From: an uncultured Candidatus Poseidoniales archaeon
Lineage (GTDB): Archaea; Thermoplasmatota; Poseidoniia; Poseidoniales; Thalassarchaeaceae
Direction of reading: 5' to 3'
DNA: 64,000 nt
Assembly: GCA_964576865.1 (NCBI GenBank)
Contig: CAZNVK010000001.1
Coordinates: 50,697-114,696, forward strand
In this document: positions 1 through 64,000 of the stretch, piece after piece
Layout: the number at the start of each line of letters is the position of its first letter
Position numbering within the stretch: the first letter of the stretch is position 1
The notes under the pieces: generated by a model
What the model saw: only the letters and a program-made list of their open reading frames with translations
The model's database searches: none
Told to the model about the DNA's origin: nothing
Program-made: the position numbers and the translations under genes

Positions 1-3000
1 CATCTTCGACACAGCCAAAGAACCGGTCTTGGCAGGAGAATACGGAACTCAAGCACCCGCTCCAACCACCGCTCGGCTCTACCTCGCCAACAACACGATT
101 GGCACCACCGGCCAAGGTGGATGTTCCTCAGTAAGGTGGTGGGATGGCCCATTCACCTGTCCGGCAATCATGGCTCATCGGACAGGTGCAACCATTGTCG
201 ACAATACGATCAACGCTGGTGGTACAGCAGACGGTATTCGTTCCACTGGTAGTCTGCTCGACGTACGCCGCAACACATTCAATGTGCAGGGGACCGGAGC
301 CATTCTGCAGAATTACGATAGTGGTTACGCAGGAGCTCAGCAATACGGGACACTTGCCTTCTTCAGCAATAATGCTTGGAATGGTGTCGATGTCACCTAC
401 AATATCTCCAAATCTTCCGTAACGGTGCAGTCCGAGTATATCCCCAGCCCTCCACCGGGAGAATATCCTGTTGTACTGAGTTGGGCAGATCAGGAGGCAT
501 GGTACCAGAATGAATGGCAAAACGGCGTCGTTCCACACGAGGTTCGAGCCTGTCCATCCTGTGATGACTACACTCCTTTCAATTTCCCACTGGCTCTGAA
601 CATGGACAATAACTCAACTGTGTTCACATTCTCAAACCTGTCGAATCTCGATCTCTCGAAGGTGAATATCCTCACCCAGCCCACACACTTCGCGGTTCAG
701 GTGCAGCGGGCTGAACTGGTTCGCTTCCAGACTCTTGTCAATGGGCAGCGAGTAGAGAATGCCAACGTCTTGATCGAGGATGCACACGGCAATGACCTTT
801 ACAGCCTCGAGACCGATTCCGAAGGATACACACCATGGTTCTCATTGGCATCTAATTTCCATCTGGATTTCAGAGGCCTCGCCGGCGGAGACAATCCCGA
901 TGGCTTTGCTGATGATGAATACGAGGATTCGTGCACCGACGGCGAGGATAACGATGGGGACCTGTTGATGGATACAGATGACCCTGATTGTGACCACGCC
1001 GCTGGAACTCGAGAACTCTCGCTATACCGTTACACCGCCTATCGCTTCGGATTCGGATTAGATAGCGGAGAGTTCACGCTGACGGATACGACATATCAGG
1101 ACACACTATTCCTCGATAATGCAGCCCCATCGGTCTCGGTGATTCAGCAGGACGGCCATTCATATCGTCGAATTGTGAATCTGACCGGTGCAGCACACGA
1201 TGGCACTTGGGCAGGAATCTACGAGACTGACGAGTTGGCTCAGTGGGATCAGAAGGGCTACGTACACGCTGTAGAGATCAAGGACCCCTTCACCAGCGAT
1301 TGGGCTGCAGCCGGTATAGCAACAGATGCAAGCAGTGCAGCACCCGGATACGTCTCTCGCAATAACCACCCGTACAGCAATTGGTACTACAATTATGACA
1401 TGACTGGCCGACAAGAGGGAGATTACACATTCGAGTTCCGTGCCTTCGATGGCTTGGAGTATTCGCCAATCATCACTCGCTCGATCAAGGTTAACACTGA
1501 GGCTCCATCCATATCGGTCTCCTCACCGAGCTCGCATTCCACGCATGCAGATGGCACGGTAACCTTCGAAGGAACCGCACACGATCCGTACGGTTGCCCC
1601 TTCGATTGTGGAACCGATATAGACCAGATTTACTTCCAAATCGATGGACCGAATTATCATGTCGTGACCTCAACAGAGGGTGGAACCGACTGGTCGTGGA
1701 CTTGGGATTTCAGCGGTCTACCTCGCGAACTCGCCACCTACACGTTCACCATTTGGGCATCAGACTCTGACTTCTGCAAGGGAGAGGTTGACGAGTGTGA
1801 AGCAGTGGTTCTCGACCTTGAGATCGACAATCAGAATTCTCGTCCTTTCGTCCAATTGACGAGTCCACAGAGCGGACAGATCTACGAGGTCGGTGAGAAC
1901 ACAATCATCAGTGGCGTAGCACGCGATAATGACGGTGACATCACGAGGGTCGACGTCGAGGTTCTCGATGTCGCGAATGGTTACATCAACATCTTCACTG
2001 GCGTCGTGACGGATATTGCCTCGAATGGATATTGGGAACTGGAATGGAATTCCGAAGTTATGACCCACAATAGCCAGTATCTGATCAAGGCTCGTTCATA
2101 CGATGGATACGAATTCAGTGATTGGATGGAAGTTCAAGTCGTCGCCGACAATCCTCCGAACGCGGACAATCACCGGCCGACCTTCGATTCGACTGGTTGG
2201 GCTGGGGAGGTCGACCTCTACTGTGAGACCGAAACAACATCGCAGAACCCATGCACCAAGGCAATAATCGATCTCCTGCAATTCTTCGATGACGAAGATG
2301 GAACCAATGGCTTGATTCTTTCAGTTTACGATGACCCGGCCCGCTCCTCAGATGACGAATTCGCTCTGGTGATCACCATCGGTGCAGACGGCGTGGCGGT
2401 GTACGACCCGAAGTCGATGGGATTCTACGATGAGGACATGGATACATGGTCGCTCAGCAATGTGATATTCGTCGCGACTGACCCCCATGGTTCCAAGGAA
2501 ATCTCAACCCCTGTGTCATTCAATGTAATTCCAATTGAGTTCTATGTAGGAGAACCGGATCAGACGACTGCTGGAAAGAACGAGGTCATCCTGTTTAGTG
2601 GAGTTGGCCTACCTGGCAAGACCGTACGAGTCACCTTGGGCGGCACGCAAATCAACTCAACAGTGGTATCTGATGATTCAACCTGGACTCTCGGAATCCC
2701 CGGTTCGATGCTTACCAAGACAATCTCGCCAGTATTCATGATAAGTGGCTCCGACCCGATCGAGGGCGCTGCAATCTCACCGCCCGCCGAAGAGGGTGGT
2801 CTTGGCGCGATGACTGTGATAATCATCGTCGTGGTTCTTCTAGCCGGAATCGGAGCAGCTCTGTTCTACAGCGGCGTCATCTCGTTCGAAGAGGATGATG
2901 AGGGAGAGTCTCCATCGGGTCAGGCTGATAGTGAGTCCCCAAGCCCGGGTGGATTGGTCCGCAGTGACGATCATCCGGGATGGCTCTGGGACCCCGTGAA

Positions 3001-3037
3001 GGAAGAATGGGTGCCCGATCCAGACCACATCGGTTGA
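1..3037 (+). CDS. Large acidic cell-surface protein, 5' partial (beta-helix-like repeats, single C-terminal TM helix, acidic cytoplasmic tail)
   Basis: Reading frame is open to the window start, so the TTG at 29 is internal. NNTIGTTGQGG / DNTINAGGTADG repeats resemble parallel beta-helix repeats. C-terminal hydrophobic segment MTVIIIVVVLLAGIGAALFYSGV is followed by a D/E-rich tail. Confidence 0.6.
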   Translation, partial: IFDTAKEPVLAGEYGTQAPAPTTARLYLANNTIGTTGQGGCSSVRWWDGPFTCPAIMAHRTGATIVDNTINAGGTADGIRSTGSLLDVRRNTFNVQGTGAILQNYDSGYAGAQQYGTLAFFSNNAWNGVDVTYNISKSSVTVQSEYIPSPPPGEYPVVLSWADQEAWYQNEWQNGVVPHEVRACPSCDDYTPFNFPLALNMDNNSTVFTFSNLSNLDLSKVNILTQPTHFAVQVQRAELVRFQTLVNGQRVENANVLIEDAHGNDLYSLETDSEGYTPWFSLASNFHLDFRGLAGGDNPDGFADDEYEDSCTDGEDNDGDLLMDTDDPDCDHAAGTRELSLYRYTAYRFGFGLDSGEFTLTDTTYQDTLFLDNAAPSVSVIQQDGHSYRRIVNLTGAAHDGTWAGIYETDELAQWDQKGYVHAVEIKDPFTSDWAAAGIATDASSAAPGYVSRNNHPYSNWYYNYDMTGRQEGDYTFEFRAFDGLEYSPIITRSIKVNTEAPSISVSSPSSHSTHADGTVTFEGTAHDPYGCPFDCGTDIDQIYFQIDGPNYHVVTSTEGGTDWSWTWDFSGLPRELATYTFTIWASDSDFCKGEVDECEAVVLDLEIDNQNSRPFVQLTSPQSGQIYEVGENTIISGVARDNDGDITRVDVEVLDVANGYINIFTGVVTDIASNGYWELEWNSEVMTHNSQYLIKARSYDGYEFSDWMEVQVVADNPPNADNHRPTFDSTGWAGEVDLYCETETTSQNPCTKAIIDLLQFFDDEDGTNGLILSVYDDPARSSDDEFALVITIGADGVAVYDPKSMGFYDEDMDTWSLSNVIFVATDPHGSKEISTPVSFNVIPIEFYVGEPDQTTAGKNEVILFSGVGLPGKTVRVTLGGTQINSTVVSDDSTWTLGIPGSMLTKTISPVFMISGSDPIEGAAISPPAEEGGLGAMTVIIIVVVLLAGIGAALFYSGVISFEEDDEGESPSGQADSESPSPGGLVRSDDHPGWLWDPVKEEWVPDPDHIG

Positions 3038-3074
3038 TGAAGCATCGCGGTACGCTCCGCCCGAACTTTCTTGA

Positions 3075-5627
3075 GTGGTTCGAATCGCTCGCCGCCTCAT
3101 GGCGACCATGGCAGTACCCCGGCCGGGTGTGCAGGAGCGCATCCTGCTGCATCTGAGAGACTATGTGGACTATGCCGACAAGGTCGAAGTCCCCTTCGCA
3201 ATCTCTCAGATGGGGATCGCCAATGCAGTCGCCATCGCTAGATCCAACGTGCCGAGGGCCATCTCGGGCATGAAGGAGTCTGGGCATCTGATTGAGCGTC
3301 AGGCGCACGTGACAGGTGTTTCTCGCAAGCGAAAGGCGTATTTCTTGACCTCCGACGGGGTCAATCTTGCTGATGACATCTGGGATAAGGTCAGCGAACA
3401 ACCTGTCCGTTTGATTCATCCAGATGGTCGTGCTCAGAACCTCGATCTTCGTGCCGCACTCGAGGAAACTGAACTCCCTCTGCGCCACGTCGATATCCTT
3501 CGTTATCTCGACGATAGTGGTACTGTGGACTTGTCGACGCTATCGCCCGATCTTATCGAACGCGATCTTTCAAAGCATATCGAGAAGCAATTGGTGAATT
3601 CTCTCAACGACCTTCCTCGGATGCGACGCTTCTATGGTCGCAGCGGAGAGATATCACGAATGGCTGACATATTGGAGAGTGAATCGACCAGTTTGCTCGT
3701 TCCGGGGATAGCGGGCATCGGCAAGACAGCCTTGGCTGCTAAATTGCTGGAGAGATTCACCCACAGAAGGAATCTCTTGTACCATCGGTGCCAAGACTGG
3801 GAAGGGTCGAGAGCATTTCTGGAAGCCTGTGCTGAATGGCTCTCGATGATCGGCAATAACGATCTCAGCGATTACATCGCCTCTACACCTGTACCCCAAG
3901 TGACCATGGCGGTAAATCTCATCATCGAAGGATTGGAGAACTCTCCGGCACTGATTGTTATCGATGATCTTCACAAGGTCGCCGACGAGAATTTTGTAGC
4001 AATCCTTCGCGGATTGACGCTGAGAGTCCCCGAGGTCGATGAGTTCGGCCTCGTTATGTTCTCTCGCTCGTTCAGGATGGTTGTACCAGAGAACGCTTCG
4101 AGTGGTCAAACCGTGACGCACTTCCTGCCACTCGAGGGTCTGGATCAGGATTCGAGTCGTCAGATTCTTACCGCAATGCCCGATATTGAGTTGCAACAAT
4201 TCTTGCACATCTACACCCTATCGAGGGGTCATCCTCTGGTTCTGGAACTGATTAACAGAGGAAGCGTCGGTGAAACCTTCCACGCCACCCTTGAGGCATT
4301 CGTCGAGAAGGAGATTTTCAGCAAACTCTCCGGCCCTCAGAAGCGTTTGCTAGGTGCTATTGCAGTTTTCCGCGAACCGATGCCATTGGAGTCCCTCAGG
4401 TCACTTGATGCGGAGATTGATTTACTCGACGACCTGGTGGAGAAAGGGCTCGCTCGACGGATAGATTCAGACTTCTACGATGTCCACGATCTGGTCCGAG
4501 AATTCCTCGTTCGCTCGATGGATGAGTCGCTGAAGGCCGAATTGCATTCGAACGCGGTCGAGTGGTACCGCACTCGAACCGAGACCGCGGCTGAGAAGAT
4601 CGAATTCATCCATCACCTGAACGCCTCAGGAGATCTCGACACCCTCGCGGATGTCTTGCAGCGAGAAGGACGAGGATTGGTGAAATCTGGACATATCGAG
4701 TTGCTTGGAATTCTGCGCGGCCTCGAATCCGATGGATTCAACGCGGTTCACTGGGGTCTCATTCGCGAACTGCGCGGAGACATCCTCTCGATTCAAGGTC
4801 GTTGGGATGAGGCCGAGGAAGAATACGCGGCCGCGATTCCAGTCGCTCGTAAGCACAAGCGCGCTGCTCGAATGGCTCGTTTGCTGACTGCTCGGGCCGA
4901 CATCGCTGTCAAGCGCGGTGCCATGGACGATGCACTCGAACTGCACCGTCAGGCCTTGGAGATTCAAATTGGAATCAGAGATGCCATCGGAGCCTCCCGT
5001 TCATACATCAACATGGGTTACATCTTCCGCCGGCGCCGAGACACCCGTCACGCTCTAGAGGTCTACGGAAATGTCGAGGAGCTCCTAGACGCAGAAGATG
5101 ACCCCAAATTGATGGACGCAAGAGTTCGGCTAGCCGCAGCTTTCCTCGAGATGGGTGAACTCGACAGGGCGCGAGACCACGCTTTGGCCGCTCACGATGG
5201 TACGAAGGACAATGATATGGGCGCCTTGCATGCTCGCAGTAGAGCGGTTCTGGGTCGGTATTACGCCCGAATCAAGGATAATGACCTCGCCCTTCTCCAC
5301 TACTCGGCTGCACTCGAAATTCTTTCCGAGGCCACCGATCCACACAGCGCGGTCGAAGTTGAGATGCTTCTAGGTCAAGTCCTCAGCGATGCTGGCCGTA
5401 AGTCCGAGGCCGCAGAGCGATACTTGGACGGCCTCGCTGTCGCCGAAGCCAATGACTTCCGTCTCCTGCAAGGTGAACTACTCGCGCGCCTCGGCGAGGT
5501 AGAATCCGACCGCTCGGCTCGAATGAACTACTTGCAGCGTTCTTTGACCGTATTCCGCGAGCTCGGAGCGGTCGATCGTATGCGCGACGTCCAGACAGCA
5601 GTGCACCGCGCAATCATGGGTCACTGA
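3075..5627 (+). CDS. wHTH - P-loop STAND-type NTPase (archaeal ATPase / NB-ARC-like) - C-terminal TPR repeat protein; putative signal-transducing regulator
   Basis: N-terminal winged-helix-like segment (ILLHLRDYVDY...GIANAVAIARSNVPRAISGMKESGHLIE). Walker A LLVPGIAGIGKTALAAKLL and Walker B-like LIVIDDLH. C-terminal third has TPR/Sel1-like Ala- and Leu-rich helical repeats. Start could be 3099 or 3108. Confidence 0.7.
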   Translation: MVRIARRLMATMAVPRPGVQERILLHLRDYVDYADKVEVPFAISQMGIANAVAIARSNVPRAISGMKESGHLIERQAHVTGVSRKRKAYFLTSDGVNLADDIWDKVSEQPVRLIHPDGRAQNLDLRAALEETELPLRHVDILRYLDDSGTVDLSTLSPDLIERDLSKHIEKQLVNSLNDLPRMRRFYGRSGEISRMADILESESTSLLVPGIAGIGKTALAAKLLERFTHRRNLLYHRCQDWEGSRAFLEACAEWLSMIGNNDLSDYIASTPVPQVTMAVNLIIEGLENSPALIVIDDLHKVADENFVAILRGLTLRVPEVDEFGLVMFSRSFRMVVPENASSGQTVTHFLPLEGLDQDSSRQILTAMPDIELQQFLHIYTLSRGHPLVLELINRGSVGETFHATLEAFVEKEIFSKLSGPQKRLLGAIAVFREPMPLESLRSLDAEIDLLDDLVEKGLARRIDSDFYDVHDLVREFLVRSMDESLKAELHSNAVEWYRTRTETAAEKIEFIHHLNASGDLDTLADVLQREGRGLVKSGHIELLGILRGLESDGFNAVHWGLIRELRGDILSIQGRWDEAEEEYAAAIPVARKHKRAARMARLLTARADIAVKRGAMDDALELHRQALEIQIGIRDAIGASRSYINMGYIFRRRRDTRHALEVYGNVEELLDAEDDPKLMDARVRLAAAFLEMGELDRARDHALAAHDGTKDNDMGALHARSRAVLGRYYARIKDNDLALLHYSAALEILSEATDPHSAVEVEMLLGQVLSDAGRKSEAAERYLDGLAVAEANDFRLLQGELLARLGEVESDRSARMNYLQRSLTVFRELGAVDRMRDVQTAVHRAIMGH

Positions 5628-5644
5628 CCCAATCGCTTGCCCCC

Positions 5645-6454
5645 TCACTGCGCGGCACTGACTGGTTCAGACTCACTCTGGCCAAGCAAATTGGAGAATT
5701 CAGGCCCGTCTTGGCCAGAAATGGAAAGCACACCATCGAATCTATCGCCAATCTGATGCAGAACTTCAGATTCAGCCAGATGGGGTGCGTTATTCTTCTC
5801 CGACAAGTGACATAGTACGATGCTGCGCAAGCCAGGGTGAAGAACCTCGGCCAATATGTCCGCAGTCTGCTCATTTGACAGGTGACCGCCGCGCCCAGAA
5901 ATGCGTCGCTTCAGCGAGGGCGGGTATGGCCCAGCAATCAATCTCCCGAGGTCATAATTTGCCTCGATAGAAATGTGCTCACACCCAGCCAAGTGCTTCA
6001 TCAGCTCGACGGTCGGCTCTCCCAAATCGGTGACTATAGCCGCCCGCCTCCCATCTCCATTACTCGCAATAATCCCGACATTATCCGCATCATCATGAGG
6101 CACAGGGACCGGCAAGAGACTCAGTTCATCGGCGATGTGTAATCTCTCTAATCCCTCGAAAGTCCGCACCTCGGTAATCGGTTCAAGACCCAAGCGCATC
6201 GCCGTCTCTAGATTGGAATACAAACGCGCCCCCCATTTCTTTGAAGCGCGCGCAGCTGACTTCGAGTGATCCGAGTGATGATGACTCACGATAATCGCGT
6301 CAATCGACTCCCCCGTAACACCCGCCATAGCTAATCGAGATTCCATCTGACGCAGAGAAAAACCGCAGTCGACCACAACCTTAGTCTCACCCGTCGACAA
6401 TAGCGTGGCATTACCACGGCTACCGCTCCCCAGATGCGTAATCTCAAGCCCCAT
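5645..6454 (-). CDS. Metallo-beta-lactamase fold hydrolase
   Basis: HxHxDH motif (IIVSHHHSDHS) and a GxG-rich N-terminus (LEITHLGSGSRGNATLL) typical of MBL fold. Start chosen at the internal Met; the ORF extends to 6592. Confidence 0.65.
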   Translation of the reverse strand: MGLEITHLGSGSRGNATLLSTGETKVVVDCGFSLRQMESRLAMAGVTGESIDAIIVSHHHSDHSKSAARASKKWGARLYSNLETAMRLGLEPITEVRTFEGLERLHIADELSLLPVPVPHDDADNVGIIASNGDGRRAAIVTDLGEPTVELMKHLAGCEHISIEANYDLGRLIAGPYPPSLKRRISGRGGHLSNEQTADILAEVLHPGLRSIVLCHLSEKNNAPHLAESEVLHQIGDRFDGVLSISGQDGPEFSNLLGQSESEPVSAAQ

Positions 6455-6657
6455 CGAACCAATTTCCGTGGCGTCGCGGTCAGGACTTGAATGAAACCCC
6501 ATTAATGCCCCAATCAACCCTACTTTCACCAGACCAGACGACCCAATCGAACCCTCCTCACACACACGTGCGACGGCATAGCCGTCGAACAAGCATCACC
6601 CATAGATGTCCGAACGACGCTCCATCATCGTCATAAGTCAAGCAAGAGCGCTCGGGA

Positions 6658-9600
6658 ATGTCCAGACGAGGTCATATCATGCGACGCAAGCAGACCGCGT
6701 TCTTTGTCACACTGCTAATCCTCAGCAGTCTCGTCTTCGTCTCCCAAACCAGACCACAGGCTCCGGTTTCCTCGATAGACCCCCCAGACGTCCCCGGACA
6801 AGGCCCGATGGCTGTTGACCAAGATGAGGACCTCATCCCGGATATACACGAGGTGATATTCGGCGAAACCCGCCATATCGAGACGCCATTCGGGATAATC
6901 GCCGTCAACGGGTTAGACCCGATGAACGGGTCGGACAATATCACCGATTTCGACCGGGATGGGGCGAGCGCCCTGATGGAGTATTGTTGGCCATGGACCC
7001 TCGACACCTGTTTCACCGAACGACTCTCGCTAACCGGAAAAGCTCCCGACGAAACCGAATCAGGGTTCAGAGAATATCTCGACCCGCGCGAATCCGATAC
7101 AGATGGCGACGGACTGCCGGACGGATTCGAGATTTACATGTGCACCGAAGGCGGTGCAGGCTACCAGAATCAGGCCACGAGCGAGTGGACTTGTCTCTAT
7201 TTCGACCCGCTCGACAGCTCCGATCAATTCGAAGATGCCGACCTGTGCGTTGAACAGGCGAGCCAGTGGGGTTGCGGAGATGGTTTCGATGTTGACCGGG
7301 ATGGCGAGATTGACCTTGGCGAGCGCTACACGAATACCGAGGAATACTGGTTCGGCGCACCCGAGGGCTGGTTGACCGAGCGCGATGGACTCTGGTGCGC
7401 TGGAAAGATTGCAAATCTCCACGCCGATGCCTGTCAAACCGAGGTCGAGCGACCGACAGGTGACGATGGCTGGTTGGGCAGCGACCCTAGGCGCATCGAT
7501 TCAGACCACTACACATGGAGCGAGTTGATTCCGACCAGTCTAGCGGTTCCAGGCGACGGGATTCCCGATGGCTGGGAGGCTTACCACGGCCTCGACCCGC
7601 GAAATGCCAGCGATGCTGTACTGGACAGCGATTCCGACGGTTGGGATATCGACCGTGACGGATTCATCATCCCAGATTCATCCATTGCAACCGCTCGCTG
7701 GGGCGAGGCATTCAGCAATTACGAAGAGTATCTAGTTCACCTCGACAGCGGAAATTGGGTCCGTCCCGGATTACGCGCTTCGATGCTTGCGATGAATAAT
7801 GGGTATAGCGGGACGGCTGGCGAAGTGATGTTATTCGACCAAGGCACCGATCCTCAACTGGTCGATGGTCGCGTCCACACTGTAATTTCGGATCAGGGAC
7901 GCGACCGTTTGATTATTGGGTCGGCTTATGGGATCACGACGATCGATCCCTTCGAGGGCACATCGACCACCTTCGAGTTGCCCTCGGGAATGGAAATGTT
8001 CACGATGATGAGGTGGACGCCTTCCTCGGATGATTACCTCATCATCGGCACGAACCACGGCCTGCACGCTCTAGAGATGGAGAACGGCCTGCCACAGATG
8101 GACACACTCACCGAGTCGAACCTCGGCATGGTGAAGGTGCTCGAGCGCCTTCAGACCGGCAGTGGTGACTTAGACCTCATCGTGCTTGGCCACGGCGCCA
8201 ATGTCTGGACGGTCACACTCTCTGAACCCGCATCGGGCCGTGGCACACCTGATTTCACCGAGCCGATTGCAATCGAGCCACTCTCAGACTTGGTCGCTGA
8301 GGCCGATGCCTCGCTGACCGAGGTCATACATGTGCCGATGGCGGGACGCGGTCCAATGATGATCATCGGTACCGACCGCGGAATGATCCGTTGGGATACT
8401 ACTGATGGAACCCCTTCAATCGGTCAGCCATTCTGGATTTACACCACTGAGACGGCCGAGGATTACGTTCAGTTCGCAGACTTACTCAATTCATCGAAAT
8501 CTGCAGTCGTCAATGTGATGGAGCTCGCCGGCCCGATAGCGACCGATGGCTCGCTCGAAGAGGTCACAGGCGTATGGCTTGGAACGCCTGGCGGACTCCA
8601 CCTGATAGACTTGGACCTCTTCGTCGGCCTGCCAGAGCAGGCCTTTGCAACAGACCGAATGTTCAACGTCGAGCGGTGGGAGGAAGGCGCTAACGATATC
8701 CGCTCGATCCTCGCCCTCGAAAACACCGTTCTTCTCGGCTCACGAGACGGCACTTGGGCGCTCGAGGGCGGCTCGCACGGCATCCTCGGAATCGTCGACA
8801 ATCAAACCAGGATGCCGGGCCTCGCAACATCACTCACAACCTTCGTCAACGATGGCGAGAAGTACCTCTTCGCCGGAGTCTCGCCCGGTCAATACATGAA
8901 CATCATGCCGATCGATCCGCAATCATCCGATTCAGACCTCGACGGCATGCCCGACGGCTGGGAATTCGCCTACGGACTCGACCCGACGGACCCCTTCGAT
9001 CGAGTCCGCGACGCCGACGCTGACGGAGTTCACTTTGACATCGGCGGCGTCGGCTTCAGCCGAGAATGGTCCAACCTCGACGAATATCGCTTCGTCAACA
9101 CCAGCGTCGGCGGCTTCAACGGAACCGACCCACGAAACACCGACACAGACGGCGACGGCCTCACCGACGGCGAGGAGTACTGGGGTTGGTTCGCCGACTC
9201 GACAGAATTCGCCTGCCACTACCTCAACGAGGAATACATCTGCGATGAGGAAGATGGGGAGGCGGCGCTGGACGTTCACCTCTCAGGCTGGTTGAACTCT
9301 GGCGCCGGTGGAGGCACAGATGGGCCAACCGACCCGACCAGCGCTGATAGCGACGGTGACGGCATGCCCGACGGCTGGGAAATCGAGCACCGTCGCTGGA
9401 TAGGCGACGTATACACAGGAGGCAACTTGTGGACCCTCGACCCACGTGACCCGAGCGACGCGACCATGGACGCGGACGGCGATGGCCTCGACAACCTGTG
9501 CGAGTACATGTGGGGCAACCTCCTCGAAACCGCCCTCGTCGAAGGCCTCCCAACCCACGGCGAAAATGCCAGCGCAGCGCAGAATTGGACCAAGACGGAC

Positions 9601-12429
9601 CCGAACAATCCCGATTCGGACGGAGACTCACTACCCGATGGCTGGGAGGCCCGCTACCAGTGCACATGGGGCCGGAATAATCAGGGAATCAATCCGCTGA
9701 ATGGCTCGGACGCACTAAACAACCCCGACGGTGACGGATTTGACGTCAATCACGACGGCGTCCTCGACCTCAACGAAAGCCTCGTGAACTGGCTCGAATA
9801 CCACCTCAAGGACCAGATAATACACTCCGATACGACCGATACCGGACTGGAATTCCCCGAGAATTTCACGACCCTGCTTGCTCACGAGTCATGGGTCGGC
9901 TTCGCCGGCGCCTCCTTTGGATTGCATACGAGCCTGGCTTATCGTAGTCTGATCAATGGCTCGACCGCTGATGATGTCGGCGCCGCCAACCCACTGGAAG
10001 CCGACTCCGACCGCGATGGTATTCCTGATGGTTGGGAATTCTACCATGCGCGGTGGAGTCTGTACGATGAGGGTTGGACACTCAACCCCGTCGATGAGCG
10101 CGACCAAGTCGGCGATCCCGACGGGGATGGAATGAACAATTGGGAGGAATACAATGTCATAAGCGGCAATATGAGTGAGATCGACGATCTCACGACCGTG
10201 CCGCAATTCTACCTCTTGCAGGTCGGCGGCGAACTGCTCGCAACACCTTGGCTATCAGCCGAATCCACACTCTCATTCGGCACCTTCCTTGCCCCTGAGC
10301 AAATCGCCTTGCAGGGGTATACCGCCGACCCGAACGAGCCCGACACCGACGGTGACGGGCTGCTCGATGGAATCGAATTGATGTTCACCCGCTGGAATGC
10401 CAGCGACGAGGTCTGGACCCTCAATCCGCTGGTCCCCGGCGACGGCAATTACGACTCGGACCGCGACGGAATCACCGACCTCGTCGAACTCAATCTCACA
10501 AATAAGAACCCACAGAACGGCGGACTGTCACCGCCCGACGCTCCCCGTCTGTGGGAAGAAGCCGAATCGCTCGACCCGGACGAGGCGGTCAACCGCGTCT
10601 ATCGCATCCTCTTCAACAAGGAAGGACGCGCCGAAATCGCCCTCGAGCAATTCGATGCTTGGCAGCTCGGAGAGCCCGCCAAGCCACTCCTGCAAGCCCT
10701 GCTCGGAATCACCGACCCGAATGCCGAGGATACCGATAGGGACGGCATGAGTGACGGATACGAGTACTGGTTCACCGAATGGGACCTCGAAGCCAATCTG
10801 TGGACGATGAATCCGCTCACAGACACAGACATCCATGCCGATAGCGACGAGGACTCATTCGACTGCGACGGAGACGGCTACATCTCAGACTCGGAGTCCT
10901 ACGATAACCTGGCGGAATACGATGCACGAGTCTACGGCAAGCGCTCGGCCATCGACACCATTCCCAACGGCACCGGCCTAGTCTCGTACGGACTCGACAC
11001 GGTGACGGCATTCATGCAGGAACGCAGCATGTCCGAGCAAGCAGCTCAAGACCAACTCTGGGTGATGTTCTCGGGCAAGGATATCGTCTCCAGTGACCGG
11101 GCAGGCCTGATCAACACAATCGATCCGGACAACTTCAATTTCAGTCTCGCCGGAGTCTCAGACCCGACCCACGCAGACTCCGATTCAGACGGCCTGCCCG
11201 ACGGCTGGGAATTCTGCTACTCGATCTACGGCCAGTGGCTACCGGTCAACGAATACCGCTGGTCACTCAACCCTCTCAACCCACTGGACATCGAGTACGA
11301 CCCAGACGCCGACGGCTGGTACGACCGCACCATCTTTGACCAACCCGCGACCCAAGGCGCTTGGGAGAATCGCGAATTCACCTCAGGACCAGCCGCCGAC
11401 CAGATTTTTCCGGCACCAACAGCCCTCTACTTCACCAATTTGATGGAGTACAATAACGGCACTCACCCACTAGACGGAGATAGCGACGACGACTCTCAGA
11501 TAATGGAGGTCAGCAGAAGCGGCGGAAACGTCGTCAGCTACGACCAGAATATGAATCTCTCAGACGGTCGTGAAGTGTTCAAGTACGGAACGAATCCGCT
11601 TGACAACGACACAGACGGCGACATGATGCCCGACTTCTACGAGTATTACAGAGGTTGGAATGAGACCAATGACAATTGGTCATCCTACCTACAGATCTCA
11701 GTCGTCTGGTACCAAGTGACGCCGAGCGTCCTCAAGCCGGTCACCGTCAACGGTGGCACCATCGGACGCCCACTACTCGAATGGACTTGGTTCACCCATG
11801 ATGCGACCGACCCCAGTGATGCAGGGCAGGATGCGGACAATGACGGAGGGTGGGACTGCACGGGAGGCAATTGCGTCTACATACCCTACAATAACTTCCA
11901 GGAATACTACGGCGTGGTCAATGCGACCCTTGCTTCCCCCTCTCTGGTCAGACAGGCCAATCTCTACGATTGCTCGGGTAATATCGTGCAGGAATGGTGG
12001 CAATTGCGCGAGTCGCTGCTCGGCACATGTGGCGGGATCGCAGCGCTCGAGACCAATTACTTCCGAATGTACAAGGTGAATAACAACGATATGCTCTACG
12101 CTTACATCGTTGACGACCACGATACCGATTACCAATTGCTCGATGAGACGGATGACGAAGTGCTGGTCAACGGTGCTTGGGCGGATATGTACCAGCGATT
12201 CGCTGGAGACCGCTACCACTACCCGAATACCGGCTTAGGCGAGTATGTCTGGGGATGGTGGATGATCGATATCGATGGTGATCAGATCGCAGACGGTACC
12301 GATCCGACGAATTGGGATACCGACGGCGATTGGCTGAACGATCACTTCGAGATTGAAGATGATATGCTCGACGGCGTGCGTGGTAACTCTGGTTCGCCGA
12401 TTCGCTATGATGATCGCACGACCGAATGA
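6658..12429 (+). CDS. Giant secreted acidic protein with many thrombospondin type 3-like calcium-binding repeats (1923 aa)
   Basis: N-terminal signal-peptide-like hydrophobic segment (FFVTLLILSSLVFVSQT). More than 15 copies of Dx(D/N)xDGxxDGWE-type motifs (DSDGDGMPDGWE, DTDGDGLTDGEEY, DSDSDGLPDGWEF). Extremely D/E-rich. One uninterrupted 5.8 kb ORF. Confidence 0.8.
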   Translation: MSRRGHIMRRKQTAFFVTLLILSSLVFVSQTRPQAPVSSIDPPDVPGQGPMAVDQDEDLIPDIHEVIFGETRHIETPFGIIAVNGLDPMNGSDNITDFDRDGASALMEYCWPWTLDTCFTERLSLTGKAPDETESGFREYLDPRESDTDGDGLPDGFEIYMCTEGGAGYQNQATSEWTCLYFDPLDSSDQFEDADLCVEQASQWGCGDGFDVDRDGEIDLGERYTNTEEYWFGAPEGWLTERDGLWCAGKIANLHADACQTEVERPTGDDGWLGSDPRRIDSDHYTWSELIPTSLAVPGDGIPDGWEAYHGLDPRNASDAVLDSDSDGWDIDRDGFIIPDSSIATARWGEAFSNYEEYLVHLDSGNWVRPGLRASMLAMNNGYSGTAGEVMLFDQGTDPQLVDGRVHTVISDQGRDRLIIGSAYGITTIDPFEGTSTTFELPSGMEMFTMMRWTPSSDDYLIIGTNHGLHALEMENGLPQMDTLTESNLGMVKVLERLQTGSGDLDLIVLGHGANVWTVTLSEPASGRGTPDFTEPIAIEPLSDLVAEADASLTEVIHVPMAGRGPMMIIGTDRGMIRWDTTDGTPSIGQPFWIYTTETAEDYVQFADLLNSSKSAVVNVMELAGPIATDGSLEEVTGVWLGTPGGLHLIDLDLFVGLPEQAFATDRMFNVERWEEGANDIRSILALENTVLLGSRDGTWALEGGSHGILGIVDNQTRMPGLATSLTTFVNDGEKYLFAGVSPGQYMNIMPIDPQSSDSDLDGMPDGWEFAYGLDPTDPFDRVRDADADGVHFDIGGVGFSREWSNLDEYRFVNTSVGGFNGTDPRNTDTDGDGLTDGEEYWGWFADSTEFACHYLNEEYICDEEDGEAALDVHLSGWLNSGAGGGTDGPTDPTSADSDGDGMPDGWEIEHRRWIGDVYTGGNLWTLDPRDPSDATMDADGDGLDNLCEYMWGNLLETALVEGLPTHGENASAAQNWTKTDPNNPDSDGDSLPDGWEARYQCTWGRNNQGINPLNGSDALNNPDGDGFDVNHDGVLDLNESLVNWLEYHLKDQIIHSDTTDTGLEFPENFTTLLAHESWVGFAGASFGLHTSLAYRSLINGSTADDVGAANPLEADSDRDGIPDGWEFYHARWSLYDEGWTLNPVDERDQVGDPDGDGMNNWEEYNVISGNMSEIDDLTTVPQFYLLQVGGELLATPWLSAESTLSFGTFLAPEQIALQGYTADPNEPDTDGDGLLDGIELMFTRWNASDEVWTLNPLVPGDGNYDSDRDGITDLVELNLTNKNPQNGGLSPPDAPRLWEEAESLDPDEAVNRVYRILFNKEGRAEIALEQFDAWQLGEPAKPLLQALLGITDPNAEDTDRDGMSDGYEYWFTEWDLEANLWTMNPLTDTDIHADSDEDSFDCDGDGYISDSESYDNLAEYDARVYGKRSAIDTIPNGTGLVSYGLDTVTAFMQERSMSEQAAQDQLWVMFSGKDIVSSDRAGLINTIDPDNFNFSLAGVSDPTHADSDSDGLPDGWEFCYSIYGQWLPVNEYRWSLNPLNPLDIEYDPDADGWYDRTIFDQPATQGAWENREFTSGPAADQIFPAPTALYFTNLMEYNNGTHPLDGDSDDDSQIMEVSRSGGNVVSYDQNMNLSDGREVFKYGTNPLDNDTDGDMMPDFYEYYRGWNETNDNWSSYLQISVVWYQVTPSVLKPVTVNGGTIGRPLLEWTWFTHDATDPSDAGQDADNDGGWDCTGGNCVYIPYNNFQEYYGVVNATLASPSLVRQANLYDCSGNIVQEWWQLRESLLGTCGGIAALETNYFRMYKVNNNDMLYAYIVDDHDTDYQLLDETDDEVLVNGAWADMYQRFAGDRYHYPNTGLGEYVWGWWMIDIDGDQIADGTDPTNWDTDGDWLNDHFEIEDDMLDGVRGNSGSPIRYDDRTTE

Positions 12430-12491
12430 GCGGCGAGGCAGCAACCATCCGCTCGCGGTCAATTCTTGAGTGAGAGGTACGAGGGCTGCTC

Positions 12492-12962
12492 ATGGATGAG
12501 GATGCCAAGATACCTCGACCGGACGAGCCGGTCGAGGAGCGCCTGCTCTTTCTGCAGGAGAATATGGTGAATTTCGTCAAGCAGTACAACTTGCCTGTGG
12601 TCGAGGTGGCGCTGGTCGTCTCGAAATACATCCGAGTGCTGCTGGAATCGCTTGAGAAGGCGGCTGCAGCGAGTGGAGAGAGGGTGCCTGAGACCATCGC
12701 GCAGCCGTGGCCAGTCGAGGTTGAAGGAGCGGTTCCGGCCATCGATTCATTTCCGCTCGACAAATTGCTCGGAACCCTCGATGAGGACCGCATGGATATC
12801 CTTGACACGATGATTCGCGTCATCATCAACGGGGCTGAGATTCCGTTTTCATCCGCGCTGACCTTGCTGCGTGATTGGGAGATGCGAATCCGTACGCAGA
12901 TGGCGGAGGCAACAAGTCCCGGTCACCTGTTCAGCCCGATTGATTTGCCCGATGGTTTCTAG
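12492..12962 (+). CDS. Hypothetical acidic protein (156 aa)
   Basis: ORF only; no recognisable motif; lies in a codon-consistent intergenic slot. Confidence 0.35.
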   Translation: MDEDAKIPRPDEPVEERLLFLQENMVNFVKQYNLPVVEVALVVSKYIRVLLESLEKAAAASGERVPETIAQPWPVEVEGAVPAIDSFPLDKLLGTLDEDRMDILDTMIRVIINGAEIPFSSALTLLRDWEMRIRTQMAEATSPGHLFSPIDLPDGF

Positions 12963-13053
12963 GCTTGCGATTTCGCCTCACGCAGAGCACGCTGAGCACG
13001 CAGTTGGTTTTGGGGTTGGAGTGCCTAAGCCCCAATTCTGCAGCGCCCACCAA

Positions 13054-13869
13054 TCACTGGATGCAGTGAGGGCAGGATTCGGCGATGACATAGTGCTCGC
13101 TATCCATATCTTCCTCGGTCAGCGGCTCTCGGCAAGCCCAGCAGACCTCAGTCGTAGTTTCCTCCAAGGCTGGGTCGAGGGAGACTCGGCGGTCGAAGAC
13201 AAAGCAATCACCATTCCAATGCTCACCGCCGACCTCCTCGAAGTAACCCAAAATGCCGCCTTTGAGCTGGCGAACATCACTCCATCCTTGGTTCATCATA
13301 ACCGCGCTGGCCTTCTCGCAACGGATGCCGCCGGTACAGAACATCACGATGGTCTGATCCTTCTCAATGCCAGATGTACTGACCGCCTCAGGAAAGCCTC
13401 GGAAGCTCGAGAGATTGAGGTCGATAGCACCCTCAAACGTGCCCAATTTAACCTCGTAATCATTGCGAGTATCGAGGACAGCGATATCTCGACCCTCGTC
13501 CAACCAGCGCTTGAACTCGGCCGGCGAGATATTCTCGCCGGTGCGCTCGGCAGGTCTAACCTCTTCCAAGCCGAGCGAGATAATCTCATTCTTCAATCGA
13601 ACATTCATCCTCCTGAACGACATTCCCTCGCTGTACGAAACTTTCAGAGGGATGTCGACGAAACGAGAATCCTTCTCGAGGAATTCAACAAATTGGTCGA
13701 TGCCGGCCTGAGCCCCCGAGAGGAAGAAATTGATTCCCTCGTGGCTCAGCAAGACTGTTCCAAGCAGCCCGGCATCGTCGCACGCAGCCTTGAATGGAGC
13801 GCGCAGCGCGTCGCGGTCAGGCAGATCGACGAAGCGATATCCAGCGATATTGACGATGTCACCAGCCAC
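13054..13869 (-). CDS. trhO: Rhodanese-domain tRNA uridine(34) hydroxylase (TrhO/YceA, UPF0176 family)
   Basis: Full-length similarity pattern to the YceA family. Rhodanese active-site loop FCTGGIRCEKAS. C-terminal CxxC...CxxC (CWACRE...CPHC). Confidence 0.75.
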   Translation of the reverse strand: MAGDIVNIAGYRFVDLPDRDALRAPFKAACDDAGLLGTVLLSHEGINFFLSGAQAGIDQFVEFLEKDSRFVDIPLKVSYSEGMSFRRMNVRLKNEIISLGLEEVRPAERTGENISPAEFKRWLDEGRDIAVLDTRNDYEVKLGTFEGAIDLNLSSFRGFPEAVSTSGIEKDQTIVMFCTGGIRCEKASAVMMNQGWSDVRQLKGGILGYFEEVGGEHWNGDCFVFDRRVSLDPALEETTTEVCWACREPLTEEDMDSEHYVIAESCPHCIQ

Positions 13870-13878
13870 GCGCTCACC

Positions 13879-14208
13879 CTATCCGGATTGGGCGCGCGCG
13901 ACTATCCCGCTTGAAACCCACCATGCATCGCCGATGGACCAGAGGTAGAGCAGAGGCCACAGAATCACCGTCAGAATCAGTGGGAATTGCACAGCAAACC
14001 AGCCCGCAGCCTTGCGATGTTGGCGGTTGAAGTGCTGACCGATGAAAAGGAAGGGAACGAGGGCTAGGGCGATGGAGATGAGCGGGCGAAGGGCACCCCA
14101 TGGACCGATGCCGCCGCTGATCTCGTACCAGATGACTCGCACGACACCCAAGGGGCCTGCTCCATCCGCGTCCTCCTCGACGGGCTGCACCACGAACTCG
14201 GTGCTCAT
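13879..14208 (-). CDS. Small membrane protein (about 109 aa, two predicted TM helices)
   Basis: Hydrophobic segments LISIALALVPFLFIG and FAVQFPLILTVILWPLLYLW. Lies 10 nt upstream of trhO on the same strand. Start placed at the internal Met so it does not overlap the pcp start. Confidence 0.35.
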   Translation of the reverse strand: MSTEFVVQPVEEDADGAGPLGVVRVIWYEISGGIGPWGALRPLISIALALVPFLFIGQHFNRQHRKAAGWFAVQFPLILTVILWPLLYLWSIGDAWWVSSGIVARAQSG

Positions 14209-14276
14209 GACCGGTTCGTCGCGTCGCTGGTGAATGAATCTGACGACGCGGCGGGCCGCGCAAAGGCCAACTATCG

Positions 14277-15314
14277 ATGGCTGCTGAGCGGCCCGTGGCG
14301 AATGCAGCAGAAGGTGGATTGCCACGCGTTCTATTGACCGGGTTTCCGCCATTTGGTGGGCATTCGGTGAATGTCTCTAACGAGGTTGTGCGCGAGCTGC
14401 AGATTCGTGGTTTCGAGGGCTTGGATGTCACGACAATGCTGTTGAGCGTTGACGAGCGCGGCTCGCGGCGAATCGCTGAGATGATTCTTGATGGCGAGCG
14501 ATTCGATGCCATCTTGCATCTTGGTTTGGCGGAATCGCGAGAGGTGATTTCGCTCGAGCGATATGCGCATAATGAGAATGCGTTCAGGATTGCAGACAAT
14601 TCTGGGCGGGAGGTGTTCGGTCCGATTATTGATGGTGGGGATGAGAGGTTGGAGGCGACTGCGTCGAAGCATGTTCTGGATGAGGATTTCGAGCACGAGG
14701 ATGATGTCGTGTGGAGTGATTCGGCTGGTGCGTTCGTTTGCAATGAGACGATTTATCGCACGTTGAATGCGATTGCATCGACCGATGCTCGAGCCAGCGA
14801 TGGTCGACCAATTCAGGCGATTTTCATTCACTTGCCCTCCGAATCGCACATTGGGCTTGAGCGTCAAATCGAGGTTGTTGGGCGAGCCGCGAGGGCTCTG
14901 GCTAGCAAGCCGCGGCTCGAAGTCGTCGGCGCGCTCCTCTTCGATGAACTCGGTCGAATTCTCGCCTGCCGACGACCACCGGAAGATGTCTGGGGTGGTT
15001 GGTGGGAATTCCCAGGAGGCAAGGTCGATTCAGGTGAGCAGCCTGCGGATGCCCTGGCGCGCGAGATCATGGAGGAACTCGGTGTCGAGGTCACGCCCAG
15101 CTGGGTCGTGGCTTCACTATCCCACGAATACCAAGATCGTCACGTCGCTCTCGATATCTGGGATTGCGGCGTTGTCGAGCCCAGCAATATCGTGCCTACC
15201 GAACACGATGAGATTCGCTGGCTGGACCGTCAATCACTCGGCTCGGTCAAATGGTTACCTGCCGATGAACCATTGATTCAGGATTGGATTAAGAACGGAA
15301 TCCCTCAATCCTGA
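14277..15314 (+). CDS. pcp: Pyrrolidone-carboxylate peptidase (Pcp, peptidase C15) fused to a C-terminal Nudix (MutT-like) hydrolase domain
   Basis: N-terminal RVLLTGFPPFGG. Catalytic Cys context SAGAFVCNETIY and His context IFIHLPSE match the Pcp family. The C-terminal 130 aa carry a Nudix box GGWWEFPGGKVDSGEQPADALAREIMEELGVEV. Single continuous ORF. Confidence 0.75.
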   Translation: MAAERPVANAAEGGLPRVLLTGFPPFGGHSVNVSNEVVRELQIRGFEGLDVTTMLLSVDERGSRRIAEMILDGERFDAILHLGLAESREVISLERYAHNENAFRIADNSGREVFGPIIDGGDERLEATASKHVLDEDFEHEDDVVWSDSAGAFVCNETIYRTLNAIASTDARASDGRPIQAIFIHLPSESHIGLERQIEVVGRAARALASKPRLEVVGALLFDELGRILACRRPPEDVWGGWWEFPGGKVDSGEQPADALAREIMEELGVEVTPSWVVASLSHEYQDRHVALDIWDCGVVEPSNIVPTEHDEIRWLDRQSLGSVKWLPADEPLIQDWIKNGIPQS

Positions 15315-15317
15315 GCC

Positions 15318-15881
15318 TCAATCTTCCTCGTAGCCCATCGTTCGCCGACCCTTATTGTCGAACCATTCGGTCGGCGTCCCATCGTCATCCATCGACAAAT
15401 CATCACCAGCCGTCCGCGGAATCGAGTGGCGTCCCTCGTGCCAAGTCCGCTGCTCCAACCACAGACCGAGTTCAACCCCAGTCAGTGCCACATCCATGAC
15501 CCCACCAAATGGACGTTCATCGACAACGAAGGCGACCTTACCCACGAAGGCAGCCTGTCGGGATAGCGAGAAGGTGGTGGTGTCCCCCTCGAGGTCCATG
15601 GTCATCGCATCAAGCGCTGTATCGAGAATGCGATGTTTCGCCGCCTGCTCCAACACCAAGTCCAGCGAGGCGGCACGTCCACTCAATCGAACCGGCCCAT
15701 CCTCGATTGGGAACTCTCTATCGACCCGCTCAACTTCACACTCCCAATCAGGAAACACCGCCCTAACGGCTGCCGCAACCCTTGTCGCATCCTCGTGCGG
15801 CAGCACCGTCGTAGAGACTGTAATCTCGGGCTCCACACCCCTTCGAGCAGAGTGAGGGTCATGATTCCTATGGGTCATCAC
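15318..15881 (-). CDS. Conserved archaeal hypothetical protein (resembles the UPF0201/COG1931 putative RNA-binding family, from memory)
   Basis: Motif pattern PHEDATRV...AVFPD...KHRILDTA...SRQAAFVGKVAF recalls the UPF0201 family. The assignment is recall-based and not verified. Confidence 0.4.
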   Translation of the reverse strand: MMTHRNHDPHSARRGVEPEITVSTTVLPHEDATRVAAAVRAVFPDWECEVERVDREFPIEDGPVRLSGRAASLDLVLEQAAKHRILDTALDAMTMDLEGDTTTFSLSRQAAFVGKVAFVVDERPFGGVMDVALTGVELGLWLEQRTWHEGRHSIPRTAGDDLSMDDDGTPTEWFDNKGRRTMGYEED

Positions 15882-15897
15882 GCTCCCATCACCACGA

Positions 15898-16848
15898 ATG
15901 ATTCAAACGAGGGATTCAGGAGCCGCGAGCATGACTGAGCGCTCTCCGATGATAGGCGTGGCACTTCTGCTCGCGCCCACCCTCTGCGTCGGCGCCCTCC
16001 GCTTCGGCTTACCCAATATCGAGGTGCTCCTCAAACAAGACCTCGTAGCCCAAGTGATAATCCACGGATTAGCGATCCTGCTCGGCATAGTCATGTTCCT
16101 CCGGTACCGAGTGGTCGAGGACCACGAATACCACCGCTCGAGCGCCATCAAGAACCTCTCAAGCATGTATCGAATGGAGGACAAGGGCTTGTGGAACAAG
16201 GGCGACGCAGCCCTCGAGCGCCTTGAGGCACAAGCCCACAGTCAGCCAAAAGGCCGCGCGGGCCTGCGCTTCCAGCAAAGAATGCAAGGCAGCGTCTCAG
16301 GCCTCAACAAAGAAGGCTCGGAACTCGAACTCGACCGCGACGACGATCGCATGGAGGTAGACGTGCAAGTCGAAGGCATGGCAACCATCGTCGATGCCCA
16401 AGTCGCACACCAAGCAGAAAGCGGCAAACTCACCGGTGCACTTGGAGCCAGCGCAGAAGCATCAGCCCAGCGTAGACTCAACGCAGAACTCGCTCGCCGC
16501 GAGCGCGAAGCCGCCCGCAGCGAGCGCAAATCAGCCAAGGCAGCCGCCAGCGAAGCCAAAGCAGCAGCCAAGGCCGAGAAAGCAGCAGCAAAGGCGGCCG
16601 CGAAGGCAGCAAAAACAGAAGCCAAAGCAGCAGCCAAACAAGCAGCCCTCGAAGCCAAGGCGGCGAAGTCCGGCAAGAAAGGCAGAGCGGCCAAGGCGGC
16701 GGCGATGGCGTGGGAAGCGAGCGATGAGAACCAGTGGGCAAATCCAGTACCTTCCTCTCTTGCAAAATCAGTCATCTCCTGCCAAGAGTGCGGAGCCGTG
16801 AACAGTAGTGGAACCGCATACTGCAGCAGTTGCGGTGCATTCCTCTGA
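15898..16848 (+). CDS. Membrane protein with Lys/Ala-rich coiled-coil/low-complexity region and C-terminal zinc ribbon
   Basis: Two N-terminal hydrophobic helices. AAKAEKAAAKAAAKAAKTEAKAAAK low-complexity stretch. C-terminal CQECG...CSSCG. Confidence 0.5.
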   Translation: MIQTRDSGAASMTERSPMIGVALLLAPTLCVGALRFGLPNIEVLLKQDLVAQVIIHGLAILLGIVMFLRYRVVEDHEYHRSSAIKNLSSMYRMEDKGLWNKGDAALERLEAQAHSQPKGRAGLRFQQRMQGSVSGLNKEGSELELDRDDDRMEVDVQVEGMATIVDAQVAHQAESGKLTGALGASAEASAQRRLNAELARREREAARSERKSAKAAASEAKAAAKAEKAAAKAAAKAAKTEAKAAAKQAALEAKAAKSGKKGRAAKAAAMAWEASDENQWANPVPSSLAKSVISCQECGAVNSSGTAYCSSCGAFL

Positions 16849-16884
16849 GCGGTCCGTTGGGTTGAAAACAGGCGTGCGGGAGCC

Positions 16885-18048
16885 GTGGAGCGTGGTGGTC
16901 CAGTGAGCGAGAAGCGGGATTACTACGAGGTGCTCGGTGTCGACCGGAAGGCGAGCGATGTTGAGCTAAAGAAGGCCTTCCGTTCGATGGCCAGAAAGTA
17001 TCACCCAGACAAGAATCCGGATGATGCAGAGGCTGAGGCTCGATTCAAGGAGGTTCAGGAGGCCTATGCGATTCTCTCGAATCCGGAAGAGAGGCGCAAG
17101 TACGACATGTTCGGGCACGATCGTCCGGGCGGCTCACCCTGGGGTGCGGGTGGATTCCAGGGCGTCAACATCAGTTTCGATGATATCTTTGGGGGAGGTT
17201 TCGACTCGATATTTTCCTCTCTATTCGGGGGTGGCTCGCGCCAACGCTCTAGTCGAGGGGCCGACCTCTTGGTGAGGCATATCGTGACTTTCGAGGATGC
17301 CTTCACAGGGGTCGAGGATGAGTTGGAGATCGATGTGCTGAACCGCTGTTCGGGTTGTGATGGGAGCGGTTCGGCGACCGCGGACGGGGTGCGGGTCTGT
17401 CCCACTTGTGACGGGCGCGGTCGACTCACGAGGATTGAGCGGATTGGGCCATTCCACCAACAGGTTACTCAGGATTGCAGGGCATGTGGGGGGGATGGTC
17501 GAATCATCCAGAATCCATGCAAGGCCTGCCGCGGCGAGGGTCGGGCTGAACAATCGAAGAAGGTTCGATTCTCGGTGCCGCCGGGAATCGAGAGCGGGAC
17601 TCGCTTGCGGCTGAGTGGGCATGGAGAGGCTCCCCGTTCAGCGAATGGCCGGCCTGGAAATCTGTACATCGAGGTGGAGGTGCAATCGCACGAATGGTTC
17701 GAGCGCGATGGTCCGGATCTCTTGATGGCGCTACCGGTGTCCTATGTCGACCTCGTGCTCGGTTCAACCGTCGAGATACCTCATATCGATAGGGAGAATC
17801 TCAAGGTGAAAATCAAGGCTGGATCGAAGCCTGGTGAGACGATCACGATTCTCGACCGCGGATTGCCGATTACTCGCGGTGGGCGCGGGCGAGGTGCTGT
17901 GATGGTGCTGCTCAAACTGGCGATGCCTGGCAAGGTCTCGCGCGCGACAAAGAAGCAGTTGGAGCAGATGCGCGAGGACTTGGGAAGCGGGCACTCAGAC
18001 GTTGTGGATGATATCTTAGACGAGGCCCGCGATAGGCGCCGCAATTGA
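16885..18048 (+). CDS. dnaJ: Chaperone DnaJ (Hsp40), type I with CR zinc-finger domain
   Basis: J-domain DYYEVLGV...KAFRSMARKYHPDKN (HPD motif). Four CxxCxGxG repeats (CSGCDGSG, CPTCDGRG, CRACGGDG, CKACRGEG). Gly-rich linker. Confidence 0.9.
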   Translation: MERGGPVSEKRDYYEVLGVDRKASDVELKKAFRSMARKYHPDKNPDDAEAEARFKEVQEAYAILSNPEERRKYDMFGHDRPGGSPWGAGGFQGVNISFDDIFGGGFDSIFSSLFGGGSRQRSSRGADLLVRHIVTFEDAFTGVEDELEIDVLNRCSGCDGSGSATADGVRVCPTCDGRGRLTRIERIGPFHQQVTQDCRACGGDGRIIQNPCKACRGEGRAEQSKKVRFSVPPGIESGTRLRLSGHGEAPRSANGRPGNLYIEVEVQSHEWFERDGPDLLMALPVSYVDLVLGSTVEIPHIDRENLKVKIKAGSKPGETITILDRGLPITRGGRGRGAVMVLLKLAMPGKVSRATKKQLEQMREDLGSGHSDVVDDILDEARDRRRN

Positions 18049-18079
18049 GGCTCAAGCCCATTCGAGGCCAGAGTTCATT

Positions 18080-20233
18080 TCAGGACCAGTCGAGGGCTCG
18101 GTTTGGTACTGCAGCGAGGGGTTCGCCGTCAACGAGTCCCGAGAGATGGAAGCCGATGCTCGAAGGCTCGCCTTCGAGGGTTAGCCGCAGGAAGGTGCGG
18201 CTATTGGCGGCGAGGGTGTCGAGGGATATTTCGTCGCCCATGAATAGGTGAGAGGGTGAGACCGCGCCGATGCTGACACTGGCTCCCTCCGGCGCGTGGA
18301 CTCGCATAGCAGCGAGTTCCCAAGGAGAGTCTGCTACACGGATTCCAAGCAGCATTGTCGCATCTCCTTCGGCGATGCGCCAAGCACAGATTTCGACCTG
18401 CTCGGTATTGTGGCGAAGCAAGGGCTCACCCCAATCGGCGACAACTGCCTGCCATGGGCTATCGCCGAGTTGGTGAAGGGCGGAATCGATGACCTGCTCG
18501 TCAGTTTCATCCTTGGCGAGCATCGCTGTGAGACGCTCGCGCAGGCGGCGCAGGCGGCGCAACTCGTGCTGTTCCATCTCAATCTCGGTGACGCCGCCAA
18601 GCCAGCGCTTTCTATTCCAGAATACGGCTAAGGCTGCGGGTGCGAGGAGGAAGACGCCTGCGAAGATGTAGTACTCAATGAAGAGGTCGGATCGGTCAAC
18701 GAATACAGGGGGCTCTGGTTCAGTGATTTCTCCACCATTGACCAGCGTGAAATCGTAATAGTGGTAATTCGACTCACCAATGACTTCAACGCGAATTGCA
18801 TGAATCCCTGGTGGTGCATTGATTAGGCCTCCGCTCGATGAATTGACGATGACCCAGCTCTCTTGGTCGAGAATCAGGATTTGGTAATTCACAGGTTGCG
18901 TGGTGTCCGAGTCGATATGCAAACGCGAACCGTTTTCTTCAGTCACTTCGAACGCAAAAACGTCGACGTATTCATCCAAAACCATCCTAGCACCGATGCT
19001 CTCATTCATCGAAATCTGAGGCCAATCTGATGAATCGTCATCCAGCGTCCATAATCGGTCTGGGGCATCACCCATCGCACCAGCATCTCCTCTAGGGAAT
19101 TCTCGCACACCGATGCTCCAAACGGCGAGTTCAGACGAAGTGATGCGGAACTCAAGAGCCACGGTATCGACTCTCGTTGTGATATGGTCAGCACACAGCT
19201 CACCCTCGCCCTCGACGGGTGTGGAATTGCCATCTGCAGAAATCAAGAAGACCTCAAAAGCCAGGCTATCAAAACGACCCCAACAGTTCAGGAAGAGGTC
19301 CATCCTGCTCGCAGATTCAATACGGATTGTGTCGCCAGAGGAATCAGAAGGTGAAATCCAGCCGTTGAATCCTAGGTGAATGGGGGGGAACTGGAGAGGC
19401 TCTCGGTCTCCCCAGACGTTGGAGAGTTCTCCCCACGAAGCCTCGAGTTCCGGGTCGTATCGAAGGATGTACAATTCGTATGCGGCGAACTCAGCCTCAG
19501 GGTGTTGTTTGAGTCTCAGCCAAAGGTCGCCCCCCTCGGGATATTCAAAACGATACCAACCATCATTATCCTGATCGAATGGCTCAAGCAAAGTCTTACT
19601 GGAGTCGTTACGGACCCAGAATTCCAATTCCACCGATTCGGGCATCAGTGGGGGAGGCATCTGAATAAAATCCCCTGCAGTGCCGAAGACCTCGACAGAA
19701 TCCTTGTCCGAACCATCCTCCAATGAGCCGACTAACCAATGAGTGCGAGTCCAGATTCGTCCATCACATGTGTCGATGGGGCAGTCCCAGGTCGGGTCAA
19801 CAGATTGTTGTTCTATATGGATGCCAGGACTGGGCACATTGTCTAGCCAGTCATCGGATTCCTTCATCATGGAGGATGTATTCTCATGGAACCATTCGCT
19901 GGTCTCGAACCACAGATCATCCTTCGTGGTACCGGGATCAGCTTTTACCACGAAATCGACCTGTCCAGTGGCTGAGAATGAGAATTCAATCTTGTGAGAA
20001 TCCGAGATAGAGTGATTGTCAGTTTCAGTGGTGATTTGTAACTCCAGACCAGGGCAGGATGCCTTCTCACACCAGATTCGTATGAAAATTGGATGGGGTT
20101 CGTCAAAGACGCTGAATGTGTCGATTAGGGTGACCTTTTCATCGCCTTCGTCTTCACCCTGTGCTGCGGCATTCGCTGCTCCTCCTACCAACAGCATGAG
20201 CAACACAATCAGGGTGGTTGCGGCGCGTCGCAC
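18080..20233 (-). CDS. Large secreted/membrane-anchored hypothetical protein (717 aa)
   Basis: N-terminal signal peptide MRRAATTLIVLLMLLVGGAANAAAQG. Acidic extracellular region. TM helix YYIFAGVFLLAPAALAVFW near residue 500, then a cytoplasmic domain. Confidence 0.55.
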   Translation of the reverse strand: MRRAATTLIVLLMLLVGGAANAAAQGEDEGDEKVTLIDTFSVFDEPHPIFIRIWCEKASCPGLELQITTETDNHSISDSHKIEFSFSATGQVDFVVKADPGTTKDDLWFETSEWFHENTSSMMKESDDWLDNVPSPGIHIEQQSVDPTWDCPIDTCDGRIWTRTHWLVGSLEDGSDKDSVEVFGTAGDFIQMPPPLMPESVELEFWVRNDSSKTLLEPFDQDNDGWYRFEYPEGGDLWLRLKQHPEAEFAAYELYILRYDPELEASWGELSNVWGDREPLQFPPIHLGFNGWISPSDSSGDTIRIESASRMDLFLNCWGRFDSLAFEVFLISADGNSTPVEGEGELCADHITTRVDTVALEFRITSSELAVWSIGVREFPRGDAGAMGDAPDRLWTLDDDSSDWPQISMNESIGARMVLDEYVDVFAFEVTEENGSRLHIDSDTTQPVNYQILILDQESWVIVNSSSGGLINAPPGIHAIRVEVIGESNYHYYDFTLVNGGEITEPEPPVFVDRSDLFIEYYIFAGVFLLAPAALAVFWNRKRWLGGVTEIEMEQHELRRLRRLRERLTAMLAKDETDEQVIDSALHQLGDSPWQAVVADWGEPLLRHNTEQVEICAWRIAEGDATMLLGIRVADSPWELAAMRVHAPEGASVSIGAVSPSHLFMGDEISLDTLAANSRTFLRLTLEGEPSSIGFHLSGLVDGEPLAAVPNRALDWS

Positions 20234-20295
20234 GGCCCTCCGGGCCGGCTTCTCCCTTAGAATGCTTCAAGCGAACCGCATCGCTCGCGCGCTCG

Positions 20296-22101
20296 ATGAG
20301 CGAGGATGCTGGTGAGCGGCCGCTGGCGCGCGGTGTGGCTGCGCGGCAGCGTTTTGCGCGCATTTTCGCGCTCGGCGATAGGCGCGCGCCGAGTTCGTGG
20401 ACCCCGGCCTTGGTGGCTGGGGCCTCGGACTCGGAATTACCCCTCTCGATCTGCGCATTCCGCGTCGAGAGGGATGCGAGCACCATTCCTGCATCAATGT
20501 CGATGACGGTGCTCGATGACCTGTGCCTGCCCTTCGGTGGGAACGAGACTTGGCAGGCACAGGAGGGATTGATACTACCTTCGAGCCTAGACGAGTCGAA
20601 CTCCGGCTCCAACTCATCAGGAGATCAGCTCCTGCCGGTCTCCTGGCAGGCGCTGCACCACGATGCGACCCTGCTCGATGAGGACCTCTCTCCATCGGTA
20701 ATCGCCCTCATCGATGCTCCACAATTAGCCGAGCGCCCAGGCAAGCTGATCGAGGCGCTCGATGCAATCCGCCGCCGATTCCCAACCTCTCTAATCTGGA
20801 CCCCCGGAATCGGCGGCCCCGACAATTGCGCCCTACTCGCGTGGATAGGTGTCGACCTCTTCGACCTCGCTCGCTCACAAGAGGCGGCTTCGCGCGGAGT
20901 TTTGCTCACCGAAGACGGCCCGCGAACCGTCGAAGAGACCCTCGGCGAATCAGCAGGAATTGAAGTCCAAATCGAGGCGTGGCATCGCTCTCTCGCAGCC
21001 ACGCGCGCTGCAATCCGCGATGGCACCATCCGCCAACTTGCCGAGCGCCAAGCGCTCTCTAGCCCTCGCTCGGTAGAACGCTTACGCCGCCACGACCTCA
21101 AGATGGCAGCAGCCGCCACCCAAGACCCCGGCCAAGCAGCCCTCGCAAGCGTAGTCCGCCAAGGCATTCGCCTGCGCTGTCACTCATACACCAGCCGCGA
21201 CGACCCAATCATCAGCGAATGGAAGCGCCGTGTCACCGATGAGCACACACCACCCATCCACCAAGCCAAGGCACTCGTCCTCCTACCCTGCTCGGCCCAG
21301 AAGCCCTACCGTCTCTCACAATCCCACCGCCGCTTCCAGCGCGCGGTCATCACCCGAGGCGTCCACGAAGTGATGGTCACAGCCCCGCTCGGCCTAGTCC
21401 CGCGCGAACTCGAGGATATCTGGCCAGCTGCACACTACGACATCCCAGTCACAGGGAATTGGGACGTTGACGAACTCAAAACCATCCGAGAAATGACCGA
21501 GTCCTACGCAACACGCAATGGCTATCAACGAATCATCAACCACTCAGGAATCGAACTAACAGCCGGCAATATCGAGGTCGTAGACACTCGAGCCGGCGAA
21601 TCAGCAGGCTCCCAGTCATCCATCGACAGGCTCGAACAAGCCATCCGCCAAGCAGCCGAAGAACTCGAACTCCCAAACCCCAAGGAAAGCCAACACCGTC
21701 TCGAGAAACTCAAGGCACTCTCAAGATTCCAACACGGAACCGACGCGTGGCTCAACGGAGCAAAAGTAAGCGGCAGACCCCCTATCTTCCGAATAGAAAT
21801 CGAAAGAACTCAGATAGCCCTCTGGAACCCCCGCAGCGGTCGATTCTCATTCTCAAAGGCCGCCCTACCCCTCCTCGACGCCTGCGACGCCTTGGCCCGC
21901 GTCGAACTAACCCCTGAATCCGACTGGCGCGGAGACCTATTCGCAACCAATATCACCCGAGCCGACCCCGGAATCCGCGCCGGCGACGAACTCCTCGTCT
22001 TCCAAAACGGCAAACTAACCGGCAGCGCACGAGCCGAGGCAGCAGGGTGGGAATGGCCCAATGGACCGGGTAGGTTGGCGAAAGCACAGCACCGTTTGTG
22101 A
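20296..22101 (+). CDS. arcS: Archaeosine synthase (ArcS)-like protein with C-terminal PUA-like domain
   Basis: Contains the ArcS signature PC-x3-KPY-x2-S-x2-H (LLPCSAQKPYRLSQSHRRF). C-terminal ~80 aa are PUA-like. Start is uncertain: 20218, 20296 and 20497 are all possible, and 20218 would overlap the divergent upstream gene. Confidence 0.65.
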   Translation: MSEDAGERPLARGVAARQRFARIFALGDRRAPSSWTPALVAGASDSELPLSICAFRVERDASTIPASMSMTVLDDLCLPFGGNETWQAQEGLILPSSLDESNSGSNSSGDQLLPVSWQALHHDATLLDEDLSPSVIALIDAPQLAERPGKLIEALDAIRRRFPTSLIWTPGIGGPDNCALLAWIGVDLFDLARSQEAASRGVLLTEDGPRTVEETLGESAGIEVQIEAWHRSLAATRAAIRDGTIRQLAERQALSSPRSVERLRRHDLKMAAAATQDPGQAALASVVRQGIRLRCHSYTSRDDPIISEWKRRVTDEHTPPIHQAKALVLLPCSAQKPYRLSQSHRRFQRAVITRGVHEVMVTAPLGLVPRELEDIWPAAHYDIPVTGNWDVDELKTIREMTESYATRNGYQRIINHSGIELTAGNIEVVDTRAGESAGSQSSIDRLEQAIRQAAEELELPNPKESQHRLEKLKALSRFQHGTDAWLNGAKVSGRPPIFRIEIERTQIALWNPRSGRFSFSKAALPLLDACDALARVELTPESDWRGDLFATNITRADPGIRAGDELLVFQNGKLTGSARAEAAGWEWPNGPGRLAKAQHRL

Positions 22102-22176
22102 GGCAGCACCCTTTGGGTGAGATGCGTAGCGATTAAAGAGGGGCAGCAGCTCGGCGAGCCGCCTGAGGTGACCTGA

Positions 22177-22632
22177 ATGGCTCGAATGCACAGTAAGGGA
22201 AAGGGAAAGAGCGGCTCTGACAAGCCCAACGCAAGCGCCGCTCCCGAGTGGTCCGAGTCGGACAAGGAAGCAGTAGAAGCACTCATTCTCAAGCTGGCTG
22301 GCGAGGGACACTCGACGGCAATGATCGGCACAATCCTGCGCGACCAGCACGCAGTTCCTGATGTTCGGTTGGTCACTGGCGAGCGCATCGCACAGACCCT
22401 TGCTCGCAACGATTTGAGGGGCAAGTACCCAGAGGACATGATGAATCTCATGCGTCAGGCTCTGAGGATGATCGATCACCTCAACTCGAATCACAAGGAC
22501 CTTCACAACGGCAGGCAATTGGAACTCACAGAGTCTCGAATCCGCCGTCTGGCTCGATACTACCAGAACACCGGTCGTCTGGACTCCGAGTGGGCCTACA
22601 AGCGCGACAAACTACGCCTGATGGTCGAGTGA
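22177..22632 (+). CDS. rps15: 30S ribosomal protein uS15 (archaeal S15P / eukaryotic S13e type)
   Basis: Lys-rich N-terminal extension MARMHSKGKGKSGS followed by the conserved S15 core (LRDQHAVPDVRLVTGERI...DLHNGRQLELTESRIRRLARYY). Length 151 aa is typical of archaeal S15. Confidence 0.9.
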   Translation: MARMHSKGKGKSGSDKPNASAAPEWSESDKEAVEALILKLAGEGHSTAMIGTILRDQHAVPDVRLVTGERIAQTLARNDLRGKYPEDMMNLMRQALRMIDHLNSNHKDLHNGRQLELTESRIRRLARYYQNTGRLDSEWAYKRDKLRLMVE

Positions 22633-22736
22633 GCTCAACTGCTCGCTTCGCCCTCGCTCGCAATGCGAGACTCCTCCGGTTGCGGGATGGTTTGGCAGCG
22701 ATGGGGATTTGAACCAGCGACTGTCAAGAGTGTTCG

Positions 22737-23606
22737 ATGCGTCAGTTGCTCGAGGCCGAACAATTCGGTTCTGTGGCCTCGACTCTTGCGGATGCCGCGG
22801 TGGGCATCCGCGCGCATGGTGGCACTGTGATGTTGTTGGCGGCGCCTTCGCTGGTCGGTGCTCTGACGGTGGCGCCGTTGGAGGCGGCGATGCTCGATCT
22901 TGGCTTGCCCTATCGCCGCCGGTTCAAGATGGAAGTGCCGAGGGATGGTGCTTGGATCCACGTTCTAGGTCCTGGTCAGGATTCAGGACCTGAGTATTCT
23001 CGGGAACCACCTCGAATGAGTCTGGCGGGGTCGGTGGTAGAGGGATTGAGGGGTTCTTCCGGTGATGTCCGACGGGGTCCTCTGACTACGGTTGCGCAGG
23101 CTCACGCGCTGGCGCAGGCTTTGACACCGACCAGCGCACGTCTGCGAAGAATGCGGCCATGGCTGATTTCGGGGAATTGGCTGCATTCGGCTCTCGACAC
23201 CACTTATGATCCGGTTTTCACCGCCCTTCGCGACCTACTGGTCGAGGAGGGTTCGGCTCGAGTAGTGTCGATGCCGGAGGTCGCATCCGTGGAACTCTCG
23301 AATACTCCGTGGGTCGAGGATTTGGCTCTCGATGCGGTATCGGCCAAATGGGATGAATTGGATATGGAGGGTCGCGCGCGGGCGCTTTCGCACTTGATGC
23401 GGCCCGCGCTCTCCCGCTCGACGCCATCGACGGCGCGGATGGAAGAACTCGGTTGGCACCGCGTCGTCGGAAATGATTGGGATAGCGATTTGGCATCGGA
23501 AATTGTACGCGCGGCACGCTTGTGGAAAGAGAATCCAGCCCCCGCCGCCGCGCACGCGCTCGTCGATTCCCTGCTGACCACAGGACGAGCGCCGAAGGGC
23601 GAGTGA
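22737..23606 (+). CDS. Hypothetical protein (289 aa)
   Basis: Long ORF with codon usage consistent with neighbours; no recognisable motif. Confidence 0.4.
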   Translation: MRQLLEAEQFGSVASTLADAAVGIRAHGGTVMLLAAPSLVGALTVAPLEAAMLDLGLPYRRRFKMEVPRDGAWIHVLGPGQDSGPEYSREPPRMSLAGSVVEGLRGSSGDVRRGPLTTVAQAHALAQALTPTSARLRRMRPWLISGNWLHSALDTTYDPVFTALRDLLVEEGSARVVSMPEVASVELSNTPWVEDLALDAVSAKWDELDMEGRARALSHLMRPALSRSTPSTARMEELGWHRVVGNDWDSDLASEIVRAARLWKENPAPAAAHALVDSLLTTGRAPKGE

Positions 23607-23623
23607 ATCGCCGAGTGGGGTGG

Positions 23624-25627
23624 TCACTCGAGGCGCAGAACCGAGTCGCAGCCTAAGCATTCCAAGCGAAGCGGTCTGACATCGGATTCGACCGCATTCG
23701 ACTCGCCGCACTTGGGGCAATCAACGTGCACATTGCGCTTGCTCTTGCGACGCCCACCCTCGATTATCTCATTACGCGGAGAGACCAAAGCGACTGGGAA
23801 GACCAACAGCATGCTCGAGGCCACGACGCCGAGTACGAATGGCATGTCGAGGCCGAGAACATAGAGCGCAAGCGCCAGCCCGCCGAGAACCACCACCGTC
23901 AGCATCGAGGGAACTTTGGCACGCTTTCTAGTCATCAGCAGGCCCAGCCCGAGCGCGAGCACGAGCATGAAGACCGAGACCATGGCTGATACCAGTGGCG
24001 AGTAAAGCGCGCCGCCGCTCGGCACGAATTCGACTCGGAATGACTTCTCCGGGTCGAGGTCGGCCTCGTCGATAGTAATCATCTCTAAGAGAATCCAGCG
24101 GCGGTGCTTGGCATCGATGTCTTCAGCAGCTACACCGCCAAGCCCTTGCAGAGCGGTCGAGCGAATCTCGACATTCAGCTCGACATCGGTGTAGAGGTCA
24201 TCATCGCTTGGCTTGATGAAAGTCTCAATCAATTGCTGTCTCTCACCCGCTTCCACCCTGTGAGAGGTATCGATGGTTATCGTCACGCTCTCAGAACTGA
24301 AAGCGCGGGTGTGGCCTAGATCAATCGTGATATCTGTCGGCCCGAGATTAACCGGATTCACCCCGAGGAAGGACTCAGCATCGAGGTAGAGTCCGTTGGC
24401 GAGGAAGGATTTCATGTCGGTTGCCGAGCCGATGAGATGGCTTTGCAGTGCGGCCAATTCGGAGTCATCAACCTGGCCGTTGTGGAAGTCAGAACCGGGA
24501 ATCGAATCGGAATAGGTTCGCAGGTTTCGCCACCAGCTGTTTGACGAGAGGCTATTGTTGCCGATATTGTCGAGGCCCCAGCGGACCCATTGTGACATCG
24601 CTCCGTCGAATTCGAGGGTCACCACGCGCTCAACGCTATCGCCGTCGAACTTGGCGTCCACATCCAAGGATAGGCTCGTGCCGCCAGTTCGCAGCGGTTC
24701 TGCTGCGGGGTACCAGCCTCCTGAGCCCGAGCCGCCCTCGCCAGCGGTGATTTCGTAGGTGCGGCTCGCCTCTATTCTGAGAGAGGTTTGTGGATTTAGG
24801 TGGAAGACGACGTTGTATGTGCCGGAGTCGGCGGTCTCAGGGATTGTCCATGAGAAGGTGACCTCGACTCCGTTATTGGTCGGCGTTGCGATTGGACTGT
24901 CGGTGATAGTATCGCTTGCGACGTTCATTCCGCCGGTTGAAGCCGACCACATGCGGTCGCCGAAGCCGGATTTGAGTTGTACTGGGAAGTAGACGAGGCG
25001 ACCGTTGACGCTCGGCTCCTTCATGTCGATACTGACGAGCGGGAATTTCATCGTCATGCGACCGGTGTATGCATCGGTGCCCCAGATGAAGCGGATCCCT
25101 GCATCGTCGCCCGGGCTGGAGAAGGAGAGGCTACGGACCGAGAAGGTGATCTTGACCTGGTCTCCTTCGCGAACTTCACCGGCCTGAACGGTGACGGGGA
25201 TGACGACCTCGCCGCCATTGGTCAGGAATAGTCCGGCGCCGGCATCGCCTTCGAAGTAGGTGCTGCCGATATTGACTCCGACCGTGGCGTTGATCTGGAT
25301 GCCGGCGGCGGATTCGACCTCGTAGGGGATTCTGAATTCCCAGGTTGATTCGGGGTATTCTCCTTGGAGGCCCCAAGTGATTTCCCATGAGCCGATCTCG
25401 ACGAGGCCTTGGATCGAGGGGGTGACGAATTGCTCGTGCTCCTCGTCGAGGTCGGATTGGAATGGTGAGAGGGAGCCGTCGTCGGCGCTGCCCAGCAAGT
25501 AGACGTCGAAATCCTGGGCAGCGCAACAAGCTCCATCCTCTTCAGCTGCGGCTGGAGATAGTGGTAGGCTGACGAGGAGCATCATCGTAGTCAAGACGAC
25601 GATTCGGGCTCGCTCGGCGCTGCTCAT
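23624..25627 (-). CDS. Secreted membrane-anchored protein with extracellular beta-rich domain, 2-3 TM helices and C-terminal cytoplasmic zinc ribbon
   Basis: Signal peptide VVLTTMMLLVSLPLSPAAA. Hydrophobic helices near the C-terminus (LVSAMVSVFMLVLALGLGLL, LTVVVLGGLALALYVLGL). Terminal CPKCG...CLGCD. Confidence 0.55.
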   Translation of the reverse strand: MSSAERARIVVLTTMMLLVSLPLSPAAAEEDGACCAAQDFDVYLLGSADDGSLSPFQSDLDEEHEQFVTPSIQGLVEIGSWEITWGLQGEYPESTWEFRIPYEVESAAGIQINATVGVNIGSTYFEGDAGAGLFLTNGGEVVIPVTVQAGEVREGDQVKITFSVRSLSFSSPGDDAGIRFIWGTDAYTGRMTMKFPLVSIDMKEPSVNGRLVYFPVQLKSGFGDRMWSASTGGMNVASDTITDSPIATPTNNGVEVTFSWTIPETADSGTYNVVFHLNPQTSLRIEASRTYEITAGEGGSGSGGWYPAAEPLRTGGTSLSLDVDAKFDGDSVERVVTLEFDGAMSQWVRWGLDNIGNNSLSSNSWWRNLRTYSDSIPGSDFHNGQVDDSELAALQSHLIGSATDMKSFLANGLYLDAESFLGVNPVNLGPTDITIDLGHTRAFSSESVTITIDTSHRVEAGERQQLIETFIKPSDDDLYTDVELNVEIRSTALQGLGGVAAEDIDAKHRRWILLEMITIDEADLDPEKSFRVEFVPSGGALYSPLVSAMVSVFMLVLALGLGLLMTRKRAKVPSMLTVVVLGGLALALYVLGLDMPFVLGVVASSMLLVFPVALVSPRNEIIEGGRRKSKRNVHVDCPKCGESNAVESDVRPLRLECLGCDSVLRLE

Positions 25628-25754
25628 CGAGCCCGCTGGTTCGCTCTATGTCCTTGAATGCGACCCTCGAAGGCTTCCTGATTTCCACGATTCGAGGCAA
25701 CGGCGCCAAAGGCGCCGCGTGCGAGGGAAGGGCGGGGCGCGGTGCTTGCCTGGC

Positions 25755-27470
25755 TCATCCATGAAGGTAGAGTAACTCGACCGGACCATTGTCTGGGACG
25801 GCTTCGATTCTGGCGAAGCCGATACGCTCGAGTTGCAGGATTGCCCCTTCCTCGAGGTCGACATCTTCGAGCATTCCCTCGCTGATTAGTAACTCGTCGC
25901 CAACCGGCGTGGTCAGACTGGCGGGTCGAGCCATCGATGTGGGCAACCAGTGAACGATGGCTCGCTTATCGCTGCGCTCAAGCGATTCGACGTGGGCAGC
26001 GCCACCGTCGATGTTGATATCAGCGAAATCCTTCAAGCGAATTTGGCCTTGGCTGTCGGCTTCTTCGATGAGAACCTCATCGCTGAGAGTCCAATCGCGC
26101 GCCCCCTCGACAGACCCGTCGGGGTGGCGCGCAATCGACAGAGAACCACCAATCTGATGCTCCCCTGAATCCAAAGCGAGTATCTTCGGTTCACGAACGA
26201 ATGAGCGACGCTCACAACTCGAGTCGATAACCGAGGAATTGAACGACTCGATAGTTTGCATAGAAATTGAAATGTCCTTCTGAGTCAATCCAAGATCAAT
26301 CCAGAAGTCACGCAGCGCCTGCGAATCAAAACCACGTCGCCGCAGCGCTGCGAGCGTCGGCAGGCGCGCATCATCCCATCCAGAATATACACCTTCAGCA
26401 ATCGCAGCGCGCATGCCGCTCGTCGAAAATCCGCCAAATTCGTGCACCTTCACGCGGCCCCAGTAGAGCGGTTCGGGGTAGGTCCAGCCGAAGTGGGCGT
26501 AGAGCAGGGTTTGCTTGCGGGTCGAGTCCATGAGGTCCTTGCCGCGGACGATGTGAGTAACGCCTTGCAGGTGGTCCTCAATCGCGCTCTGGAAGTCGAG
26601 CAGAGGCCAGACCTTGTAGGCGTCGCCGACCATTGGGTGAGGGGTGTGCTGGATGCGAAGTGCGGGCCAATCGCGCAGGGCTGGGTTCGGCAGGTCAAGG
26701 TCGGTCTTGACGCGTACTACGGCCTCTCCCTCGCCAATGCTCCCGTCGTTCATCGCTGACCAGTCACTGAGGTTTGCTTCGACGCTTCGCTCGCGGCAGG
26801 GGCAGGCTTGGGAAGCGTCGCGCAGCCCTTTGAAATCGGCTGCGGAGCAGCGGCAGACGTAGCCGAATCCGCCTTCGAGCATCTTCGTGGCGTGTTCGAG
26901 GTAGATGGGCATTCGATCGCTGGCGCGGATGATGATGTCAGCCGGGCGGCCAGCGAGCCATTCGTATTCCGCTTCGATTTGAGCGTAGGCTTCGGGGAGT
27001 GGTGGTTTGACTCTGGTATCGGTGTCGTCGAAGCGGAGGACAACTTTTCCTGTGTACATTCGGGCGTATTCCGAATTGATCGAGACACCGCGGGCGTGGC
27101 CGATTGTTAGCGGTCCGTTCGGGTTTGGGGCGAAGCGGAGGATTACTGCGCCCTCGGTTGCGTTGGGGAGTTCCTTGAGGCCGGTTCGCTTCTGCTGCTT
27201 CTGGCGCTCGAGGGCTTCGGGATTGGTTGCTGCGAGCGCCTCGCGGACAGCGTCCACTCCGCTTGATTCTGCTAGGTCGTTGGCCGCTGCGACCTCGGCC
27301 TCGACGAGGGCTTTGAGGTCACGCGCTCTTGGTCGTAGGTCGGCGCGCTCCCCTAGGAGTCGGCCCAGTACGGAGCCGGCTTGACCGGCTCCGGAGTATT
27401 CTACAGCATTTTGCATGGCGTACTTGCGAACCGTGGCTACGGTCTCTGTATCCCACTCGGAATCCACCAT
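25755..27470 (-). CDS. gltX: Glutamate--tRNA ligase (archaeal/eukaryal-type GluRS)
   Basis: Class I HIGH motif in RFAPNPNGPLTIGHARG. GluRS/GlnRS-family catalytic core and archaeal C-terminal anticodon-binding domain. Start set at MVDSEW to avoid overlap with rnhB; the ORF extends to 27557. Confidence 0.85.
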   Translation of the reverse strand: MVDSEWDTETVATVRKYAMQNAVEYSGAGQAGSVLGRLLGERADLRPRARDLKALVEAEVAAANDLAESSGVDAVREALAATNPEALERQKQQKRTGLKELPNATEGAVILRFAPNPNGPLTIGHARGVSINSEYARMYTGKVVLRFDDTDTRVKPPLPEAYAQIEAEYEWLAGRPADIIIRASDRMPIYLEHATKMLEGGFGYVCRCSAADFKGLRDASQACPCRERSVEANLSDWSAMNDGSIGEGEAVVRVKTDLDLPNPALRDWPALRIQHTPHPMVGDAYKVWPLLDFQSAIEDHLQGVTHIVRGKDLMDSTRKQTLLYAHFGWTYPEPLYWGRVKVHEFGGFSTSGMRAAIAEGVYSGWDDARLPTLAALRRRGFDSQALRDFWIDLGLTQKDISISMQTIESFNSSVIDSSCERRSFVREPKILALDSGEHQIGGSLSIARHPDGSVEGARDWTLSDEVLIEEADSQGQIRLKDFADINIDGGAAHVESLERSDKRAIVHWLPTSMARPASLTTPVGDELLISEGMLEDVDLEEGAILQLERIGFARIEAVPDNGPVELLYLHG

Positions 27471-27516
27471 GCTATCGGGCCTAGGCCCGAACTTAGGCAT
27501 TTGACGCTTGTCGCCC

Positions 27517-28254
27517 TCACCAGTCGTCGAGTGATGATTGCACGACGGCTTCCCCACTCGCCGAGCGGAGTGGTACGGGCGTTGCGTGAGTAGCGCTCCA
27601 AATGTCTGATACCGTTGCCCAACTCCATCGCAGCGAGTCGTGTGGTTTCCCGTTTGAGAGAAGGTGTTCTACCGCGACTCGGGTCTTGGGGTCGGAGGGA
27701 TAACCCGAGCCGACATCGATGCCGCACCTCGCGGAAATTTCGTGAATCGCGGCATCGCGAGCAACCTTGGCGAGAATGGATGCTCCGCCCGCAACCAAGT
27801 CCTTCGCATCCATTCCATGCTCGGCTTCGACCGTCCAGCCCAACCATGCTTCACCCAATGCGGCATTCAATCGACGGGCGAATCGCAGTTCATCGACATC
27901 GCATGCATCAGCGCGTACAACCCCATTCGAATCGTTCAGGTTCGAACCATCGATCGCCTCGGCGAATAATTCGATTTCAAGGCTGTTGAGATCCGACGAT
28001 TGAGCATTGATGTCGATTCGACTCGGCTGGCAAAAAACCACCGAAGACCGCCATTCACCAGCCTCTACTCGAGCAGCGATCTGCGCCTGAATGCGCTCGC
28101 GTTCAGCAACCGAGAGGTCCTTCGAATCCCGCACTCCAAGTGAACTCAGTTCGGCGATGTCGCCGGACGGAACCGCTAGAGCACCGACGACGAGTGGGCC
28201 AATGACAGGCCCCCGCCCAGCCTCGTCAACTCCGATGACCCAATCGGCGCTCAT
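27517..28254 (-). CDS. rnhB: Ribonuclease HII
   Basis: N-terminal signature VIGVDEAGRGPVIGPLVV (DEAGRG) and length of about 245 aa. Confidence 0.85.
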   Translation of the reverse strand: MSADWVIGVDEAGRGPVIGPLVVGALAVPSGDIAELSSLGVRDSKDLSVAERERIQAQIAARVEAGEWRSSVVFCQPSRIDINAQSSDLNSLEIELFAEAIDGSNLNDSNGVVRADACDVDELRFARRLNAALGEAWLGWTVEAEHGMDAKDLVAGGASILAKVARDAAIHEISARCGIDVGSGYPSDPKTRVAVEHLLSNGKPHDSLRWSWATVSDIWSATHATPVPLRSASGEAVVQSSLDDW

Positions 28255-28269
28255 GCGCCGTCGGCCGCT

Positions 28270-31104
28270 TCACGGGTCTTCATCATCTCGCAAGCCTCGG
28301 CCTAGAGAATCCAATCTATCATCAAAGTCATCCAAATCGAGGACGATATTCTCTGGATGAATGATATCGCTCTCCTGCAATTGATCCGCCATCTCGATTG
28401 CGTCAAGAATCGTATCCTCTGCCAAAGCCTCATCCAGAACATCGCCGGCTTGTCCCACCACCTCAGCCTCAGGCCCAGCAGCCACGGCGCGCGAGTGGTC
28501 GCCCGATTTCTCCATGAATTCTGCTCGGAAGGAAACAACATCGGTCGTAGGGCTCTCAATGATTTCAGGTACTTCTTCATCGCTGCCCTCGAACTTTGCC
28601 ATCCAATCTCCGACCTCTTCGACGACGACTTCTGGATTCTGCTTGCGGTAATACTCGCGTTCCGCCTCGATTCGATGGCGTACCGCCAGCGCAACAGCCA
28701 CTGCACCCACAATGCTGACAGCGACGATTAGAATCGTATTCAACCATCTTTGCATGAAATTCGAGAAGGCCGACGGTCCCTCTGGCTCAACGGGCCCCGT
28801 CGGCCCCACCCCGTCGATTGCAGCCGAGTGCTCGACCAGGTGCACCACAGAGGGGTCGCGCACCGAGCGCACCTCGACCGTAAGAACCGCCGAGGCAGCA
28901 ATCGGAACTTCCTCAGGGATATCCATCCAGACCTCGAATTCCACAGAGCCTCCAACCGGCACATCGAGTAACTCAAATGATCGCGCATCGCCACCGCTCG
29001 AATGAGTATCTGCGCCCTCCGGAGCGACCACACCAAATCCGGTAAAATCGGTGCACTCAACACTTACCACCAAGCCATCGGGGCTATTGCCGACATTGCG
29101 CATCTGCCATAATCCGGTCAGGCGTCCATCAGCGATTTCCGCGTCCGACCTGATTACCTCCCAAGCGTGAACGGCCGCGATTGTCACCTCGAAACTGACC
29201 TCTGCTGGAACCCAACCGTCGACCTCCACCTCGATCCTCACCTCGCCGGTCAGTCCGGCCTGCAGACCAACCGCTGTCCAAGCGTTGACATCGATTCCGT
29301 GAACCGTCTGTCCCGGTCCGAGGAATCTCGTGTATTCGGAAATATTGACGACTAGCCAGTCTGGTTGGTCGACCAAACTGAGATTGAAGAGGAATGCTGC
29401 ATCACCGGTATTCTCGATGAACAGCTCCACGAGGCAGGAGTCACCGGGAGCGACGTCGAACATGCAATCGACATTGGTCAAGCCGAGTTCTCCGCCGGAG
29501 CGCGGCACGATGCTGACCGATTGATTGACGCGTTTGACCTCCTGCATTCCCTCCGCCCAGACTTGAATCATCATATCGAGGCGACCAACGGTGCGAATCG
29601 GAGACTGGACCTGCATACGAACCGTCGCGCTCTCGCCGGGAGACATATCTTCCAGCCCAGCCTTATCGTAAACGATCGCTGTCCACCCGTCGTGAGCAAA
29701 GGAATGGTCTGGCACCTCGATGGGCGAGCCGTTGGCATCAACTGCGGCGATGTTGATTCCGAGCGAATTGAGGGAATTACCGGCATTCATCAGAACCACC
29801 TCCAAGTCGACGATGCCTCCTGGGTCAATCGAGGCGCTGCCACCAGCTTCGACAACCTCGACCCCCTTCCATTCGCCGTAGCGCATCGAGAAATTCCACC
29901 AATCCTCATTGCCGGTGTGGTCGCCGACCAATCTGACGCTGAAATCGTGAATTGAATCGGCAAGCGGCGCCCCAACAATAACCTCAGGCGATGTCACCGA
30001 GAATTGCATCCACTGGACCTCATCACTCGGCGCATCGAAGGAATGGCCAACGCTCGGGTCTGCGGGATGAACCCAAGACACCTCCCAGCCTGCGGGCCCA
30101 TCCACCTGAATCATAGCAGTCGTATCCACCTCAGCGAGATTGGTGAAATTGACACCGACTCCAATCGTGGAGGCGGGGTCGATATTGAACACCGAACCCG
30201 AATCGACCCCGAACTCAACGCCGGGATCCTCGTACATCCAAGGATAGGTCAGCCCGTCTGCGACCGAGGTGTTGAACACGGTGTGGTCAGCCCATTGCTG
30301 TAGTTCGAGCGTGCGCGTAGCGTTGATTCCCCCAGTCGAAGGCAATCCGACCGATGGAATCCCGGTGATCGCGACATGAATCACGCAAGCTGCCAGGTAA
30401 GTCCCCTGAATCGAAGGGTGGCTATCGTCAGCGGCGTAAAGGTCTGAGAAAATCGTACCATCTGAGGTAGGATTGGTCAGCGAATCGAAGATATTCCAGT
30501 GGGCGAGTCCGACGGGGGCGACGAAGACAGGTCGGTCGGGCGTCGAGAGATTTTCCGCGTATGCCAGATAACCGGTCTTGAGATGGTGTTGCATGGTAGG
30601 AAAATCGGGGAATCTCCATTGATTATTGGAATCACCATTTCGATAACCCCAAGTCATCATGAAGAAGATTTCACCACCTCGTGCTTCGACGAGTTCGTCG
30701 ATGATCTGGGCGCCCTCGTAACTCTCTTGCCAGTAGGTCGAACTCGTAGGGAATCCAGGAACTTGACTCTGATCCTGCAAAATGACGTAATCATGTGGTT
30801 CTCGAAGCCTATCGTACCACTGAGTGCCTTCGGTCTCCGCCTGCTCACCATGCCACGACAGACGCTTACCTCCACTGGTCAGAGCTTGGACGTCAGGGGC
30901 ATGGTCAGAGGCGTCGAGAAGATTATTCAAACGCACGTGCAATTGGTTGTTTGAGGTGTATGAATTACCCAACATCACGATGTCGAGGGCCGGCTGATCA
31001 TGGCTCGACTCGGCCCTCGCACTGTCCTCAAAAAGCATGCTCGGCGAATGCAAAGAAGCCAGAATTAGGAATACGAGGATTACACCCGTTTGGCACCCTC
31101 GCAT
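28270..31104 (-). CDS. Giant secreted membrane-anchored protein with N-terminal SGNH/GDSL-like hydrolase domain (944 aa)
   Basis: Signal peptide GVILVFLILASLHSPS. SGNH block I-like IVMLGNSYTSNN (Ser) and block V-like DDSHPS (DxxH). Long beta-rich acidic region. C-terminal TM ILIVAVSIVGAVAVALAV, then an acidic tail. Confidence 0.6.
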   Translation of the reverse strand: MRGCQTGVILVFLILASLHSPSMLFEDSARAESSHDQPALDIVMLGNSYTSNNQLHVRLNNLLDASDHAPDVQALTSGGKRLSWHGEQAETEGTQWYDRLREPHDYVILQDQSQVPGFPTSSTYWQESYEGAQIIDELVEARGGEIFFMMTWGYRNGDSNNQWRFPDFPTMQHHLKTGYLAYAENLSTPDRPVFVAPVGLAHWNIFDSLTNPTSDGTIFSDLYAADDSHPSIQGTYLAACVIHVAITGIPSVGLPSTGGINATRTLELQQWADHTVFNTSVADGLTYPWMYEDPGVEFGVDSGSVFNIDPASTIGVGVNFTNLAEVDTTAMIQVDGPAGWEVSWVHPADPSVGHSFDAPSDEVQWMQFSVTSPEVIVGAPLADSIHDFSVRLVGDHTGNEDWWNFSMRYGEWKGVEVVEAGGSASIDPGGIVDLEVVLMNAGNSLNSLGINIAAVDANGSPIEVPDHSFAHDGWTAIVYDKAGLEDMSPGESATVRMQVQSPIRTVGRLDMMIQVWAEGMQEVKRVNQSVSIVPRSGGELGLTNVDCMFDVAPGDSCLVELFIENTGDAAFLFNLSLVDQPDWLVVNISEYTRFLGPGQTVHGIDVNAWTAVGLQAGLTGEVRIEVEVDGWVPAEVSFEVTIAAVHAWEVIRSDAEIADGRLTGLWQMRNVGNSPDGLVVSVECTDFTGFGVVAPEGADTHSSGGDARSFELLDVPVGGSVEFEVWMDIPEEVPIAASAVLTVEVRSVRDPSVVHLVEHSAAIDGVGPTGPVEPEGPSAFSNFMQRWLNTILIVAVSIVGAVAVALAVRHRIEAEREYYRKQNPEVVVEEVGDWMAKFEGSDEEVPEIIESPTTDVVSFRAEFMEKSGDHSRAVAAGPEAEVVGQAGDVLDEALAEDTILDAIEMADQLQESDIIHPENIVLDLDDFDDRLDSLGRGLRDDEDP

Positions 31105-31198
31105 GGGCGACGCTCATCGTTCTCGTCTTTGATTCCTACCCTTTGTTGATGATTCGTGGCGGGGAAGGGTCTATGGTGCTGGGTGCTGTTGCAGCCAC

Positions 31199-31378
31199 AT
31201 GGCATGGCCATTTGGGAAGAAGAGCGCCCCCGTCGAAGCCAAGCCTGCGCCGAAGAAGGCACAGGTGGTTGAGTACGAGAGAAAGCCCGACAAGAAGCAG
31301 AAGGAGTTGATCGATGACAAGAGTCATCTCAAGCAGAAATCCTTCCTCGATGCGATGGCGCTTCTGGGCGACGATTGA
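31199..31378 (+). CDS. Candidate small lysine-rich protein (59 aa), below the 60-aa ORF cutoff
   Basis: ATG at 31199 to TGA at 31376-31378 encodes MAWPFGKKSAPVEAKPAPKKAQVVEYERKPDKKQKELIDDKSHLKQKSFLDAMALLGDD. Lies in an intergenic gap between two minus-strand genes. No homolog recognised. Confidence 0.25.
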   Translation: MAWPFGKKSAPVEAKPAPKKAQVVEYERKPDKKQKELIDDKSHLKQKSFLDAMALLGDD

Positions 31379-31386
31379 ATCAGCCG

Positions 31387-33141
31387 TCAGAGGACTGGGT
31401 CGGGGATTGCACGGCCTAGTGCATCGATGTCGAAATCTCCGGCTTGAATCGGTACGCGAAGGCCGAATTCTGAGCCTACCGCTGGGTCGAGTTCTCCGAA
31501 TTGTCCCACTTCCTCCCCTGAGACTAGGGCTTTTGCTCCACGTCCCTCAAGCCATGGTCCCTCATTGGGTTGGGTCGCTTCCCATTCGACCTCTGCGAGG
31601 TCGGCTCCGAGGTCGCGGAGGAAAGCTTGTGCGATTCCTTTGGCGGCTGTGAAGCCTCCTGCGACCTCTGCGCAAGCCCAGGCTGCTCGGGTTGCGTTGT
31701 GTGAGTCGTGGACGACGGTTCCGAGTTCGTAGACACGTTGCGGGAGTTCGTGGTGGCGGTTCGCTGCAAGGAGTTGGAGAAGGCTTGGGAGGATACGCTG
31801 GCGCATCATCGTGTGGTCGATGGTGATTGGGTTTGCTAGGGTGGTTGTTGTTGCTAGGGCAGGCCAGCGGGTATGTTCGAATTGGACTCGGTCATTGGAT
31901 AGGGTGAGGCTCTGTGTCTCTTGCAGGTTGAGTGAGCGGAGGCTTTCACGGGCTCTGCGGTGTAGGTGGGCTGATGGGAGTGGGATAGCGTCGAGGTGGA
32001 CGGCTGAATGGATGGTTGGCATATTGTCATAGCCGTATCCTATCGCTATGTCCTCGACGATGTCCACTGGATGCATGATGTCTGAGCGCCAGCGCGGCAT
32101 GGCGATAACGTGCTCGCGCTCACCGACTTCTAGGTCGGCCCAGCGCTCGGCCTTGTTGACGCCGTCTGTAACCGCGCGCGAGGCGAGGTGAGTGCCGCCC
32201 ATTCGCTGGATTGCGACTGCGATTTGCTCGCTGTCGAGGGTGAGTCCTAGGACTCGGTTGATGAGGCGGTCTGAGACTCTGTGCTCGCGCGCCTGCATGT
32301 TCGGGGTCATGCGAACCTGTCCGTCGTGTCCTGTGACCTGAACCTGCTCGATTGTTCCTCCGCGCTCGGCTAGGGAGAGACAGACTAGTAGTAGACAGGC
32401 TTCGACTGCGCGCTGGTCCCAACCAGTTACGTCGATGAAGAAGTCGGTTGTCGATTCGGTGACGGTTGTGTGGTCGCCGTTGATGATGGGTGGAAATGAG
32501 AGGACGGCGTCGTTGGCGTCGAGGATGACAGGGTAGCTGTCTAGATCTTCCATCAGGTAGGCGTACTCGACGCCCTTGGGGTGTTGTGTGAGGATTTCAT
32601 CGATGCTCATCTCCTCGCTGGTTGCGAGTGGGATGAAAGAGTAGATTCCCGGGACTGTTTCGACGCGGAATGGTGGTGCGAGGGTCGAGAGGTCGTGAAC
32701 ACCGATCGATGAGAACCGCCGACGACGTCCGAGACTCAGGTGCAGTTTTTCTTGGTGATCCATGAGCGATTGGATGAACTCGTCTATTTCTTCAGCGGTC
32801 TGCCCCGTGTTCACTCCTCTTACGACCGCGGCAAGAATGACCGGACGCACGGCTTCGAGGCTTGGGTCGACTGTCAGGGTCATTCCGCTGTCAACAGTTT
32901 CAACCGAAGGATTCTGCACCTCGTTCGCAAGGAAAGCACGGGAGGCGCGGGCCATCGTCTCATGACTGAGAAGGTCGGGGCGGTCGGGAAAGACTTCGAT
33001 CTCGATTCCTTCCTCGTCGCTACCTTCGACAACGCAGCCGATTTGTGATAGTCGGACTACCCAATCCTCGACATCGTACTCGGCCCCGTTCAGGGCTTGA
33101 ACCGAACGGAGTGTTGAGTGATTGAGGGTGATAGTTGGCAA
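31387..33141 (-). CDS. pheT: Phenylalanine--tRNA ligase beta subunit (archaeal type)
   Basis: 584 aa, archaeal PheT length. N-terminal MPTITLNHSTL...DVEDWVVRLSQIGCVVE pattern and B3/4-type domains typical of archaeal/eukaryal PheRS beta. Confidence 0.8.
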   Translation of the reverse strand: MPTITLNHSTLRSVQALNGAEYDVEDWVVRLSQIGCVVEGSDEEGIEIEVFPDRPDLLSHETMARASRAFLANEVQNPSVETVDSGMTLTVDPSLEAVRPVILAAVVRGVNTGQTAEEIDEFIQSLMDHQEKLHLSLGRRRRFSSIGVHDLSTLAPPFRVETVPGIYSFIPLATSEEMSIDEILTQHPKGVEYAYLMEDLDSYPVILDANDAVLSFPPIINGDHTTVTESTTDFFIDVTGWDQRAVEACLLLVCLSLAERGGTIEQVQVTGHDGQVRMTPNMQAREHRVSDRLINRVLGLTLDSEQIAVAIQRMGGTHLASRAVTDGVNKAERWADLEVGEREHVIAMPRWRSDIMHPVDIVEDIAIGYGYDNMPTIHSAVHLDAIPLPSAHLHRRARESLRSLNLQETQSLTLSNDRVQFEHTRWPALATTTTLANPITIDHTMMRQRILPSLLQLLAANRHHELPQRVYELGTVVHDSHNATRAAWACAEVAGGFTAAKGIAQAFLRDLGADLAEVEWEATQPNEGPWLEGRGAKALVSGEEVGQFGELDPAVGSEFGLRVPIQAGDFDIDALGRAIPDPVL

Positions 33142-33150
33142 TTTCTCACC

Positions 33151-34731
33151 TCAATTACCGAGCCACATCGGGAGGGGTCGATCATATCCGACTAGTCTGA
33201 GCCCGGAAATCGCTGCAGTATCGTGGTCGAGGGCTCGTAGATTTCGTCGGCTGAGTTCCGCGAGGTCACTGATTCCAAGCTCGCGCATCCATCCGCGGAG
33301 CGTGCCATCCACCCAATTCATTGCGCCCTCGTAATCATCGTCCAATGGAGGCGCGACAATCGCCGTACAGCCCGCTGCGCGGGCAATCAGGAGGTCTTCT
33401 GCAGAGGGGGCTTCGTCTAGTTCGAGAAGGATGGTTCTGCCTTGGTTAGGGAGATTCATCGCGCGGGCGACTAGACCGATCCGAGGTAGAGCGGCGGCGG
33501 CGCGGGAGCCACCAGCTGCTGCGACATCTACGACCGCGCCATCAAGGTCGAGATCCACAACCAAACGGAAGAGGTGTTCAACCCTTGAGACACTGTCCTT
33601 GATGAAGACAAGAGAATCGTCAGCCATGCGGCTGTACAATGAAACCAAGAGTGCTTCGATTTCAGCATCGTTTAGTGCAGGAAGACCGGTCAAATCCAAG
33701 ACCATGCCTGCACAGTTCTGGATTAGGCTAGCCGCTTCGAGCAGGTTATCCTCTCGAACCAGCATCAAATCGTTGACCCTGGGTTCGGAAGTGACCAGAC
33801 CTGGCTGAGAGACTCCATATTTTCCGGTTGCGGCAGTCATCCTATCTGTTTCGATTATCCAAGGTAGAGGTGCCAACAATCCATTTTCATCTTGGCCTGC
33901 TGGAAGAATCAGAGTAAGTGTGTCAAGAACTGATTGTGTAGAGAGTCTGTCGCGAGCTGATGGCACGAGGGTGATTCCTTCGAATCCCTCGCTGACCTTG
34001 CTATCGGGGACTTCTCCGAGCGGAGGTCCATCAGAGCTAGGGGCGATTACGAGCGCATCAGAGTCGAGTTGCAACCCAAGGGGCTCAAGTTGTAGGGCGA
34101 GTTCATCGAGCTCGGCCGCTTCGACCGACCGCATCGCCGCGCCCTCTCCCGGCGGTGGGCAGGATCCAGCGACGATTACTCGCCCACCGAGCATACCTCT
34201 TCCTGGTTCGGCTGCGGTATTCCCAAGAATCACGATCGTTCCACCCTCCATGGCGGCTCCGCTGGCCTTCCCCGCGTGTCCGCGGACGATCAGAGTGCCT
34301 CCGAGCATTCCAGCACCAGATTCGTCGCCGGCTGAGCCTTGTACCACGATTTCGCCCCCGCTCATGCGATGGCCCGTTCGATCTCCCGCATCTCGCTCGA
34401 TGGTGATCCGTCCATCTTTTTGGAAAGCGCCGAGCATCGACGTGCACCCGCCTTGAAGTGTGAATGTCCCACCATCGTTCATCGCCCCCGCGCACTCGCC
34501 CAATTCTCCGAGGAGAAGCACTCTCGAAGCAGGGGGGAGGTGGGTGACAACACCGATCTCACCTTTCTTCGGTTTTTCATCGCCTTGTTTGCCCCAACCG
34601 ATGCGTACCAAAAGGTCACGTTCAAGGGCTTGTTCAAGCATCTTGTCAAGGTCGCGATTGAGTTTGATGCTCTTCGCAGTGACGTCGCGCATGCTCTTCC
34701 CCAACCGAGACGGAATGGCTGCAGTCTTCAT
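33151..34731 (-). CDS. GXGXG-motif protein (glutamate synthase domain 3 / FwdC-like) with C-terminal domain of uncertain identity
   Basis: Repeated G-x-G-x-G beta-helix motifs (VVQGSAGDESGAGMLGGTLIVRGHAGKASGAAMEGGTIVILGNTAAEPGRGMLGGRVIVAGS). The C-terminal ~300 aa has a weak resemblance to the end of the GltB FMN domain (GWMRELGISDLAELS). Start set at an internal Met; the ORF extends to 34935. Confidence 0.55.
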   Translation of the reverse strand: MKTAAIPSRLGKSMRDVTAKSIKLNRDLDKMLEQALERDLLVRIGWGKQGDEKPKKGEIGVVTHLPPASRVLLLGELGECAGAMNDGGTFTLQGGCTSMLGAFQKDGRITIERDAGDRTGHRMSGGEIVVQGSAGDESGAGMLGGTLIVRGHAGKASGAAMEGGTIVILGNTAAEPGRGMLGGRVIVAGSCPPPGEGAAMRSVEAAELDELALQLEPLGLQLDSDALVIAPSSDGPPLGEVPDSKVSEGFEGITLVPSARDRLSTQSVLDTLTLILPAGQDENGLLAPLPWIIETDRMTAATGKYGVSQPGLVTSEPRVNDLMLVREDNLLEAASLIQNCAGMVLDLTGLPALNDAEIEALLVSLYSRMADDSLVFIKDSVSRVEHLFRLVVDLDLDGAVVDVAAAGGSRAAAALPRIGLVARAMNLPNQGRTILLELDEAPSAEDLLIARAAGCTAIVAPPLDDDYEGAMNWVDGTLRGWMRELGISDLAELSRRNLRALDHDTAAISGLRLVGYDRPLPMWLGN

Positions 34732-34860
34732 TCTGACGGGAGGCCAAATAGCACAGGTACGGATATCTCTTGCCGATTGAGGAGGCCGTCTGGCGAGAGC
34801 ATCATTGATAGAGGGCAGGCGACGGCGACGATTCGCCCGAAGGGCGCATGGGGTCACACC

Positions 34861-35901
34861 ATGGGGATAATCAAGGTCGCAATCAACGGATTCGGAACTA
34901 TCGGAAAGCGAGTCGCTGACGCGGTTGACGCACAAGACGATATGGAGATTGTAGGGGTAACCAAAACCGGACCTTCCTTCGGCTGCGATCTCGCAGTCAA
35001 GAAAGGATTCCCACTCTACTGCACCTTCGATGATGAGGCGCGAATCGCAGCCTTCGGCGAGCAGGGCTACGATTGCAAGGGCGGTCTTTCAGACCTGCTC
35101 GACGCAGCCGATGTAGTCGTCGATTGTGCACCCGGCAAGATGGGTGCTGACAATCTTGCGAAGTACAAGGCGGCTGGCATCAAGCACATGTTCCAAGGCG
35201 GGGAGAAGCACGCCTTGACCGGCCTCTCGTACACCTCCTGTGCAAACCACGAGGCCAACCTCAATGCTGACGGCACTCGAGTTGTATCTTGCAATACCAC
35301 CGGACTCTCCCGAACCCTCGTGCCGCTCTATAACCACTGCGGCTCGCTCAAGGTCGAGTGCACGATGATTCGTCGAGCCGCAGATCCCGGCGACTCGAAG
35401 AAGGGTCCGATCAACGCCATCAAGCCGGTTCTCAAGGTGCCTAGCCACCACGGGCCAGACGTGATGACAGTGAAGCCTGAGATTGAGATCAACTCGCTCG
35501 CAGTAGCCGTCCCAACCACCTTAATGCACGTCCACTCAATCATCGCTGACCTACCCTCCGGGCATGGTCTCACAACCGAATCGATACTCGAGATGTGGAA
35601 GGACTCGCCGCGAGTCATTGTAATGCATGGCACAGAGAATAAAATTACCACCACCGCTGAGGTCATGGAGATGGCTCGCGATATCGGTCGCAAGTGGGGA
35701 GATTTGCACGAGATCTTCGTTTGGGAAGATGGAGTGAAATTGGTCGGCGACCGACTGTACTACTTCCAAGCAATCCATCAGGAAAGCGATGTCATTCCAG
35801 AGAATGTGGACTGCATTCGCGCCCTGATGGGAACCGAATCCGATTGGCGAGCATCGGTTGCAAAGACCGATGCGGCAATCGATGCTTACTACGGATTGTA
35901 A
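34861..35901 (+). CDS. gap: Glyceraldehyde-3-phosphate dehydrogenase, archaeal type (phosphorylating)
   Basis: N-terminal Rossmann VAINGFGTIGKRVA. Catalytic Cys in SCNTTGL. Length 346 aa from ATG 34861. The upstream part of the long ORF from 34339 is not GAPDH-like. Confidence 0.85.
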   Translation: MGIIKVAINGFGTIGKRVADAVDAQDDMEIVGVTKTGPSFGCDLAVKKGFPLYCTFDDEARIAAFGEQGYDCKGGLSDLLDAADVVVDCAPGKMGADNLAKYKAAGIKHMFQGGEKHALTGLSYTSCANHEANLNADGTRVVSCNTTGLSRTLVPLYNHCGSLKVECTMIRRAADPGDSKKGPINAIKPVLKVPSHHGPDVMTVKPEIEINSLAVAVPTTLMHVHSIIADLPSGHGLTTESILEMWKDSPRVIVMHGTENKITTTAEVMEMARDIGRKWGDLHEIFVWEDGVKLVGDRLYYFQAIHQESDVIPENVDCIRALMGTESDWRASVAKTDAAIDAYYGL

Positions 35902-35939
35902 GCCGATTAAACCCCCTTGTTGTAACCAATTTCCACTTG

Positions 35940-35958
35940 GGAATTCCTTTGGAATTCC
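35940..35958 (+). promoter_or_regulatory. Tandem palindromes GGAATTCC-TTT-GGAATTCC (11-bp centre spacing) upstream of the S8 protease gene; candidate transcription-factor site
   Basis: Read directly in the gap-protease intergenic region, about 85-100 nt upstream of the likely protease start codon. Confidence 0.35.
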
Positions 35959-36042
35959 GCATAGAACGTTGGGAATAACCTGAATTGACCTATGGTCAAT
36001 CAACATCAACGGTCAAAAGCCCCTCAAGGGTCCGAGGAACTC

Positions 36043-39000
36043 ATGAATGACCGCCGCATGGTTCTCTTGACCCTTGTCATGCTCATGCTGAGCGGTTGGT
36101 CAGCCGGTCTCGTGACAGCCACCTCAAACGATGAGGTTAATGCGCCGCAGCACATCGGTTCTGAGGCCGCTACCTCCGACTTCATGTCATTCTCAAATGT
36201 CGATGAATCGACTCATGAGTTGCGTTCTAATAGCGGATTAATCCACTCTCCCTTCGGCTCGTTCGACCCATTGGAACAGCCGTTGCCCATCGGACCTGAG
36301 AATATCTACGATCCAGCAGCTCTCGAGAGAACCCGTTTCGCCCTCGTCCAATCGACTTCGGCAGACCTCACGCAACTGTATTTCGCTCTCGGCGAGTTCG
36401 GGGTAAATAGTATCGAGACCGTTCCTGACGACACATTCCTGATTCAAATCCCCCGCAATCTCGATGCACGGCAGACCCTCGCCGATTTGAGAGAATCCGA
36501 GTATGTCCGATGGGCTGGCGAATTACCGATATCTTGGAGGGTTAGTCCAGCCATAGCTGCGATTGCTGGCCGACAAGCGGTCACAGTAGATCTCGACCTC
36601 ACCCCTACACCAGGGTTGAGCAGCGTCGAACTCGAATCGCTATCCCAAGACCTTCTTTCGATATCCGGAGAAGTTGGTCCTCGGTCGATCTGCGATGCTC
36701 ACCTCTGCCAGCCCAAGGCTGTCAATGCGATCTGGATTCCTATTCTTGCGATGGATGGCCGCATTCTCCATCTCCACGAGTCATCGCGCTTGACTATCCA
36801 CAATTCCGTCGCCAGCCAAATTGCTGGAATCAGCCAGGCCTTAGTCGACTCCGCTAACACACTCAATGGAAGTGGCGAGGTCCTCGCAATCTCAGACACA
36901 GGGCTAGACGCGGATCACGGTGACTTTGACGGACGCGTGCGAGGAATTTACCACCAATTCGGGCCTGACAATTCGGCACTGGACCGTAACTCCGGTCACG
37001 GAACACACGTTGCCGCAACCCTTCTTGGTGATGGTTCCGGCGATATCTCGGCTCTCGGAATGGTTCCTGCGGCGACATTCCACTTCTACCAACTAGAGGT
37101 CGATTCATCCGGCATCATGGCCCGATGGGGATCACTCTACGATATGTTCAGCCACTCTTGGCAGAATTCTGCTCGCATCCAAACCAATTCGTGGGGTAAT
37201 GAGAATTTGGTAGGAGAATACAGTTCAGATTCCCGCTCTGCAGATGCATTCATCGTCGATAATCCGCGCTTCTTAGTTCTCTTCTCGGCTGGAGACCTCG
37301 GTGCCGACGGTCCTAGCACTATCACTCCGCCAGGCACCGCCAAGAATGTCTTGACGGTTGGTGCGTCGACCACTGGCTCTGAAGGTTCCGATCCAGCTGG
37401 CGACGTCCCGGACTTCTCTTCAATGGGCGCCACCCTCGACGGTCGAATCAAACCAGATCTTGTTGCACCGGGAGTCCTGCTCTGCTCAGCACAAGCCGAA
37501 GAAGCCCAGAGTCCTGATGGGGAGTCCTGCACCAGTGCCACACACGATGACGGCTCGACCCCACTGTACATGTCACTGAATGGCTCCTCGATGGCAACAG
37601 CCGTTGCCGCAGGCGGAGCGACGATGCTTCGACAACACCTTCGAACCGAGCAGGGAATCACTGAACCGCGCTCAGACCTAATCAAGGCGATTCTCATCAA
37701 CTCGGCTAACGACATAGGAAGCGCGGACATTCCCAATGCAGCAGAAGGCTGGGGCCAGATTGATGTCGCTAATGCAATCCAGCCCCGCGAGTCGGGAACA
37801 GACCTCAATCTGCTCTATGACGATTCCAGACAACTTGAACCCGGCCATAGTTTCGTCTACACCTTCGACGTGGACAACTCAGCCGGCCTCGATGTGACAC
37901 TTGTTTGGGTTGATTCTGAATCATCAACCATCTCCAATCAAAGCGCTGCCAAATTGGTCAACGATCTCGATTTAACAGCGACTTCACCTGATGGCACGGA
38001 ATATCTCGGTAATGTCTTCGCCAGTGGACAGTCAACGGCCGGCGGCTCCGCTGACCGATTAAATAATGTCGAACGAGTCAGTATCCCGGCCGGCAACGGT
38101 GGCATGTGGACGATCACAATCGGCCACGCTGGAGGTCTGACGCAATCATTCGCCCTCGTCGCAACTGGTCTTCTGCAAGAGGAGACCACCGCTGATCTCA
38201 CCGTATTCGAAGGCTCACTTTCGACATCCATCCTCGCTCCTCTACAAGGCGACACAGTTCTTGTCGAAGCCGCTTGGAGAAATCAGGCCGCCAAGGCCAG
38301 TGGCGCTTATACAGTCGAAATAGAGGACCTGACTGAGGGAACGATTCTATACACCTCAAACCGCAATTCGCTAGCCGGCGGAGCCTCAGCCTCCCTATCC
38401 TTCCCCCATGTCTTCCAAACGACTGGCGAACATATTCTCGAGTTGAGGCTCGACACCGGGGACGACGTCATTGAACTTAATGACGAGAATACCGGTGTCG
38501 ACAATAATCGCTACCAGTTGACTGTACAAATCTCCCAGATAGGTGTCAGAATTACCCCCCTTATGGAAGACGGTTCAATCCCACAAACCCCTGTGGATCT
38601 AGCCCAAGCGATGACCCGAACCCTCGACCCGAGCACTGGTAGCATAATCATCTATGATTTCATTCTCCAGAACGAGGGAACCTCGCCAATCAGCGTCGGC
38701 CTCTCGGTAACCCCTCTGCAACGAATTGATGATCAGGGAATCCTTCAAGCACCGAGGGATGAGTGGTGGAAATTACTCAACGAGACAGGTCCATGGGACC
38801 TAGCAGAGGGAGGGAATGAAGGAGATTCGACTCGAGTTACACTAACTCTTGAGGACGTTGACGCCGACCTGACCGACCCGACGGGAGCACGCTACGCTCT
38901 TCCCGGTACCTTCGTCAACGATCTGAATCTCTTCGACAAGAATGCACCGACGGTCTCTCATACTATTCGTGTGACCTCGACCGTCGAGCGCATCGAAGGA

Positions 39001-40830
39001 CTGTACACAATCCTTGCCGGAACGGGTGATGATCTGGGCGCGAAACCCGGAAAGACAGCGACGTTCTCTCTCTCGATTCGAAATACCGGAAATGGTGATA
39101 CTCAGTACTCGGTATCGTGTTCAAGCCCTGAGCAATGGATTATCCACGTCGGTTCGAGCCAATCCTCCTCTATGGTACTCGACCCGCTCAGTCGGCTGCA
39201 ATTCCTACCTCTGCCGATTCACGTGCGCGTTCCTGACACAGAGAACGGCCAACCTGCGGCAGGGACAACAGAAGATGTGACGTGTGTGACCACATCGGTG
39301 CAGGATCCCAGTGTGACGGCGACCGATGTGGCGACCGTGAACGTATTCGAGAGTTATGATTTCACGGTCGACCTAATCGATGATGGTGGCGTTGTGCTGG
39401 GGGCATTGGCTCTTGCGGAGGATAGGGCAGTTCTGAATGGGGACCTATCGGAGACGACAGTACTCGTGACTAACGCAGGAAATCTCCCGATGGATTTCTC
39501 GATGACAATCAGTTCCTCTCTCAACACTTGGAATGCACAATTGGTTCTAGGTGACGAGCAGACGACCGGCGCTCTGGAATTTTCGATACAAGCCGGAGAT
39601 AGCACGACAATTACCGTTCAAATGATGGTTCCTCTCAACGCTGAGATGGACACGAGGAATACACTGACTCTCCGCACTACATTGGTCGGGGGCGAGATGG
39701 TAACCAATGGAACGCGATTCATCGTACAGGAGATTGCTGCCCTAGAGGCCTCTGAAGGCGATTCGATTGCAGTCTCTCTCGGTCAGACTGGGACAGCGGA
39801 TGTCTGGGTGCGCAATGCTGGAAATGTTCCTCTTACACTTACCTGGAGTATCGGCAGCCTGCCTCATGGGTGGGTGGGTGGATTCCAATCCATCATCCCT
39901 ACCTCATTGGAGATGAACAGAGAGGCTTTGGTCACAGTCGGGCTGGATGTCCCTGGCAATCTGCCCGTTGGGATCAGCACCGGCATGGTGCCCGTCATCG
40001 TTGAAGCGGTCACGCCGGGCTCCGAGACGGTGACTCACACGTTTGAATTGGAAGTGGAGATTTTACCCTCAGTTTGGGCCTATCTGACTCCTGATGAGAT
40101 TTCGCTGAATGATATCGCAACAGAGGGTGATGGCATCTTTACAATCACTGTTGAGAATCTAGGAAATTCTAATTCGGGATTCACCTTTGAGGTGGGTGAG
40201 GTTGATTATTGGTCTTTCGAGGTTGATCCTGTCTCTGTTGAGATGATTCCAGCAGGAGGTTCGGTCGAAATTACAGTAAAGGCCACTCCAACTCCGTCTG
40301 CTGCTCTCGGGCTGACGAGTTTTATCCTATATGCTAATTCAACCGATGACGGGACGAGCAACTCGGTGACGAATTCCGAGCTCGTCCTCGAGGTCTCTCG
40401 CGCGCGAGATGACTCATGCAGCGGAATCGGTTGTCTGATGGTCAAACTCGGTTTGCCAAAGTGGGCTCTCGCCCTCGTCTTCCTATTCGTCCTCGCTGGC
40501 GTCGGCGTGGTGATGGTGCGAATGCGACGTGAATCCGAGGCTGCGATGAGTCCAGATGAGGAATTGATACCGTTAGGGTCGGCTCTCCATTCCGGATCTC
40601 AGGGCGAACGTCGAGCCATGGCTTTGGAGACCAGTTCGGCCGGTGAGGTTCTCAGTAAGGCTGTTAGTTCTGATGAGATCTCGGATGTTCTCGCCTCAAG
40701 CATGCCCTCTCTCTCCTTACCACCGGTTCCACCTGGCGCAATGCCACTTCCTCCGAGTGGTTTACCCGAGGGTTGGACAATGGACCAATGGGTCGCCTAC
40801 GGTCATATTTGGCATGAGCAGAACAAGTGA
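36043..40830 (+). CDS. Giant membrane-anchored subtilisin-like serine protease (peptidase S8) with multiple beta-rich C-terminal domains
   Basis: Signal peptide [22 protein letters not shown]8 catalytic triad contexts AISDTGLD (Asp), HGTHVAATL (His), [13 protein letters not shown] (Ser). About 1000 aa of repeated beta-domains, then [20 protein letters not shown] and a cytoplasmic tail. Confidence 0.8.
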
Positions 40831-40877
40831 TCGCGCTCAGGGTCTGTCTTAAGACCGTGAGGCGGCTGGCGCGGCCG

Positions 40878-41504
40878 ATGACTGGATCGATAGTCCTCTT
40901 CGGCCCGCCTGGCGCTGGAAAAGGCACTCAGGCGGGACGAATCGTTGCTCTCACCGGCAAGCCTCAGGTCTCTACAGGCGACATGCTGCGAGAGGCGGTC
41001 AAAGCTGGATCCCCAATGGGGATGGCCGCGAAGGAATACATGGATGCAGGATTACTGGTCCCTGACGAGGTCATCATCGGTCTGATAGAGGAGCGTCTAC
41101 AGCAGGACGATGCTGCTTCAGGCGTACTCTTCGATGGATTTCCTAGGACGATTCCACAGGCGGAAGCGCTAGAGCAGATTGCCGATGTGGCCTCGGTAAT
41201 CTCGATTGAGGTGCCCGATGAAGCCATCGTCGAGCGCATCGTCGGGCGGAGGATGGATCCAGAGACCGGCGAGATTTATCATGTCAAGTTCAAGCAGGCT
41301 CCCGCAGAGGTAGAGGAGCGCTTGATTCAGAGGCTGGACGACACAGAGGAGACTGTCAGAGCTCGTCTAGTAGCATATCACGCTCAGACTGCACCTCTTG
41401 CTGATTGGTACGCTGAGCGTGGAGTTCTGATTAGAATTGACGGCAATGCCCCGATCGATGAGGTCGGTGTGTCGGTCGAAGCTGCCGTGAGTTCTGCAAT
41501 CTGA
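40878..41504 (+). CDS. adk: Adenylate kinase (long, bacterial-type)
   Basis: P-loop [18 protein letters not shown]-binding and LID region ([16 protein letters not shown]). About 208 aa from ATG 40878. Confidence 0.85.
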
Positions 41505-41513
41505 GGTGAGGGA

Positions 41514-41840
41514 ATGGCACGCCGAAGGAGAGCCCGAGATACTGGTGTCCGTCAAAAGCGTGGTGAGGAGGCGGTCGAGTATCTGGGTGAAGTTCTCGAC
41601 AATTATGCCTCATCAGACCCAGAGGTCGCCCAGGCCGCCTCTCGTGATCTGATGCGCGTCGTCAGGCGCCATTCAGTCACGGCACCCCCTGATCTACGGG
41701 AGAAAGCCTGCCGAGGCTGCGGAGCCGCTCTTGTTCACGGGCGCAACACGCGGGTGAGAATCTATTGCGAAATGCGTCTCACAACCTGTCTGACTTGTGG
41801 CAGAGTCAACAGAAAGAGTTTGAATCAAGAGGTGGAGTAA
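41514..41840 (+). CDS. rnp4: RNase P protein component 4 (Rpp21/RNP4), zinc-ribbon protein
   Basis: Conserved pattern KACRGCGAALVHGRNTRVRI...TCLTCGRVNRK (CxxC...CxxC with VR-containing segment), typical of archaeal Rpp21. 108 aa. Confidence 0.7.
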   Translation: MARRRRARDTGVRQKRGEEAVEYLGEVLDNYASSDPEVAQAASRDLMRVVRRHSVTAPPDLREKACRGCGAALVHGRNTRVRIYCEMRLTTCLTCGRVNRKSLNQEVE

Positions 41841-42112
41841 TGACCTCGGCCCCAAAGCGAATCAAGCAGCAAGCGATGGATCGAGGCCTCATTATCTCTG
41901 TAAGAATCGGCAGAAACGGCCTGACCGATTCACTGGTACAAGAAATGAAGGACCAATTGGCCAAGAGGAGTCTGGTCAAGGTGAAGGCCAACCGCGGGGT
42001 TGTCGAAGGCTCAGATGAGCGGTCGGGTTTGTTCGATGCAATTGCGGAGAGCACAAGCTCACATGTGGTTTTCTCACGCGGTAATGTGGCCGTTTTCTGG
42101 TCGGGTGAATGA
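41840..42112 (+). CDS. CRM-domain RNA-binding protein (YhbY family)
   Basis: IGRNGLTDSLVQEMKDQLAKRSLVKVK matches the YhbY/CRS1 GxxG RNA-binding motif. ATG overlaps the rnp4 stop by 1 nt (TAATG). Confidence 0.65.
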   Translation: MTSAPKRIKQQAMDRGLIISVRIGRNGLTDSLVQEMKDQLAKRSLVKVKANRGVVEGSDERSGLFDAIAESTSSHVVFSRGNVAVFWSGE

Positions 42113-42183
42113 GGTCTCCCTCGGTAAGGCGGGTCAATTTCTGATAGTGAGTTATTTAGAGGCATCAAAGGTCGGCCGGTTCA

Positions 42184-43590
42184 ATGATTACCGAAGCCCA
42201 GGTCGTTCTCGCGATCTTCGTTCTGTCCTTTGCCTTAATTCTGTCAGAGGTGGTGCATCGTACAATCGCCGCTTGGTTCGGTTCTGTTTTGATGCTTCTA
42301 TACGGTCACTACACCGGTGTCTTCCACCTCCACGAGCAGTATAATATGGCTGGAGAATTGATCAAGACCTATACGCTTGAGCACACTATGATTGGATGGA
42401 TTGAGTGGGAGGTAATCGGCCTCCTCCTCGGAATGATGATTTTCGCTTCTATCCTTGAGCTCTGTGGATTCTTCGAATATGTCGCAATCAAGGCGTCTAA
42501 GATGAGTAAAGGTGACCCTTGGAGACTAATCGTCCTTCTGGGTACATTCACCACACTCATCTCCCTCGTCATCGACAATGTCACTGCTATCATCATCATC
42601 GCACCTGTGACCTTGAGGATTTGCAATAAGTTGGAGATCAATCCGGTTCCACCTCTGTTGGCCGAAGCGATTCTCTCAGATACCGGTGGAGTGGCTTCGA
42701 TGGTGGGTGACCCTCCGAATGTGATGATTGCAGCCGCAGCGGCAGACGCGTCTCCAATCTTAGATGCGTTCTCATTCAACGGCTTCCTACTCAAACTCGG
42801 AATTCTCACTTTCTTCGCTTGGGTTGCAACCCTTGGATACTTCCGCTGGTACTACAAGGATTGGACTTCACAGAAGCCTCCTCATGTTGAGCTATTAATG
42901 GAGGAAGACGAATGGGATGCTATCAATGACAAGCAATTGATGTACACGACTCTGGTGATTCTTGGTTTGACTGTAGTGGCATTCTCGGCCAAGTCTTTCC
43001 TCGATCTTGAAATCGAGATTGACGGCATTGCTTTGGCTGGTGCTGGATTCGCTCTGATTGCCGCCCGCCCAAAGAACGAGGAATTAAGAGAGGGATTCAT
43101 CAATGACGTCGTCGATAAGGTCGAATGGCAAGCGTTGCTCTTCTTCGCAGGACTATTCCTTCTGGTTGGAGGGGTCGGCGACGTGGGCTATCTGGATCAG
43201 GTCGCGAATTGGATCTTCGACAACTTCGGTGACGATGAGGTGAAGCTTGCCGTCGCTATAATCTGGGTCTCTGCAATCGCCAGCGCTCTCATTGACAATA
43301 TCCCATTTACCGCTGCGATGATCCCTGTGATATTCAGCATCACCGAGGCGAGTGGTGGAGCTCTCAGCCCAGAGCCTCTGCTCTGGGCCTTGGCGATGGG
43401 TGCTGGATTCGGTGGCAATGCCACGCCAATCGGTTCTAGCGCGAACGTGATGACGGTTGCTATCAGCGAGCGAGGTCCCTACCCTATCACCACGAAGGAG
43501 TGGGTCAGAGCAGGTTTGCCTGTGATGCTCATCACCTGTGTTGTGGCGACCCTCTTCATGATGGCATTCCACGGTGCGCTCTACTCATGA
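42184..43590 (+). CDS. Ion/anion permease, ArsB/NhaD-like (CitMHS / SLC13-type) membrane transporter
   Basis: 468 aa with about 10-12 hydrophobic helices arranged as two repeats around a central hydrophilic loop. Conserved GDPPN-like motif (MVGDPPNVMIAAAA). Confidence 0.6.
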   Translation: MITEAQVVLAIFVLSFALILSEVVHRTIAAWFGSVLMLLYGHYTGVFHLHEQYNMAGELIKTYTLEHTMIGWIEWEVIGLLLGMMIFASILELCGFFEYVAIKASKMSKGDPWRLIVLLGTFTTLISLVIDNVTAIIIIAPVTLRICNKLEINPVPPLLAEAILSDTGGVASMVGDPPNVMIAAAAADASPILDAFSFNGFLLKLGILTFFAWVATLGYFRWYYKDWTSQKPPHVELLMEEDEWDAINDKQLMYTTLVILGLTVVAFSAKSFLDLEIEIDGIALAGAGFALIAARPKNEELREGFINDVVDKVEWQALLFFAGLFLLVGGVGDVGYLDQVANWIFDNFGDDEVKLAVAIIWVSAIASALIDNIPFTAAMIPVIFSITEASGGALSPEPLLWALAMGAGFGGNATPIGSSANVMTVAISERGPYPITTKEWVRAGLPVMLITCVVATLFMMAFHGALYS

Positions 43591-43681
43591 GATACAGAGC
43601 CAATACCCACGCGCCAGGCTAGCCGTGCGAGAGGTAACTCGGCCTGGCTAGGGCGCTAGCCGGCGACAGCATCAAGCCCAG

Positions 43682-44191
43682 ATGACCTACCGTTGGTACA
43701 TGCTTGCCTGCCTCGTCTGCCAGATGGTGCTGGGAAGTCCGGGGACTTGTCCTCTCTGTGGAAGTGAGGTAAGAGATGCAGCGGAAGTCGTACACCATAC
43801 GGAGAATTCGAGTCAATCCGAAGCCGATTCAGTCGGCCTTCCATTCGGCCTAGGAGAGGATCTCTCGATCCCACCGACAACCATCCTCCCCTTCGGCATT
43901 GAAGAGGCTCCAGACACACCCACAGAAGCCTCTGAGGGTCCTACAAAGGCAGCCTCAATCCTAGAAGACCAAGGTCTCCCATTCGGTATCGAAGACGCTC
44001 CTATCACCCCTCCTAATCCCGCACCGATGCCCGGTGCAGAATCCACCTCCACCACTCTGCCATTTGGCATCGAGGATTCACCCTCAGAATCACCTCCGGA
44101 AACAGAGAATTTACCCTCGAACGAGAGCCGGATTCCAACCTCAGAATTGCCCTTCGGAATAGAGCATATGCATCACACCCCGATAGAATGA
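43682..44191 (+). CDS. Zinc-ribbon protein with five tandem LPFG(I/L)E-D/E-AP Pro/Thr-rich repeats
   Basis: N-terminal CLVC...CPLCG. Five repeats of LPFGIE(D/E)(A/S)P spaced about 25 aa apart. The repeat codons differ synonymously between copies, which argues for real coding sequence. Confidence 0.5.
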   Translation: MTYRWYMLACLVCQMVLGSPGTCPLCGSEVRDAAEVVHHTENSSQSEADSVGLPFGLGEDLSIPPTTILPFGIEEAPDTPTEASEGPTKAASILEDQGLPFGIEDAPITPPNPAPMPGAESTSTTLPFGIEDSPSESPPETENLPSNESRIPTSELPFGIEHMHHTPIE

Positions 44192-44398
44192 CTGATTCCG
44201 GCTCTCAATACGGCGTTCAGACCCCACCTTGAACGACCCGCGTAGTTCATATACCGGAGGTAGGTCGCACGCCTGCTTTTGGTGCACCCTTGTATGGGCA
44301 CATACAGGGGGAAGTGGTCGAGAACGCTCCGCCCTGCGGGGAGACGGAGTGTTCTGAGAGACCAGATAGAATCGATATGCCTGGACACCAGAGGAGAC

Positions 44399-44418
44399 GA
44401 CTGAACAGTTGTTCAGTC
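44399..44418 (+). other. Perfect 8-bp stem / 4-nt loop hairpin in the 23S rRNA leader (gactgaac-agtt-gttcagtc); possible processing-stem element
   Basis: Inverted repeat read directly in the sequence about 40 nt upstream of the mature 23S 5' end. Confidence 0.4.
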
Positions 44419-44457
44419 CTCACAAAAATGTGGGTAATGTAGAAATCAAAAATGCTA

Positions 44458-47325
<2,868 letters not shown>

Positions 47326-47343
47326 GCATTCATCTTTCTACTT

Positions 47344-47364
47344 GCCCACACAATTTTTGTGGGC
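47344..47364 (+). other. Hairpin with internal T5 run (gcccac-acaattttt-gtgggc) in the 23S-5S spacer; possible processing/termination element
   Basis: Inverted repeat read directly in the sequence between the rRNA genes. Confidence 0.35.
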
Positions 47365-47416
47365 CTCTGTCCAATAGGCAGATTCGATTCTATCACCAAA
47401 CACATTCGAAGGAGAG

Positions 47417-47541
47417 TTGTGCACGGCCACAGCGGAGGGGTAATACCCGGTCCCATATCGAACCCGGAAGTCAAGTCCTCCTGCGTCGTACTCTGTACTG
47501 TGGTGCGAGAGCCCACGGGAACTTGCGTCGCTGTGCCACTC
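47417..47541 (+). rRNA. rrf: 5S ribosomal RNA
   Basis: GCACGGCCACAGCGGAGGGG...CCCGGTCCCATATCGAACCCGGAAGTCAAG...GTGCGAGAGCCCACGGGAACTTGCGTCGCTGTGCCAC. Conserved 5S helices; about 90 nt downstream of the 23S. Ends approximate. Confidence 0.85.
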
Positions 47542-47614
47542 TCCTTCACCTCCCCGCATCAACATTCATCCACCATGGGCGGAGCCATCCGTATAGACGA
47601 AGACAGGTGAGACC

Positions 47615-48277
47615 ATGGGAATTTCGACCGGCGACATTCTTGGACACGCCCAAGTTGGCGTTTACCTGAGCGTTGTCGGCGATGTTTTGTTCCATCCTTC
47701 ATCTTTGGATCAGCCTGCAGTCGAAGAGTTGACTGCTGCATTTGATATGGAGATGCACCCATGTCTGATCGGAGGCTCGGCTTTGCTGGGTTCTCTGGTT
47801 CGAGGCAATACGAAGGGTTTGGCGGTCGCCGATATCGCGACTGAGGCAGATCTCGATGAGTTGAGCAGTTTTGGAGACCTCGTCGTTCTCGAGAGCGGCG
47901 TGAACGCGGCTGGAAATCTGCTAAGTTGCAATGAGCACGGCGCTATCGTCAGCCCAGTGATCCCTGGTCCCGGGGCTGAGATGATTGGTGAGGTGCTCAA
48001 GGTCGATGCCGTGCGCTCGAAGATCGCAGGTCAGGAGACGGTGGGCTCGCTTTCCGTCGCGAATAACAAGGGAGTCCTCGCTCACCCTGACATCTCTGCC
48101 GAGGAGGCGGAGCGAATCGCAGAGATCATGCAGGTCCCAGTGATGGTCGGCACCGTTTGTTTTGGTTCGCCATATGTCGGTGCCGGGTGTGTCGCGAGCG
48201 AGACTCATGCCTTTGTCGGGTCAGGCTCGACCGGACCCGAGTTGAATCGTATCGAAGATGCGCTCGGACTCATTTGA
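47615..48277 (+). CDS. eif6: Translation initiation factor 6 (aIF6/eIF6)
   Basis: 220 aa. Pentameric-repeat pattern with the N-terminal GHAQVGVY...VVGDVLF segment typical of eIF6. Immediately downstream of the 5S rRNA. Confidence 0.75.
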   Translation: MGISTGDILGHAQVGVYLSVVGDVLFHPSSLDQPAVEELTAAFDMEMHPCLIGGSALLGSLVRGNTKGLAVADIATEADLDELSSFGDLVVLESGVNAAGNLLSCNEHGAIVSPVIPGPGAEMIGEVLKVDAVRSKIAGQETVGSLSVANNKGVLAHPDISAEEAERIAEIMQVPVMVGTVCFGSPYVGAGCVASETHAFVGSGSTGPELNRIEDALGLI

Positions 48278-48306
48278 GTGGACTTACGTTACGGCTGAGC
48301 GAGCCC

Positions 48307-49536
48307 TCATCGGAATCTCGATGCATCGAACGGTGCATCTTTGTCGATGCGCTCGGCGACCTCAGGCATCGGATATTTCAGCCCGGTCGCGGTATTGAAC
48401 AGGACGACTTGGTCCGACTTGGAGACGAGTCCCTGTTCGAGTGCCTGCTCGTAGGCAGCGAATGTCGCAGCCCCTTCTGGACATAAGAGCAGGCCGTCCT
48501 CGCGACCCACGCGGTCGCGAGCATCCATCAATTCCTCATCTGAGACGGCGATTGCGAAGCCGCCAGATTCGCGAACCGCGCGTAGAATCAGGAAATCGCC
48601 AATCGCCGCAGGCACGCGGATTCCACTCGCTTCCGTCTCTGCATTCTGCCAGAACTCGGCGTGCTCCACGCCGTCCTGCCAAGCCTTCACCATCGGCGCG
48701 CATCCAGTCGATTGCACAGCCACCATCCGAGGCAATGCGCAATCGATCCACCCCAATTCGAGCAACTCGTGGAAGGCCTTCCACATGCCGATCAAGCCAG
48801 TCCCACCACCGGTGGGATAGAAGATCACATCCGGCAAATCCCAACCGAGTTGCTCGGCCAATTCTAACCCCATCGTCTTCTTCCCCTCGATGCGATAAGG
48901 CTCCTTCAGGGTCGAGACGGCGAACCAACCGAGCTCATTCTTCCCCGCAGCGATGATACCACCACAATCTCCGATCAGCCCGTTCACAAGGTACGTATCA
49001 CCGCCTTGAGCCAGCGTCTCGGAGGTATTGATCACAGGTGTGTTATCAGGGCACAATACGGTGGTTCGCATGCCAGCGCGAGCAGCATAAGCTGCGAGCG
49101 CTGACCCAGCATTTCCATTGGTTGGAATCGCCAAATGACCCAAACCAAATTCCTTAGCCATGGAGACAGCCAAACACAATCCCCGCGCCTTGAACGAACC
49201 GGTCGGCAGGCGCGACTCATCCTTGACGAGCACCTCCCCCTCCCCGCTCAATCCGAGGTGCTCGACACTCCTCTCAAGCCTGATGAGGGGAGTGACAACC
49301 TCGCCCAGACTCACCCGATTCGCCGCATCTGCAACCGGCAATAGCGGCGAATACCGCCAAAACCCAGCTTCACTCGACCCCTCGACCGAGCCCCGACTAA
49401 CCTCTTCCCGCATCCGGGCGAGGTCGTACTTCACCAGCAATGGTTTGCCCGCCGAAGAAAGCGTGTGGACCTTTCCTTTTTCGAGCACTACCCCTGTGTA
49501 CGCACATTCGAGGTGGGTCACATAATCGGTTGACAT
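48307..49536 (-). CDS. thrC: Threonine synthase (PLP-dependent, TrpB-like fold)
   Basis: PLP-lysine motif LVKDESRLPTGSFKARG. Gly-rich PLP phosphate loop (PTGGGTGLIG). 409 aa. Confidence 0.65.
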   Translation of the reverse strand: MSTDYVTHLECAYTGVVLEKGKVHTLSSAGKPLLVKYDLARMREEVSRGSVEGSSEAGFWRYSPLLPVADAANRVSLGEVVTPLIRLERSVEHLGLSGEGEVLVKDESRLPTGSFKARGLCLAVSMAKEFGLGHLAIPTNGNAGSALAAYAARAGMRTTVLCPDNTPVINTSETLAQGGDTYLVNGLIGDCGGIIAAGKNELGWFAVSTLKEPYRIEGKKTMGLELAEQLGWDLPDVIFYPTGGGTGLIGMWKAFHELLELGWIDCALPRMVAVQSTGCAPMVKAWQDGVEHAEFWQNAETEASGIRVPAAIGDFLILRAVRESGGFAIAVSDEELMDARDRVGREDGLLLCPEGAATFAAYEQALEQGLVSKSDQVVLFNTATGLKYPMPEVAERIDKDAPFDASRFR

Positions 49537-49586
49537 CAGCGCTGCTCTCGCGAATCAAGCCAATGAATATGCCGCGAGCGAATCAA

Positions 49587-49817
49587 TCAAATCGCGGTTG
49601 GAGCGACGTGACCGTCCTCCTTATCATCCTTCGAACGGACACGATTCCAAACATTCGTCATCAGCTCATCATGATGCTCTTTACAGTAGTGAAATCGACG
49701 ATATGCTTCACGGAATGAATATGCTTTCTTTCCAGTCGCGACGAGGAATCCTTCAGGCGAAAGACGGCTAATCTTGTCTCCTTCGACCTCACATCCCGGA
49801 TAATCGCAGGTCGCCAT
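49587..49817 (-). CDS. Small hypothetical Cys/His-containing protein (76 aa)
   Basis: ORF in an operon-like position between the biotin carrier and thrC; C...C...C..H spacing suggests possible metal binding. Confidence 0.3.
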   Translation of the reverse strand: MATCDYPGCEVEGDKISRLSPEGFLVATGKKAYSFREAYRRFHYCKEHHDELMTNVWNRVRSKDDKEDGHVAPTAI

Positions 49818-49833
49818 GATTCCACCTCAACAC

Positions 49834-50259
49834 TCACTCAGTTTTGTCTTCTTCGTCGCTGTTGTCTTGTTCGGGCTCGATGACTACCAGCGGCGAGTTT
49901 GCTTCGACGCTTTCGCCCGGCTTGCAGTTGATGCTTGAGACGGTACCTGACACTGGCGCGTGAATCTCATTCTGCATCTTCATCGCCTCGAGAATCATCA
50001 CCACTTCTCCCTCGGCGACGCTCTGTCCTTCGCGAACCGAAATCGAGACGACCTTGCCTGGGATAGAGGAGGAAATCGTTCCCGACTTCTTGCCTCGCCC
50101 ACTCCGCTTGCGCTTCTTCGCACCCTGCTCGGCAGCGGATCCTCCTTCGACTTCTATCGAGAATGATTTGCCGCCGACGCTGACCTGCCAGACGCCGTCG
50201 GCCTTTTCGAGTTCGACCTCGAACTCGTCACCGTCGACCTTGACCTTACGAGTTACCAT
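49834..50259 (-). CDS. Biotin carboxyl carrier protein / biotinyl-domain subunit of an acyl-CoA carboxylase or decarboxylase
   Basis: Biotinylation motif EAMKM within VVMILEAMKMQNEIHAPVSGTV. Ala/Pro/Lys-rich linker. 141 aa. Confidence 0.8.
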   Translation of the reverse strand: MVTRKVKVDGDEFEVELEKADGVWQVSVGGKSFSIEVEGGSAAEQGAKKRKRSGRGKKSGTISSSIPGKVVSISVREGQSVAEGEVVMILEAMKMQNEIHAPVSGTVSSINCKPGESVEANSPLVVIEPEQDNSDEEDKTE

Positions 50260-50316
50260 TAGATCACCATCGAATGCTTGTTTGAGCGGGTGGAGGGTTG
50301 ATTCTGAATCATCTGT

Positions 50317-50523
50317 TCACCTCGTAACGCTCCTGCGTGTACGCGCGCGGAACAGGTTTCTGCGGCCGATTAGCGCGCGGCGATGGTCGCGCGACCAAGC
50401 ATCGCCTCCTTCGCGCCCCTCGCTCGGGCCGAGGGTGTCACCTTCTGATTCCTCGGCTAGCACTGCGGCGATTGCTGCGGCGAGATATTTGTCCTTCTTT
50501 CGGGCCATTCTGACATTCCTCAC
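50317..50523 (-). CDS. Possible small subunit associated with the carboxyltransferase (68 aa); uncertain
   Basis: Short ORF overlapping the stop of the upstream carboxyltransferase gene by 4 nt; no motif recognised. Confidence 0.25.
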
Positions 50524-52073
50524 AGTGGGATATTGCCGTGTTTGCGGGCTGGGCGGATCTCCTCCTTCTCGAGGAGGGCGCCCAGTGCCTTGGTGAGTTT
50601 TGCGCGGGTTTCACGTGGCTGGATGACATCGTCGAGGTAGCCTAGTGAGGCCGCGCGGTACGGGTTAGCGAATGTGTCTTCGTAATCGTCGATGAGTCGC
50701 TTGCGCTCGCCTTCTGGGTCGCCGGCTGAGCCGATTCTCCTGCGATGGATGATCTGCACGGCTCCCTCGGCGCCCATCACTGCGAGTTGGGCTGTGGGCC
50801 AAGCGATGTTGTAATCGCCTCGGATATGCTTGCTGCTCATCACATCGTAGGCGCCTCCGTAGGCCTTGCGGGTGATGACTGTGAGTTTGGGAACTGTCGC
50901 TTCGGCGTATGCGTAGAGGAGTTTTGCGCCGTGGCGGATGATTCCGCCCCATTCCTGGCTTGCACCGGGTAGGAATCCGGGGACGTCGACGAAGGTAAGG
51001 AGTGGGATGTTGAAAGCGTCGCAGAAGCGGACGAATCTGGCTGCCTTGACCGAGGCATCGATGTCGAGGCAGCCCGCCAAGACCTTTGGTTGGTTGGCGA
51101 CGATACCGACCGTATGTCCGCCGAGTCGCCCGAAGCCGACTACGATGTTTCCAGCGAAATCGGCTTGAACCTCGAGGAAGGCGCCATCGTCGAGGGTTGC
51201 TTCGATAGCGTCGATGATATCGTAAGGGGTGGTTGAATCGTTGGGAATCAAATCGTCAAGAGACTCGCAAACCCTGTCGAAGGGGTCGCTCGACGCCTTG
51301 GTCGGTGGCTTTTCCAGATTGTTGAGAGGCAAGAGTCCGACGAGGTCGCGAACCAAGTCCAGTGCCTCGTCGTCGTCCTCGGCGGTGAAATGGGTGACAC
51401 CGGAACGAGATGCGTGAGTCGCAGCCCCGCCGAGGTCCTCGAAAGAGACTTCTTCATTGGTCACCGTCTTGATCACCTCAGGTCCGGTGATGAACATGTG
51501 AGCGGTCTGGTCGACCATCACCACGAAGTCGGTTATCGCAGGTGAATAGACCGCTCCGCCAGCGCATGGTCCCATAATCACGGAAATCTGTGGAATTACT
51601 CCGCTGGCGCGAACATTGCGGAAGAAAATCTCGGCGTAGGAGCCTAAGCTCGCTACGCCTTCCTGGATTCGGGCGCCGCCGCTATCATTCAATCCAATCA
51701 CCGGCGCGCCCGTCTTCAATGCCATATCCAGAATCTTGCAGATCTTCAGGCCGTGCATCTCGCCCAGCGAACCTCCGTAAACGGTGAAATCCTGGGCGAA
51801 GCAATACACAGTCCGACCATCGATGGTTCCGTGTCCGCAAACCACCCCATCGCCCGGAATTACGTTGCGATCCATATCGAAATCCCGACATCGATGCTCG
51901 ACCAATCCATCGACTTCGACAAAGGAGTCCTCATCCAATAATTGCTCGATTCTCTCGCGCGCGGTCATTTTACCGCGCGCGTGCTGAGCTGCAATCCTCT
52001 TCTGGCCGCCGCCAGCCTCCGCCTGCGCCTTGCGGCGGCGCAAGTCATCGATGCGCTCCTTCACACCTGACAT
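50520..52073 (-). CDS. pccB: Acyl-CoA carboxyltransferase (propionyl-CoA carboxylase beta / methylmalonyl-CoA decarboxylase alpha family)
   Basis: 517 aa. N-terminal [17 protein letters not shown]. Conserved carboxyltransferase N- and C-domains (GGARIQEG). Confidence 0.85.
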
Positions 52074-52190
52074 GATATGCCTCGCAACGAGGAGAAGCCG
52101 CCCATGAGCATTCCCTTTGAGACAGCACTAGGCCTTAGGTCACAATCGGTTGCTTGAAGGGCATCGAAGTGGTGGGACAATCGACCGAAG

Positions 52191-52625
52191 ATGCGGATAG
52201 TCGTCGCCAAACCCGGTCTGGACGGGCATGACAGGGGAGCCAAAGTCATCGCACGCGCCCTCAGGGATGGGGGCCACGAGGTCATCTACACCGGACTACG
52301 CCGGACTCCTGCTGAAATCGTTAGGATAGTTACCGACGAGGATGCTGCAGCGGTTGGTCTCTCGTCGCTGTCGGGGGCTCACGCAGTGCTGATTCCGCGG
52401 GTTTGTGAGGGACTGCGTGAGGCTGGGATGGATCATGTTGTCGTGTTCGCAGGTGGGATAATTCCCGAACACGACCGGCCGGCCCTCTATTCCGACGGGG
52501 TACGGGCCGTATTCGGGCCGGGAACGACGACGGCCGAGATTCTCGAGTTTCTCGCCACACTCGATGAGCGGGGCGAGTCCGGAGAAGCGACCGGCGTCGG
52601 AGAAGAGGCTGGGTGGCATTGGTGA
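52191..52625 (+). CDS. mcmA2: Methylmalonyl-CoA mutase, cobalamin-binding small subunit
   Basis: B12-binding DxHxxG motif in [15 protein letters not shown]. Rossmann-like 144-aa domain. Confidence 0.8.
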
Positions 52626-53491
52626 GCGAGGCCGCTGAATTGCTGAAATTGGCCCGCTCGGGCGACCGGCGTTCGTTGTCACGCTTGCTGACGTTGATTG
52701 AGGAAGGAGCTGAATCGCCTGTCGCTGCCGGTTCGGGGGATTCTTTGGGAATCACCGGGCCGCCCGGCGTCGGCAAATCATCTCTCATCGGTCGGATGAT
52801 CGATGTTTGGACCGAGCGCGGCGAATCGGTAGCGGTTCTAGCGGTTGACCCTTCCTCGCCGCGCAGCGGTGGTGCCCTTCTGGGAGATCGCATGCGTATG
52901 ACGAATGCCGATTCCTCTGACCTCGTCTTCGTGCGCTCACTTGCTACGCGCAATCACCCAGGAGGGCTGATGGATTGTTTGACACCGATGGTCGATGTCC
53001 TGACCGCCTGCGGCTGGCAGAACATCGTCATCGAGACGGTCGGCGCCGGCCAATCAGAGATTCGTGTCGTCGCCTTCGCCGACCGCATACTTCTCGTCGA
53101 TGGCCCCGACCGGGGTGACATCATCCAAGCAGAGAAAGCGGGAATCATGGAGCTCGCCGACCTCATCGCGATCAATAAGGCGGATCTTCCGAATGCGGAG
53201 CGTGCGGCGAATTCGGTGAAATCGGCTCTCTCGGTCGGCGAAGACGAGAACACCCCCGACGTCCTACTCGTCTCCGCACACTCGGGCGAGGGGGTTGAAG
53301 CGATGGTCGATGCATTGTCTCAAACCGCTACGAGCGCCGACAGGGAGCGACTTCGCGTGCGCGAGCGCCTCATCTCAGCTTGGGATTCAGCTCTGTTGAC
53401 CTCTGGAGAATTGGAGCACACACTCGAATCCTTGGAGGCCGGAAACATGACGCTGCGAGAAGCGGTCGCGCGCATCAGGAAAGGAGACTGA
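52613..53491 (+). CDS. meaB: MeaB/ArgK-type G-protein chaperone of methylmalonyl-CoA mutase
   Basis: P-loop [13 protein letters not shown]. NKxD motif INKADL. Overlaps the preceding gene by 13 nt. Confidence 0.8.
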
Positions 53492-53496
53492 ACAGC

Positions 53497-54132
53497 ATGA
53501 ATGACATCCCAGTAGATATCGATCACGCAGAGCATTCGGTCGGCGGTTCAGGCGGTCATTGGTTCCGCCGCTTCACCCATGTAGGAATGTGTGTGATTCC
53601 ATTCGCCTACCACCTGTGGGGCGATACGATTGCAGGGGCGATATCGATGACTCCGCGCGAGTTTGTCATCGCTGTCGGCGTCGCCTTCGTCCTCATCGAA
53701 GCAATTCGTCTCAAATTCGGCATTATCATCGTCGGCCAGCGTGAATACGAAGCCAATCAGATCAGCGCGCTGGCCTGGGGTGCGATGGCGGTCTGCCTGA
53801 CCTTGATTCTCGCACCTCAGGAAGGAACCGATCTGGAGGCGGGTAAGTACACGATTCCAATCATCTGTGGACTAACCTTCGTCGATCCGATCATGGGTGA
53901 GGTCAAGCGAGCAAAGCAAGGTATGCGAGGGGCGGTGATTGTAGGGATGGCAGTCTCCTACACGATTTGGATGGGCAGCGTGGCACTATTCTCAACCCCG
54001 TTCATCGCTGCGCTTCTCCTCGCTCCGCTGACCGTCGCGGGAGAGGTCCCTCGTGTGCGCTGGATTGACGATAACGCGACGATGATTCTCTTCCCACTAA
54101 TCGCTCTCCTGTTATTGCATCCACTATTCTGA
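53497..54132 (+). CDS. Polytopic membrane protein, possibly CTP-dependent polyprenol (dolichol) kinase-like
   Basis: About six hydrophobic helices. The resemblance to the DolK/CdsA superfamily is weak; start set at MNDIPV rather than the ORF start at 53380, which overlaps meaB. Confidence 0.35.
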   Translation: MNDIPVDIDHAEHSVGGSGGHWFRRFTHVGMCVIPFAYHLWGDTIAGAISMTPREFVIAVGVAFVLIEAIRLKFGIIIVGQREYEANQISALAWGAMAVCLTLILAPQEGTDLEAGKYTIPIICGLTFVDPIMGEVKRAKQGMRGAVIVGMAVSYTIWMGSVALFSTPFIAALLLAPLTVAGEVPRVRWIDDNATMILFPLIALLLLHPLF

Positions 54133-54355
54133 GAACTCTCAGCAGGCTTCACAGCCATCGATGTGAGCAGTCACATTTACAACCCGATTTCATCTCGCCG
54201 GTTCGATACAGATGGCTGAGTCAGAGGAAACCGGAGGCATCATCGCCTCACCACTCTCGCAGAACTTCTACATCTTCGTCTGGACCGTTGCCTCGGTCGC
54301 TTCCTTCGCGATCTTCATCGCCTACTGGTGAAACCCCCTCCTCCGGGGAGACGCT

Positions 54356-54841
54356 TCAACTGGCGATGCGGCCAACATCGTCGAATTCGTGGCCTTCATG
54401 CTGAAGTAAGCGAATCTTGGTTGCTTTGCCTCCGGCTCCGCTGTAATTTCCGATGACGCGGTCGCTGCGGATTACTCGATGGCAGGGCACCATTAGCGGC
54501 CATCGGTTATTCGCCATCGCGGAGCCGACTGCTCGGCTGGCTCGCGGGTGGCCCGCACCTGCTGCGAGTCCAGCGTAGGAAATCGTCTGGCCGAATCCTG
54601 TTTGTTCGGTTAGGGTCTGAAGGATTCGTGCATGAAATTCAGTCAATCCAGTTTCGTCTAGGTGTGGGACTGGCGTACTTCTGCCGGCGAAATAGGATTG
54701 TAACCACACCTTCGCGGCTGCGAGGTGCACATTCGAAACACTCTCTCTAGGCACCTCGCCCCAACCAATCTTCGTCAATCCGTTTTCGCTAGCCGCGAAA
54801 TGAATCGCACCCAGTGGTGTCTCGACCCAATCCTGCGCCAT
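54356..54841 (-). CDS. ogt: Methylated-DNA--protein-cysteine S-methyltransferase (Ogt)
   Basis: Active-site PCHRV (VPCHRVIRSD) and helix-turn-helix context TISYAGLAAGAGHPRASRAVGSA. Confidence 0.85.
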   Translation of the reverse strand: MAQDWVETPLGAIHFAASENGLTKIGWGEVPRESVSNVHLAAAKVWLQSYFAGRSTPVPHLDETGLTEFHARILQTLTEQTGFGQTISYAGLAAGAGHPRASRAVGSAMANNRWPLMVPCHRVIRSDRVIGNYSGAGGKATKIRLLQHEGHEFDDVGRIAS

Positions 54842-54850
54842 AAATTTGAA

Positions 54851-55180
54851 TCAGGATTCAGGGTCTTTGACCTTATCGTAGTCTGAAGAATTATTTTCGA
54901 TTTCCTCGGGTTCATCTCCACCCTGAATTGTTTCCATACCAACAATCTCGTAATTCGAGGGGAATAATGCAACAGCAACTCCTCCAACAATTGCTGCCAA
55001 TCCGAGATAGAATTGTTGTTGCACCATGATGAGTTCAAGCCCAATCGCAACCAGCAGCAATCCACCGAGATTTGAAATCCAGACGAGATTCTTGAAGGTC
55101 CCAAGAGAGACGCCAGTCGAATTCTCAGTCCTCTTCGGCCCGAACTCAGCGCCGAATCTCACAGGGTCATCCTTTGCCAT
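54851..55180 (-). CDS. Small membrane protein (109 aa, two TM helices, acidic C-terminus)
   Basis: Hydrophobic segments LGGLLLVAIGLELIMV and LGLAAIVGGVAVALF. Confidence 0.4.
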   Translation of the reverse strand: MAKDDPVRFGAEFGPKRTENSTGVSLGTFKNLVWISNLGGLLLVAIGLELIMVQQQFYLGLAAIVGGVAVALFPSNYEIVGMETIQGGDEPEEIENNSSDYDKVKDPES

Positions 55181-55184
55181 TCAA

Positions 55185-55517
55185 TCACCTATCAATCATG
55201 ATAATCGCGTCCGTCGGGCAGGCGAGGACGCAGAGTTTGCAGCCGGTGCATGGGTCACGTAGGACGCGGGCTTTGCGGTTGACGTCGACATCCATAATCG
55301 GGCTGGCCATCGGAGTATCGTAGAGTTCGATGGCATCGTCATCGCAGACAATAGTGCACTGGTCACAGCCGATGCACAATTCCTCCTTCACCCAAGCGAC
55401 CGCTTCCTCGCCGCCCTTGAGTTTGGCTCGCTCCTCCGCGCGCATGGCATTCATCACCATGCGAATGCGACGTTGCTCGCGCGCGCGGCGAGCAGCGAGG
55501 TCAGGGATATCGGTCAT
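55185..55517 (-). CDS. 2x[4Fe-4S] ferredoxin with basic N-terminal extension
   Basis: CIGCDQCTIVC and CTGCKLCVLACP cluster motifs. Confidence 0.75.
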   Translation of the reverse strand: MTDIPDLAARRAREQRRIRMVMNAMRAEERAKLKGGEEAVAWVKEELCIGCDQCTIVCDDDAIELYDTPMASPIMDVDVNRKARVLRDPCTGCKLCVLACPTDAIIMIDR

Positions 55518-55608
55518 CCGAATCGATGCTGCCGGCCGGTCCTTCTCAAGCCTACGGTCGGCTTTGGTTCGAATTTACATCCCGTTGAAGAACAGGTGAG
55601 CTTGGGTT

Positions 55609-58386
55609 TCACTGGCGCTTTGCATCGATTTGGCGCGCCAAGAAGGAGACGACGTCGAGGATTTCGAAGTCGTGTCGCGGATCGCCTTCGAACTTCAGGC
55701 ACTCGAAGTGACTGACGCACTTCGGGCAGCTGGTCAGCATGATGTCCGCGCCCGTCGCCTTCACCTCATCGAAGCGCTCGAGGCGCAGGGTGCGACTATT
55801 CTCATTGCACGACATCATGCTCGAAACACCGCAGCAAAGGGCATCTTCGCCGGAGTGCTCCATCTCAACAAGGTCCACTCCGTCGACCGCGCGAACGAGG
55901 TCGCGCGGCTCATCATAGATATTCATCTGACGACCGAGCCGACAAGGATCGTGGTAGGTCACAGTGACGTCTTCAGGTGTGGCGAGGTCCATGTCGAAAC
56001 CGTTTTCGATCAGGAATTCAGTCGTGTGCATGACCTTCATGTCATCGAGTTCGTAATCCATCGCAAAGGTTCGGAAGCACTCAGCGCATGAGGTCACGAG
56101 GGTATCGATTCCGCTCTCTCCGAGCTTCTTCTGATTGTATGCCTTCAGCTTCTCGAAGACTTCCGTCATTCCTTGCCACTTCTGGTCGTGTCCGCAGCAC
56201 TTGAGGAAGTCTCGTCCGAGGTATGTGACGTCCTTGTTCATCTCGTCGAAGATAGTGAAAGCGGCTGTCGTGGTCTCTCCGAGGTTCATTTCTCCCTCGT
56301 TGACATGGCTGAAAATCATCTCTTGGTCGATGTAGTCAACGCAGCCTGGGTAGTAACCAACGCTACTGTCTATCGGGTACTGCTCCACCGGAATGAACTC
56401 CGCGTCGGCGTCCTCTTCAGCCTCTGCCGCGAGGACGGCTTGGAGGAGAGTGTGTGGTATTTCGGCGGCTGGAGGGCCGCCGACCATCAGGTTGCGGCGA
56501 ATGTCGACGTATGAGTCGTAATCGACTAGCTGCGGGCAAGCGTTCGTGCAAGCGGTGCAGGTCAGACAGGAGTATAGTGGAACCCCGTCATCTTCGTTAT
56601 TCCAGGTGTTGTAGATGATGTTGAGTTTGTCACCTGCATTGAATAGACGAACTGGGCAGGCGTCGTCGCACAGGTCGCAGCCGTAGCACTTGTTCATCTC
56701 CCACTCATAGCCTCGTGCCATGCTGCGCATCAGCATGTAGACGATTGCTCCTACTCCGAGACAAGGAATGAACATCGAGTAGGTCAGCTTGGCGTCGAGG
56801 CTCTTTGGGTTCTTCTTGTAGGTTGGATTGTCGAAGGTCATCGCCTCGAGGTCGGTTCCGGAGGGGAGGTTGTCACGTAGGGGTGTGGCGCCTGTTGCGT
56901 CCAGGAGCAGGGGCTGGAAGGCGGTGGCTGAGAAGTCGGTGATCATCGTCACCGTCTCATTAACACCACTCGAGGTGACACTGTACTTCAGATTGTAATT
57001 GCCTGGTGCTAGCTTGAGAGTCGTACTGTCGCACTCACCATCCGCTGACCACAGGACCTTTCCTGCGTCGTTGCTGATGCTGAGTGCTTGTGAATGGCTA
57101 CCAGCTGCCCGGACTGTTGTGCGGAAGTTGCAGCCGATGTCGACGAAGACCGAGGAGAGTCCGAGGTCTTCGATGTGCATAACATCGGACCAACTCTGGC
57201 TAATCTCGCTCAAATCTGAAGTTCCCTCGTATTCGATGGCTTGTCCGGCCGCGTTGCGACCGCTATCCATATCGGCGTGGCCGTTGACTCCCTCGAAGTC
57301 GATGACTACCGATTGAGTCGGTTGGAAGATTCCCCAATTCGACCAATGTTCTGCAGGTAAGGCACACCACCTCGCGGGGTCTTCATTTTCGTCTAAAGTA
57401 CTCCAGACCCCGAGGTCGGAAGATTCTGTGAAGGTCATGCAGAGGTCTCCCCACTCGTCCCAATCATCGCCTTTGGCGTCGTAGACGAGTGTATCGGCGG
57501 GCTGGCCACGCATGTCTTCGAGATCTTCGATCTCATCCATAGCACCCAGTCCGCCGTAATCCCAGAAGCCTCCCTCGTAGATTGGCCAGGTAACAGCTGA
57601 AATCATCACAGCGAGAATGAGGGAGCCAATCGCGACTTGCTTACCCATCGCAGGTGTAAGTCGCGCGCCGATGGAATTCACCAAGAACCATCTGACTGCG
57701 AAGAATAACACGGCGAAGATGAAGATTCCAGTGAGGATCCACGGCACAGCATTGAACACTTCAGCAGTCCACGGTGCCTGTCTACCACAATCTAGGACAT
57801 GCTTTGAGTTCGCCCAACAATAATCTGTTCGATCTTTGGCATATAATTCAAGGAAGATATTGATTGAAAATACAGAGATGAACCAGACGTGGGCGAGGTA
57901 GACCGCACCAGCAGTTGCGAACCAAGGGTCCTCGACAGGCCTCTTCTCGCGCCCACCCAAGAACGGCGGAAGCGCGAGTATACCGACTGGTATTCCAGTC
58001 AGGAAGGCACCCCACCATGCAGCGTTCCACGAGATTACCGGGGCACCCAAGAAGTCGCCTATCGGGCCGGCTGGAAGCACGAATTGCGGCAAATATTCGC
58101 CCCATCGCAGATATCCATACGAGAATAGAACATACCAGTCAGGGAATACGAAGCCGGCCTGTGCAAACGGGTCCGCCGCGCTGTGCAGCGGCGGCGGAAT
58201 CAACCAGCAATAGAAAGCAAGAACCATCATCATGGCTGCAAAGATGATCGAATCGCGAAGCACTTCCGTCGGCCAAAAAGCGTGCCCGACAAAGACTCGC
58301 TTGCGCTCGTGCTCCGCTTCAAGCAGCGTACTCTTCTCTCGGACGTAAGTATCCGCAATCCGCCCGAATCTATCGATCATTCCCAT
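55609..58386 (-). CDS. Fusion protein: cytochrome b C-terminal (subunit IV-like) membrane domain + extracytoplasmic domain + TM helix + cytoplasmic HdrD/DsrK/GlpC-like module (2x[4Fe-4S] + two CCG domains)
   Basis: N-terminal FVFPDWYVLFSYGYLRW matches the PEWY motif of the cytochrome b C-terminal domain / SUIV, with several TM helices. Residues ~250-520 are an acidic soluble region, followed by TM LTYSMFIPCLGVGAIVYMLM. Then CYGCDLCDDACP and CLTCTACTNACP. Then two CCG domains (C...KCCGHD...CAEC and C...LCCGVS...CPKC). Confidence 0.7.
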   Translation of the reverse strand: MGMIDRFGRIADTYVREKSTLLEAEHERKRVFVGHAFWPTEVLRDSIIFAAMMMVLAFYCWLIPPPLHSAADPFAQAGFVFPDWYVLFSYGYLRWGEYLPQFVLPAGPIGDFLGAPVISWNAAWWGAFLTGIPVGILALPPFLGGREKRPVEDPWFATAGAVYLAHVWFISVFSINIFLELYAKDRTDYCWANSKHVLDCGRQAPWTAEVFNAVPWILTGIFIFAVLFFAVRWFLVNSIGARLTPAMGKQVAIGSLILAVMISAVTWPIYEGGFWDYGGLGAMDEIEDLEDMRGQPADTLVYDAKGDDWDEWGDLCMTFTESSDLGVWSTLDENEDPARWCALPAEHWSNWGIFQPTQSVVIDFEGVNGHADMDSGRNAAGQAIEYEGTSDLSEISQSWSDVMHIEDLGLSSVFVDIGCNFRTTVRAAGSHSQALSISNDAGKVLWSADGECDSTTLKLAPGNYNLKYSVTSSGVNETVTMITDFSATAFQPLLLDATGATPLRDNLPSGTDLEAMTFDNPTYKKNPKSLDAKLTYSMFIPCLGVGAIVYMLMRSMARGYEWEMNKCYGCDLCDDACPVRLFNAGDKLNIIYNTWNNEDDGVPLYSCLTCTACTNACPQLVDYDSYVDIRRNLMVGGPPAAEIPHTLLQAVLAAEAEEDADAEFIPVEQYPIDSSVGYYPGCVDYIDQEMIFSHVNEGEMNLGETTTAAFTIFDEMNKDVTYLGRDFLKCCGHDQKWQGMTEVFEKLKAYNQKKLGESGIDTLVTSCAECFRTFAMDYELDDMKVMHTTEFLIENGFDMDLATPEDVTVTYHDPCRLGRQMNIYDEPRDLVRAVDGVDLVEMEHSGEDALCCGVSSMMSCNENSRTLRLERFDEVKATGADIMLTSCPKCVSHFECLKFEGDPRHDFEILDVVSFLARQIDAKRQ

Positions 58387-58401
58387 GTCAAAGACCTCCG
58401 A

Positions 58402-59271
58402 TCAGTGCGGCTCCGCAATACCTTGCACCCAGACGATGAATAAATGCGCCAGAATCAGCGCCGTCACGACGACGGGCAGAATGAATACGTGCAGGAAATA
58501 CATACGCGTAACCGTCTGTCCGGAGAGCGATGTTCCCGCGAACATCGCGGTCGCGACCCACCCTCCGATGAGGGGGGTCGAGTTCGCCATGTTGATTCCG
58601 ATTGTAGCGGCTCCGAAAGCCAAACTATCCCAAGGCAGGAGGTAGCCCGAGTAACCGAAGAAGATAGTGAAGAACATCAGGGCGACGCCGATTAGCCAGT
58701 TGAGCTCGCGGGGGTTTCGGTATGCGCCAGTGAAGTACACGCGACACATGTGAAGGAAGACAGCGGCCACCATGAAGTGCGTCGTCCAGTGGTGTATCGA
58801 GCGGATGATGTAGCCGAATGGAAGCTGAGTCATGATGAACTCCATCGATGAATAGGCAGGGGTTGGGTCGCCTTCTCCTCCCGGCACGTAATAGAGTCCG
58901 AGGACCGTGCCGGTGATGACGAGAATCACGAAGGCGAGGAAGGAGATTCCACCCAAGCAGTAGAGTGGATACCAATACCAAATGATTCGCAGTTTATACT
59001 TCTCAGCGTGCGTAAGAGGCATTTGTCGGTGCACGCTGTAGTACGCATCCCGGCTCATGCCCCAGTAATCTTGGATGCGAAAGCGCGTGTCGAGCCACGA
59101 GAATGCCCAGAGGAAGGATTTCTCCGCCAAGCCCATGCTGCCAGCGCTCGTCTCGACCGCTCGAAGGATATCCTTGCGGGGCATTTCGTCCCGCTCCTTG
59201 CGCAGAGTGAAAGCGACGAGGACGACGACGAGGGCGATGAAGAGCCAAAGGAACCAGAATTGCAGCATCAT
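58402..59271 (-). CDS. petB: Cytochrome b, N-terminal heme-binding domain (b6-like, split cytochrome b)
   Basis: Heme-ligand histidines in RSIHHWTTHFMVAAVFLHMCRVYFTGAY and RMYFLHVFILPVVVTALILAHLFIV. Four TM helices. GYSGYLLPWDSLAFGAATIG matches the conserved cytochrome b cd-loop. Confidence 0.85.
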   Translation of the reverse strand: MMLQFWFLWLFIALVVVLVAFTLRKERDEMPRKDILRAVETSAGSMGLAEKSFLWAFSWLDTRFRIQDYWGMSRDAYYSVHRQMPLTHAEKYKLRIIWYWYPLYCLGGISFLAFVILVITGTVLGLYYVPGGEGDPTPAYSSMEFIMTQLPFGYIIRSIHHWTTHFMVAAVFLHMCRVYFTGAYRNPRELNWLIGVALMFFTIFFGYSGYLLPWDSLAFGAATIGINMANSTPLIGGWVATAMFAGTSLSGQTVTRMYFLHVFILPVVVTALILAHLFIVWVQGIAEPH

Positions 59272-59277
59272 CTCACC

Positions 59278-60132
59278 TCAGTCGCAGTATGTGTACCAAT
59301 CTTTGAAGTCCGGCAGTGCTTCAATGGTATCGCCCGTGATGACCCACGGGATGAGTGGTAGTCCGACCGGAGCAGGACCTCCGGTTCGGCGGATGCCGAA
59401 GTAATCGAATTCCGCTCCGGTCGAGCGGTTTCGACTTCGATTCTTCTCGATCGCGGTCGGGTCAAATCGGCTCGAGTGACAGATGCAGAACAATTTGTTC
59501 CCACCCGCGTCGACAGCGCCCGGCGTCCATTGGTCATTGGTGAAATCGTTCTGGACCAATTGCCAGCCGGGGATGCAGCATAGGTGGGTGCAGCGAGAGA
59601 ATATGACAATCAGATTGTCGTGGATCGAGAGCGACGCATAGTCGGGATTCTCATCCATCTCGTATCCGCTACCGACGTACTTTCCACTCTCGGTGTAGCC
59701 GTCCATGAATTGGAAGCGGGGTGAGTTGGTACTCGGAGCCGAGGTCGCGTTCTCGGCGTGTGGGACGTAGACGACATTGACCGGCAGTCCGGACCAGACG
59801 CCTTGAGCACCAGACATACCGGTCGGGCTGGCCTCGGCAGCGGCGACGAAAGCTGAGTATGACATTGGCTCGAGGTGTCGGTCACCATACCAAGCTGAGT
59901 CCTCAGCACCGGTAGGTACCCAGAAACGGACGGCGGTGTCGCCGCTCGAGGAATCGGCTGTTCCCATCAGAAGAGAAGCGAAGCCGATGCTGCCGAGGCT
60001 AGCCATGGTGATGACTCCCGCCGCGGTGTTGAATGAATAACGCATGAACTCGCGGCGGTCGATGACGGGATTTGATTGAGAAACCTCGTCATCGGCTCCA
60101 GGAAGTGGACGTAGTCGGAATCTTCGCGCCAT
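59278..60132 (-). CDS. petA: Rieske [2Fe-2S] iron-sulfur protein with twin-arginine signal
   Basis: Tat-like DRREFMRYS followed by a hydrophobic anchor. Rieske boxes CTHLCC and CICHSS. 284 aa. Confidence 0.8.
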   Translation of the reverse strand: MARRFRLRPLPGADDEVSQSNPVIDRREFMRYSFNTAAGVITMASLGSIGFASLLMGTADSSSGDTAVRFWVPTGAEDSAWYGDRHLEPMSYSAFVAAAEASPTGMSGAQGVWSGLPVNVVYVPHAENATSAPSTNSPRFQFMDGYTESGKYVGSGYEMDENPDYASLSIHDNLIVIFSRCTHLCCIPGWQLVQNDFTNDQWTPGAVDAGGNKLFCICHSSRFDPTAIEKNRSRNRSTGAEFDYFGIRRTGGPAPVGLPLIPWVITGDTIEALPDFKDWYTYCD

Positions 60133-60135
60133 GAA

Positions 60136-60585
60136 TCACACCTCGTATTGTTGCCATCCTTCTGTGTCATTAGGAGTGATGTACTTGTTCCGCCTATGTT
60201 TGACGACTACCACATCTGGCATGACGAATCTCAGGTAGACGATTCCCATCAAGATGACCGTCAGCAGCGTCATCGCCAAATGGAACGATAGACGCTGCTG
60301 GTCCCAGTGGTTGAACAATCCGTAAGAGAGAGTTCCAGCCCAGAACAGGGTCCAGAGGATTCCCCAGAGTGCGAATACGACGACGAGGGCGGATTCGCCG
60401 GAAGGCGAGAGGCTGGCGCGGACGATAGTACCGGCTTCGGGTTCGTTGAAGACTCCATGGTCAACCGCTGCGATGTAATTTTCCTCGCTCAGGTCAACTC
60501 CGGTTAACGCATCGCGTGCGTCCTCAACACTTACTTTGCCAGACTTGACCTCGCGCAGGAGTTTCATAACGACGTCGTCTTTCAC
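60136..60585 (-). CDS. Small membrane protein with N-terminal soluble helical domain and two TM helices
   Basis: TMs LVVVFALWGILWTLFWAG and LAMTLLTVILMGIVYL. Overlaps the next gene by 4 nt, consistent with an operon. Confidence 0.45.
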   Translation of the reverse strand: MKDDVVMKLLREVKSGKVSVEDARDALTGVDLSEENYIAAVDHGVFNEPEAGTIVRASLSPSGESALVVVFALWGILWTLFWAGTLSYGLFNHWDQQRLSFHLAMTLLTVILMGIVYLRFVMPDVVVVKHRRNKYITPNDTEGWQQYEV

Positions 60586-61397
60586 AGTTGGTCACCCCTT
60601 CGTAGATGCTTGATGCGCAATTTGAGTAGGTTGCTTCGGCCTTCGTAGTGACGGGAAAATCCGTAGCGTAGGAAGAGTCCGCAAAAGAGGATGACGAGAA
60701 TCACTGCGCCGAAGCCGAGCAGCCCAAGCCAGTGGGCTCGCAGGGCAGCTCCCATATGATGCAGGTCGATGTGGGTTTCCGCTGGCGCGGGAGGCTCGAT
60801 CTCTCCGTTTCCGCTGAAGATTGTCCGACTATTGCCGTTATCGGTTCCCTCGTCGACCGAGGTTGTCAGACGATTCCAGCGGTCGAGGTCAGAGGGTGCG
60901 TGGTCACCGTTGACAGCGTTTCCTGAGAGAGAAATGGTGACTACGCCGGTGCCTTCTGACGGGGCCGTCCAGATGATGAGCCAAGTCCTGTCGGCGGTTG
61001 AGCCGCCAGAGCCAGCATGGGTCAGGCTGGTAGAATCGCCCTCCCAGTTCTGGACTTGGCTCTCGTAGCCTTCGCCGCCGGCGAGTGAGCCTGCACTGAC
61101 TCGCAGTGCGAATCCTCCGGTGGTTGATTGAGTGTCGATTTCAGGGCCACCGATAAGTTGGATCTTCATGGCGTATGTCGTGCCTGCACTGTAATGGTAA
61201 GGTACACCGTCGAGGATGACGGTGACTGAATTATCTGGCAGTTCCGAATGGCAGGTGCATCCTGCCAGTGCTACGTCTCCCTCGTCATCCTCGTCCCCTC
61301 CGATGCCGGTGGAGTAGGCTTGGCTTGAACCTGCGAGAAGAAGAGCGAAACAAGCCAGTACGAGTAGCCTTTGCGAGGTCGAGTGATGCGTCTTCAT
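60582..61397 (-). CDS. Secreted membrane-anchored protein of the Rieske/cyt b cluster (signal peptide, beta-rich domain with CxCH, C-terminal TM)
   Basis: Signal LLVLACFALLLAGSSQA. C-terminal TM LGLLGFGAVILVILFCGLFL. Start set at MKTHHS; the ORF extends to 61445. Confidence 0.5.
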   Translation of the reverse strand: MKTHHSTSQRLLVLACFALLLAGSSQAYSTGIGGDEDDEGDVALAGCTCHSELPDNSVTVILDGVPYHYSAGTTYAMKIQLIGGPEIDTQSTTGGFALRVSAGSLAGGEGYESQVQNWEGDSTSLTHAGSGGSTADRTWLIIWTAPSEGTGVVTISLSGNAVNGDHAPSDLDRWNRLTTSVDEGTDNGNSRTIFSGNGEIEPPAPAETHIDLHHMGAALRAHWLGLLGFGAVILVILFCGLFLRYGFSRHYEGRSNLLKLRIKHLRRGDQL

Positions 61398-61547
61398 CCT
61401 TTGACCTCTTTCGACGAAGCATTCCACCCGACATCGGGCTATCAAGGTTTCAGTTTGACCCCTACGGGGTCCCTCTCTGTGACGCCCCTCGGGTGGGGGG
61501 TTCGTAACCTGCGAAACCTCAAACGAATCAGCGTTCTCGATGGTGTG

Positions 61548-61853
61548 ATGGCAGGTCCGGTTTGGAAGAATATCTACCGCCTCAGCGATGAGCAGATTGC
61601 CAGCCTCGATGAGGCGGAGGACAAGATGGAAATGATGGATATCAACGGGGCGGAGGAGATACTTCTAGCGATGTTGGAGGTCGATGCGAATTGTGTTCCG
61701 GTACTCAATAATCTCGCGCATATGAATGGACGCTACCTCTCTGATTTTGAGAAAGCTGTCGAGTATTATGATCGAGTTCTAGAAATTGAACCTGACAATG
61801 CTTGGGCGCGAGATGAGCGGAGACGATACCAGCGTTATCTAACGTATGATTGA
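61548..61853 (+). CDS. Small TPR-like helical protein (about 101 aa)
   Basis: C-terminal NNLAHMNGRYLSDFEKAVEYYDRVLEIEPDNAWA is TPR-like. Start set at the internal Met so it does not overlap the upstream gene. Stop overlaps the downstream ATG (ATGA). Confidence 0.4.
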   Translation: MAGPVWKNIYRLSDEQIASLDEAEDKMEMMDINGAEEILLAMLEVDANCVPVLNNLAHMNGRYLSDFEKAVEYYDRVLEIEPDNAWARDERRRYQRYLTYD

Positions 61854-62854
61854 GCCCTCCTCGCAACCAACATCGCATCCAATCTTCGACTCGTAAGAGG
61901 AGTCCGCGACCCTCAGTTTCAAGGCGCGCCCGCGACGGGGCTCGACTCGTGCACGAGGGCGCGATACTGATTGCAGGAGTCGGTGGGCTCGGTTGCATCT
62001 GGGCCGACGCCGCCCATCGCGAGTGCGATGGCTTGGCCGACCTACTGCTGATCGATGCTGACGAGACCTCATTCCGCGGTTCAGGCCAAGCCCACTGCCT
62101 ACACCTCGACGCGGTCGGTGATGGCAGCGGTGCCGCTGCTCTACCCCCACTCGCCGCTCACCGGCTCAGCGAAGGTTTCTCCTCCCTCGATCCATTGTTG
62201 GAGAAGGCTGAGTTGGTCTTCATCATGGCAGGATTGGGTGGTGGAACAGGATCGGGTGCCGCCAATGAATTAGCTCGTCTCGCGAGAGCGCGAAACTGCT
62301 TGGTTCTGAGTGTCGCTGGCCTACCATTTGCTGAACAACCATTGCGCTGTGCGATAGCGAACGCTGCTCTGCCCGCGCTCGAGGAGCAGTCCCATGTCTG
62401 CATACGCGTGAGCATGGAGAGACTGGCATGGTACGCCCGAGCCAGAGATGCCGATTGGCAGCAAGGCTCGGGCTGGATCCAAGATCTTGTCGAGGGTCTG
62501 GTGACGACCCTTGCGAAAGTAGGCAAATTGAATCTCGATTTGATGGATCTTCGAACGGTGGTAGAGCATTCCGGCGAAGCCACTTTGATAGTCGGAACCG
62601 GTACTGTCGTCGACCCATCTGGTGTGGTGGAAGTTGCTCGCCGCTCGCCGCTCGCAGAGATAGATGTCTCTGGAGCCAAGGGCTGTCTAATCCAAGTAGA
62701 GGGCGGTCCGGATATGACTCTAGCTCACCTAAACCTCCTCAGCGAATCCTTGGTCGACAGTTTACATCCGAATTGTCAAGTAATCCTCGGCGCCAGAGCC
62801 AGTGATGAGATGGTTGGAAGGTTGCGATTGGTAGCGGTTGTCAGCGGCCTTTGA
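61850..62854 (+). CDS. Divergent FtsZ/tubulin-superfamily GTPase paralog
   Basis: Tubulin signature GGGTGSG (FIMAGLGGGTGSGAAN). T7-like NLDLMDLRTV. C-terminal ISGAKG...VEGG fold pattern as in FtsZ. The T1 G-box is degenerate (GVGGLGC instead of GGGGxN). Basic N-terminal extension. Confidence 0.65.
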   Translation: MSPPRNQHRIQSSTRKRSPRPSVSRRARDGARLVHEGAILIAGVGGLGCIWADAAHRECDGLADLLLIDADETSFRGSGQAHCLHLDAVGDGSGAAALPPLAAHRLSEGFSSLDPLLEKAELVFIMAGLGGGTGSGAANELARLARARNCLVLSVAGLPFAEQPLRCAIANAALPALEEQSHVCIRVSMERLAWYARARDADWQQGSGWIQDLVEGLVTTLAKVGKLNLDLMDLRTVVEHSGEATLIVGTGTVVDPSGVVEVARRSPLAEIDVSGAKGCLIQVEGGPDMTLAHLNLLSESLVDSLHPNCQVILGARASDEMVGRLRLVAVVSGL

Positions 62855-62915
62855 TTCCGCAGCAGTAAACCAGCACATCCAATAATCGGGATTCCGACTG
62901 TTCTCACAGCGCGAA

Positions 62916-63257
62916 TTGGTTAAGCGGATACCTCTTGCGATGTACATGCCCAAACCACGCAAGGCCTCACGTGGTAAGCATCGTTGGATAGGAATCGAGT
63001 ATACCCAAGAGTCTCTGTCTAGGCCGGAAGTCGAGAAAAAGTTAGCTGAAAATTTGGCTGCAATCGAGTTCCGATTATTTGATTGTAAGAATTCAGCCAA
63101 ATCTACACTCGGAATAATCAAAATCGCACTAGAGGATTATGATTACGCGCGCACCGCACTTGAAACGGCTGAGGGCGTTGAAACCAGGACCTCGTCGGGT
63201 AAGATTCGTCTGGTGAGGGAGAGATTGGGTCTTCCTCGCCCGGTCAGAAAGCGATGA
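62916..63257 (+). CDS. rnp2: RNase P protein component 2 (Pop5/RNP2)-like
   Basis: N-terminal RKASRGKHRWIGIEY resembles the Pop5 KRRYIAFEI motif; later LGIIKI and SGKIRLVRE segments fit the Pop5 pattern. 113 aa. The assignment is pattern-based. Confidence 0.5.
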   Translation: MVKRIPLAMYMPKPRKASRGKHRWIGIEYTQESLSRPEVEKKLAENLAAIEFRLFDCKNSAKSTLGIIKIALEDYDYARTALETAEGVETRTSSGKIRLVRERLGLPRPVRKR

Positions 63258-63996
63258 GTAATTCACCAACATCATCTGTTTGACCGAGTTGAGCGTCATC
63301 GATCAGCTGCAAGGCTCCTGATTCTTCCAAACCCACGATTCGTACGGTAGTTGCTCCACTTTCACACACAACGCCTCTTGAGAGGGAGCGAGCCATTGCC
63401 CGCCAGGACTCGCTGCGCAATTGCTCAGGAGTTGTTTTGGGGATGGGTGGGTTTGAATCGAATAGCGAGGCGATCGCGGCATCGACTCTCTGAAACACCT
63501 CGCTCGCCTTGATTTCACCGACGGTCTCTGACCAGCCTGCAGTCGAGACTCCATCTAATTCTCTAGGCCTGCGGTTCAGGCCAACGCCGATCCTCACCCT
63601 TCTGTCGAGTGAGCTTGATTCGACGAGGATTCCACCTGCTTTTCTTCCCTCGAAAATGAGATCATTTGGCCATTTCACCTCCATCGAGAGGGTATCTGCT
63701 AGACTCGCGCCAACCGCGGTCTGAATCAAGCCAGGAGAGTATAGATCGAGGATTGAGGGTTCGAGGCTCCAAGTTGCTGTCAGATCTTCATCGGAAGAAA
63801 CCCAAGCCGAGCTCTGTCTTCCTCTACCCGAATTCTGAACTCCTGCTCGGAGTCTCAGCCAGCCTTCTCCAGAAAGATCTCTGGCTGCGTCCATCGTCGA
63901 GTCACACTCTTTGATGAAGGATTCTGGTCGGCCTGAAGCTGGCTTCCAGATTGCCATGACGTAGAGGGTATCATGCCCTATTCGTTGATTGACCAA
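63244..63996 (-). CDS. birA: Biotin--protein ligase (BirA catalytic domain family)
   Basis: GRGRQSSAW and KWPNDL catalytic motifs. The start Met lies 4 nt from the window edge, so the true N-terminus could lie outside the window. Confidence 0.7.
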   Translation of the reverse strand: MVNQRIGHDTLYVMAIWKPASGRPESFIKECDSTMDAARDLSGEGWLRLRAGVQNSGRGRQSSAWVSSDEDLTATWSLEPSILDLYSPGLIQTAVGASLADTLSMEVKWPNDLIFEGRKAGGILVESSSLDRRVRIGVGLNRRPRELDGVSTAGWSETVGEIKASEVFQRVDAAIASLFDSNPPIPKTTPEQLRSESWRAMARSLSRGVVCESGATTVRIVGLEESGALQLIDDAQLGQTDDVGELLIAF

Positions 63997-64000
63997 ACAT

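Follow-up and report, generated by a model that had tools for sequence, protein, structure and literature searches.

A Rieske/cytochrome b operon of Marine Group II archaea with a PetD-like subunit fused to a cytoplasmic iron-sulfur/CCG module

The operon described here encodes complex III of a Marine Group II (MGII; Poseidoniales) archaeon, a menaquinol-type, b6-like Rieske/cytochrome b complex in which the PetD-like subunit continues, within one 925-aa polypeptide, into an HdrC/HdrB-like iron-sulfur module on the cytoplasmic side. We give about an even chance to the reading that this module would be an inner-side wire between cytoplasmic carriers and the heme bH/cn-quinone site, with electrons flowing inward. 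MGII, still uncultured, rank with the most abundant archaea of the plankton. They live as aerobic heterotrophs; an unexplained "MGII-specific complex III" has been noted in them, and genome surveys have found a cytochrome b and a Rieske protein in them with no canonical bc1 complex (PMC6336850).

RESULTS

Seven genes form a tightly packed operon

The operon occupies positions 54851-61397 on the minus strand of the window, by which we mean the whole 64,000-nucleotide stretch of DNA analyzed. Its genes, and the domains of the fusion protein, are as follows.

60582-61397, minus strand: secreted 271-aa protein with a choice-of-anchor V domain, a C-terminal TM anchor and CTCH at residues 47-50 (ORF, NCBIfam)
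60136-60585, minus strand: DUF7318-like membrane protein, 149 aa, 2 TM (ORF, sub-cut-off Pfam match)
59278-60132, minus strand: Tat-targeted Rieske [2Fe-2S] protein, 284 aa (ORF, motifs)
58402-59271, minus strand: split cytochrome b of the b6 type, 289 aa, with an extra N-terminal TM helix (PF00033, 1.4e-41)
55609-58386, minus strand: fusion protein, 925 aa (ORF, profiles, motifs)
57658-58386, minus strand: fusion residues 1-243, PetD/cytochrome-b-C domain with four TM helices E-H, PDWY at 82-85 and Qi-type R44-D45
56722-57657, minus strand: fusion residues 244-555, TM helix out, acidic periplasmic beta-sandwich of ~250 aa, TM helix back in
56437-56721, minus strand: fusion residues 556-650, HdrC-like 2x[4Fe-4S] dicluster domain on the cytoplasmic side (Fer4_8/Fer4_9, ~5e-7)
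55609-56436, minus strand: fusion residues 651-925, HdrB-like module with two complete CCG motifs
55185-55517, minus strand: 2x[4Fe-4S] ferredoxin, 110 aa, with a basic N-terminal helix (Fer4_21, 1.4e-12)
54851-55180, minus strand: seventh operon gene, 109-aa two-TM protein (weak DUF7322 match)

All ORFs named in a preliminary description of this DNA lie on the minus strand where it had placed them. It had counted seven genes within 55185-61397, a range that holds six only, the seventh (54851-55180) lying outside it. This last gene starts 4 nt past the ferredoxin stop, and its slot is also occupied in further loci of MGII and of the MGIII type: the MGII loci L087 and L088 have ORFs of 100-106 aa there, and homologues were detected by BLASTP 3' of the ferredoxin gene in L018 and L024.

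The Rieske protein and a b6-type cytochrome b are intact

The Rieske protein begins with an RREF twin-arginine motif followed by a TM helix (residues 38-56). It has no Pfam match and only a sub-threshold match to TIGR01416 (9.2e-12); both cluster-binding boxes are present all the same (box I, C181-T-H183-L-C-C186; box II, C215-I-C217-H218-S-S). The features expected of a Rieske subunit, namely, the two boxes and export to the p-side, were thus found as CTHLCC, CICHSS, the Tat motif and the TM anchor.

Cytochrome b retains the heme ligands His160/174 and His261/276, and the related loci L001-L038, L085 and L086, whether Fe-S-fusion or PetD-only, likewise keep all four His. In the PDB it is closest to cytochrome b6 chains (8.8e-42), and it shows both marks of the b6 subfamily: the CxGG cysteine of helix A, in LYCLGG, and 14 residues between the His of helix D (H261-H276). 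The curated NCBIfam cut-offs for b6/ExtP are not reached (PRK03735, 195.5 versus 325 bits; ExtP, 211 versus 290 bits). Since the cysteine of LYCLGG (C105) aligns with the heme-cn cysteine Cys35 in FYCIGG of b6, heme cn is predicted from the motif to be attached at C105. Of 30 distinct Fe-S-fusion loci, 16 have this cysteine, the three MGII loci examined all among them; none of seven PetD-only loci does. A Ser takes its position in 14 MGIII-type loci and in L003; because these loci keep the Fe-S module, heme cn is not essential to the coupling.

The N-terminal part of the fusion protein is a PetD homologue with a Qo motif

Six hydrophobic helices were detected in the fusion protein, at residues 42, 126, 161, 213, 247 and 534, the last being the extra TM helix that the preliminary description had proposed. 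With four TM helices in the PetD part, its C terminus returns to the cytoplasm. The Qo-site PxWY signature is present as PDWY, in which P82, D83 and W84 are invariant and Y85 is kept in 59 of 61 sequences. The Qi-type K-D pair of Rhodobacter has its counterpart in R44 and D45 in the alignment.

In the profile scan, the 925-aa ORF gave no direct Pfam match to Cytochrom_B_C even at E values up to 10, and searches with the N-terminal 281 aa and the middle 281 aa under the same setting returned nothing useful. On its face, the absence of this direct match is what the preliminary description had named as grounds for refuting its reading. The homology emerged through relatives. Matches to the N-terminal part comprised 134 representatives among 1.84 billion; 27 of 34 distant relatives matched PF00032, and a profile built from the N-terminal relatives matched the C-terminal half of cytochrome b (3.7e-18) and b6f subunit IV (2.6e-12). 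All 34 non-fragment relatives analyzed carry a PxWY Qo-type motif, 31 of them as PDWY. Thus, the N terminus of the fusion protein is a real homologue of PetD/cytochrome-b-C, a relationship visible only at the level of profile and fold.

Between the PetD part and the Fe-S module, residues 281-535 contain 44 Asp+Glu versus 14 Lys+Arg. The TM hairpin and the periplasmic beta-sandwich that make up this insert were found in MGII specifically.

The cytoplasmic module carries a dicluster and two complete CCG motifs

The C-terminal part fits the motif pattern of HdrD, that is, two CxxCxxCxxxCP motifs (at residues 567 and 607) and two CCG motifs (at residues 730 and 851), the latter both complete and together holding ten Cys; the match of the fusion protein to Pfam CCG is strong (2.5e-23). 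Across 61 homologues, down to 33% identity, all 18 cluster Cys are conserved: 17 are invariant, among them the dicluster residues C567/570/573/577 and C607/610/613/617, and C731 is found in 59 of the 61. The HdrB-like module is predicted to bind two noncubane [4Fe-4S] clusters. A junction motif, YExxxNxCYxC...LN(L/I)(V/I)YNT...DGV...CLTC, is common to the fusion protein and all shorter fusions.

The closest solved structures to the module are mycobacterial EtfD and HdrB, and LutA matches it in fold with a TM-score of 0.78. The structure of the fusion protein was modeled in an alignment-based AlphaFold2 run, a single-sequence AlphaFold2 model (pLDDT 39.6) having been discarded, and confidence is low over the dicluster region (pLDDT <50 for residues 567-647). 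Profiles, motif conservation and this model agree with the domain order first described, in which a subunit IV-like membrane part is followed by the acidic domain, the extra TM helix and the 2x[4Fe-4S] plus 2xCCG domains, with the ferredoxin gene next. Membership in the curated HdrD-like equivalogs TfrB, LdhH, GlpC, GlcF, TmcB and DsrK was rejected, all scores lying far under the cut-offs: the best curated NCBIfam match of the fusion protein, TfrB, reached 110.5 versus 385 bits, DsrK 29.9 versus 400 bits, and the DsrK/TmcB models as a group 30-33 bits versus cut-offs of 400-735.

The fusion is conserved as a single gene and varies in a modular way

Among the best 120 listed clusters at 90% identity, the homologues measure 891-929 aa, share 85-91% identity with nearly all at 100% coverage, and derive from many independent contigs. 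A further 38 divergent MGII fusions (908-969 aa) are also single ORFs with unchanged domain order, and MGII relatives at 63-74% identity carry a matching operon. Comparison of these sequences indicates that the fusion is genuine and under selection; a frameshift or misassembly of the 925-aa ORF was rejected in view of hundreds of full-length homologues.

The same fusion and gene order were thus recovered elsewhere, together with shorter forms. In other Thermoplasmatota, the shorter fusions have all parts joined and are without the periplasmic insert; in 21 MGIII-type and Thermoplasmata loci, PetD is fused to the dicluster and CCG is encoded by a separate gene; in one Halobacteria MAG, PetD and the dicluster occur without a CCG domain. 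These modular relatives point to PetD plus the n-side dicluster as the common core.

The slot downstream of the fusion gene in related operons always encodes a cytoplasmic electron-transfer protein, be it a small ferredoxin, a polyferredoxin, a flavodoxin with a dicluster protein, a polyferredoxin with FlpD, or HdrA-like flavoproteins with FlpD. The operon in L026 has two Qmo/HdrA-like flavoproteins and FlpD, and L002 has extra HdrC/HdrB-like genes. From these variable Fe-S and flavin partners we infer a cytoplasmic redox partner for the complex: the wiring proposed in the preliminary description is strongly suggested by comparative genomics, at which level the claim stands.

The periplasmic protein, the small subunits and the ferredoxin

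The 271-aa protein matches NCBIfam choice_anch_V (5.8e-24) and has a signal-like helix (residues 11-29) and a TM helix (224-242). Homologue searches returned unannotated Poseidoniales/Thermoplasmatota proteins only, and its profile gave a weak reeler-domain match in the PDB (E 0.6) and nothing else. G46, C47, C49, H50 and H127 are invariant across 13 orthologues; in L031, Cx7CH replaces the GCxCH motif. A c-type cytochrome was ruled out, as the motif is GCxCH instead of CxxCH, and the window operon encodes no CxxCH protein that could be a dedicated c-type cytochrome (c1, f or fused c). In the relatives L002 and L004, c-type cytochrome genes fill the same slot. The GCxCH protein is a candidate for taking up electrons from the Rieske protein in the periplasm.

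The 149-aa protein matches Pfam DUF7318 under the cut-off (1.3e-5). DUF7318 genes occupy the matching operon position in L001's contig, L004 and L086, and BLASTP found homologues in most related loci; the protein is a small subunit conserved among archaeal Rieske/cytochrome b operons of this type.

The 110-aa ferredoxin gene lies directly 3' of the fusion gene in the MGII loci L087 and L088, and near it on the opposite strand in L085. The protein aligns with TIGR01944 (rnfB) over its dicluster part only, at 47.9 versus 68.7 bits, and has no TM helix; a true RnfB was rejected on this sub-threshold score and the missing membrane anchor. MGII are reported to lack RnfACDEG and to have an orphan RnfB (PMC6336850), and the 110-aa ferredoxin is probably this orphan "RnfB".

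DISCUSSION

Comparison with known complexes

The MGII complex resembles cytochrome b6f and the Firmicute b6c complex in its Rieske protein, in its four-helix cytochrome b with four His, b6 spacing and the CxGG cysteine, and in having the Qo motif on a separate PetD-like subunit. Subunit IV is a fusion platform in Bacillus, too, where QcrC consists of subunit IV and a cytochrome c. Unlike b6f/b6c, the MGII complex has PDWY as its Qo motif and DUF7318-like and DUF7322-like extra subunits; it has no cytochrome f, c1 or c gene, the slot being taken by the GCxCH reeler-like protein; and, as in bc1, a fourth helix is present in its PetD, which makes the fused redox module cytoplasmic and not periplasmic.

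The preliminary description held that the complex resembles HdrDE or DsrMK rather than a classical bc complex. We disagree, since all the classical elements are kept (the Rieske protein, four heme His, b6 spacing, CxGG, PDWY, the Qi R-D pair and a periplasmic partner) except a dedicated c-type cytochrome, and the Hdr-like module is an addition. HdrDE, DsrMK(JOP) and TmcBC pair an HdrD-like protein with a NarI-type diheme cytochrome b, HdrE in the case of HdrD, whereas the partner here is a cytochrome b of the bc type, accompanied by a Rieske protein and a Qo site, and the link to PetD is covalent. Also unlike HdrDE/DsrMK, organisms of the window type live aerobically and are not known to have CoM/CoB or DsrC chemistry; dsr genes are absent from the window operon.

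The nearest solved relative of the module is EtfD (Rv0338c family, PDB 9ojn), the ETF:menaquinone oxidoreductase, which likewise joins a membrane heme-binding domain to cytoplasmic 2x[4Fe-4S] and 2xCCG domains in one polypeptide. Its module is an electron wire to a quinone site in an aerobic organism, running from CCG clusters through cubane clusters to heme b. However, the anchor of EtfD is a five-helix single-heme domain unrelated to PetD, and no such anchor is present in the fusion protein. Neither are the EtfD substitutions Thr539 and His583, which give a linear [3Fe-4S] cluster and a non-catalytic noncubane cluster; Cys731 and an invariant Glu769 align at these positions. No ETF genes are linked to the window operon.

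In the QmoABC complex of sulfate reducers, QmoC is an HdrC-like dicluster fused to an HdrE-like cytochrome b, so that there, too, a dicluster is joined to a membrane cytochrome-associated subunit, and the HdrA-like pair with FlpD in L026 recalls QmoA/B. The membrane partner in our case is from another family, and MGII have a small ferredoxin without HdrA-like subunits. A low-potential chain that reaches a cytoplasmic redox partner has been proposed for complexes of the anammox bacterium Kuenenia; these Rieske/cytochrome b complexes reportedly have NAD(P) oxidoreductase-like subunits (de Almeida et al. 2016, cited in PMC5600118). The Kuenenia modules are separate FAD/NAD(P) subunits and multiheme cytochromes, with no CCG domain and no PetD fusion. 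The preliminary description knew of no precedent for the MGII architecture, and we found none in the literature full text within reach, most subscription journals lying outside it; open phylogenetic surveys of Rieske/cytochrome b complexes make no mention of a PetD-Fe-S/CCG fusion.

Direction of electron flow

In the inward reading, the Fe-S module would lie under the n-side face of cytochrome b. Low-potential donors in the cytoplasm, that is, the co-encoded ferredoxin and, via it, ferredoxin-dependent oxidoreductases, would pass electrons from the ferredoxin through the CCG clusters and the cubane clusters to heme cn/bH, where menaquinone would be reduced at Qi. Quinol would be oxidized at the PDWY Qo site, one electron moving through the Rieske protein and the GCxCH protein to a terminal oxidase. 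The module would then act like EtfD, its membrane anchor being an entire Q-cycle complex. Ferredoxin donation to heme cn has been proposed for cytochrome b6f (PMC5600118), and the MGII complex would be a hard-wired version of that long-proposed route. We count the retention of Qi-site residues and of the heme-cn Cys in MGII as suggestive of an inward wire, and by analogy we favor input over output. The preliminary description had proposed wiring to a cytoplasmic thiol/disulfide or ferredoxin-linked redox partner; because the nearest solved relative of the module is the aerobic EtfD, electron flow into the membrane is no less likely than flow out to a disulfide. With complete CCG motifs and none of the EtfD-specific substitutions, thiol/disulfide chemistry is still conceivable. 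The inward reading is also weakened by the 14 MGIII-type loci and L003, which keep the module with Ser at the heme-cn position, and by the low model confidence over the dicluster.

We entertain output only tentatively. Electrons from menaquinol at the Qo site would be split, one going uphill in potential to the Rieske protein and the oxidase and the other via bL and bH (cn) into the Fe-S module, yielding a CCG-reduced disulfide (e.g., bis-gamma-glutamylcystine or a protein disulfide) or reduced ferredoxin, as a Rieske-driven analogue of HdrDE, DsrMK or Qmo. Consistent with this, the ten CCG Cys are as in HdrB/HdrD, the substitutions that make the EtfD clusters non-catalytic are missing, and the HdrC/HdrB-like genes of L002 and the HdrA-like proteins with FlpD of L026 are as in Qmo/Hdr systems; Qmo/HdrA-like flavoproteins in known systems take electrons from the membrane, so that L026 counts against input. 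The PDWY motif agrees with output as well, being typical of low-potential menaquinol systems, in which bH is not far from thiol/disulfide potentials. GshA is encoded a few genes off in three MGII loci, but it is unlinked in the window. Moreover, the Qi residues and the heme-cn Cys are kept, which would be needless if Qi were bypassed, and the Halobacteria variant is without the CCG domain, so that the core function of this family is something other than disulfide chemistry. Aerobic heterotroph catabolism in MGII/MGIII should already give surplus reduced ferredoxin (lifestyle, PMC6336850), and solvent-exposed noncubane clusters are expected to be oxygen sensitive (PMC13083937). A quinol-based bifurcation in which an O2-linked Rieske branch pulls, and the Hdr-like module makes reduced ferredoxin or thiol, is in our estimate unlikely, though with a real chance of being right.

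It is quite improbable that PetD helices merely anchor an independent dehydrogenase-type or quinone-reducing module (compare GlpC, SdhE, LutA and GlcF) that exchanges no electrons with the b hemes. GlpC, LdhH, GlcF and LutA do appear as sub-threshold or fold matches, and several of them function without a heme partner. Yet a conserved junction joins the dicluster to helix H in every lineage, the module is invariably fused to the PetD of a Rieske/cytochrome b operon, with no other anchor in its place, the Qo-type motif persists in all 34 relatives analyzed, and the heme-cn Cys is confined to loci with the Fe-S fusion. Fe-S domains serve as sensors elsewhere, and the module might sense cytoplasmic redox state or oxygen and gate the complex in a regulatory or assembly role; we consider this very unlikely, as a four-cluster chain with a dedicated ferredoxin (flavodoxin, polyferredoxin or HdrA in relatives) is the anatomy of a wire. 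There is a negligible chance that an error in sequencing or assembly has merged two genes into the 925-aa ORF: the CCG part is truly a separate gene in MGIII-type loci, but that split falls between dicluster and CCG and not between PetD and the Fe-S module, and the more than 120 clusters (891-929 aa) and 38 divergent MGII sequences keep one ORF.

Implications

Taken together, the operon accounts for both puzzles of MGII, the non-canonical complex III and the orphan "RnfB". It represents a family-wide design, found in MGII, MGIII-type archaea and other Thermoplasmatota and, in reduced form, in one Halobacteria MAG, that physically ties a Q-cycle complex, at its inner face, to cytoplasmic Fe-S carriers. 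Models of respiratory energy yield for a major group of ocean heterotrophs are affected. The complex offers a natural test case for the ferredoxin route to the heme cn/Qi site of b6-type complexes, and also for a Rieske/cytochrome b complex that couples quinol oxidation to low-potential cytoplasmic chemistry. If bifurcation is true, there would be a Rieske-driven heterodisulfide-type reductase in highly abundant archaea of the surface ocean.

Organization of the operon and its genomic setting

Seven tightly packed ORFs were found on the minus strand at 54851-61397, with overlaps or gaps of 3 to 15 nt and, as the exception, a 91-nt gap ahead of the ferredoxin gene.

60582-61397, minus strand: secreted, C-terminally anchored protein, 271 aa
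60136-60585, minus strand: two-TM protein in the DUF7318 slot, 149 aa
59278-60132, minus strand: Rieske protein, 284 aa
58402-59271, minus strand: cytochrome b, 289 aa
55609-58386, minus strand: fusion ORF, 925 aa
55185-55517, minus strand: ferredoxin, 110 aa
54851-55180, minus strand: two-TM protein, 109 aa, with a weak DUF7322 match, translationally coupled to the ferredoxin gene

The preliminary description counted seven genes in 55185-61397, but this range contains six, and the seventh ORF (54851-55180) begins 4 nt past the ferredoxin stop. The position of this gene is kept in two Marine Group II (MGII) loci (L087 and L088) and in two MGIII-type loci (L018 and L024), related Thermoplasmatota loci with a separate CCG gene, and its product is a probable seventh subunit of the complex. 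Since the operon has archaeal housekeeping genes on its flanks (those for tRNA synthetases, a carboxyltransferase, MeaB, Ogt, and an FtsZ-like protein) and close homologues are labeled Poseidoniales, Candidatus Thalassarchaeum or Thermoplasmatota, the window was assigned to an MGII archaeon. Elsewhere in the window there are two very large plus-strand ORFs, at 6658-12429 (1923 aa) and 35992-40830 (1612 aa), which may encode surface proteins, since a bacterial Ig domain is present in the neighboring 1002-aa ORF (29-3037).

The Rieske protein and cytochrome b

A motif and topology scan of the Rieske protein revealed a twin-arginine signal (RREF), a TM anchor, and the cluster boxes CTHLCC and CICHSS; Pfam gave no match and the NCBIfam match was below threshold. 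The cytochrome b clearly belongs to the b6 type. It matches PF00033 at 1.4e-41, its closest solved structures are cytochrome b6 chains (about 1e-41), His160/174 and His261/276 show b6 spacing, and its LYCLGG aligns with b6 FYCIGG, whose cysteine binds haem cn (for the CxGG motif, see PMC5600118). The MGII cytochrome b (58402-59271, minus strand) is also extended at its N-terminus by about 100 aa (residues 1-100), with an extra TM helix at residues 5-23 that is absent from cytochrome b6. In the Thermoplasmata relatives L001:898-3174 and L086:6343-8973, the N-part of cytochrome b reaches 758-876 aa and includes a Big_5 Ig-like periplasmic domain; thus, beta-sandwich add-ons on the periplasmic side are found repeatedly in this complex family, and on different subunits.

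A PetD subunit fused to an Hdr-like Fe-S module

Hydropathy and an alignment-based AlphaFold2 model (pLDDT 72.4) concur on six TM helices in the 925-aa protein. Together with a basic N-terminus and an Fe-S domain lacking an export signal, these data indicated an N-in, C-in topology. The Cytochrom_B_C domain proposed for this ORF gave no direct match, as Pfam found nothing in residues 1-243 alone, but its homology was borne out by relatives and profiles. When residues 1-560 were searched exhaustively against 1.84 billion representatives, just 134 relatives were obtained; 27 of the 34 non-fragment relatives of the N-terminal part match PF00032, and P82, W84, and Y85 are invariant in their alignment. 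Their profile matched Rhodobacter cytochrome b in its C-terminal half (3.7e-18) as well as subunit IV of the b6f complex (2.6e-12). In this profile match, a family R-D pair is aligned with the Rhodobacter K-D pair, which we take to be K251/D252 of the Qi site. Like bc1-type cytochromes b, the PetD domain has four helices (E-H), which brings its C-terminus back into the cytoplasm.

The cytoplasmic part, residues 556-925, has the CxxCxxCxxxCP motif twice and two complete copies of the CCG motif, as had been described along with the PetD-like membrane domain. Across 61 sequences, with identities as low as 33%, the 18 cluster cysteines are conserved: 17 are invariant and C731 occurs in 59/61. H733, E769, H812, C860, H893, and C896 are likewise invariant. 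The best solved relatives of the module are M. smegmatis EtfD and HdrB, and LutA matches its fold with a TM-score of 0.78.

That the fusion is one real gene, as first proposed, was evident from full-length homologues on many independent contigs. The best 120 listed 90%-identity clusters, from many independent marine contigs, are 891-929 aa long with full coverage in nearly all; the same domain order is found in MGII lineages of greater divergence (63-74% identity, 908-969 aa). Order is also kept in some MGII fusions of 1334-1349 aa (P0309, P0328, and P0348), in which a larger periplasmic insert of about 680 aa is flanked by the same two TM helices. In three MGII loci of other clades the whole operon recurs, with the ferredoxin gene, the gene for the small membrane protein, and Ogt also in place.

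Relatives and origin of the fusion

A search for the same fusion and gene order in other archaeal genomes found both in MGII and other Thermoplasmatota. Shorter fusions of 543-713 aa, with precomputed PF00032, Fer4, and CCG but no periplasmic insert, occur in other Thermoplasmatota and in one Geothermarchaeales MAG. In 18 MGIII-type and three Thermoplasmata loci, two separate genes, adjacent and translationally coupled, encode PetD plus dicluster (about 340-450 aa) and the CCG module (about 290-340 aa). One Halobacteria MAG has PetD plus dicluster only, and plain PetD is found in operons of Hydrothermarchaeota and several Thermoplasmatales. Common to all Fe-S fusions, including that of the window, is the junction/dicluster motif YExxxNxCYxC...LN(L/I)(V/I)YNT...DGV...CLTC, which implies that the PetD-dicluster fusion arose once. 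What varies within the family is the CCG part and the insert of MGII.

The conserved gene order is periplasmic protein, DUF7318, Rieske, cytochrome b, PetD-FeS, and cytoplasmic Fe-S partner. The first slot holds a GCxCH protein in MGII, MGIII-type loci, and L031 (there with Cx7CH in place of GCxCH), a Reeler-like 499-aa protein next to the L001 fusion, and a c-type cytochrome in some relatives. Because c-type cytochromes fill its slot, the GCxCH protein is probably the acceptor of Rieske electrons. The window version (60582-61397, minus strand) is an uncharacterized secreted "choice-of-anchor V" protein with weak reeler/DOMON-like similarity, whose invariant residues include G-C-x-C-H and a second His (H127); it may represent a periplasmic redox carrier of a new type.

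The last slot encodes a cytoplasmic electron-transfer protein in every case: a small ferredoxin in MGII, L022, and L023; a polyferredoxin, or flavodoxin plus dicluster protein, in MGIII-type loci (L016:8936-9925 being a Flavodoxin_1-dicluster fusion downstream); a polyferredoxin plus FlpD protein in L086; and two HdrA-like flavoproteins plus FlpD, a Qmo-like set, in L026 (8756-12020). In three MGII loci, not in the window, a GshA gene (glutamate-cysteine ligase, PF08886) is found 2-4 genes away from the operon (L085:12339-13547, L087:9707-10939, and L088:8962-10197), which hints that MGII may make gamma-glutamylcysteine, a possible thiol substrate.

Probable electron exchange and its likely direction

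The anatomy comprises a complete Q-cycle core, a four-cluster Fe-S chain on the cytoplasmic side, and a dedicated ferredoxin. We infer that the chain trades electrons with haem bH/cn, because the Fe-S module occurs exclusively with PetD of Rieske/cytochrome b operons, the junction is conserved, and the haem-cn cysteine is present in 16/30 distinct Fe-S-fusion loci (including 3/3 MGII loci examined) versus 0/7 PetD-only loci. Four MGIII-type loci (L018, L028, L029, and L037) keep this cysteine. Ser replaces it in L003 and in fourteen MGIII-type loci (FYSLGG; L008-L017, L019-L021, and L024), all with the Fe-S module; haem cn is thus dispensable, and the pattern among MGIII-type and MGII loci suggests its loss inside MGIII with the module kept.

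We favored electron input, at about an even chance, in which a cytoplasmic donor would reduce the Fe-S chain and the chain the Qi quinone. Four points speak for input: MGII archaea are aerobic heterotrophs (PMC6336850), the Qi determinants are kept, the Halobacteria form lacks CCG, and the nearest structural relative of the module, EtfD, is an input wire in an aerobe. Output, with electrons passing to a disulfide or ferredoxin, seems less likely; it is in line with the retention of all ten CCG cysteines, with Cys731 and Glu769 in place of the EtfD-specific T539 and H583, and with Qmo/Hdr-like partners in some relatives.

Known parts in an apparently new combination

Rieske/cytochrome b complexes of the b6 type are already known, as are HdrD/EtfD-type modules carried by membrane cytochromes; apparently new is their combination, a PetD subunit with a covalent Hdr-like module on the n-side. 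The architecture had been thought undescribed, and we found no account of it in searchable full text or open Rieske/cytochrome b diversity surveys, much of the subscription literature being unsearchable. In databases, homologues of the fusion are labeled either "(Fe-S)-binding protein" or "heterodisulfide reductase subunit D," and the MGII literature goes no further than an "MGII-specific complex III" and an orphan RnfB (PMC6336850). The 110-aa ferredoxin, which scores 47.9 bits against TIGR01944 (under the cut-off), probably gave rise to this RnfB assignment. The fusion is of interest to both bioenergetics and marine microbiology.

What the first reader, a model, noticed from the sequence alone, without database searches (positions are those of the whole stretch)
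61548..62854. Divergent FtsZ/tubulin-like paralog translationally coupled to a small TPR protein
The 334-aa protein keeps the tubulin signature GGGTGSG and a T7-like NLDxxD loop, so it is probably polymerisation-competent. Its T1 glycine box is degenerate (GVGGLGC) and it has a basic N-terminal extension. Its ATG overlaps the stop of a 101-aa TPR protein (ATGA). It is neither a canonical FtsZ1/FtsZ2 nor obviously a CetZ, and may be an uncharacterised cytoskeletal pair.
Basis: partly seen in the sequence, partly recalled or inferred. Interest (0 to 1): 0.55.

Follow-up and report, generated by a model that had tools for sequence, protein, structure and literature searches.

The report
Tail-less archaeal FtsZ2 with TPR partner
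Marine Group II archaea, among the most abundant archaea in the ocean, keep next to a small TPR-protein gene a stripped-down, fast-evolving copy of the cell-division protein FtsZ (most likely their FtsZ2) that has lost the tails normally used to anchor it, so their division ring may be built differently from that of model archaea.

Summary
The window comes from a Marine Group II archaeon (Poseidoniales, MGIIb). The FtsZ-like protein is 301 aa and starts at GTG 61949. The 33-aa "basic N-terminal extension" is a chance open frame, and the "ATGA" overlap is wrong: that ATG is out of frame. There is therefore no translational coupling. Each gene has its own TATA-like box about 25-35 nt upstream of its start codon.

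The pair itself is strongly conserved. 262 species-level genome stretches encode the family, and all named ones are Poseidoniales. In 79 of the 80 loci examined, a 101-aa TPR gene lies directly upstream. dN/dS is about 0.02 for both genes.

The protein has the full FtsZ fold. The T4 and T7 loops are conserved. The loops that contact the guanine base are altered. It has no N-terminal extension and no C-terminal tail, so it lacks the SepF-binding motif.

Profile scoring, published trees and the gene complement of these genomes all point the same way. It is most likely the order's highly diverged FtsZ2, alongside a canonical FtsZ1. In the sister group MGIII, FtsZ2 is still canonical and still has the usual RHH gene upstream; here a TPR gene occupies that position. 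What the TPR protein does is inferred, not shown.

The parts
61513..61528 (+). Promoter-like box upstream of the TPR gene (GAAACCTCAAACGAAT, about -35 to -20 from the ATG)
   Evidence: A purine-rich stretch followed by a CTCAAAC/TTTCAAAC/CTAATAC motif recurs at the same distance in relatives. AT content peaks at 0.71 at -35..-31. Promoter function is inferred, not shown.
61548..61853 (+). Gene for the 101-aa TPR partner protein (ATG start, TGA stop)
   Evidence: Exactly 101 aa in 78 of 79 loci, with an invariant C-terminus EPDNAWARDERRRY.RY..YD. Pfam TPR_1 is hit in 20 of 20 members. The profile matches consensus TPR proteins in the PDB. AlphaFold predicts five helices after an unstructured N-terminal peptide. 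dN/dS is 0.018.
61850..61948 (+). Spurious N-terminal extension of the mechanical ORF (TTG 61850); non-coding spacer
   Evidence: It is not conserved in any relative. The frame is closed in L013, L014, L009, L006, L001 and L004. pLDDT is below 50.
61910..61948 (+). Conserved 39-nt module just upstream of the FtsZ start, holding a TATA-like box AGTTTCAAGG at 61915-61924 (-34 to -25)
   Evidence: The same module forms the whole 39-nt spacer in related MGIIb loci. Other clades have ATAATC, CTAAAC, TTTAAC or TATAAAC at the same distance. AT content is 0.80 at -30..-26 against 0.33-0.46 downstream of the box (-25..-1). A leaderless transcript is inferred.
61949..62854 (+). Gene for the core-only FtsZ (301 aa, GTG start, TGA stop), most likely a derived FtsZ2
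61976..61996 (+). T1 loop GVGGLGC
   Evidence: G46 is kept in 84 of 85, G48 in 85 of 85 and C49 in 83 of 85 family members. Archaeal FtsZ has GxGGAG[NC]N here.
62234..62260 (+). T4 tubulin signature LGGGTGSGA
   Evidence: The GGG.G.G glycines are kept in 84-85 of 85 members. The fourth position is T in 50, M in 32 and V in 2.
62531..62554 (+). T7 loop NLDLMDLR (catalytic Asn/Asp/Asp)
   Evidence: N228, D230 and D233 are invariant in 85 of 85 members.

Best explanation
The locus encodes the Poseidoniales (Marine Group II) version of archaeal FtsZ2, reduced to the globular core, together with a lineage-specific 101-aa TPR protein.

Shown:
- The protein is 301 aa and starts at GTG 61949.
- It has the complete FtsZ fold.
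- The phosphate-binding T1 and T4 loops and the catalytic T7 residues are conserved across the family.
- By alignment, two guanine-contacting positions are replaced: T6 Asn to Met/Leu, and H7 Asp to Ser. The stacking H7 Phe is replaced by Trp.
- It has neither the N-terminal extension nor the C-terminal linker and tail found in every canonical archaeal FtsZ compared here. That tail carries the GID-type SepF-binding motif.
- The TPR gene sits directly upstream in all relatives examined. This is the position where FtsZ2 genes of other archaea, including the sister order MGIII, carry an RHH (CopG/ParD-like) gene.
- Each of the two genes has its own TATA-like box about 25-35 nt before its start codon.

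Inferred:
- The protein still binds a nucleotide and forms head-to-tail polymers with polymerisation-dependent NTPase activity.
- It works in cell division alongside the canonical FtsZ1 and SepF of these organisms.
- Having lost its tail, it depends on the TPR protein, or on co-assembly with FtsZ1, for positioning, membrane attachment or regulation.
- The TPR protein's conserved N-terminal peptide and its TPR groove are candidate contact sites.
- Both mRNAs are leaderless and are transcribed from separate promoters rather than being translationally coupled.
For: Identity and fold:
- Pfam Tubulin and FtsZ_C both score above their cut-offs.
- 49 of the 50 PDB sequence hits are FtsZ (best E = 3e-26). 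None is CetZ, TubZ or tubulin.
- The AlphaFold model (pLDDT 75.8) matches FtsZ structures over about 300 residues, with TM 0.8-0.87 normalised to the target. All top 50 matches are FtsZ.

Family and distribution:
- 262 stretches in species-representative genomes encode the family. The best 80 are all MGII, apart from one record labelled Acidimicrobiaceae, probably a mis-binned contig.
- In a search of 1.8 billion proteins, family members score 223-360 bits. The best canonical FtsZ scores 163 bits or less.

Start codon and spacer.

Motif conservation.

Missing tails:
- The family has 0 flanking residues at either end.
- Every canonical group has a median of 12-32 residues at the N-terminus and 25-113 at the C-terminus.
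- The GID motif and the role of the tail are taken from PMC8178401 and PMC12583498.

Affinity to FtsZ2:
- All 11 family members score 162-171 bits against three FtsZ2-type clade HMMs, against 135 bits for the FtsZ1 HMM and 146 for the bacterial HMM.
- The clade labels were checked. The FtsZ1 clade holds M. jannaschii FtsZ1 and Odinarchaeota FtsZ1. Two of the three FtsZ2-type clades were checked by their upstream RHH gene, and one Methanomassiliicoccales contig carries one paralogue of each type.
- As a control, CetZ-like and tubulin sequences mostly show no such preference, so the result is not an artefact of flatter HMMs.
- In the published UFBoot tree the family is sister (support 70) to the second FtsZ of MGIII, inside a Thermoplasmatota group, on a stem of 1.87 substitutions per site.

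Complement:
- Poseidoniales MAGs list 1-3 FtsZ homologues, mostly 2, plus SepF.
- The Poseidoniales protein EHR75921.1 is FtsZ1-type: 351 bits against 264-305.

Sister group:
- MGIII FtsZ2 keeps GGAGNN and its tails, and has an RHH gene directly upstream.
- None of the 80 other archaeal FtsZ loci has the TPR-family gene.

Selection: dN/dS is 0.017-0.027 for both genes.
Against: - The family sits on a very long branch. Only one of the three published trees makes it sister to MGIII FtsZ2, and only with support 70. The other two place it beside a Methanocella sequence (83) or a Nanoarchaeota group (58).
- My own neighbour-joining tree could not resolve its position.
- Pairwise identity to FtsZ1 and to FtsZ2 is about equal, at 27-34%.
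- I could not scan a complete Poseidoniales genome. One MAG (UBA196) lists three FtsZ homologues, so a separate canonical FtsZ2 is not excluded.
- I did not verify that the second protein Pende et al. list for the same genome as EHR75921.1 (EHR75994.1) belongs to this family.
- The substitutions in T2, T3, T6 and H7 could weaken or abolish GTP binding.
- There is no direct evidence of any kind for contact between the TPR protein and the FtsZ. Separate promoters weaken the operon argument.
- The promoter and leaderless inference rests on sequence pattern alone.
Confidence: 0.6

Rival explanations
1. It is a third, lineage-specific FtsZ paralogue and not the FtsZ2 orthologue. It arose in the Poseidoniales ancestor and, together with the TPR protein, was recruited to a role outside division, such as cell shape or membrane remodelling, much as CetZ is. 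Canonical FtsZ1 and FtsZ2 would carry out division.
For: - The stem is very long and its placement is unstable in the published trees.
- It has no RHH neighbour and no tail.
- One MAG lists three FtsZ homologues.
- NCBI annotates the family as 'hypothetical protein'.
Against: - The FtsZ counts listed for the five Poseidoniales entries are 2, 1, 3, 2 and 2.
- No canonical Poseidoniales FtsZ2 surfaced in the published data sets I could read or among the best hits.
- The family groups with, or next to, MGIII FtsZ2 in two of the three trees. Its profile affinity is to FtsZ2-type clades, and the control was passed.
Confidence: 0.2
2. It is a non-polymerising FtsZ derivative. It would act as a regulator or cap of FtsZ1 filaments, or as a nucleotide-independent scaffold, with the TPR protein as cofactor.
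For: - Several nucleotide-contacting loops have changed. T2 is DADE instead of NTDxQ. T3 is GxGAAALP instead of GLGAGGNP. T6 Asn is replaced by Met/Leu. H7 Asp is replaced by Ser.
- Both terminal extensions are lost.
Against: - T7 N228, D230 and D233 are invariant in 85 of 85 members, and the T4 glycines in 84-85 of 85. There would be little reason to conserve the catalytic loop of the neighbouring-subunit interface in a protein that never polymerises.
- The whole fold is retained.
- Purifying selection is strong.
Confidence: 0.12
3. The protein is 334 aa with a functional basic N-terminal extension. It is translationally coupled to the TPR gene through an overlapping start and stop.
For: In this window alone the frame is open from TTG 61850, which overlaps the TGA stop of the TPR gene as TTGA.
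Against:
- The extension is absent or closed by stop codons in relatives, including those 96-97% identical.
- The conserved start is ATG or GTG in 79 of 80 loci.
- The extension is predicted to be disordered.
- A promoter-like module lies inside the supposed coding extension.
Confidence: 0.03

Closest known systems
Archaeal FtsZ2 (for example Haloferax volcanii HVO_0581 and OdinFtsZ2)
   Same: - It has the FtsZ fold, with the Tubulin and FtsZ_C domains.
- The T4 and T7 loops are conserved.
- It shows the best profile affinity to FtsZ2-type clades and lies in the FtsZ2 region of published trees.
- It coexists with an FtsZ1 and SepF.
- A small gene lies directly upstream.
   Different: - It has no C-terminal linker or tail. 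In H. volcanii and Odinarchaeota the tail binds SepF (PMC12583498).
- It has no N-terminal extension.
- The upstream gene encodes a TPR protein and not an RHH_1 protein.
- The T2, T3, T6 and H7 residues have changed.
- The stem branch is about 1-1.9 substitutions per site.
FtsZ2 of Marine Group III (OIR21729.1; locus L095), the sister order
   Same: It is the nearest relative in the published UFBoot tree. It belongs to the same class, Poseidoniia.
   Different: MGIII FtsZ2 is canonical. It has T1 GGAGNN, a 20-aa N-terminal extension, a C-terminal tail ending SSVPMIN, and a double-RHH gene directly upstream. It is only 27-34% identical to the window protein.
Archaeal FtsZ1 (M. jannaschii 1FSZ; Odinarchaeota 9V7V; Poseidoniales EHR75921.1)
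   Same: It has the same fold. PDB E-values are about 1e-25.
   Different: - The family scores about 30 bits lower on the FtsZ1 profile than on FtsZ2-type profiles.
- FtsZ1 has a long N-terminal extension and a tail.
- Poseidoniales already have a canonical FtsZ1.
CetZ and other archaeal tubulin-like paralogues
   Same: They belong to the tubulin superfamily and are archaeal.
   Different: - There are no CetZ hits among the PDB matches.
- CetZ-like sequences score only 15-29 bits on the family profile, against 123-145 bits for canonical FtsZ.
- The family has the FtsZ_C domain.
BtubA/B with Bklc (BtubC) of Prosthecobacter
   Same: A tubulin-superfamily polymer is encoded next to a TPR protein. 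That TPR protein binds the filaments and links them to membranes (PMC5372463). This is a functional precedent for a TPR adaptor.
   Different: - The organisms are bacteria, the polymer is a true tubulin homologue, and the TPR protein is much larger and resembles kinesin light chain.
- No homology is implied.
- For the MGII pair the interaction has not been tested.
FtsZ-like families FtsZl-1/FtsZl-2 (Pfam Tubulin_2; Makarova and Koonin 2010)
   Same: They are divergent prokaryotic FtsZ relatives with conserved gene neighbours.
   Different: - Tubulin_2 scores only 14.4 bits against a cut-off of 27.
- Those families lack FtsZ_C (PMC9871819), whereas this one has it.

Membership tests
FtsZ/tubulin superfamily (FtsZ branch) | Tubulin/FtsZ GTPase domain followed by the FtsZ C-terminal domain | tested here: met
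   PF00091 scores 56.3 bits (cut-off 33) and PF12327 scores 56.6 bits (cut-off 27). The best Foldseek matches are all FtsZ, with TM 0.8-0.87.
FtsZ/tubulin superfamily (FtsZ branch) | Tubulin signature GGGTG[ST]G (T4) and catalytic T7 N-x-D-x-x-D | tested here: met
   The T4 glycines are kept in 84-85 of 85 members, with the fourth residue T, M or V. N228, D230 and D233 are kept in 85 of 85.
Canonical cell-division FtsZ (NCBIfam TIGR00065 equivalog) | Score at or above the curated cut-off of the equivalog model | tested here: not met
   124.8 bits against a cut-off of 295.2.
Canonical cell-division FtsZ (bacterial or archaeal) | C-terminal linker plus conserved tail peptide that binds the membrane tether (GID-type motif for SepF in archaea) | tested here: not met
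   The protein ends at the last strand of the core (..LVAVVSGL). There are 0-9 residues beyond the core in the 11 members measured, with a median of 0, and total length is 299-310 aa in 85 members. The motif is taken from PMC8178401.
Canonical cell-division FtsZ | Guanine-contacting residues (T6 Asn; H7 Phe and Asp) | tested here: not met
   By alignment, Asn is replaced by Met (58) or Leu (27), Asp by Ser (78 of 85), and Phe by Trp (85 of 85). This rests on alignment only; no structure with ligand was examined.
Archaeal FtsZ2 | Phylogenetic placement in the FtsZ2 clade | tested here: inconclusive
   Profile affinity to FtsZ2-type clades is 30-36 bits higher than to FtsZ1, and the control was passed. 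The family is sister to MGIII FtsZ2 with UFBoot 70 in one published tree and unstable in the other two. My neighbour-joining tree was unresolved.
Archaeal FtsZ2 | RHH_1 (CopG/ParD-like) gene in the immediate neighbourhood (usual but not universal; PMC9871819) | tested here: not met
   A TPR gene lies upstream in 79 of 80 loci. An RHH gene is present upstream of MGIII, Methanomassiliicoccales and P0134 FtsZ2. HHalign of the TPR family against the RHH family gives probability 10%.
Archaeal FtsZ2 | Binding to SepF through the C-terminal tail | not testable with these tools
   The tail is absent, so binding of that type is not expected. This needs biochemistry.
Archaeal FtsZ1 | Placement with M. 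jannaschii and Odinarchaeota FtsZ1; long N-terminal extension | tested here: not met
   The FtsZ1 profile gives the lowest score, 135 bits. There is no N-terminal extension. Poseidoniales have a separate FtsZ1.
CetZ | Sequence and profile similarity to CetZ rather than FtsZ | tested here: not met
   There is no CetZ among the 50 PDB hits. CetZ-like sequences score 15-29 bits on the family profile.
FtsZl-1/FtsZl-2 (Tubulin_2) | PF13809 above its cut-off; no FtsZ_C domain | tested here: not met
   PF13809 scores 14.4 bits against a cut-off of 27, and FtsZ_C is present.
TPR repeat proteins (the partner) | TPR helix-turn-helix repeats | tested here: met
   TPR_1 is matched in 20 of 20 members, best E = 1.7e-7, although the window protein alone is just below the cut-off (26.5 against 27.8). 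The profile hits consensus TPR proteins at E as low as 1e-37. The model has five helices. Foldseek's top matches are two- to three-repeat TPR proteins and Fis1, with weak E-values of 0.01-0.1.

The most novel reading that the evidence does not exclude
After the split from MGIII, the MGII lineage rebuilt the FtsZ2 half of the archaeal divisome. On this reading, the 101-aa TPR protein is a new kind of dedicated FtsZ tether or assembly factor that replaces the tail-SepF link. The core-only FtsZ2 has changed its nucleotide specificity, since its guanine-reading residues are lost while its catalytic residues are kept. SepF in these cells would then have to act through FtsZ1, the reverse of what is seen in Haloferax and Odinarchaeota.
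Probability: 0.2. Interest if true: 0.7.

Novelty: new variant of a known kind. Interest (0 to 1): 0.5.

Why it matters
Marine Group II archaea are among the most abundant planktonic archaea. None has been cultured, so their cell biology is known only from sequence.

Current models of archaeal FtsZ-based division come from Haloferax, Methanobrevibacter and Odinarchaeota. In those models FtsZ2 is tethered by SepF through its C-terminal tail, and ftsZ2 is usually preceded by an RHH gene.

Here a whole order has an FtsZ2 descendant with no tail, an altered nucleotide pocket and a different, strictly conserved small partner. If the inference holds, it is a natural experiment on two questions: which parts of FtsZ2 are dispensable, and how a tail-less FtsZ is positioned. 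It also provides a short, testable pair of proteins (301 and 101 aa) for heterologous work.

There is a practical point too. The family is annotated 'hypothetical protein' in NCBI records, and gene callers often give it a false N-terminal extension.

Tried and rejected
1. **Names from cluster look-ups.** I tried to obtain names for the nearest canonical relatives. Two of the three calls returned no organism names.
2. **Peptide search for H. volcanii FtsZ1/FtsZ2.** I searched with published antibody-peptide sequences.
3. **My own neighbour-joining tree.** It used 168 sequences and score-based distances. The family is monophyletic on a long stem, but the backbone is unresolved and the midpoint root falls on the family stem. 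I did not use it for placement.
4. **Is the TPR protein a remnant of the RHH protein?** It has the same position and the same size. HHalign gave probability 10% (P = 0.003) over residues 9-37 only. The profile and the model show an all-helical two-repeat TPR protein. I rejected the idea as unsupported.
5. **Structure prediction of the TPR protein with an alignment of relatives.** I used the single sequence instead, which gave pLDDT 71.
6. **A second FtsZ, SepF, or Cdv/ESCRT-III genes in the window.** None was found.
7. **Literature on FtsZ in Poseidoniales or MGII.** No paper in the library discusses it. The family appears only, without comment, in supplementary trees and alignments.
8. **Could the HMM preference be an artefact of flatter FtsZ2 profiles?** I tested this with CetZ-like and tubulin controls and rejected it.
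Full report
**1. What is in the sequence**

The window is archaeal. It carries a 23S and a 5S rRNA gene. The closest relatives of the gene in question are MAGs named Poseidoniales, Thalassarchaeaceae or Marine Group II. The best genome match is 97% identical, and matches to MGIIb-O1 Thalassarchaeum are 88-90% identical.

The mechanical ORF 61850-62854 (+) starts with TTG and is 334 codons long. The only start that overlaps the stop of the upstream ORF is TTG, read as TTGA.

The product carries Pfam Tubulin (56.3 bits) and FtsZ_C (56.6 bits), both above their cut-offs. It reaches only 124.8 bits on the curated FtsZ equivalog TIGR00065, whose cut-off is 295.2.

The upstream ORF, 61548-61853, encodes a 101-aa protein with TPR matches. 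No other FtsZ homologue is present in the 64-kb window.

**2. The true gene start**

An alignment of 24 family members shows that conservation begins at residue 34 of the 334-aa ORF. Most database homologues are 301-304 aa and begin M-x-E-G. The longer predictions carry unrelated extensions.

In nine fetched loci, and then in 80 species-representative genome loci:
- The conserved start position carries ATG in 57 loci and GTG in 22.
- The length from that start is 301-307 aa.
- In the relatives that are 96-97% identical (L013, L014), the upstream frame is closed after 16 and 24 codons with no start codon.

AlphaFold gives residues 4-32 a pLDDT below 50. The CDS is therefore 61949-62854 (GTG start, 301 aa). 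The 'basic N-terminal extension' is a chance open frame.

**3. The link with the TPR gene**

- The TPR gene lies directly upstream on the same strand in 79 of 80 loci. In the 80th, the contig starts inside the FtsZ gene.
- The spacer is 34-39 nt in 73 loci and 109-119 nt in the six closest relatives. It is 95 nt in the window.
- The last 39 nt of the long spacers are the same module that forms the whole spacer in related MGIIb loci.
- That module holds an A/T-rich box: TTTCAAGG here, and ATAATC, CTAAAC, TTTAAC or TATAAAC in other clades. AT content is 0.80 at -30..-26 from the start codon, against 0.33-0.46 closer to the start codon (-25..-1).
- The TPR gene has a similar box, GAAACCTCAAAC, at -35..-24.

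This is the geometry of an archaeal TATA box in front of a leaderless mRNA. That statement rests on established knowledge of archaeal promoters, and its function here is inferred. The two genes are therefore a strictly conserved tandem pair with separate promoter-like elements. They are not translationally coupled.

Both genes are under strong purifying selection. Where dS is not saturated, dN/dS is 0.018 for the TPR gene and 0.017-0.027 for the FtsZ gene.

**4. The wider neighbourhood**

The neighbourhood is also conserved across the order:
- Upstream and divergent from the TPR gene is a five-gene cluster: a CCG/Fer4 fusion, cytochrome b, two proteins with no significant Pfam match (284 and 287 aa) and a DUF7318 protein.
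- Downstream are a small ORF of 85-116 aa (not called in every locus), a PrmA-BPL fusion on the opposite strand, and then rpoH-rpoB-rpoA.

**5. The protein**

*Fold and family.*
- The best solved relatives are bacterial FtsZ and M. jannaschii FtsZ1, at E about 1e-26. No CetZ, TubZ or tubulin passes E = 1e-3.
- The AlphaFold model (pLDDT 75.8, pTM 0.74) superposes on FtsZ structures over about 300 residues.

*Motif conservation in 85 distinct family members.*
- T1 is GVGG[LIV]GC.
- T4 is GGG[TMV]GSG, with glycines kept in 84-85 of 85.
- T7 is NLDLMD[LM]R, with Asn and both Asp residues kept in 85 of 85.

*Differences from archaeal and bacterial FtsZ, by alignment.*
- T2 is DADE, not NTDxQ.
- T3 is GxGAAALP, not GLGAGGNP.
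- The T6 Asn is replaced by Met or Leu.
- In helix H7, the stacking Phe is Trp (85 of 85) and the guanine-binding Asp is Ser (78 of 85).

*Termini.* The protein begins four residues before the first strand and ends at the last strand. Every canonical group I compared has a median of 12-32 residues before the core and 25-113 after it. The tail that carries the archaeal GID-type SepF-binding motif (PMC8178401; PMC12583498) is therefore absent.

**6. How far the family extends**

An exhaustive profile search of 1.84 billion representative proteins gives family-type hits of 223-360 bits, all about 300 aa long (P0121, P0123, P0124, P0126). The best full-length, single-core canonical FtsZs then reach 163 bits or less.

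One of the divergent clusters (P0123/P0276) is only 42% identical to the window protein. It nevertheless sits in the same gene neighbourhood, and its TPR partner is still 71% identical. The family therefore consists of fast-evolving orthologues within a single order.

The genome scan found 262 stretches in species-representative genomes that encode the family. The 80 retained are all MGII, apart from one contig labelled Acidimicrobiaceae, probably mis-binned.

**7. FtsZ1, FtsZ2 or a third paralogue?**

*Building and labelling the clade profiles.*
- One clade holds M. jannaschii FtsZ1 and Odinarchaeota FtsZ1 (PDB 9V7V), so I labelled it FtsZ1.
- Three other clades are closer to one another than to FtsZ1.
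- In two of them, the genes I could inspect have an RHH gene directly upstream (L010, L093). The two RHH proteins are homologous to each other (37% identity, E = 4e-25).
- The Methanomassiliicoccales contig L093 carries one FtsZ of each type.
- An RHH_1 neighbour is the published hallmark of ftsZ2 (PMC9871819; 'parD' in PMC8178401).

*Scoring the family.*
- All 11 family members tested score 162-171 bits on the FtsZ2-type profiles, 135 bits on FtsZ1 and 146 bits on the bacterial profile. Bacterial FtsZ shows the opposite preference.
- Divergent controls (CetZ-like, other archaeal tubulin-like proteins, tubulin, Btub) mostly show no such FtsZ2 preference. The result is therefore not explained by flatter profiles.

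*Published trees.* The supplementary trees of Santana-Molina et al. 2023 contain six members of this family, for example MBJ28927.1.
- They form a fully supported clade on a stem of 0.99-1.87 substitutions per site.
- In the UFBoot tree the clade is sister (support 70) to the second FtsZ of MGIII. It lies inside a group of second-type FtsZs from Methanomassiliicoccales and other Thermoplasmata.
- In the other two trees it sits next to a Methanocella sequence and then MGIII (83), or next to a Nanoarchaeota group (58).

*Gene complement.*
- The same data contain a canonical Poseidoniales FtsZ, EHR75921.1. It is 389 aa, with an N-terminal extension of about 55 aa and a tail ending NRHIEFVN. It scores as FtsZ1: 351 bits against 264-305.
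- Pende et al. list 2, 1, 3, 2 and 2 FtsZ homologues, plus SepF, for five Poseidoniales genomes.

*Conclusion.* Together these results favour the reading that Poseidoniales carry FtsZ1 plus this protein as their FtsZ2 descendant. The residual doubt comes from three things. The branch is long. One MAG lists three homologues.

**8. The sister group**

MGIII FtsZ2 (OIR21729.1, and the metagenome locus L095 at 70% identity) has the canonical GGAGNN loop, both terminal extensions and a double-RHH gene ending immediately before its start. None of the 80 other archaeal FtsZ loci from metagenomes contains a homologue of the TPR protein. Of those 80, 69 have at least 450 nt of upstream sequence, and 17 of the 69 have the RHH gene upstream.

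The loss of the tails, the burst of substitutions and the exchange of the upstream gene are therefore all specific to the MGII stem lineage.

**9. The TPR partner**

- It is exactly 101 aa in 78 of 79 loci and has 39 invariant positions, including the C-terminal EPDNAWARDERRRY.RY..YD.
- Its profile hits consensus TPR proteins.
- The single-sequence model has an unstructured N-terminal peptide followed by five helices.
- The closest folds are small two- to three-repeat TPR proteins and Fis1, at weak E-values.
- The N-terminal peptide has an alternating conserved pattern: P4, W6, N8, Y10, L12.
- It has no detectable relationship to the RHH proteins (HHalign probability 10%).
- I saw no obvious hydrophobic transmembrane stretch when reading the sequence; no prediction tool was run.

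**10. Mechanism**

*Shown.* This is a complete FtsZ core with conserved phosphate-binding and catalytic loops. It lacks both extensions. It is always next to a conserved small TPR protein. Both genes are under purifying selection.

*Inferred.* The protein polymerises head to tail with nucleotide hydrolysis and takes part in division with FtsZ1 and SepF. Because the usual tail-SepF link is impossible, the TPR protein or co-assembly with FtsZ1 supplies positioning or regulation.

A TPR protein that binds a tubulin-family polymer and links it to membranes has a precedent in Bklc/BtubC of Prosthecobacter (PMC5372463). That is an analogy, not homology.

The altered guanine-contacting residues leave open a change in nucleotide preference, or weaker binding.

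**11. Novelty**

The sequences are public and appear in published trees. I found no description of the family, of its missing tails or of its TPR partner. NCBI records call it 'hypothetical protein'. It is best filed as a new variant of a known kind: a core-only, fast-evolving FtsZ2 derivative with a new partner.

Noticed in passing
window 44446-47539: The 23S and 5S rRNA genes are present with no 16S gene anywhere in the 64-kb window, so the rRNA operon appears to be split.
   Followed up: no
window 55609-61445 (- strand): A five-gene cluster lies divergent from the TPR gene: a CCG/Fer4 fusion (925 aa), cytochrome b (289 aa), a 284-aa protein, a DUF7318 protein (149 aa) and a 287-aa protein. 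It is conserved in every relative examined and looks like a respiratory membrane complex.
   Followed up: partly
window 62916-63257 (+): A conserved small ORF (113 aa here, 85-116 aa in most relatives examined) lies just downstream of the FtsZ gene. It has no Pfam hit and no PDB sequence hit.
   Followed up: partly
window 63244-63996 (-), cut by the window end: This biotin/lipoate ligase-family ORF is the C-terminal part of a 442-462-aa PrmA-type methyltransferase-BPL fusion seen in relatives. rpoH-rpoB-rpoA follow it in those relatives.
   Followed up: partly
window 6658-12429 (+), 28270-31104 (-), 18080-20233 (-), 23624-25627 (-): These very large ORFs (1923, 944, 717 and 667 aa) have no Pfam match at E <= 1e-6.
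   Followed up: no
window 3075-5627 (+); locus L010 9603-12050: An 850-aa AAA_16 + TPR (STAND-like) protein is encoded in the window. A similar 815-aa protein lies next to the FtsZ2 gene of an unrelated Thermoplasmatota-like contig. This is probably coincidence.
   Followed up: no
window 61854-61909 and loci L013-L019: Only the window's own sub-clade has an extra 56-80 nt between the TPR stop and the conserved 39-nt module. In L016-L018 the insert contains a run of eight T, which could be a terminator for the TPR gene.
   Followed up: no
proteins P0125, P0127: Altiarchaeales encode proteins of 744-826 aa that contain two FtsZ cores in tandem.
   Followed up: no
locus L052; MAH41214.1 in the published tree: Public records labelled Acidimicrobiaceae and Alphaproteobacteria carry MGII FtsZ genes. 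These are probably mis-binned contigs.
   Followed up: no
locus L012 (P0123/P0276 lineage): In one Thalassarchaeaceae lineage the FtsZ core has diverged to 42% identity, while its TPR partner stays 71% identical and is 112 aa as called. The two partners are evolving at very different rates in this lineage.
   Followed up: partly
locus L093 517-1641 and 4001-5032: A Methanomassiliicoccales contig carries an FtsZ1-type gene and an RHH-FtsZ2 pair only about 2.4 kb apart.
   Followed up: partly
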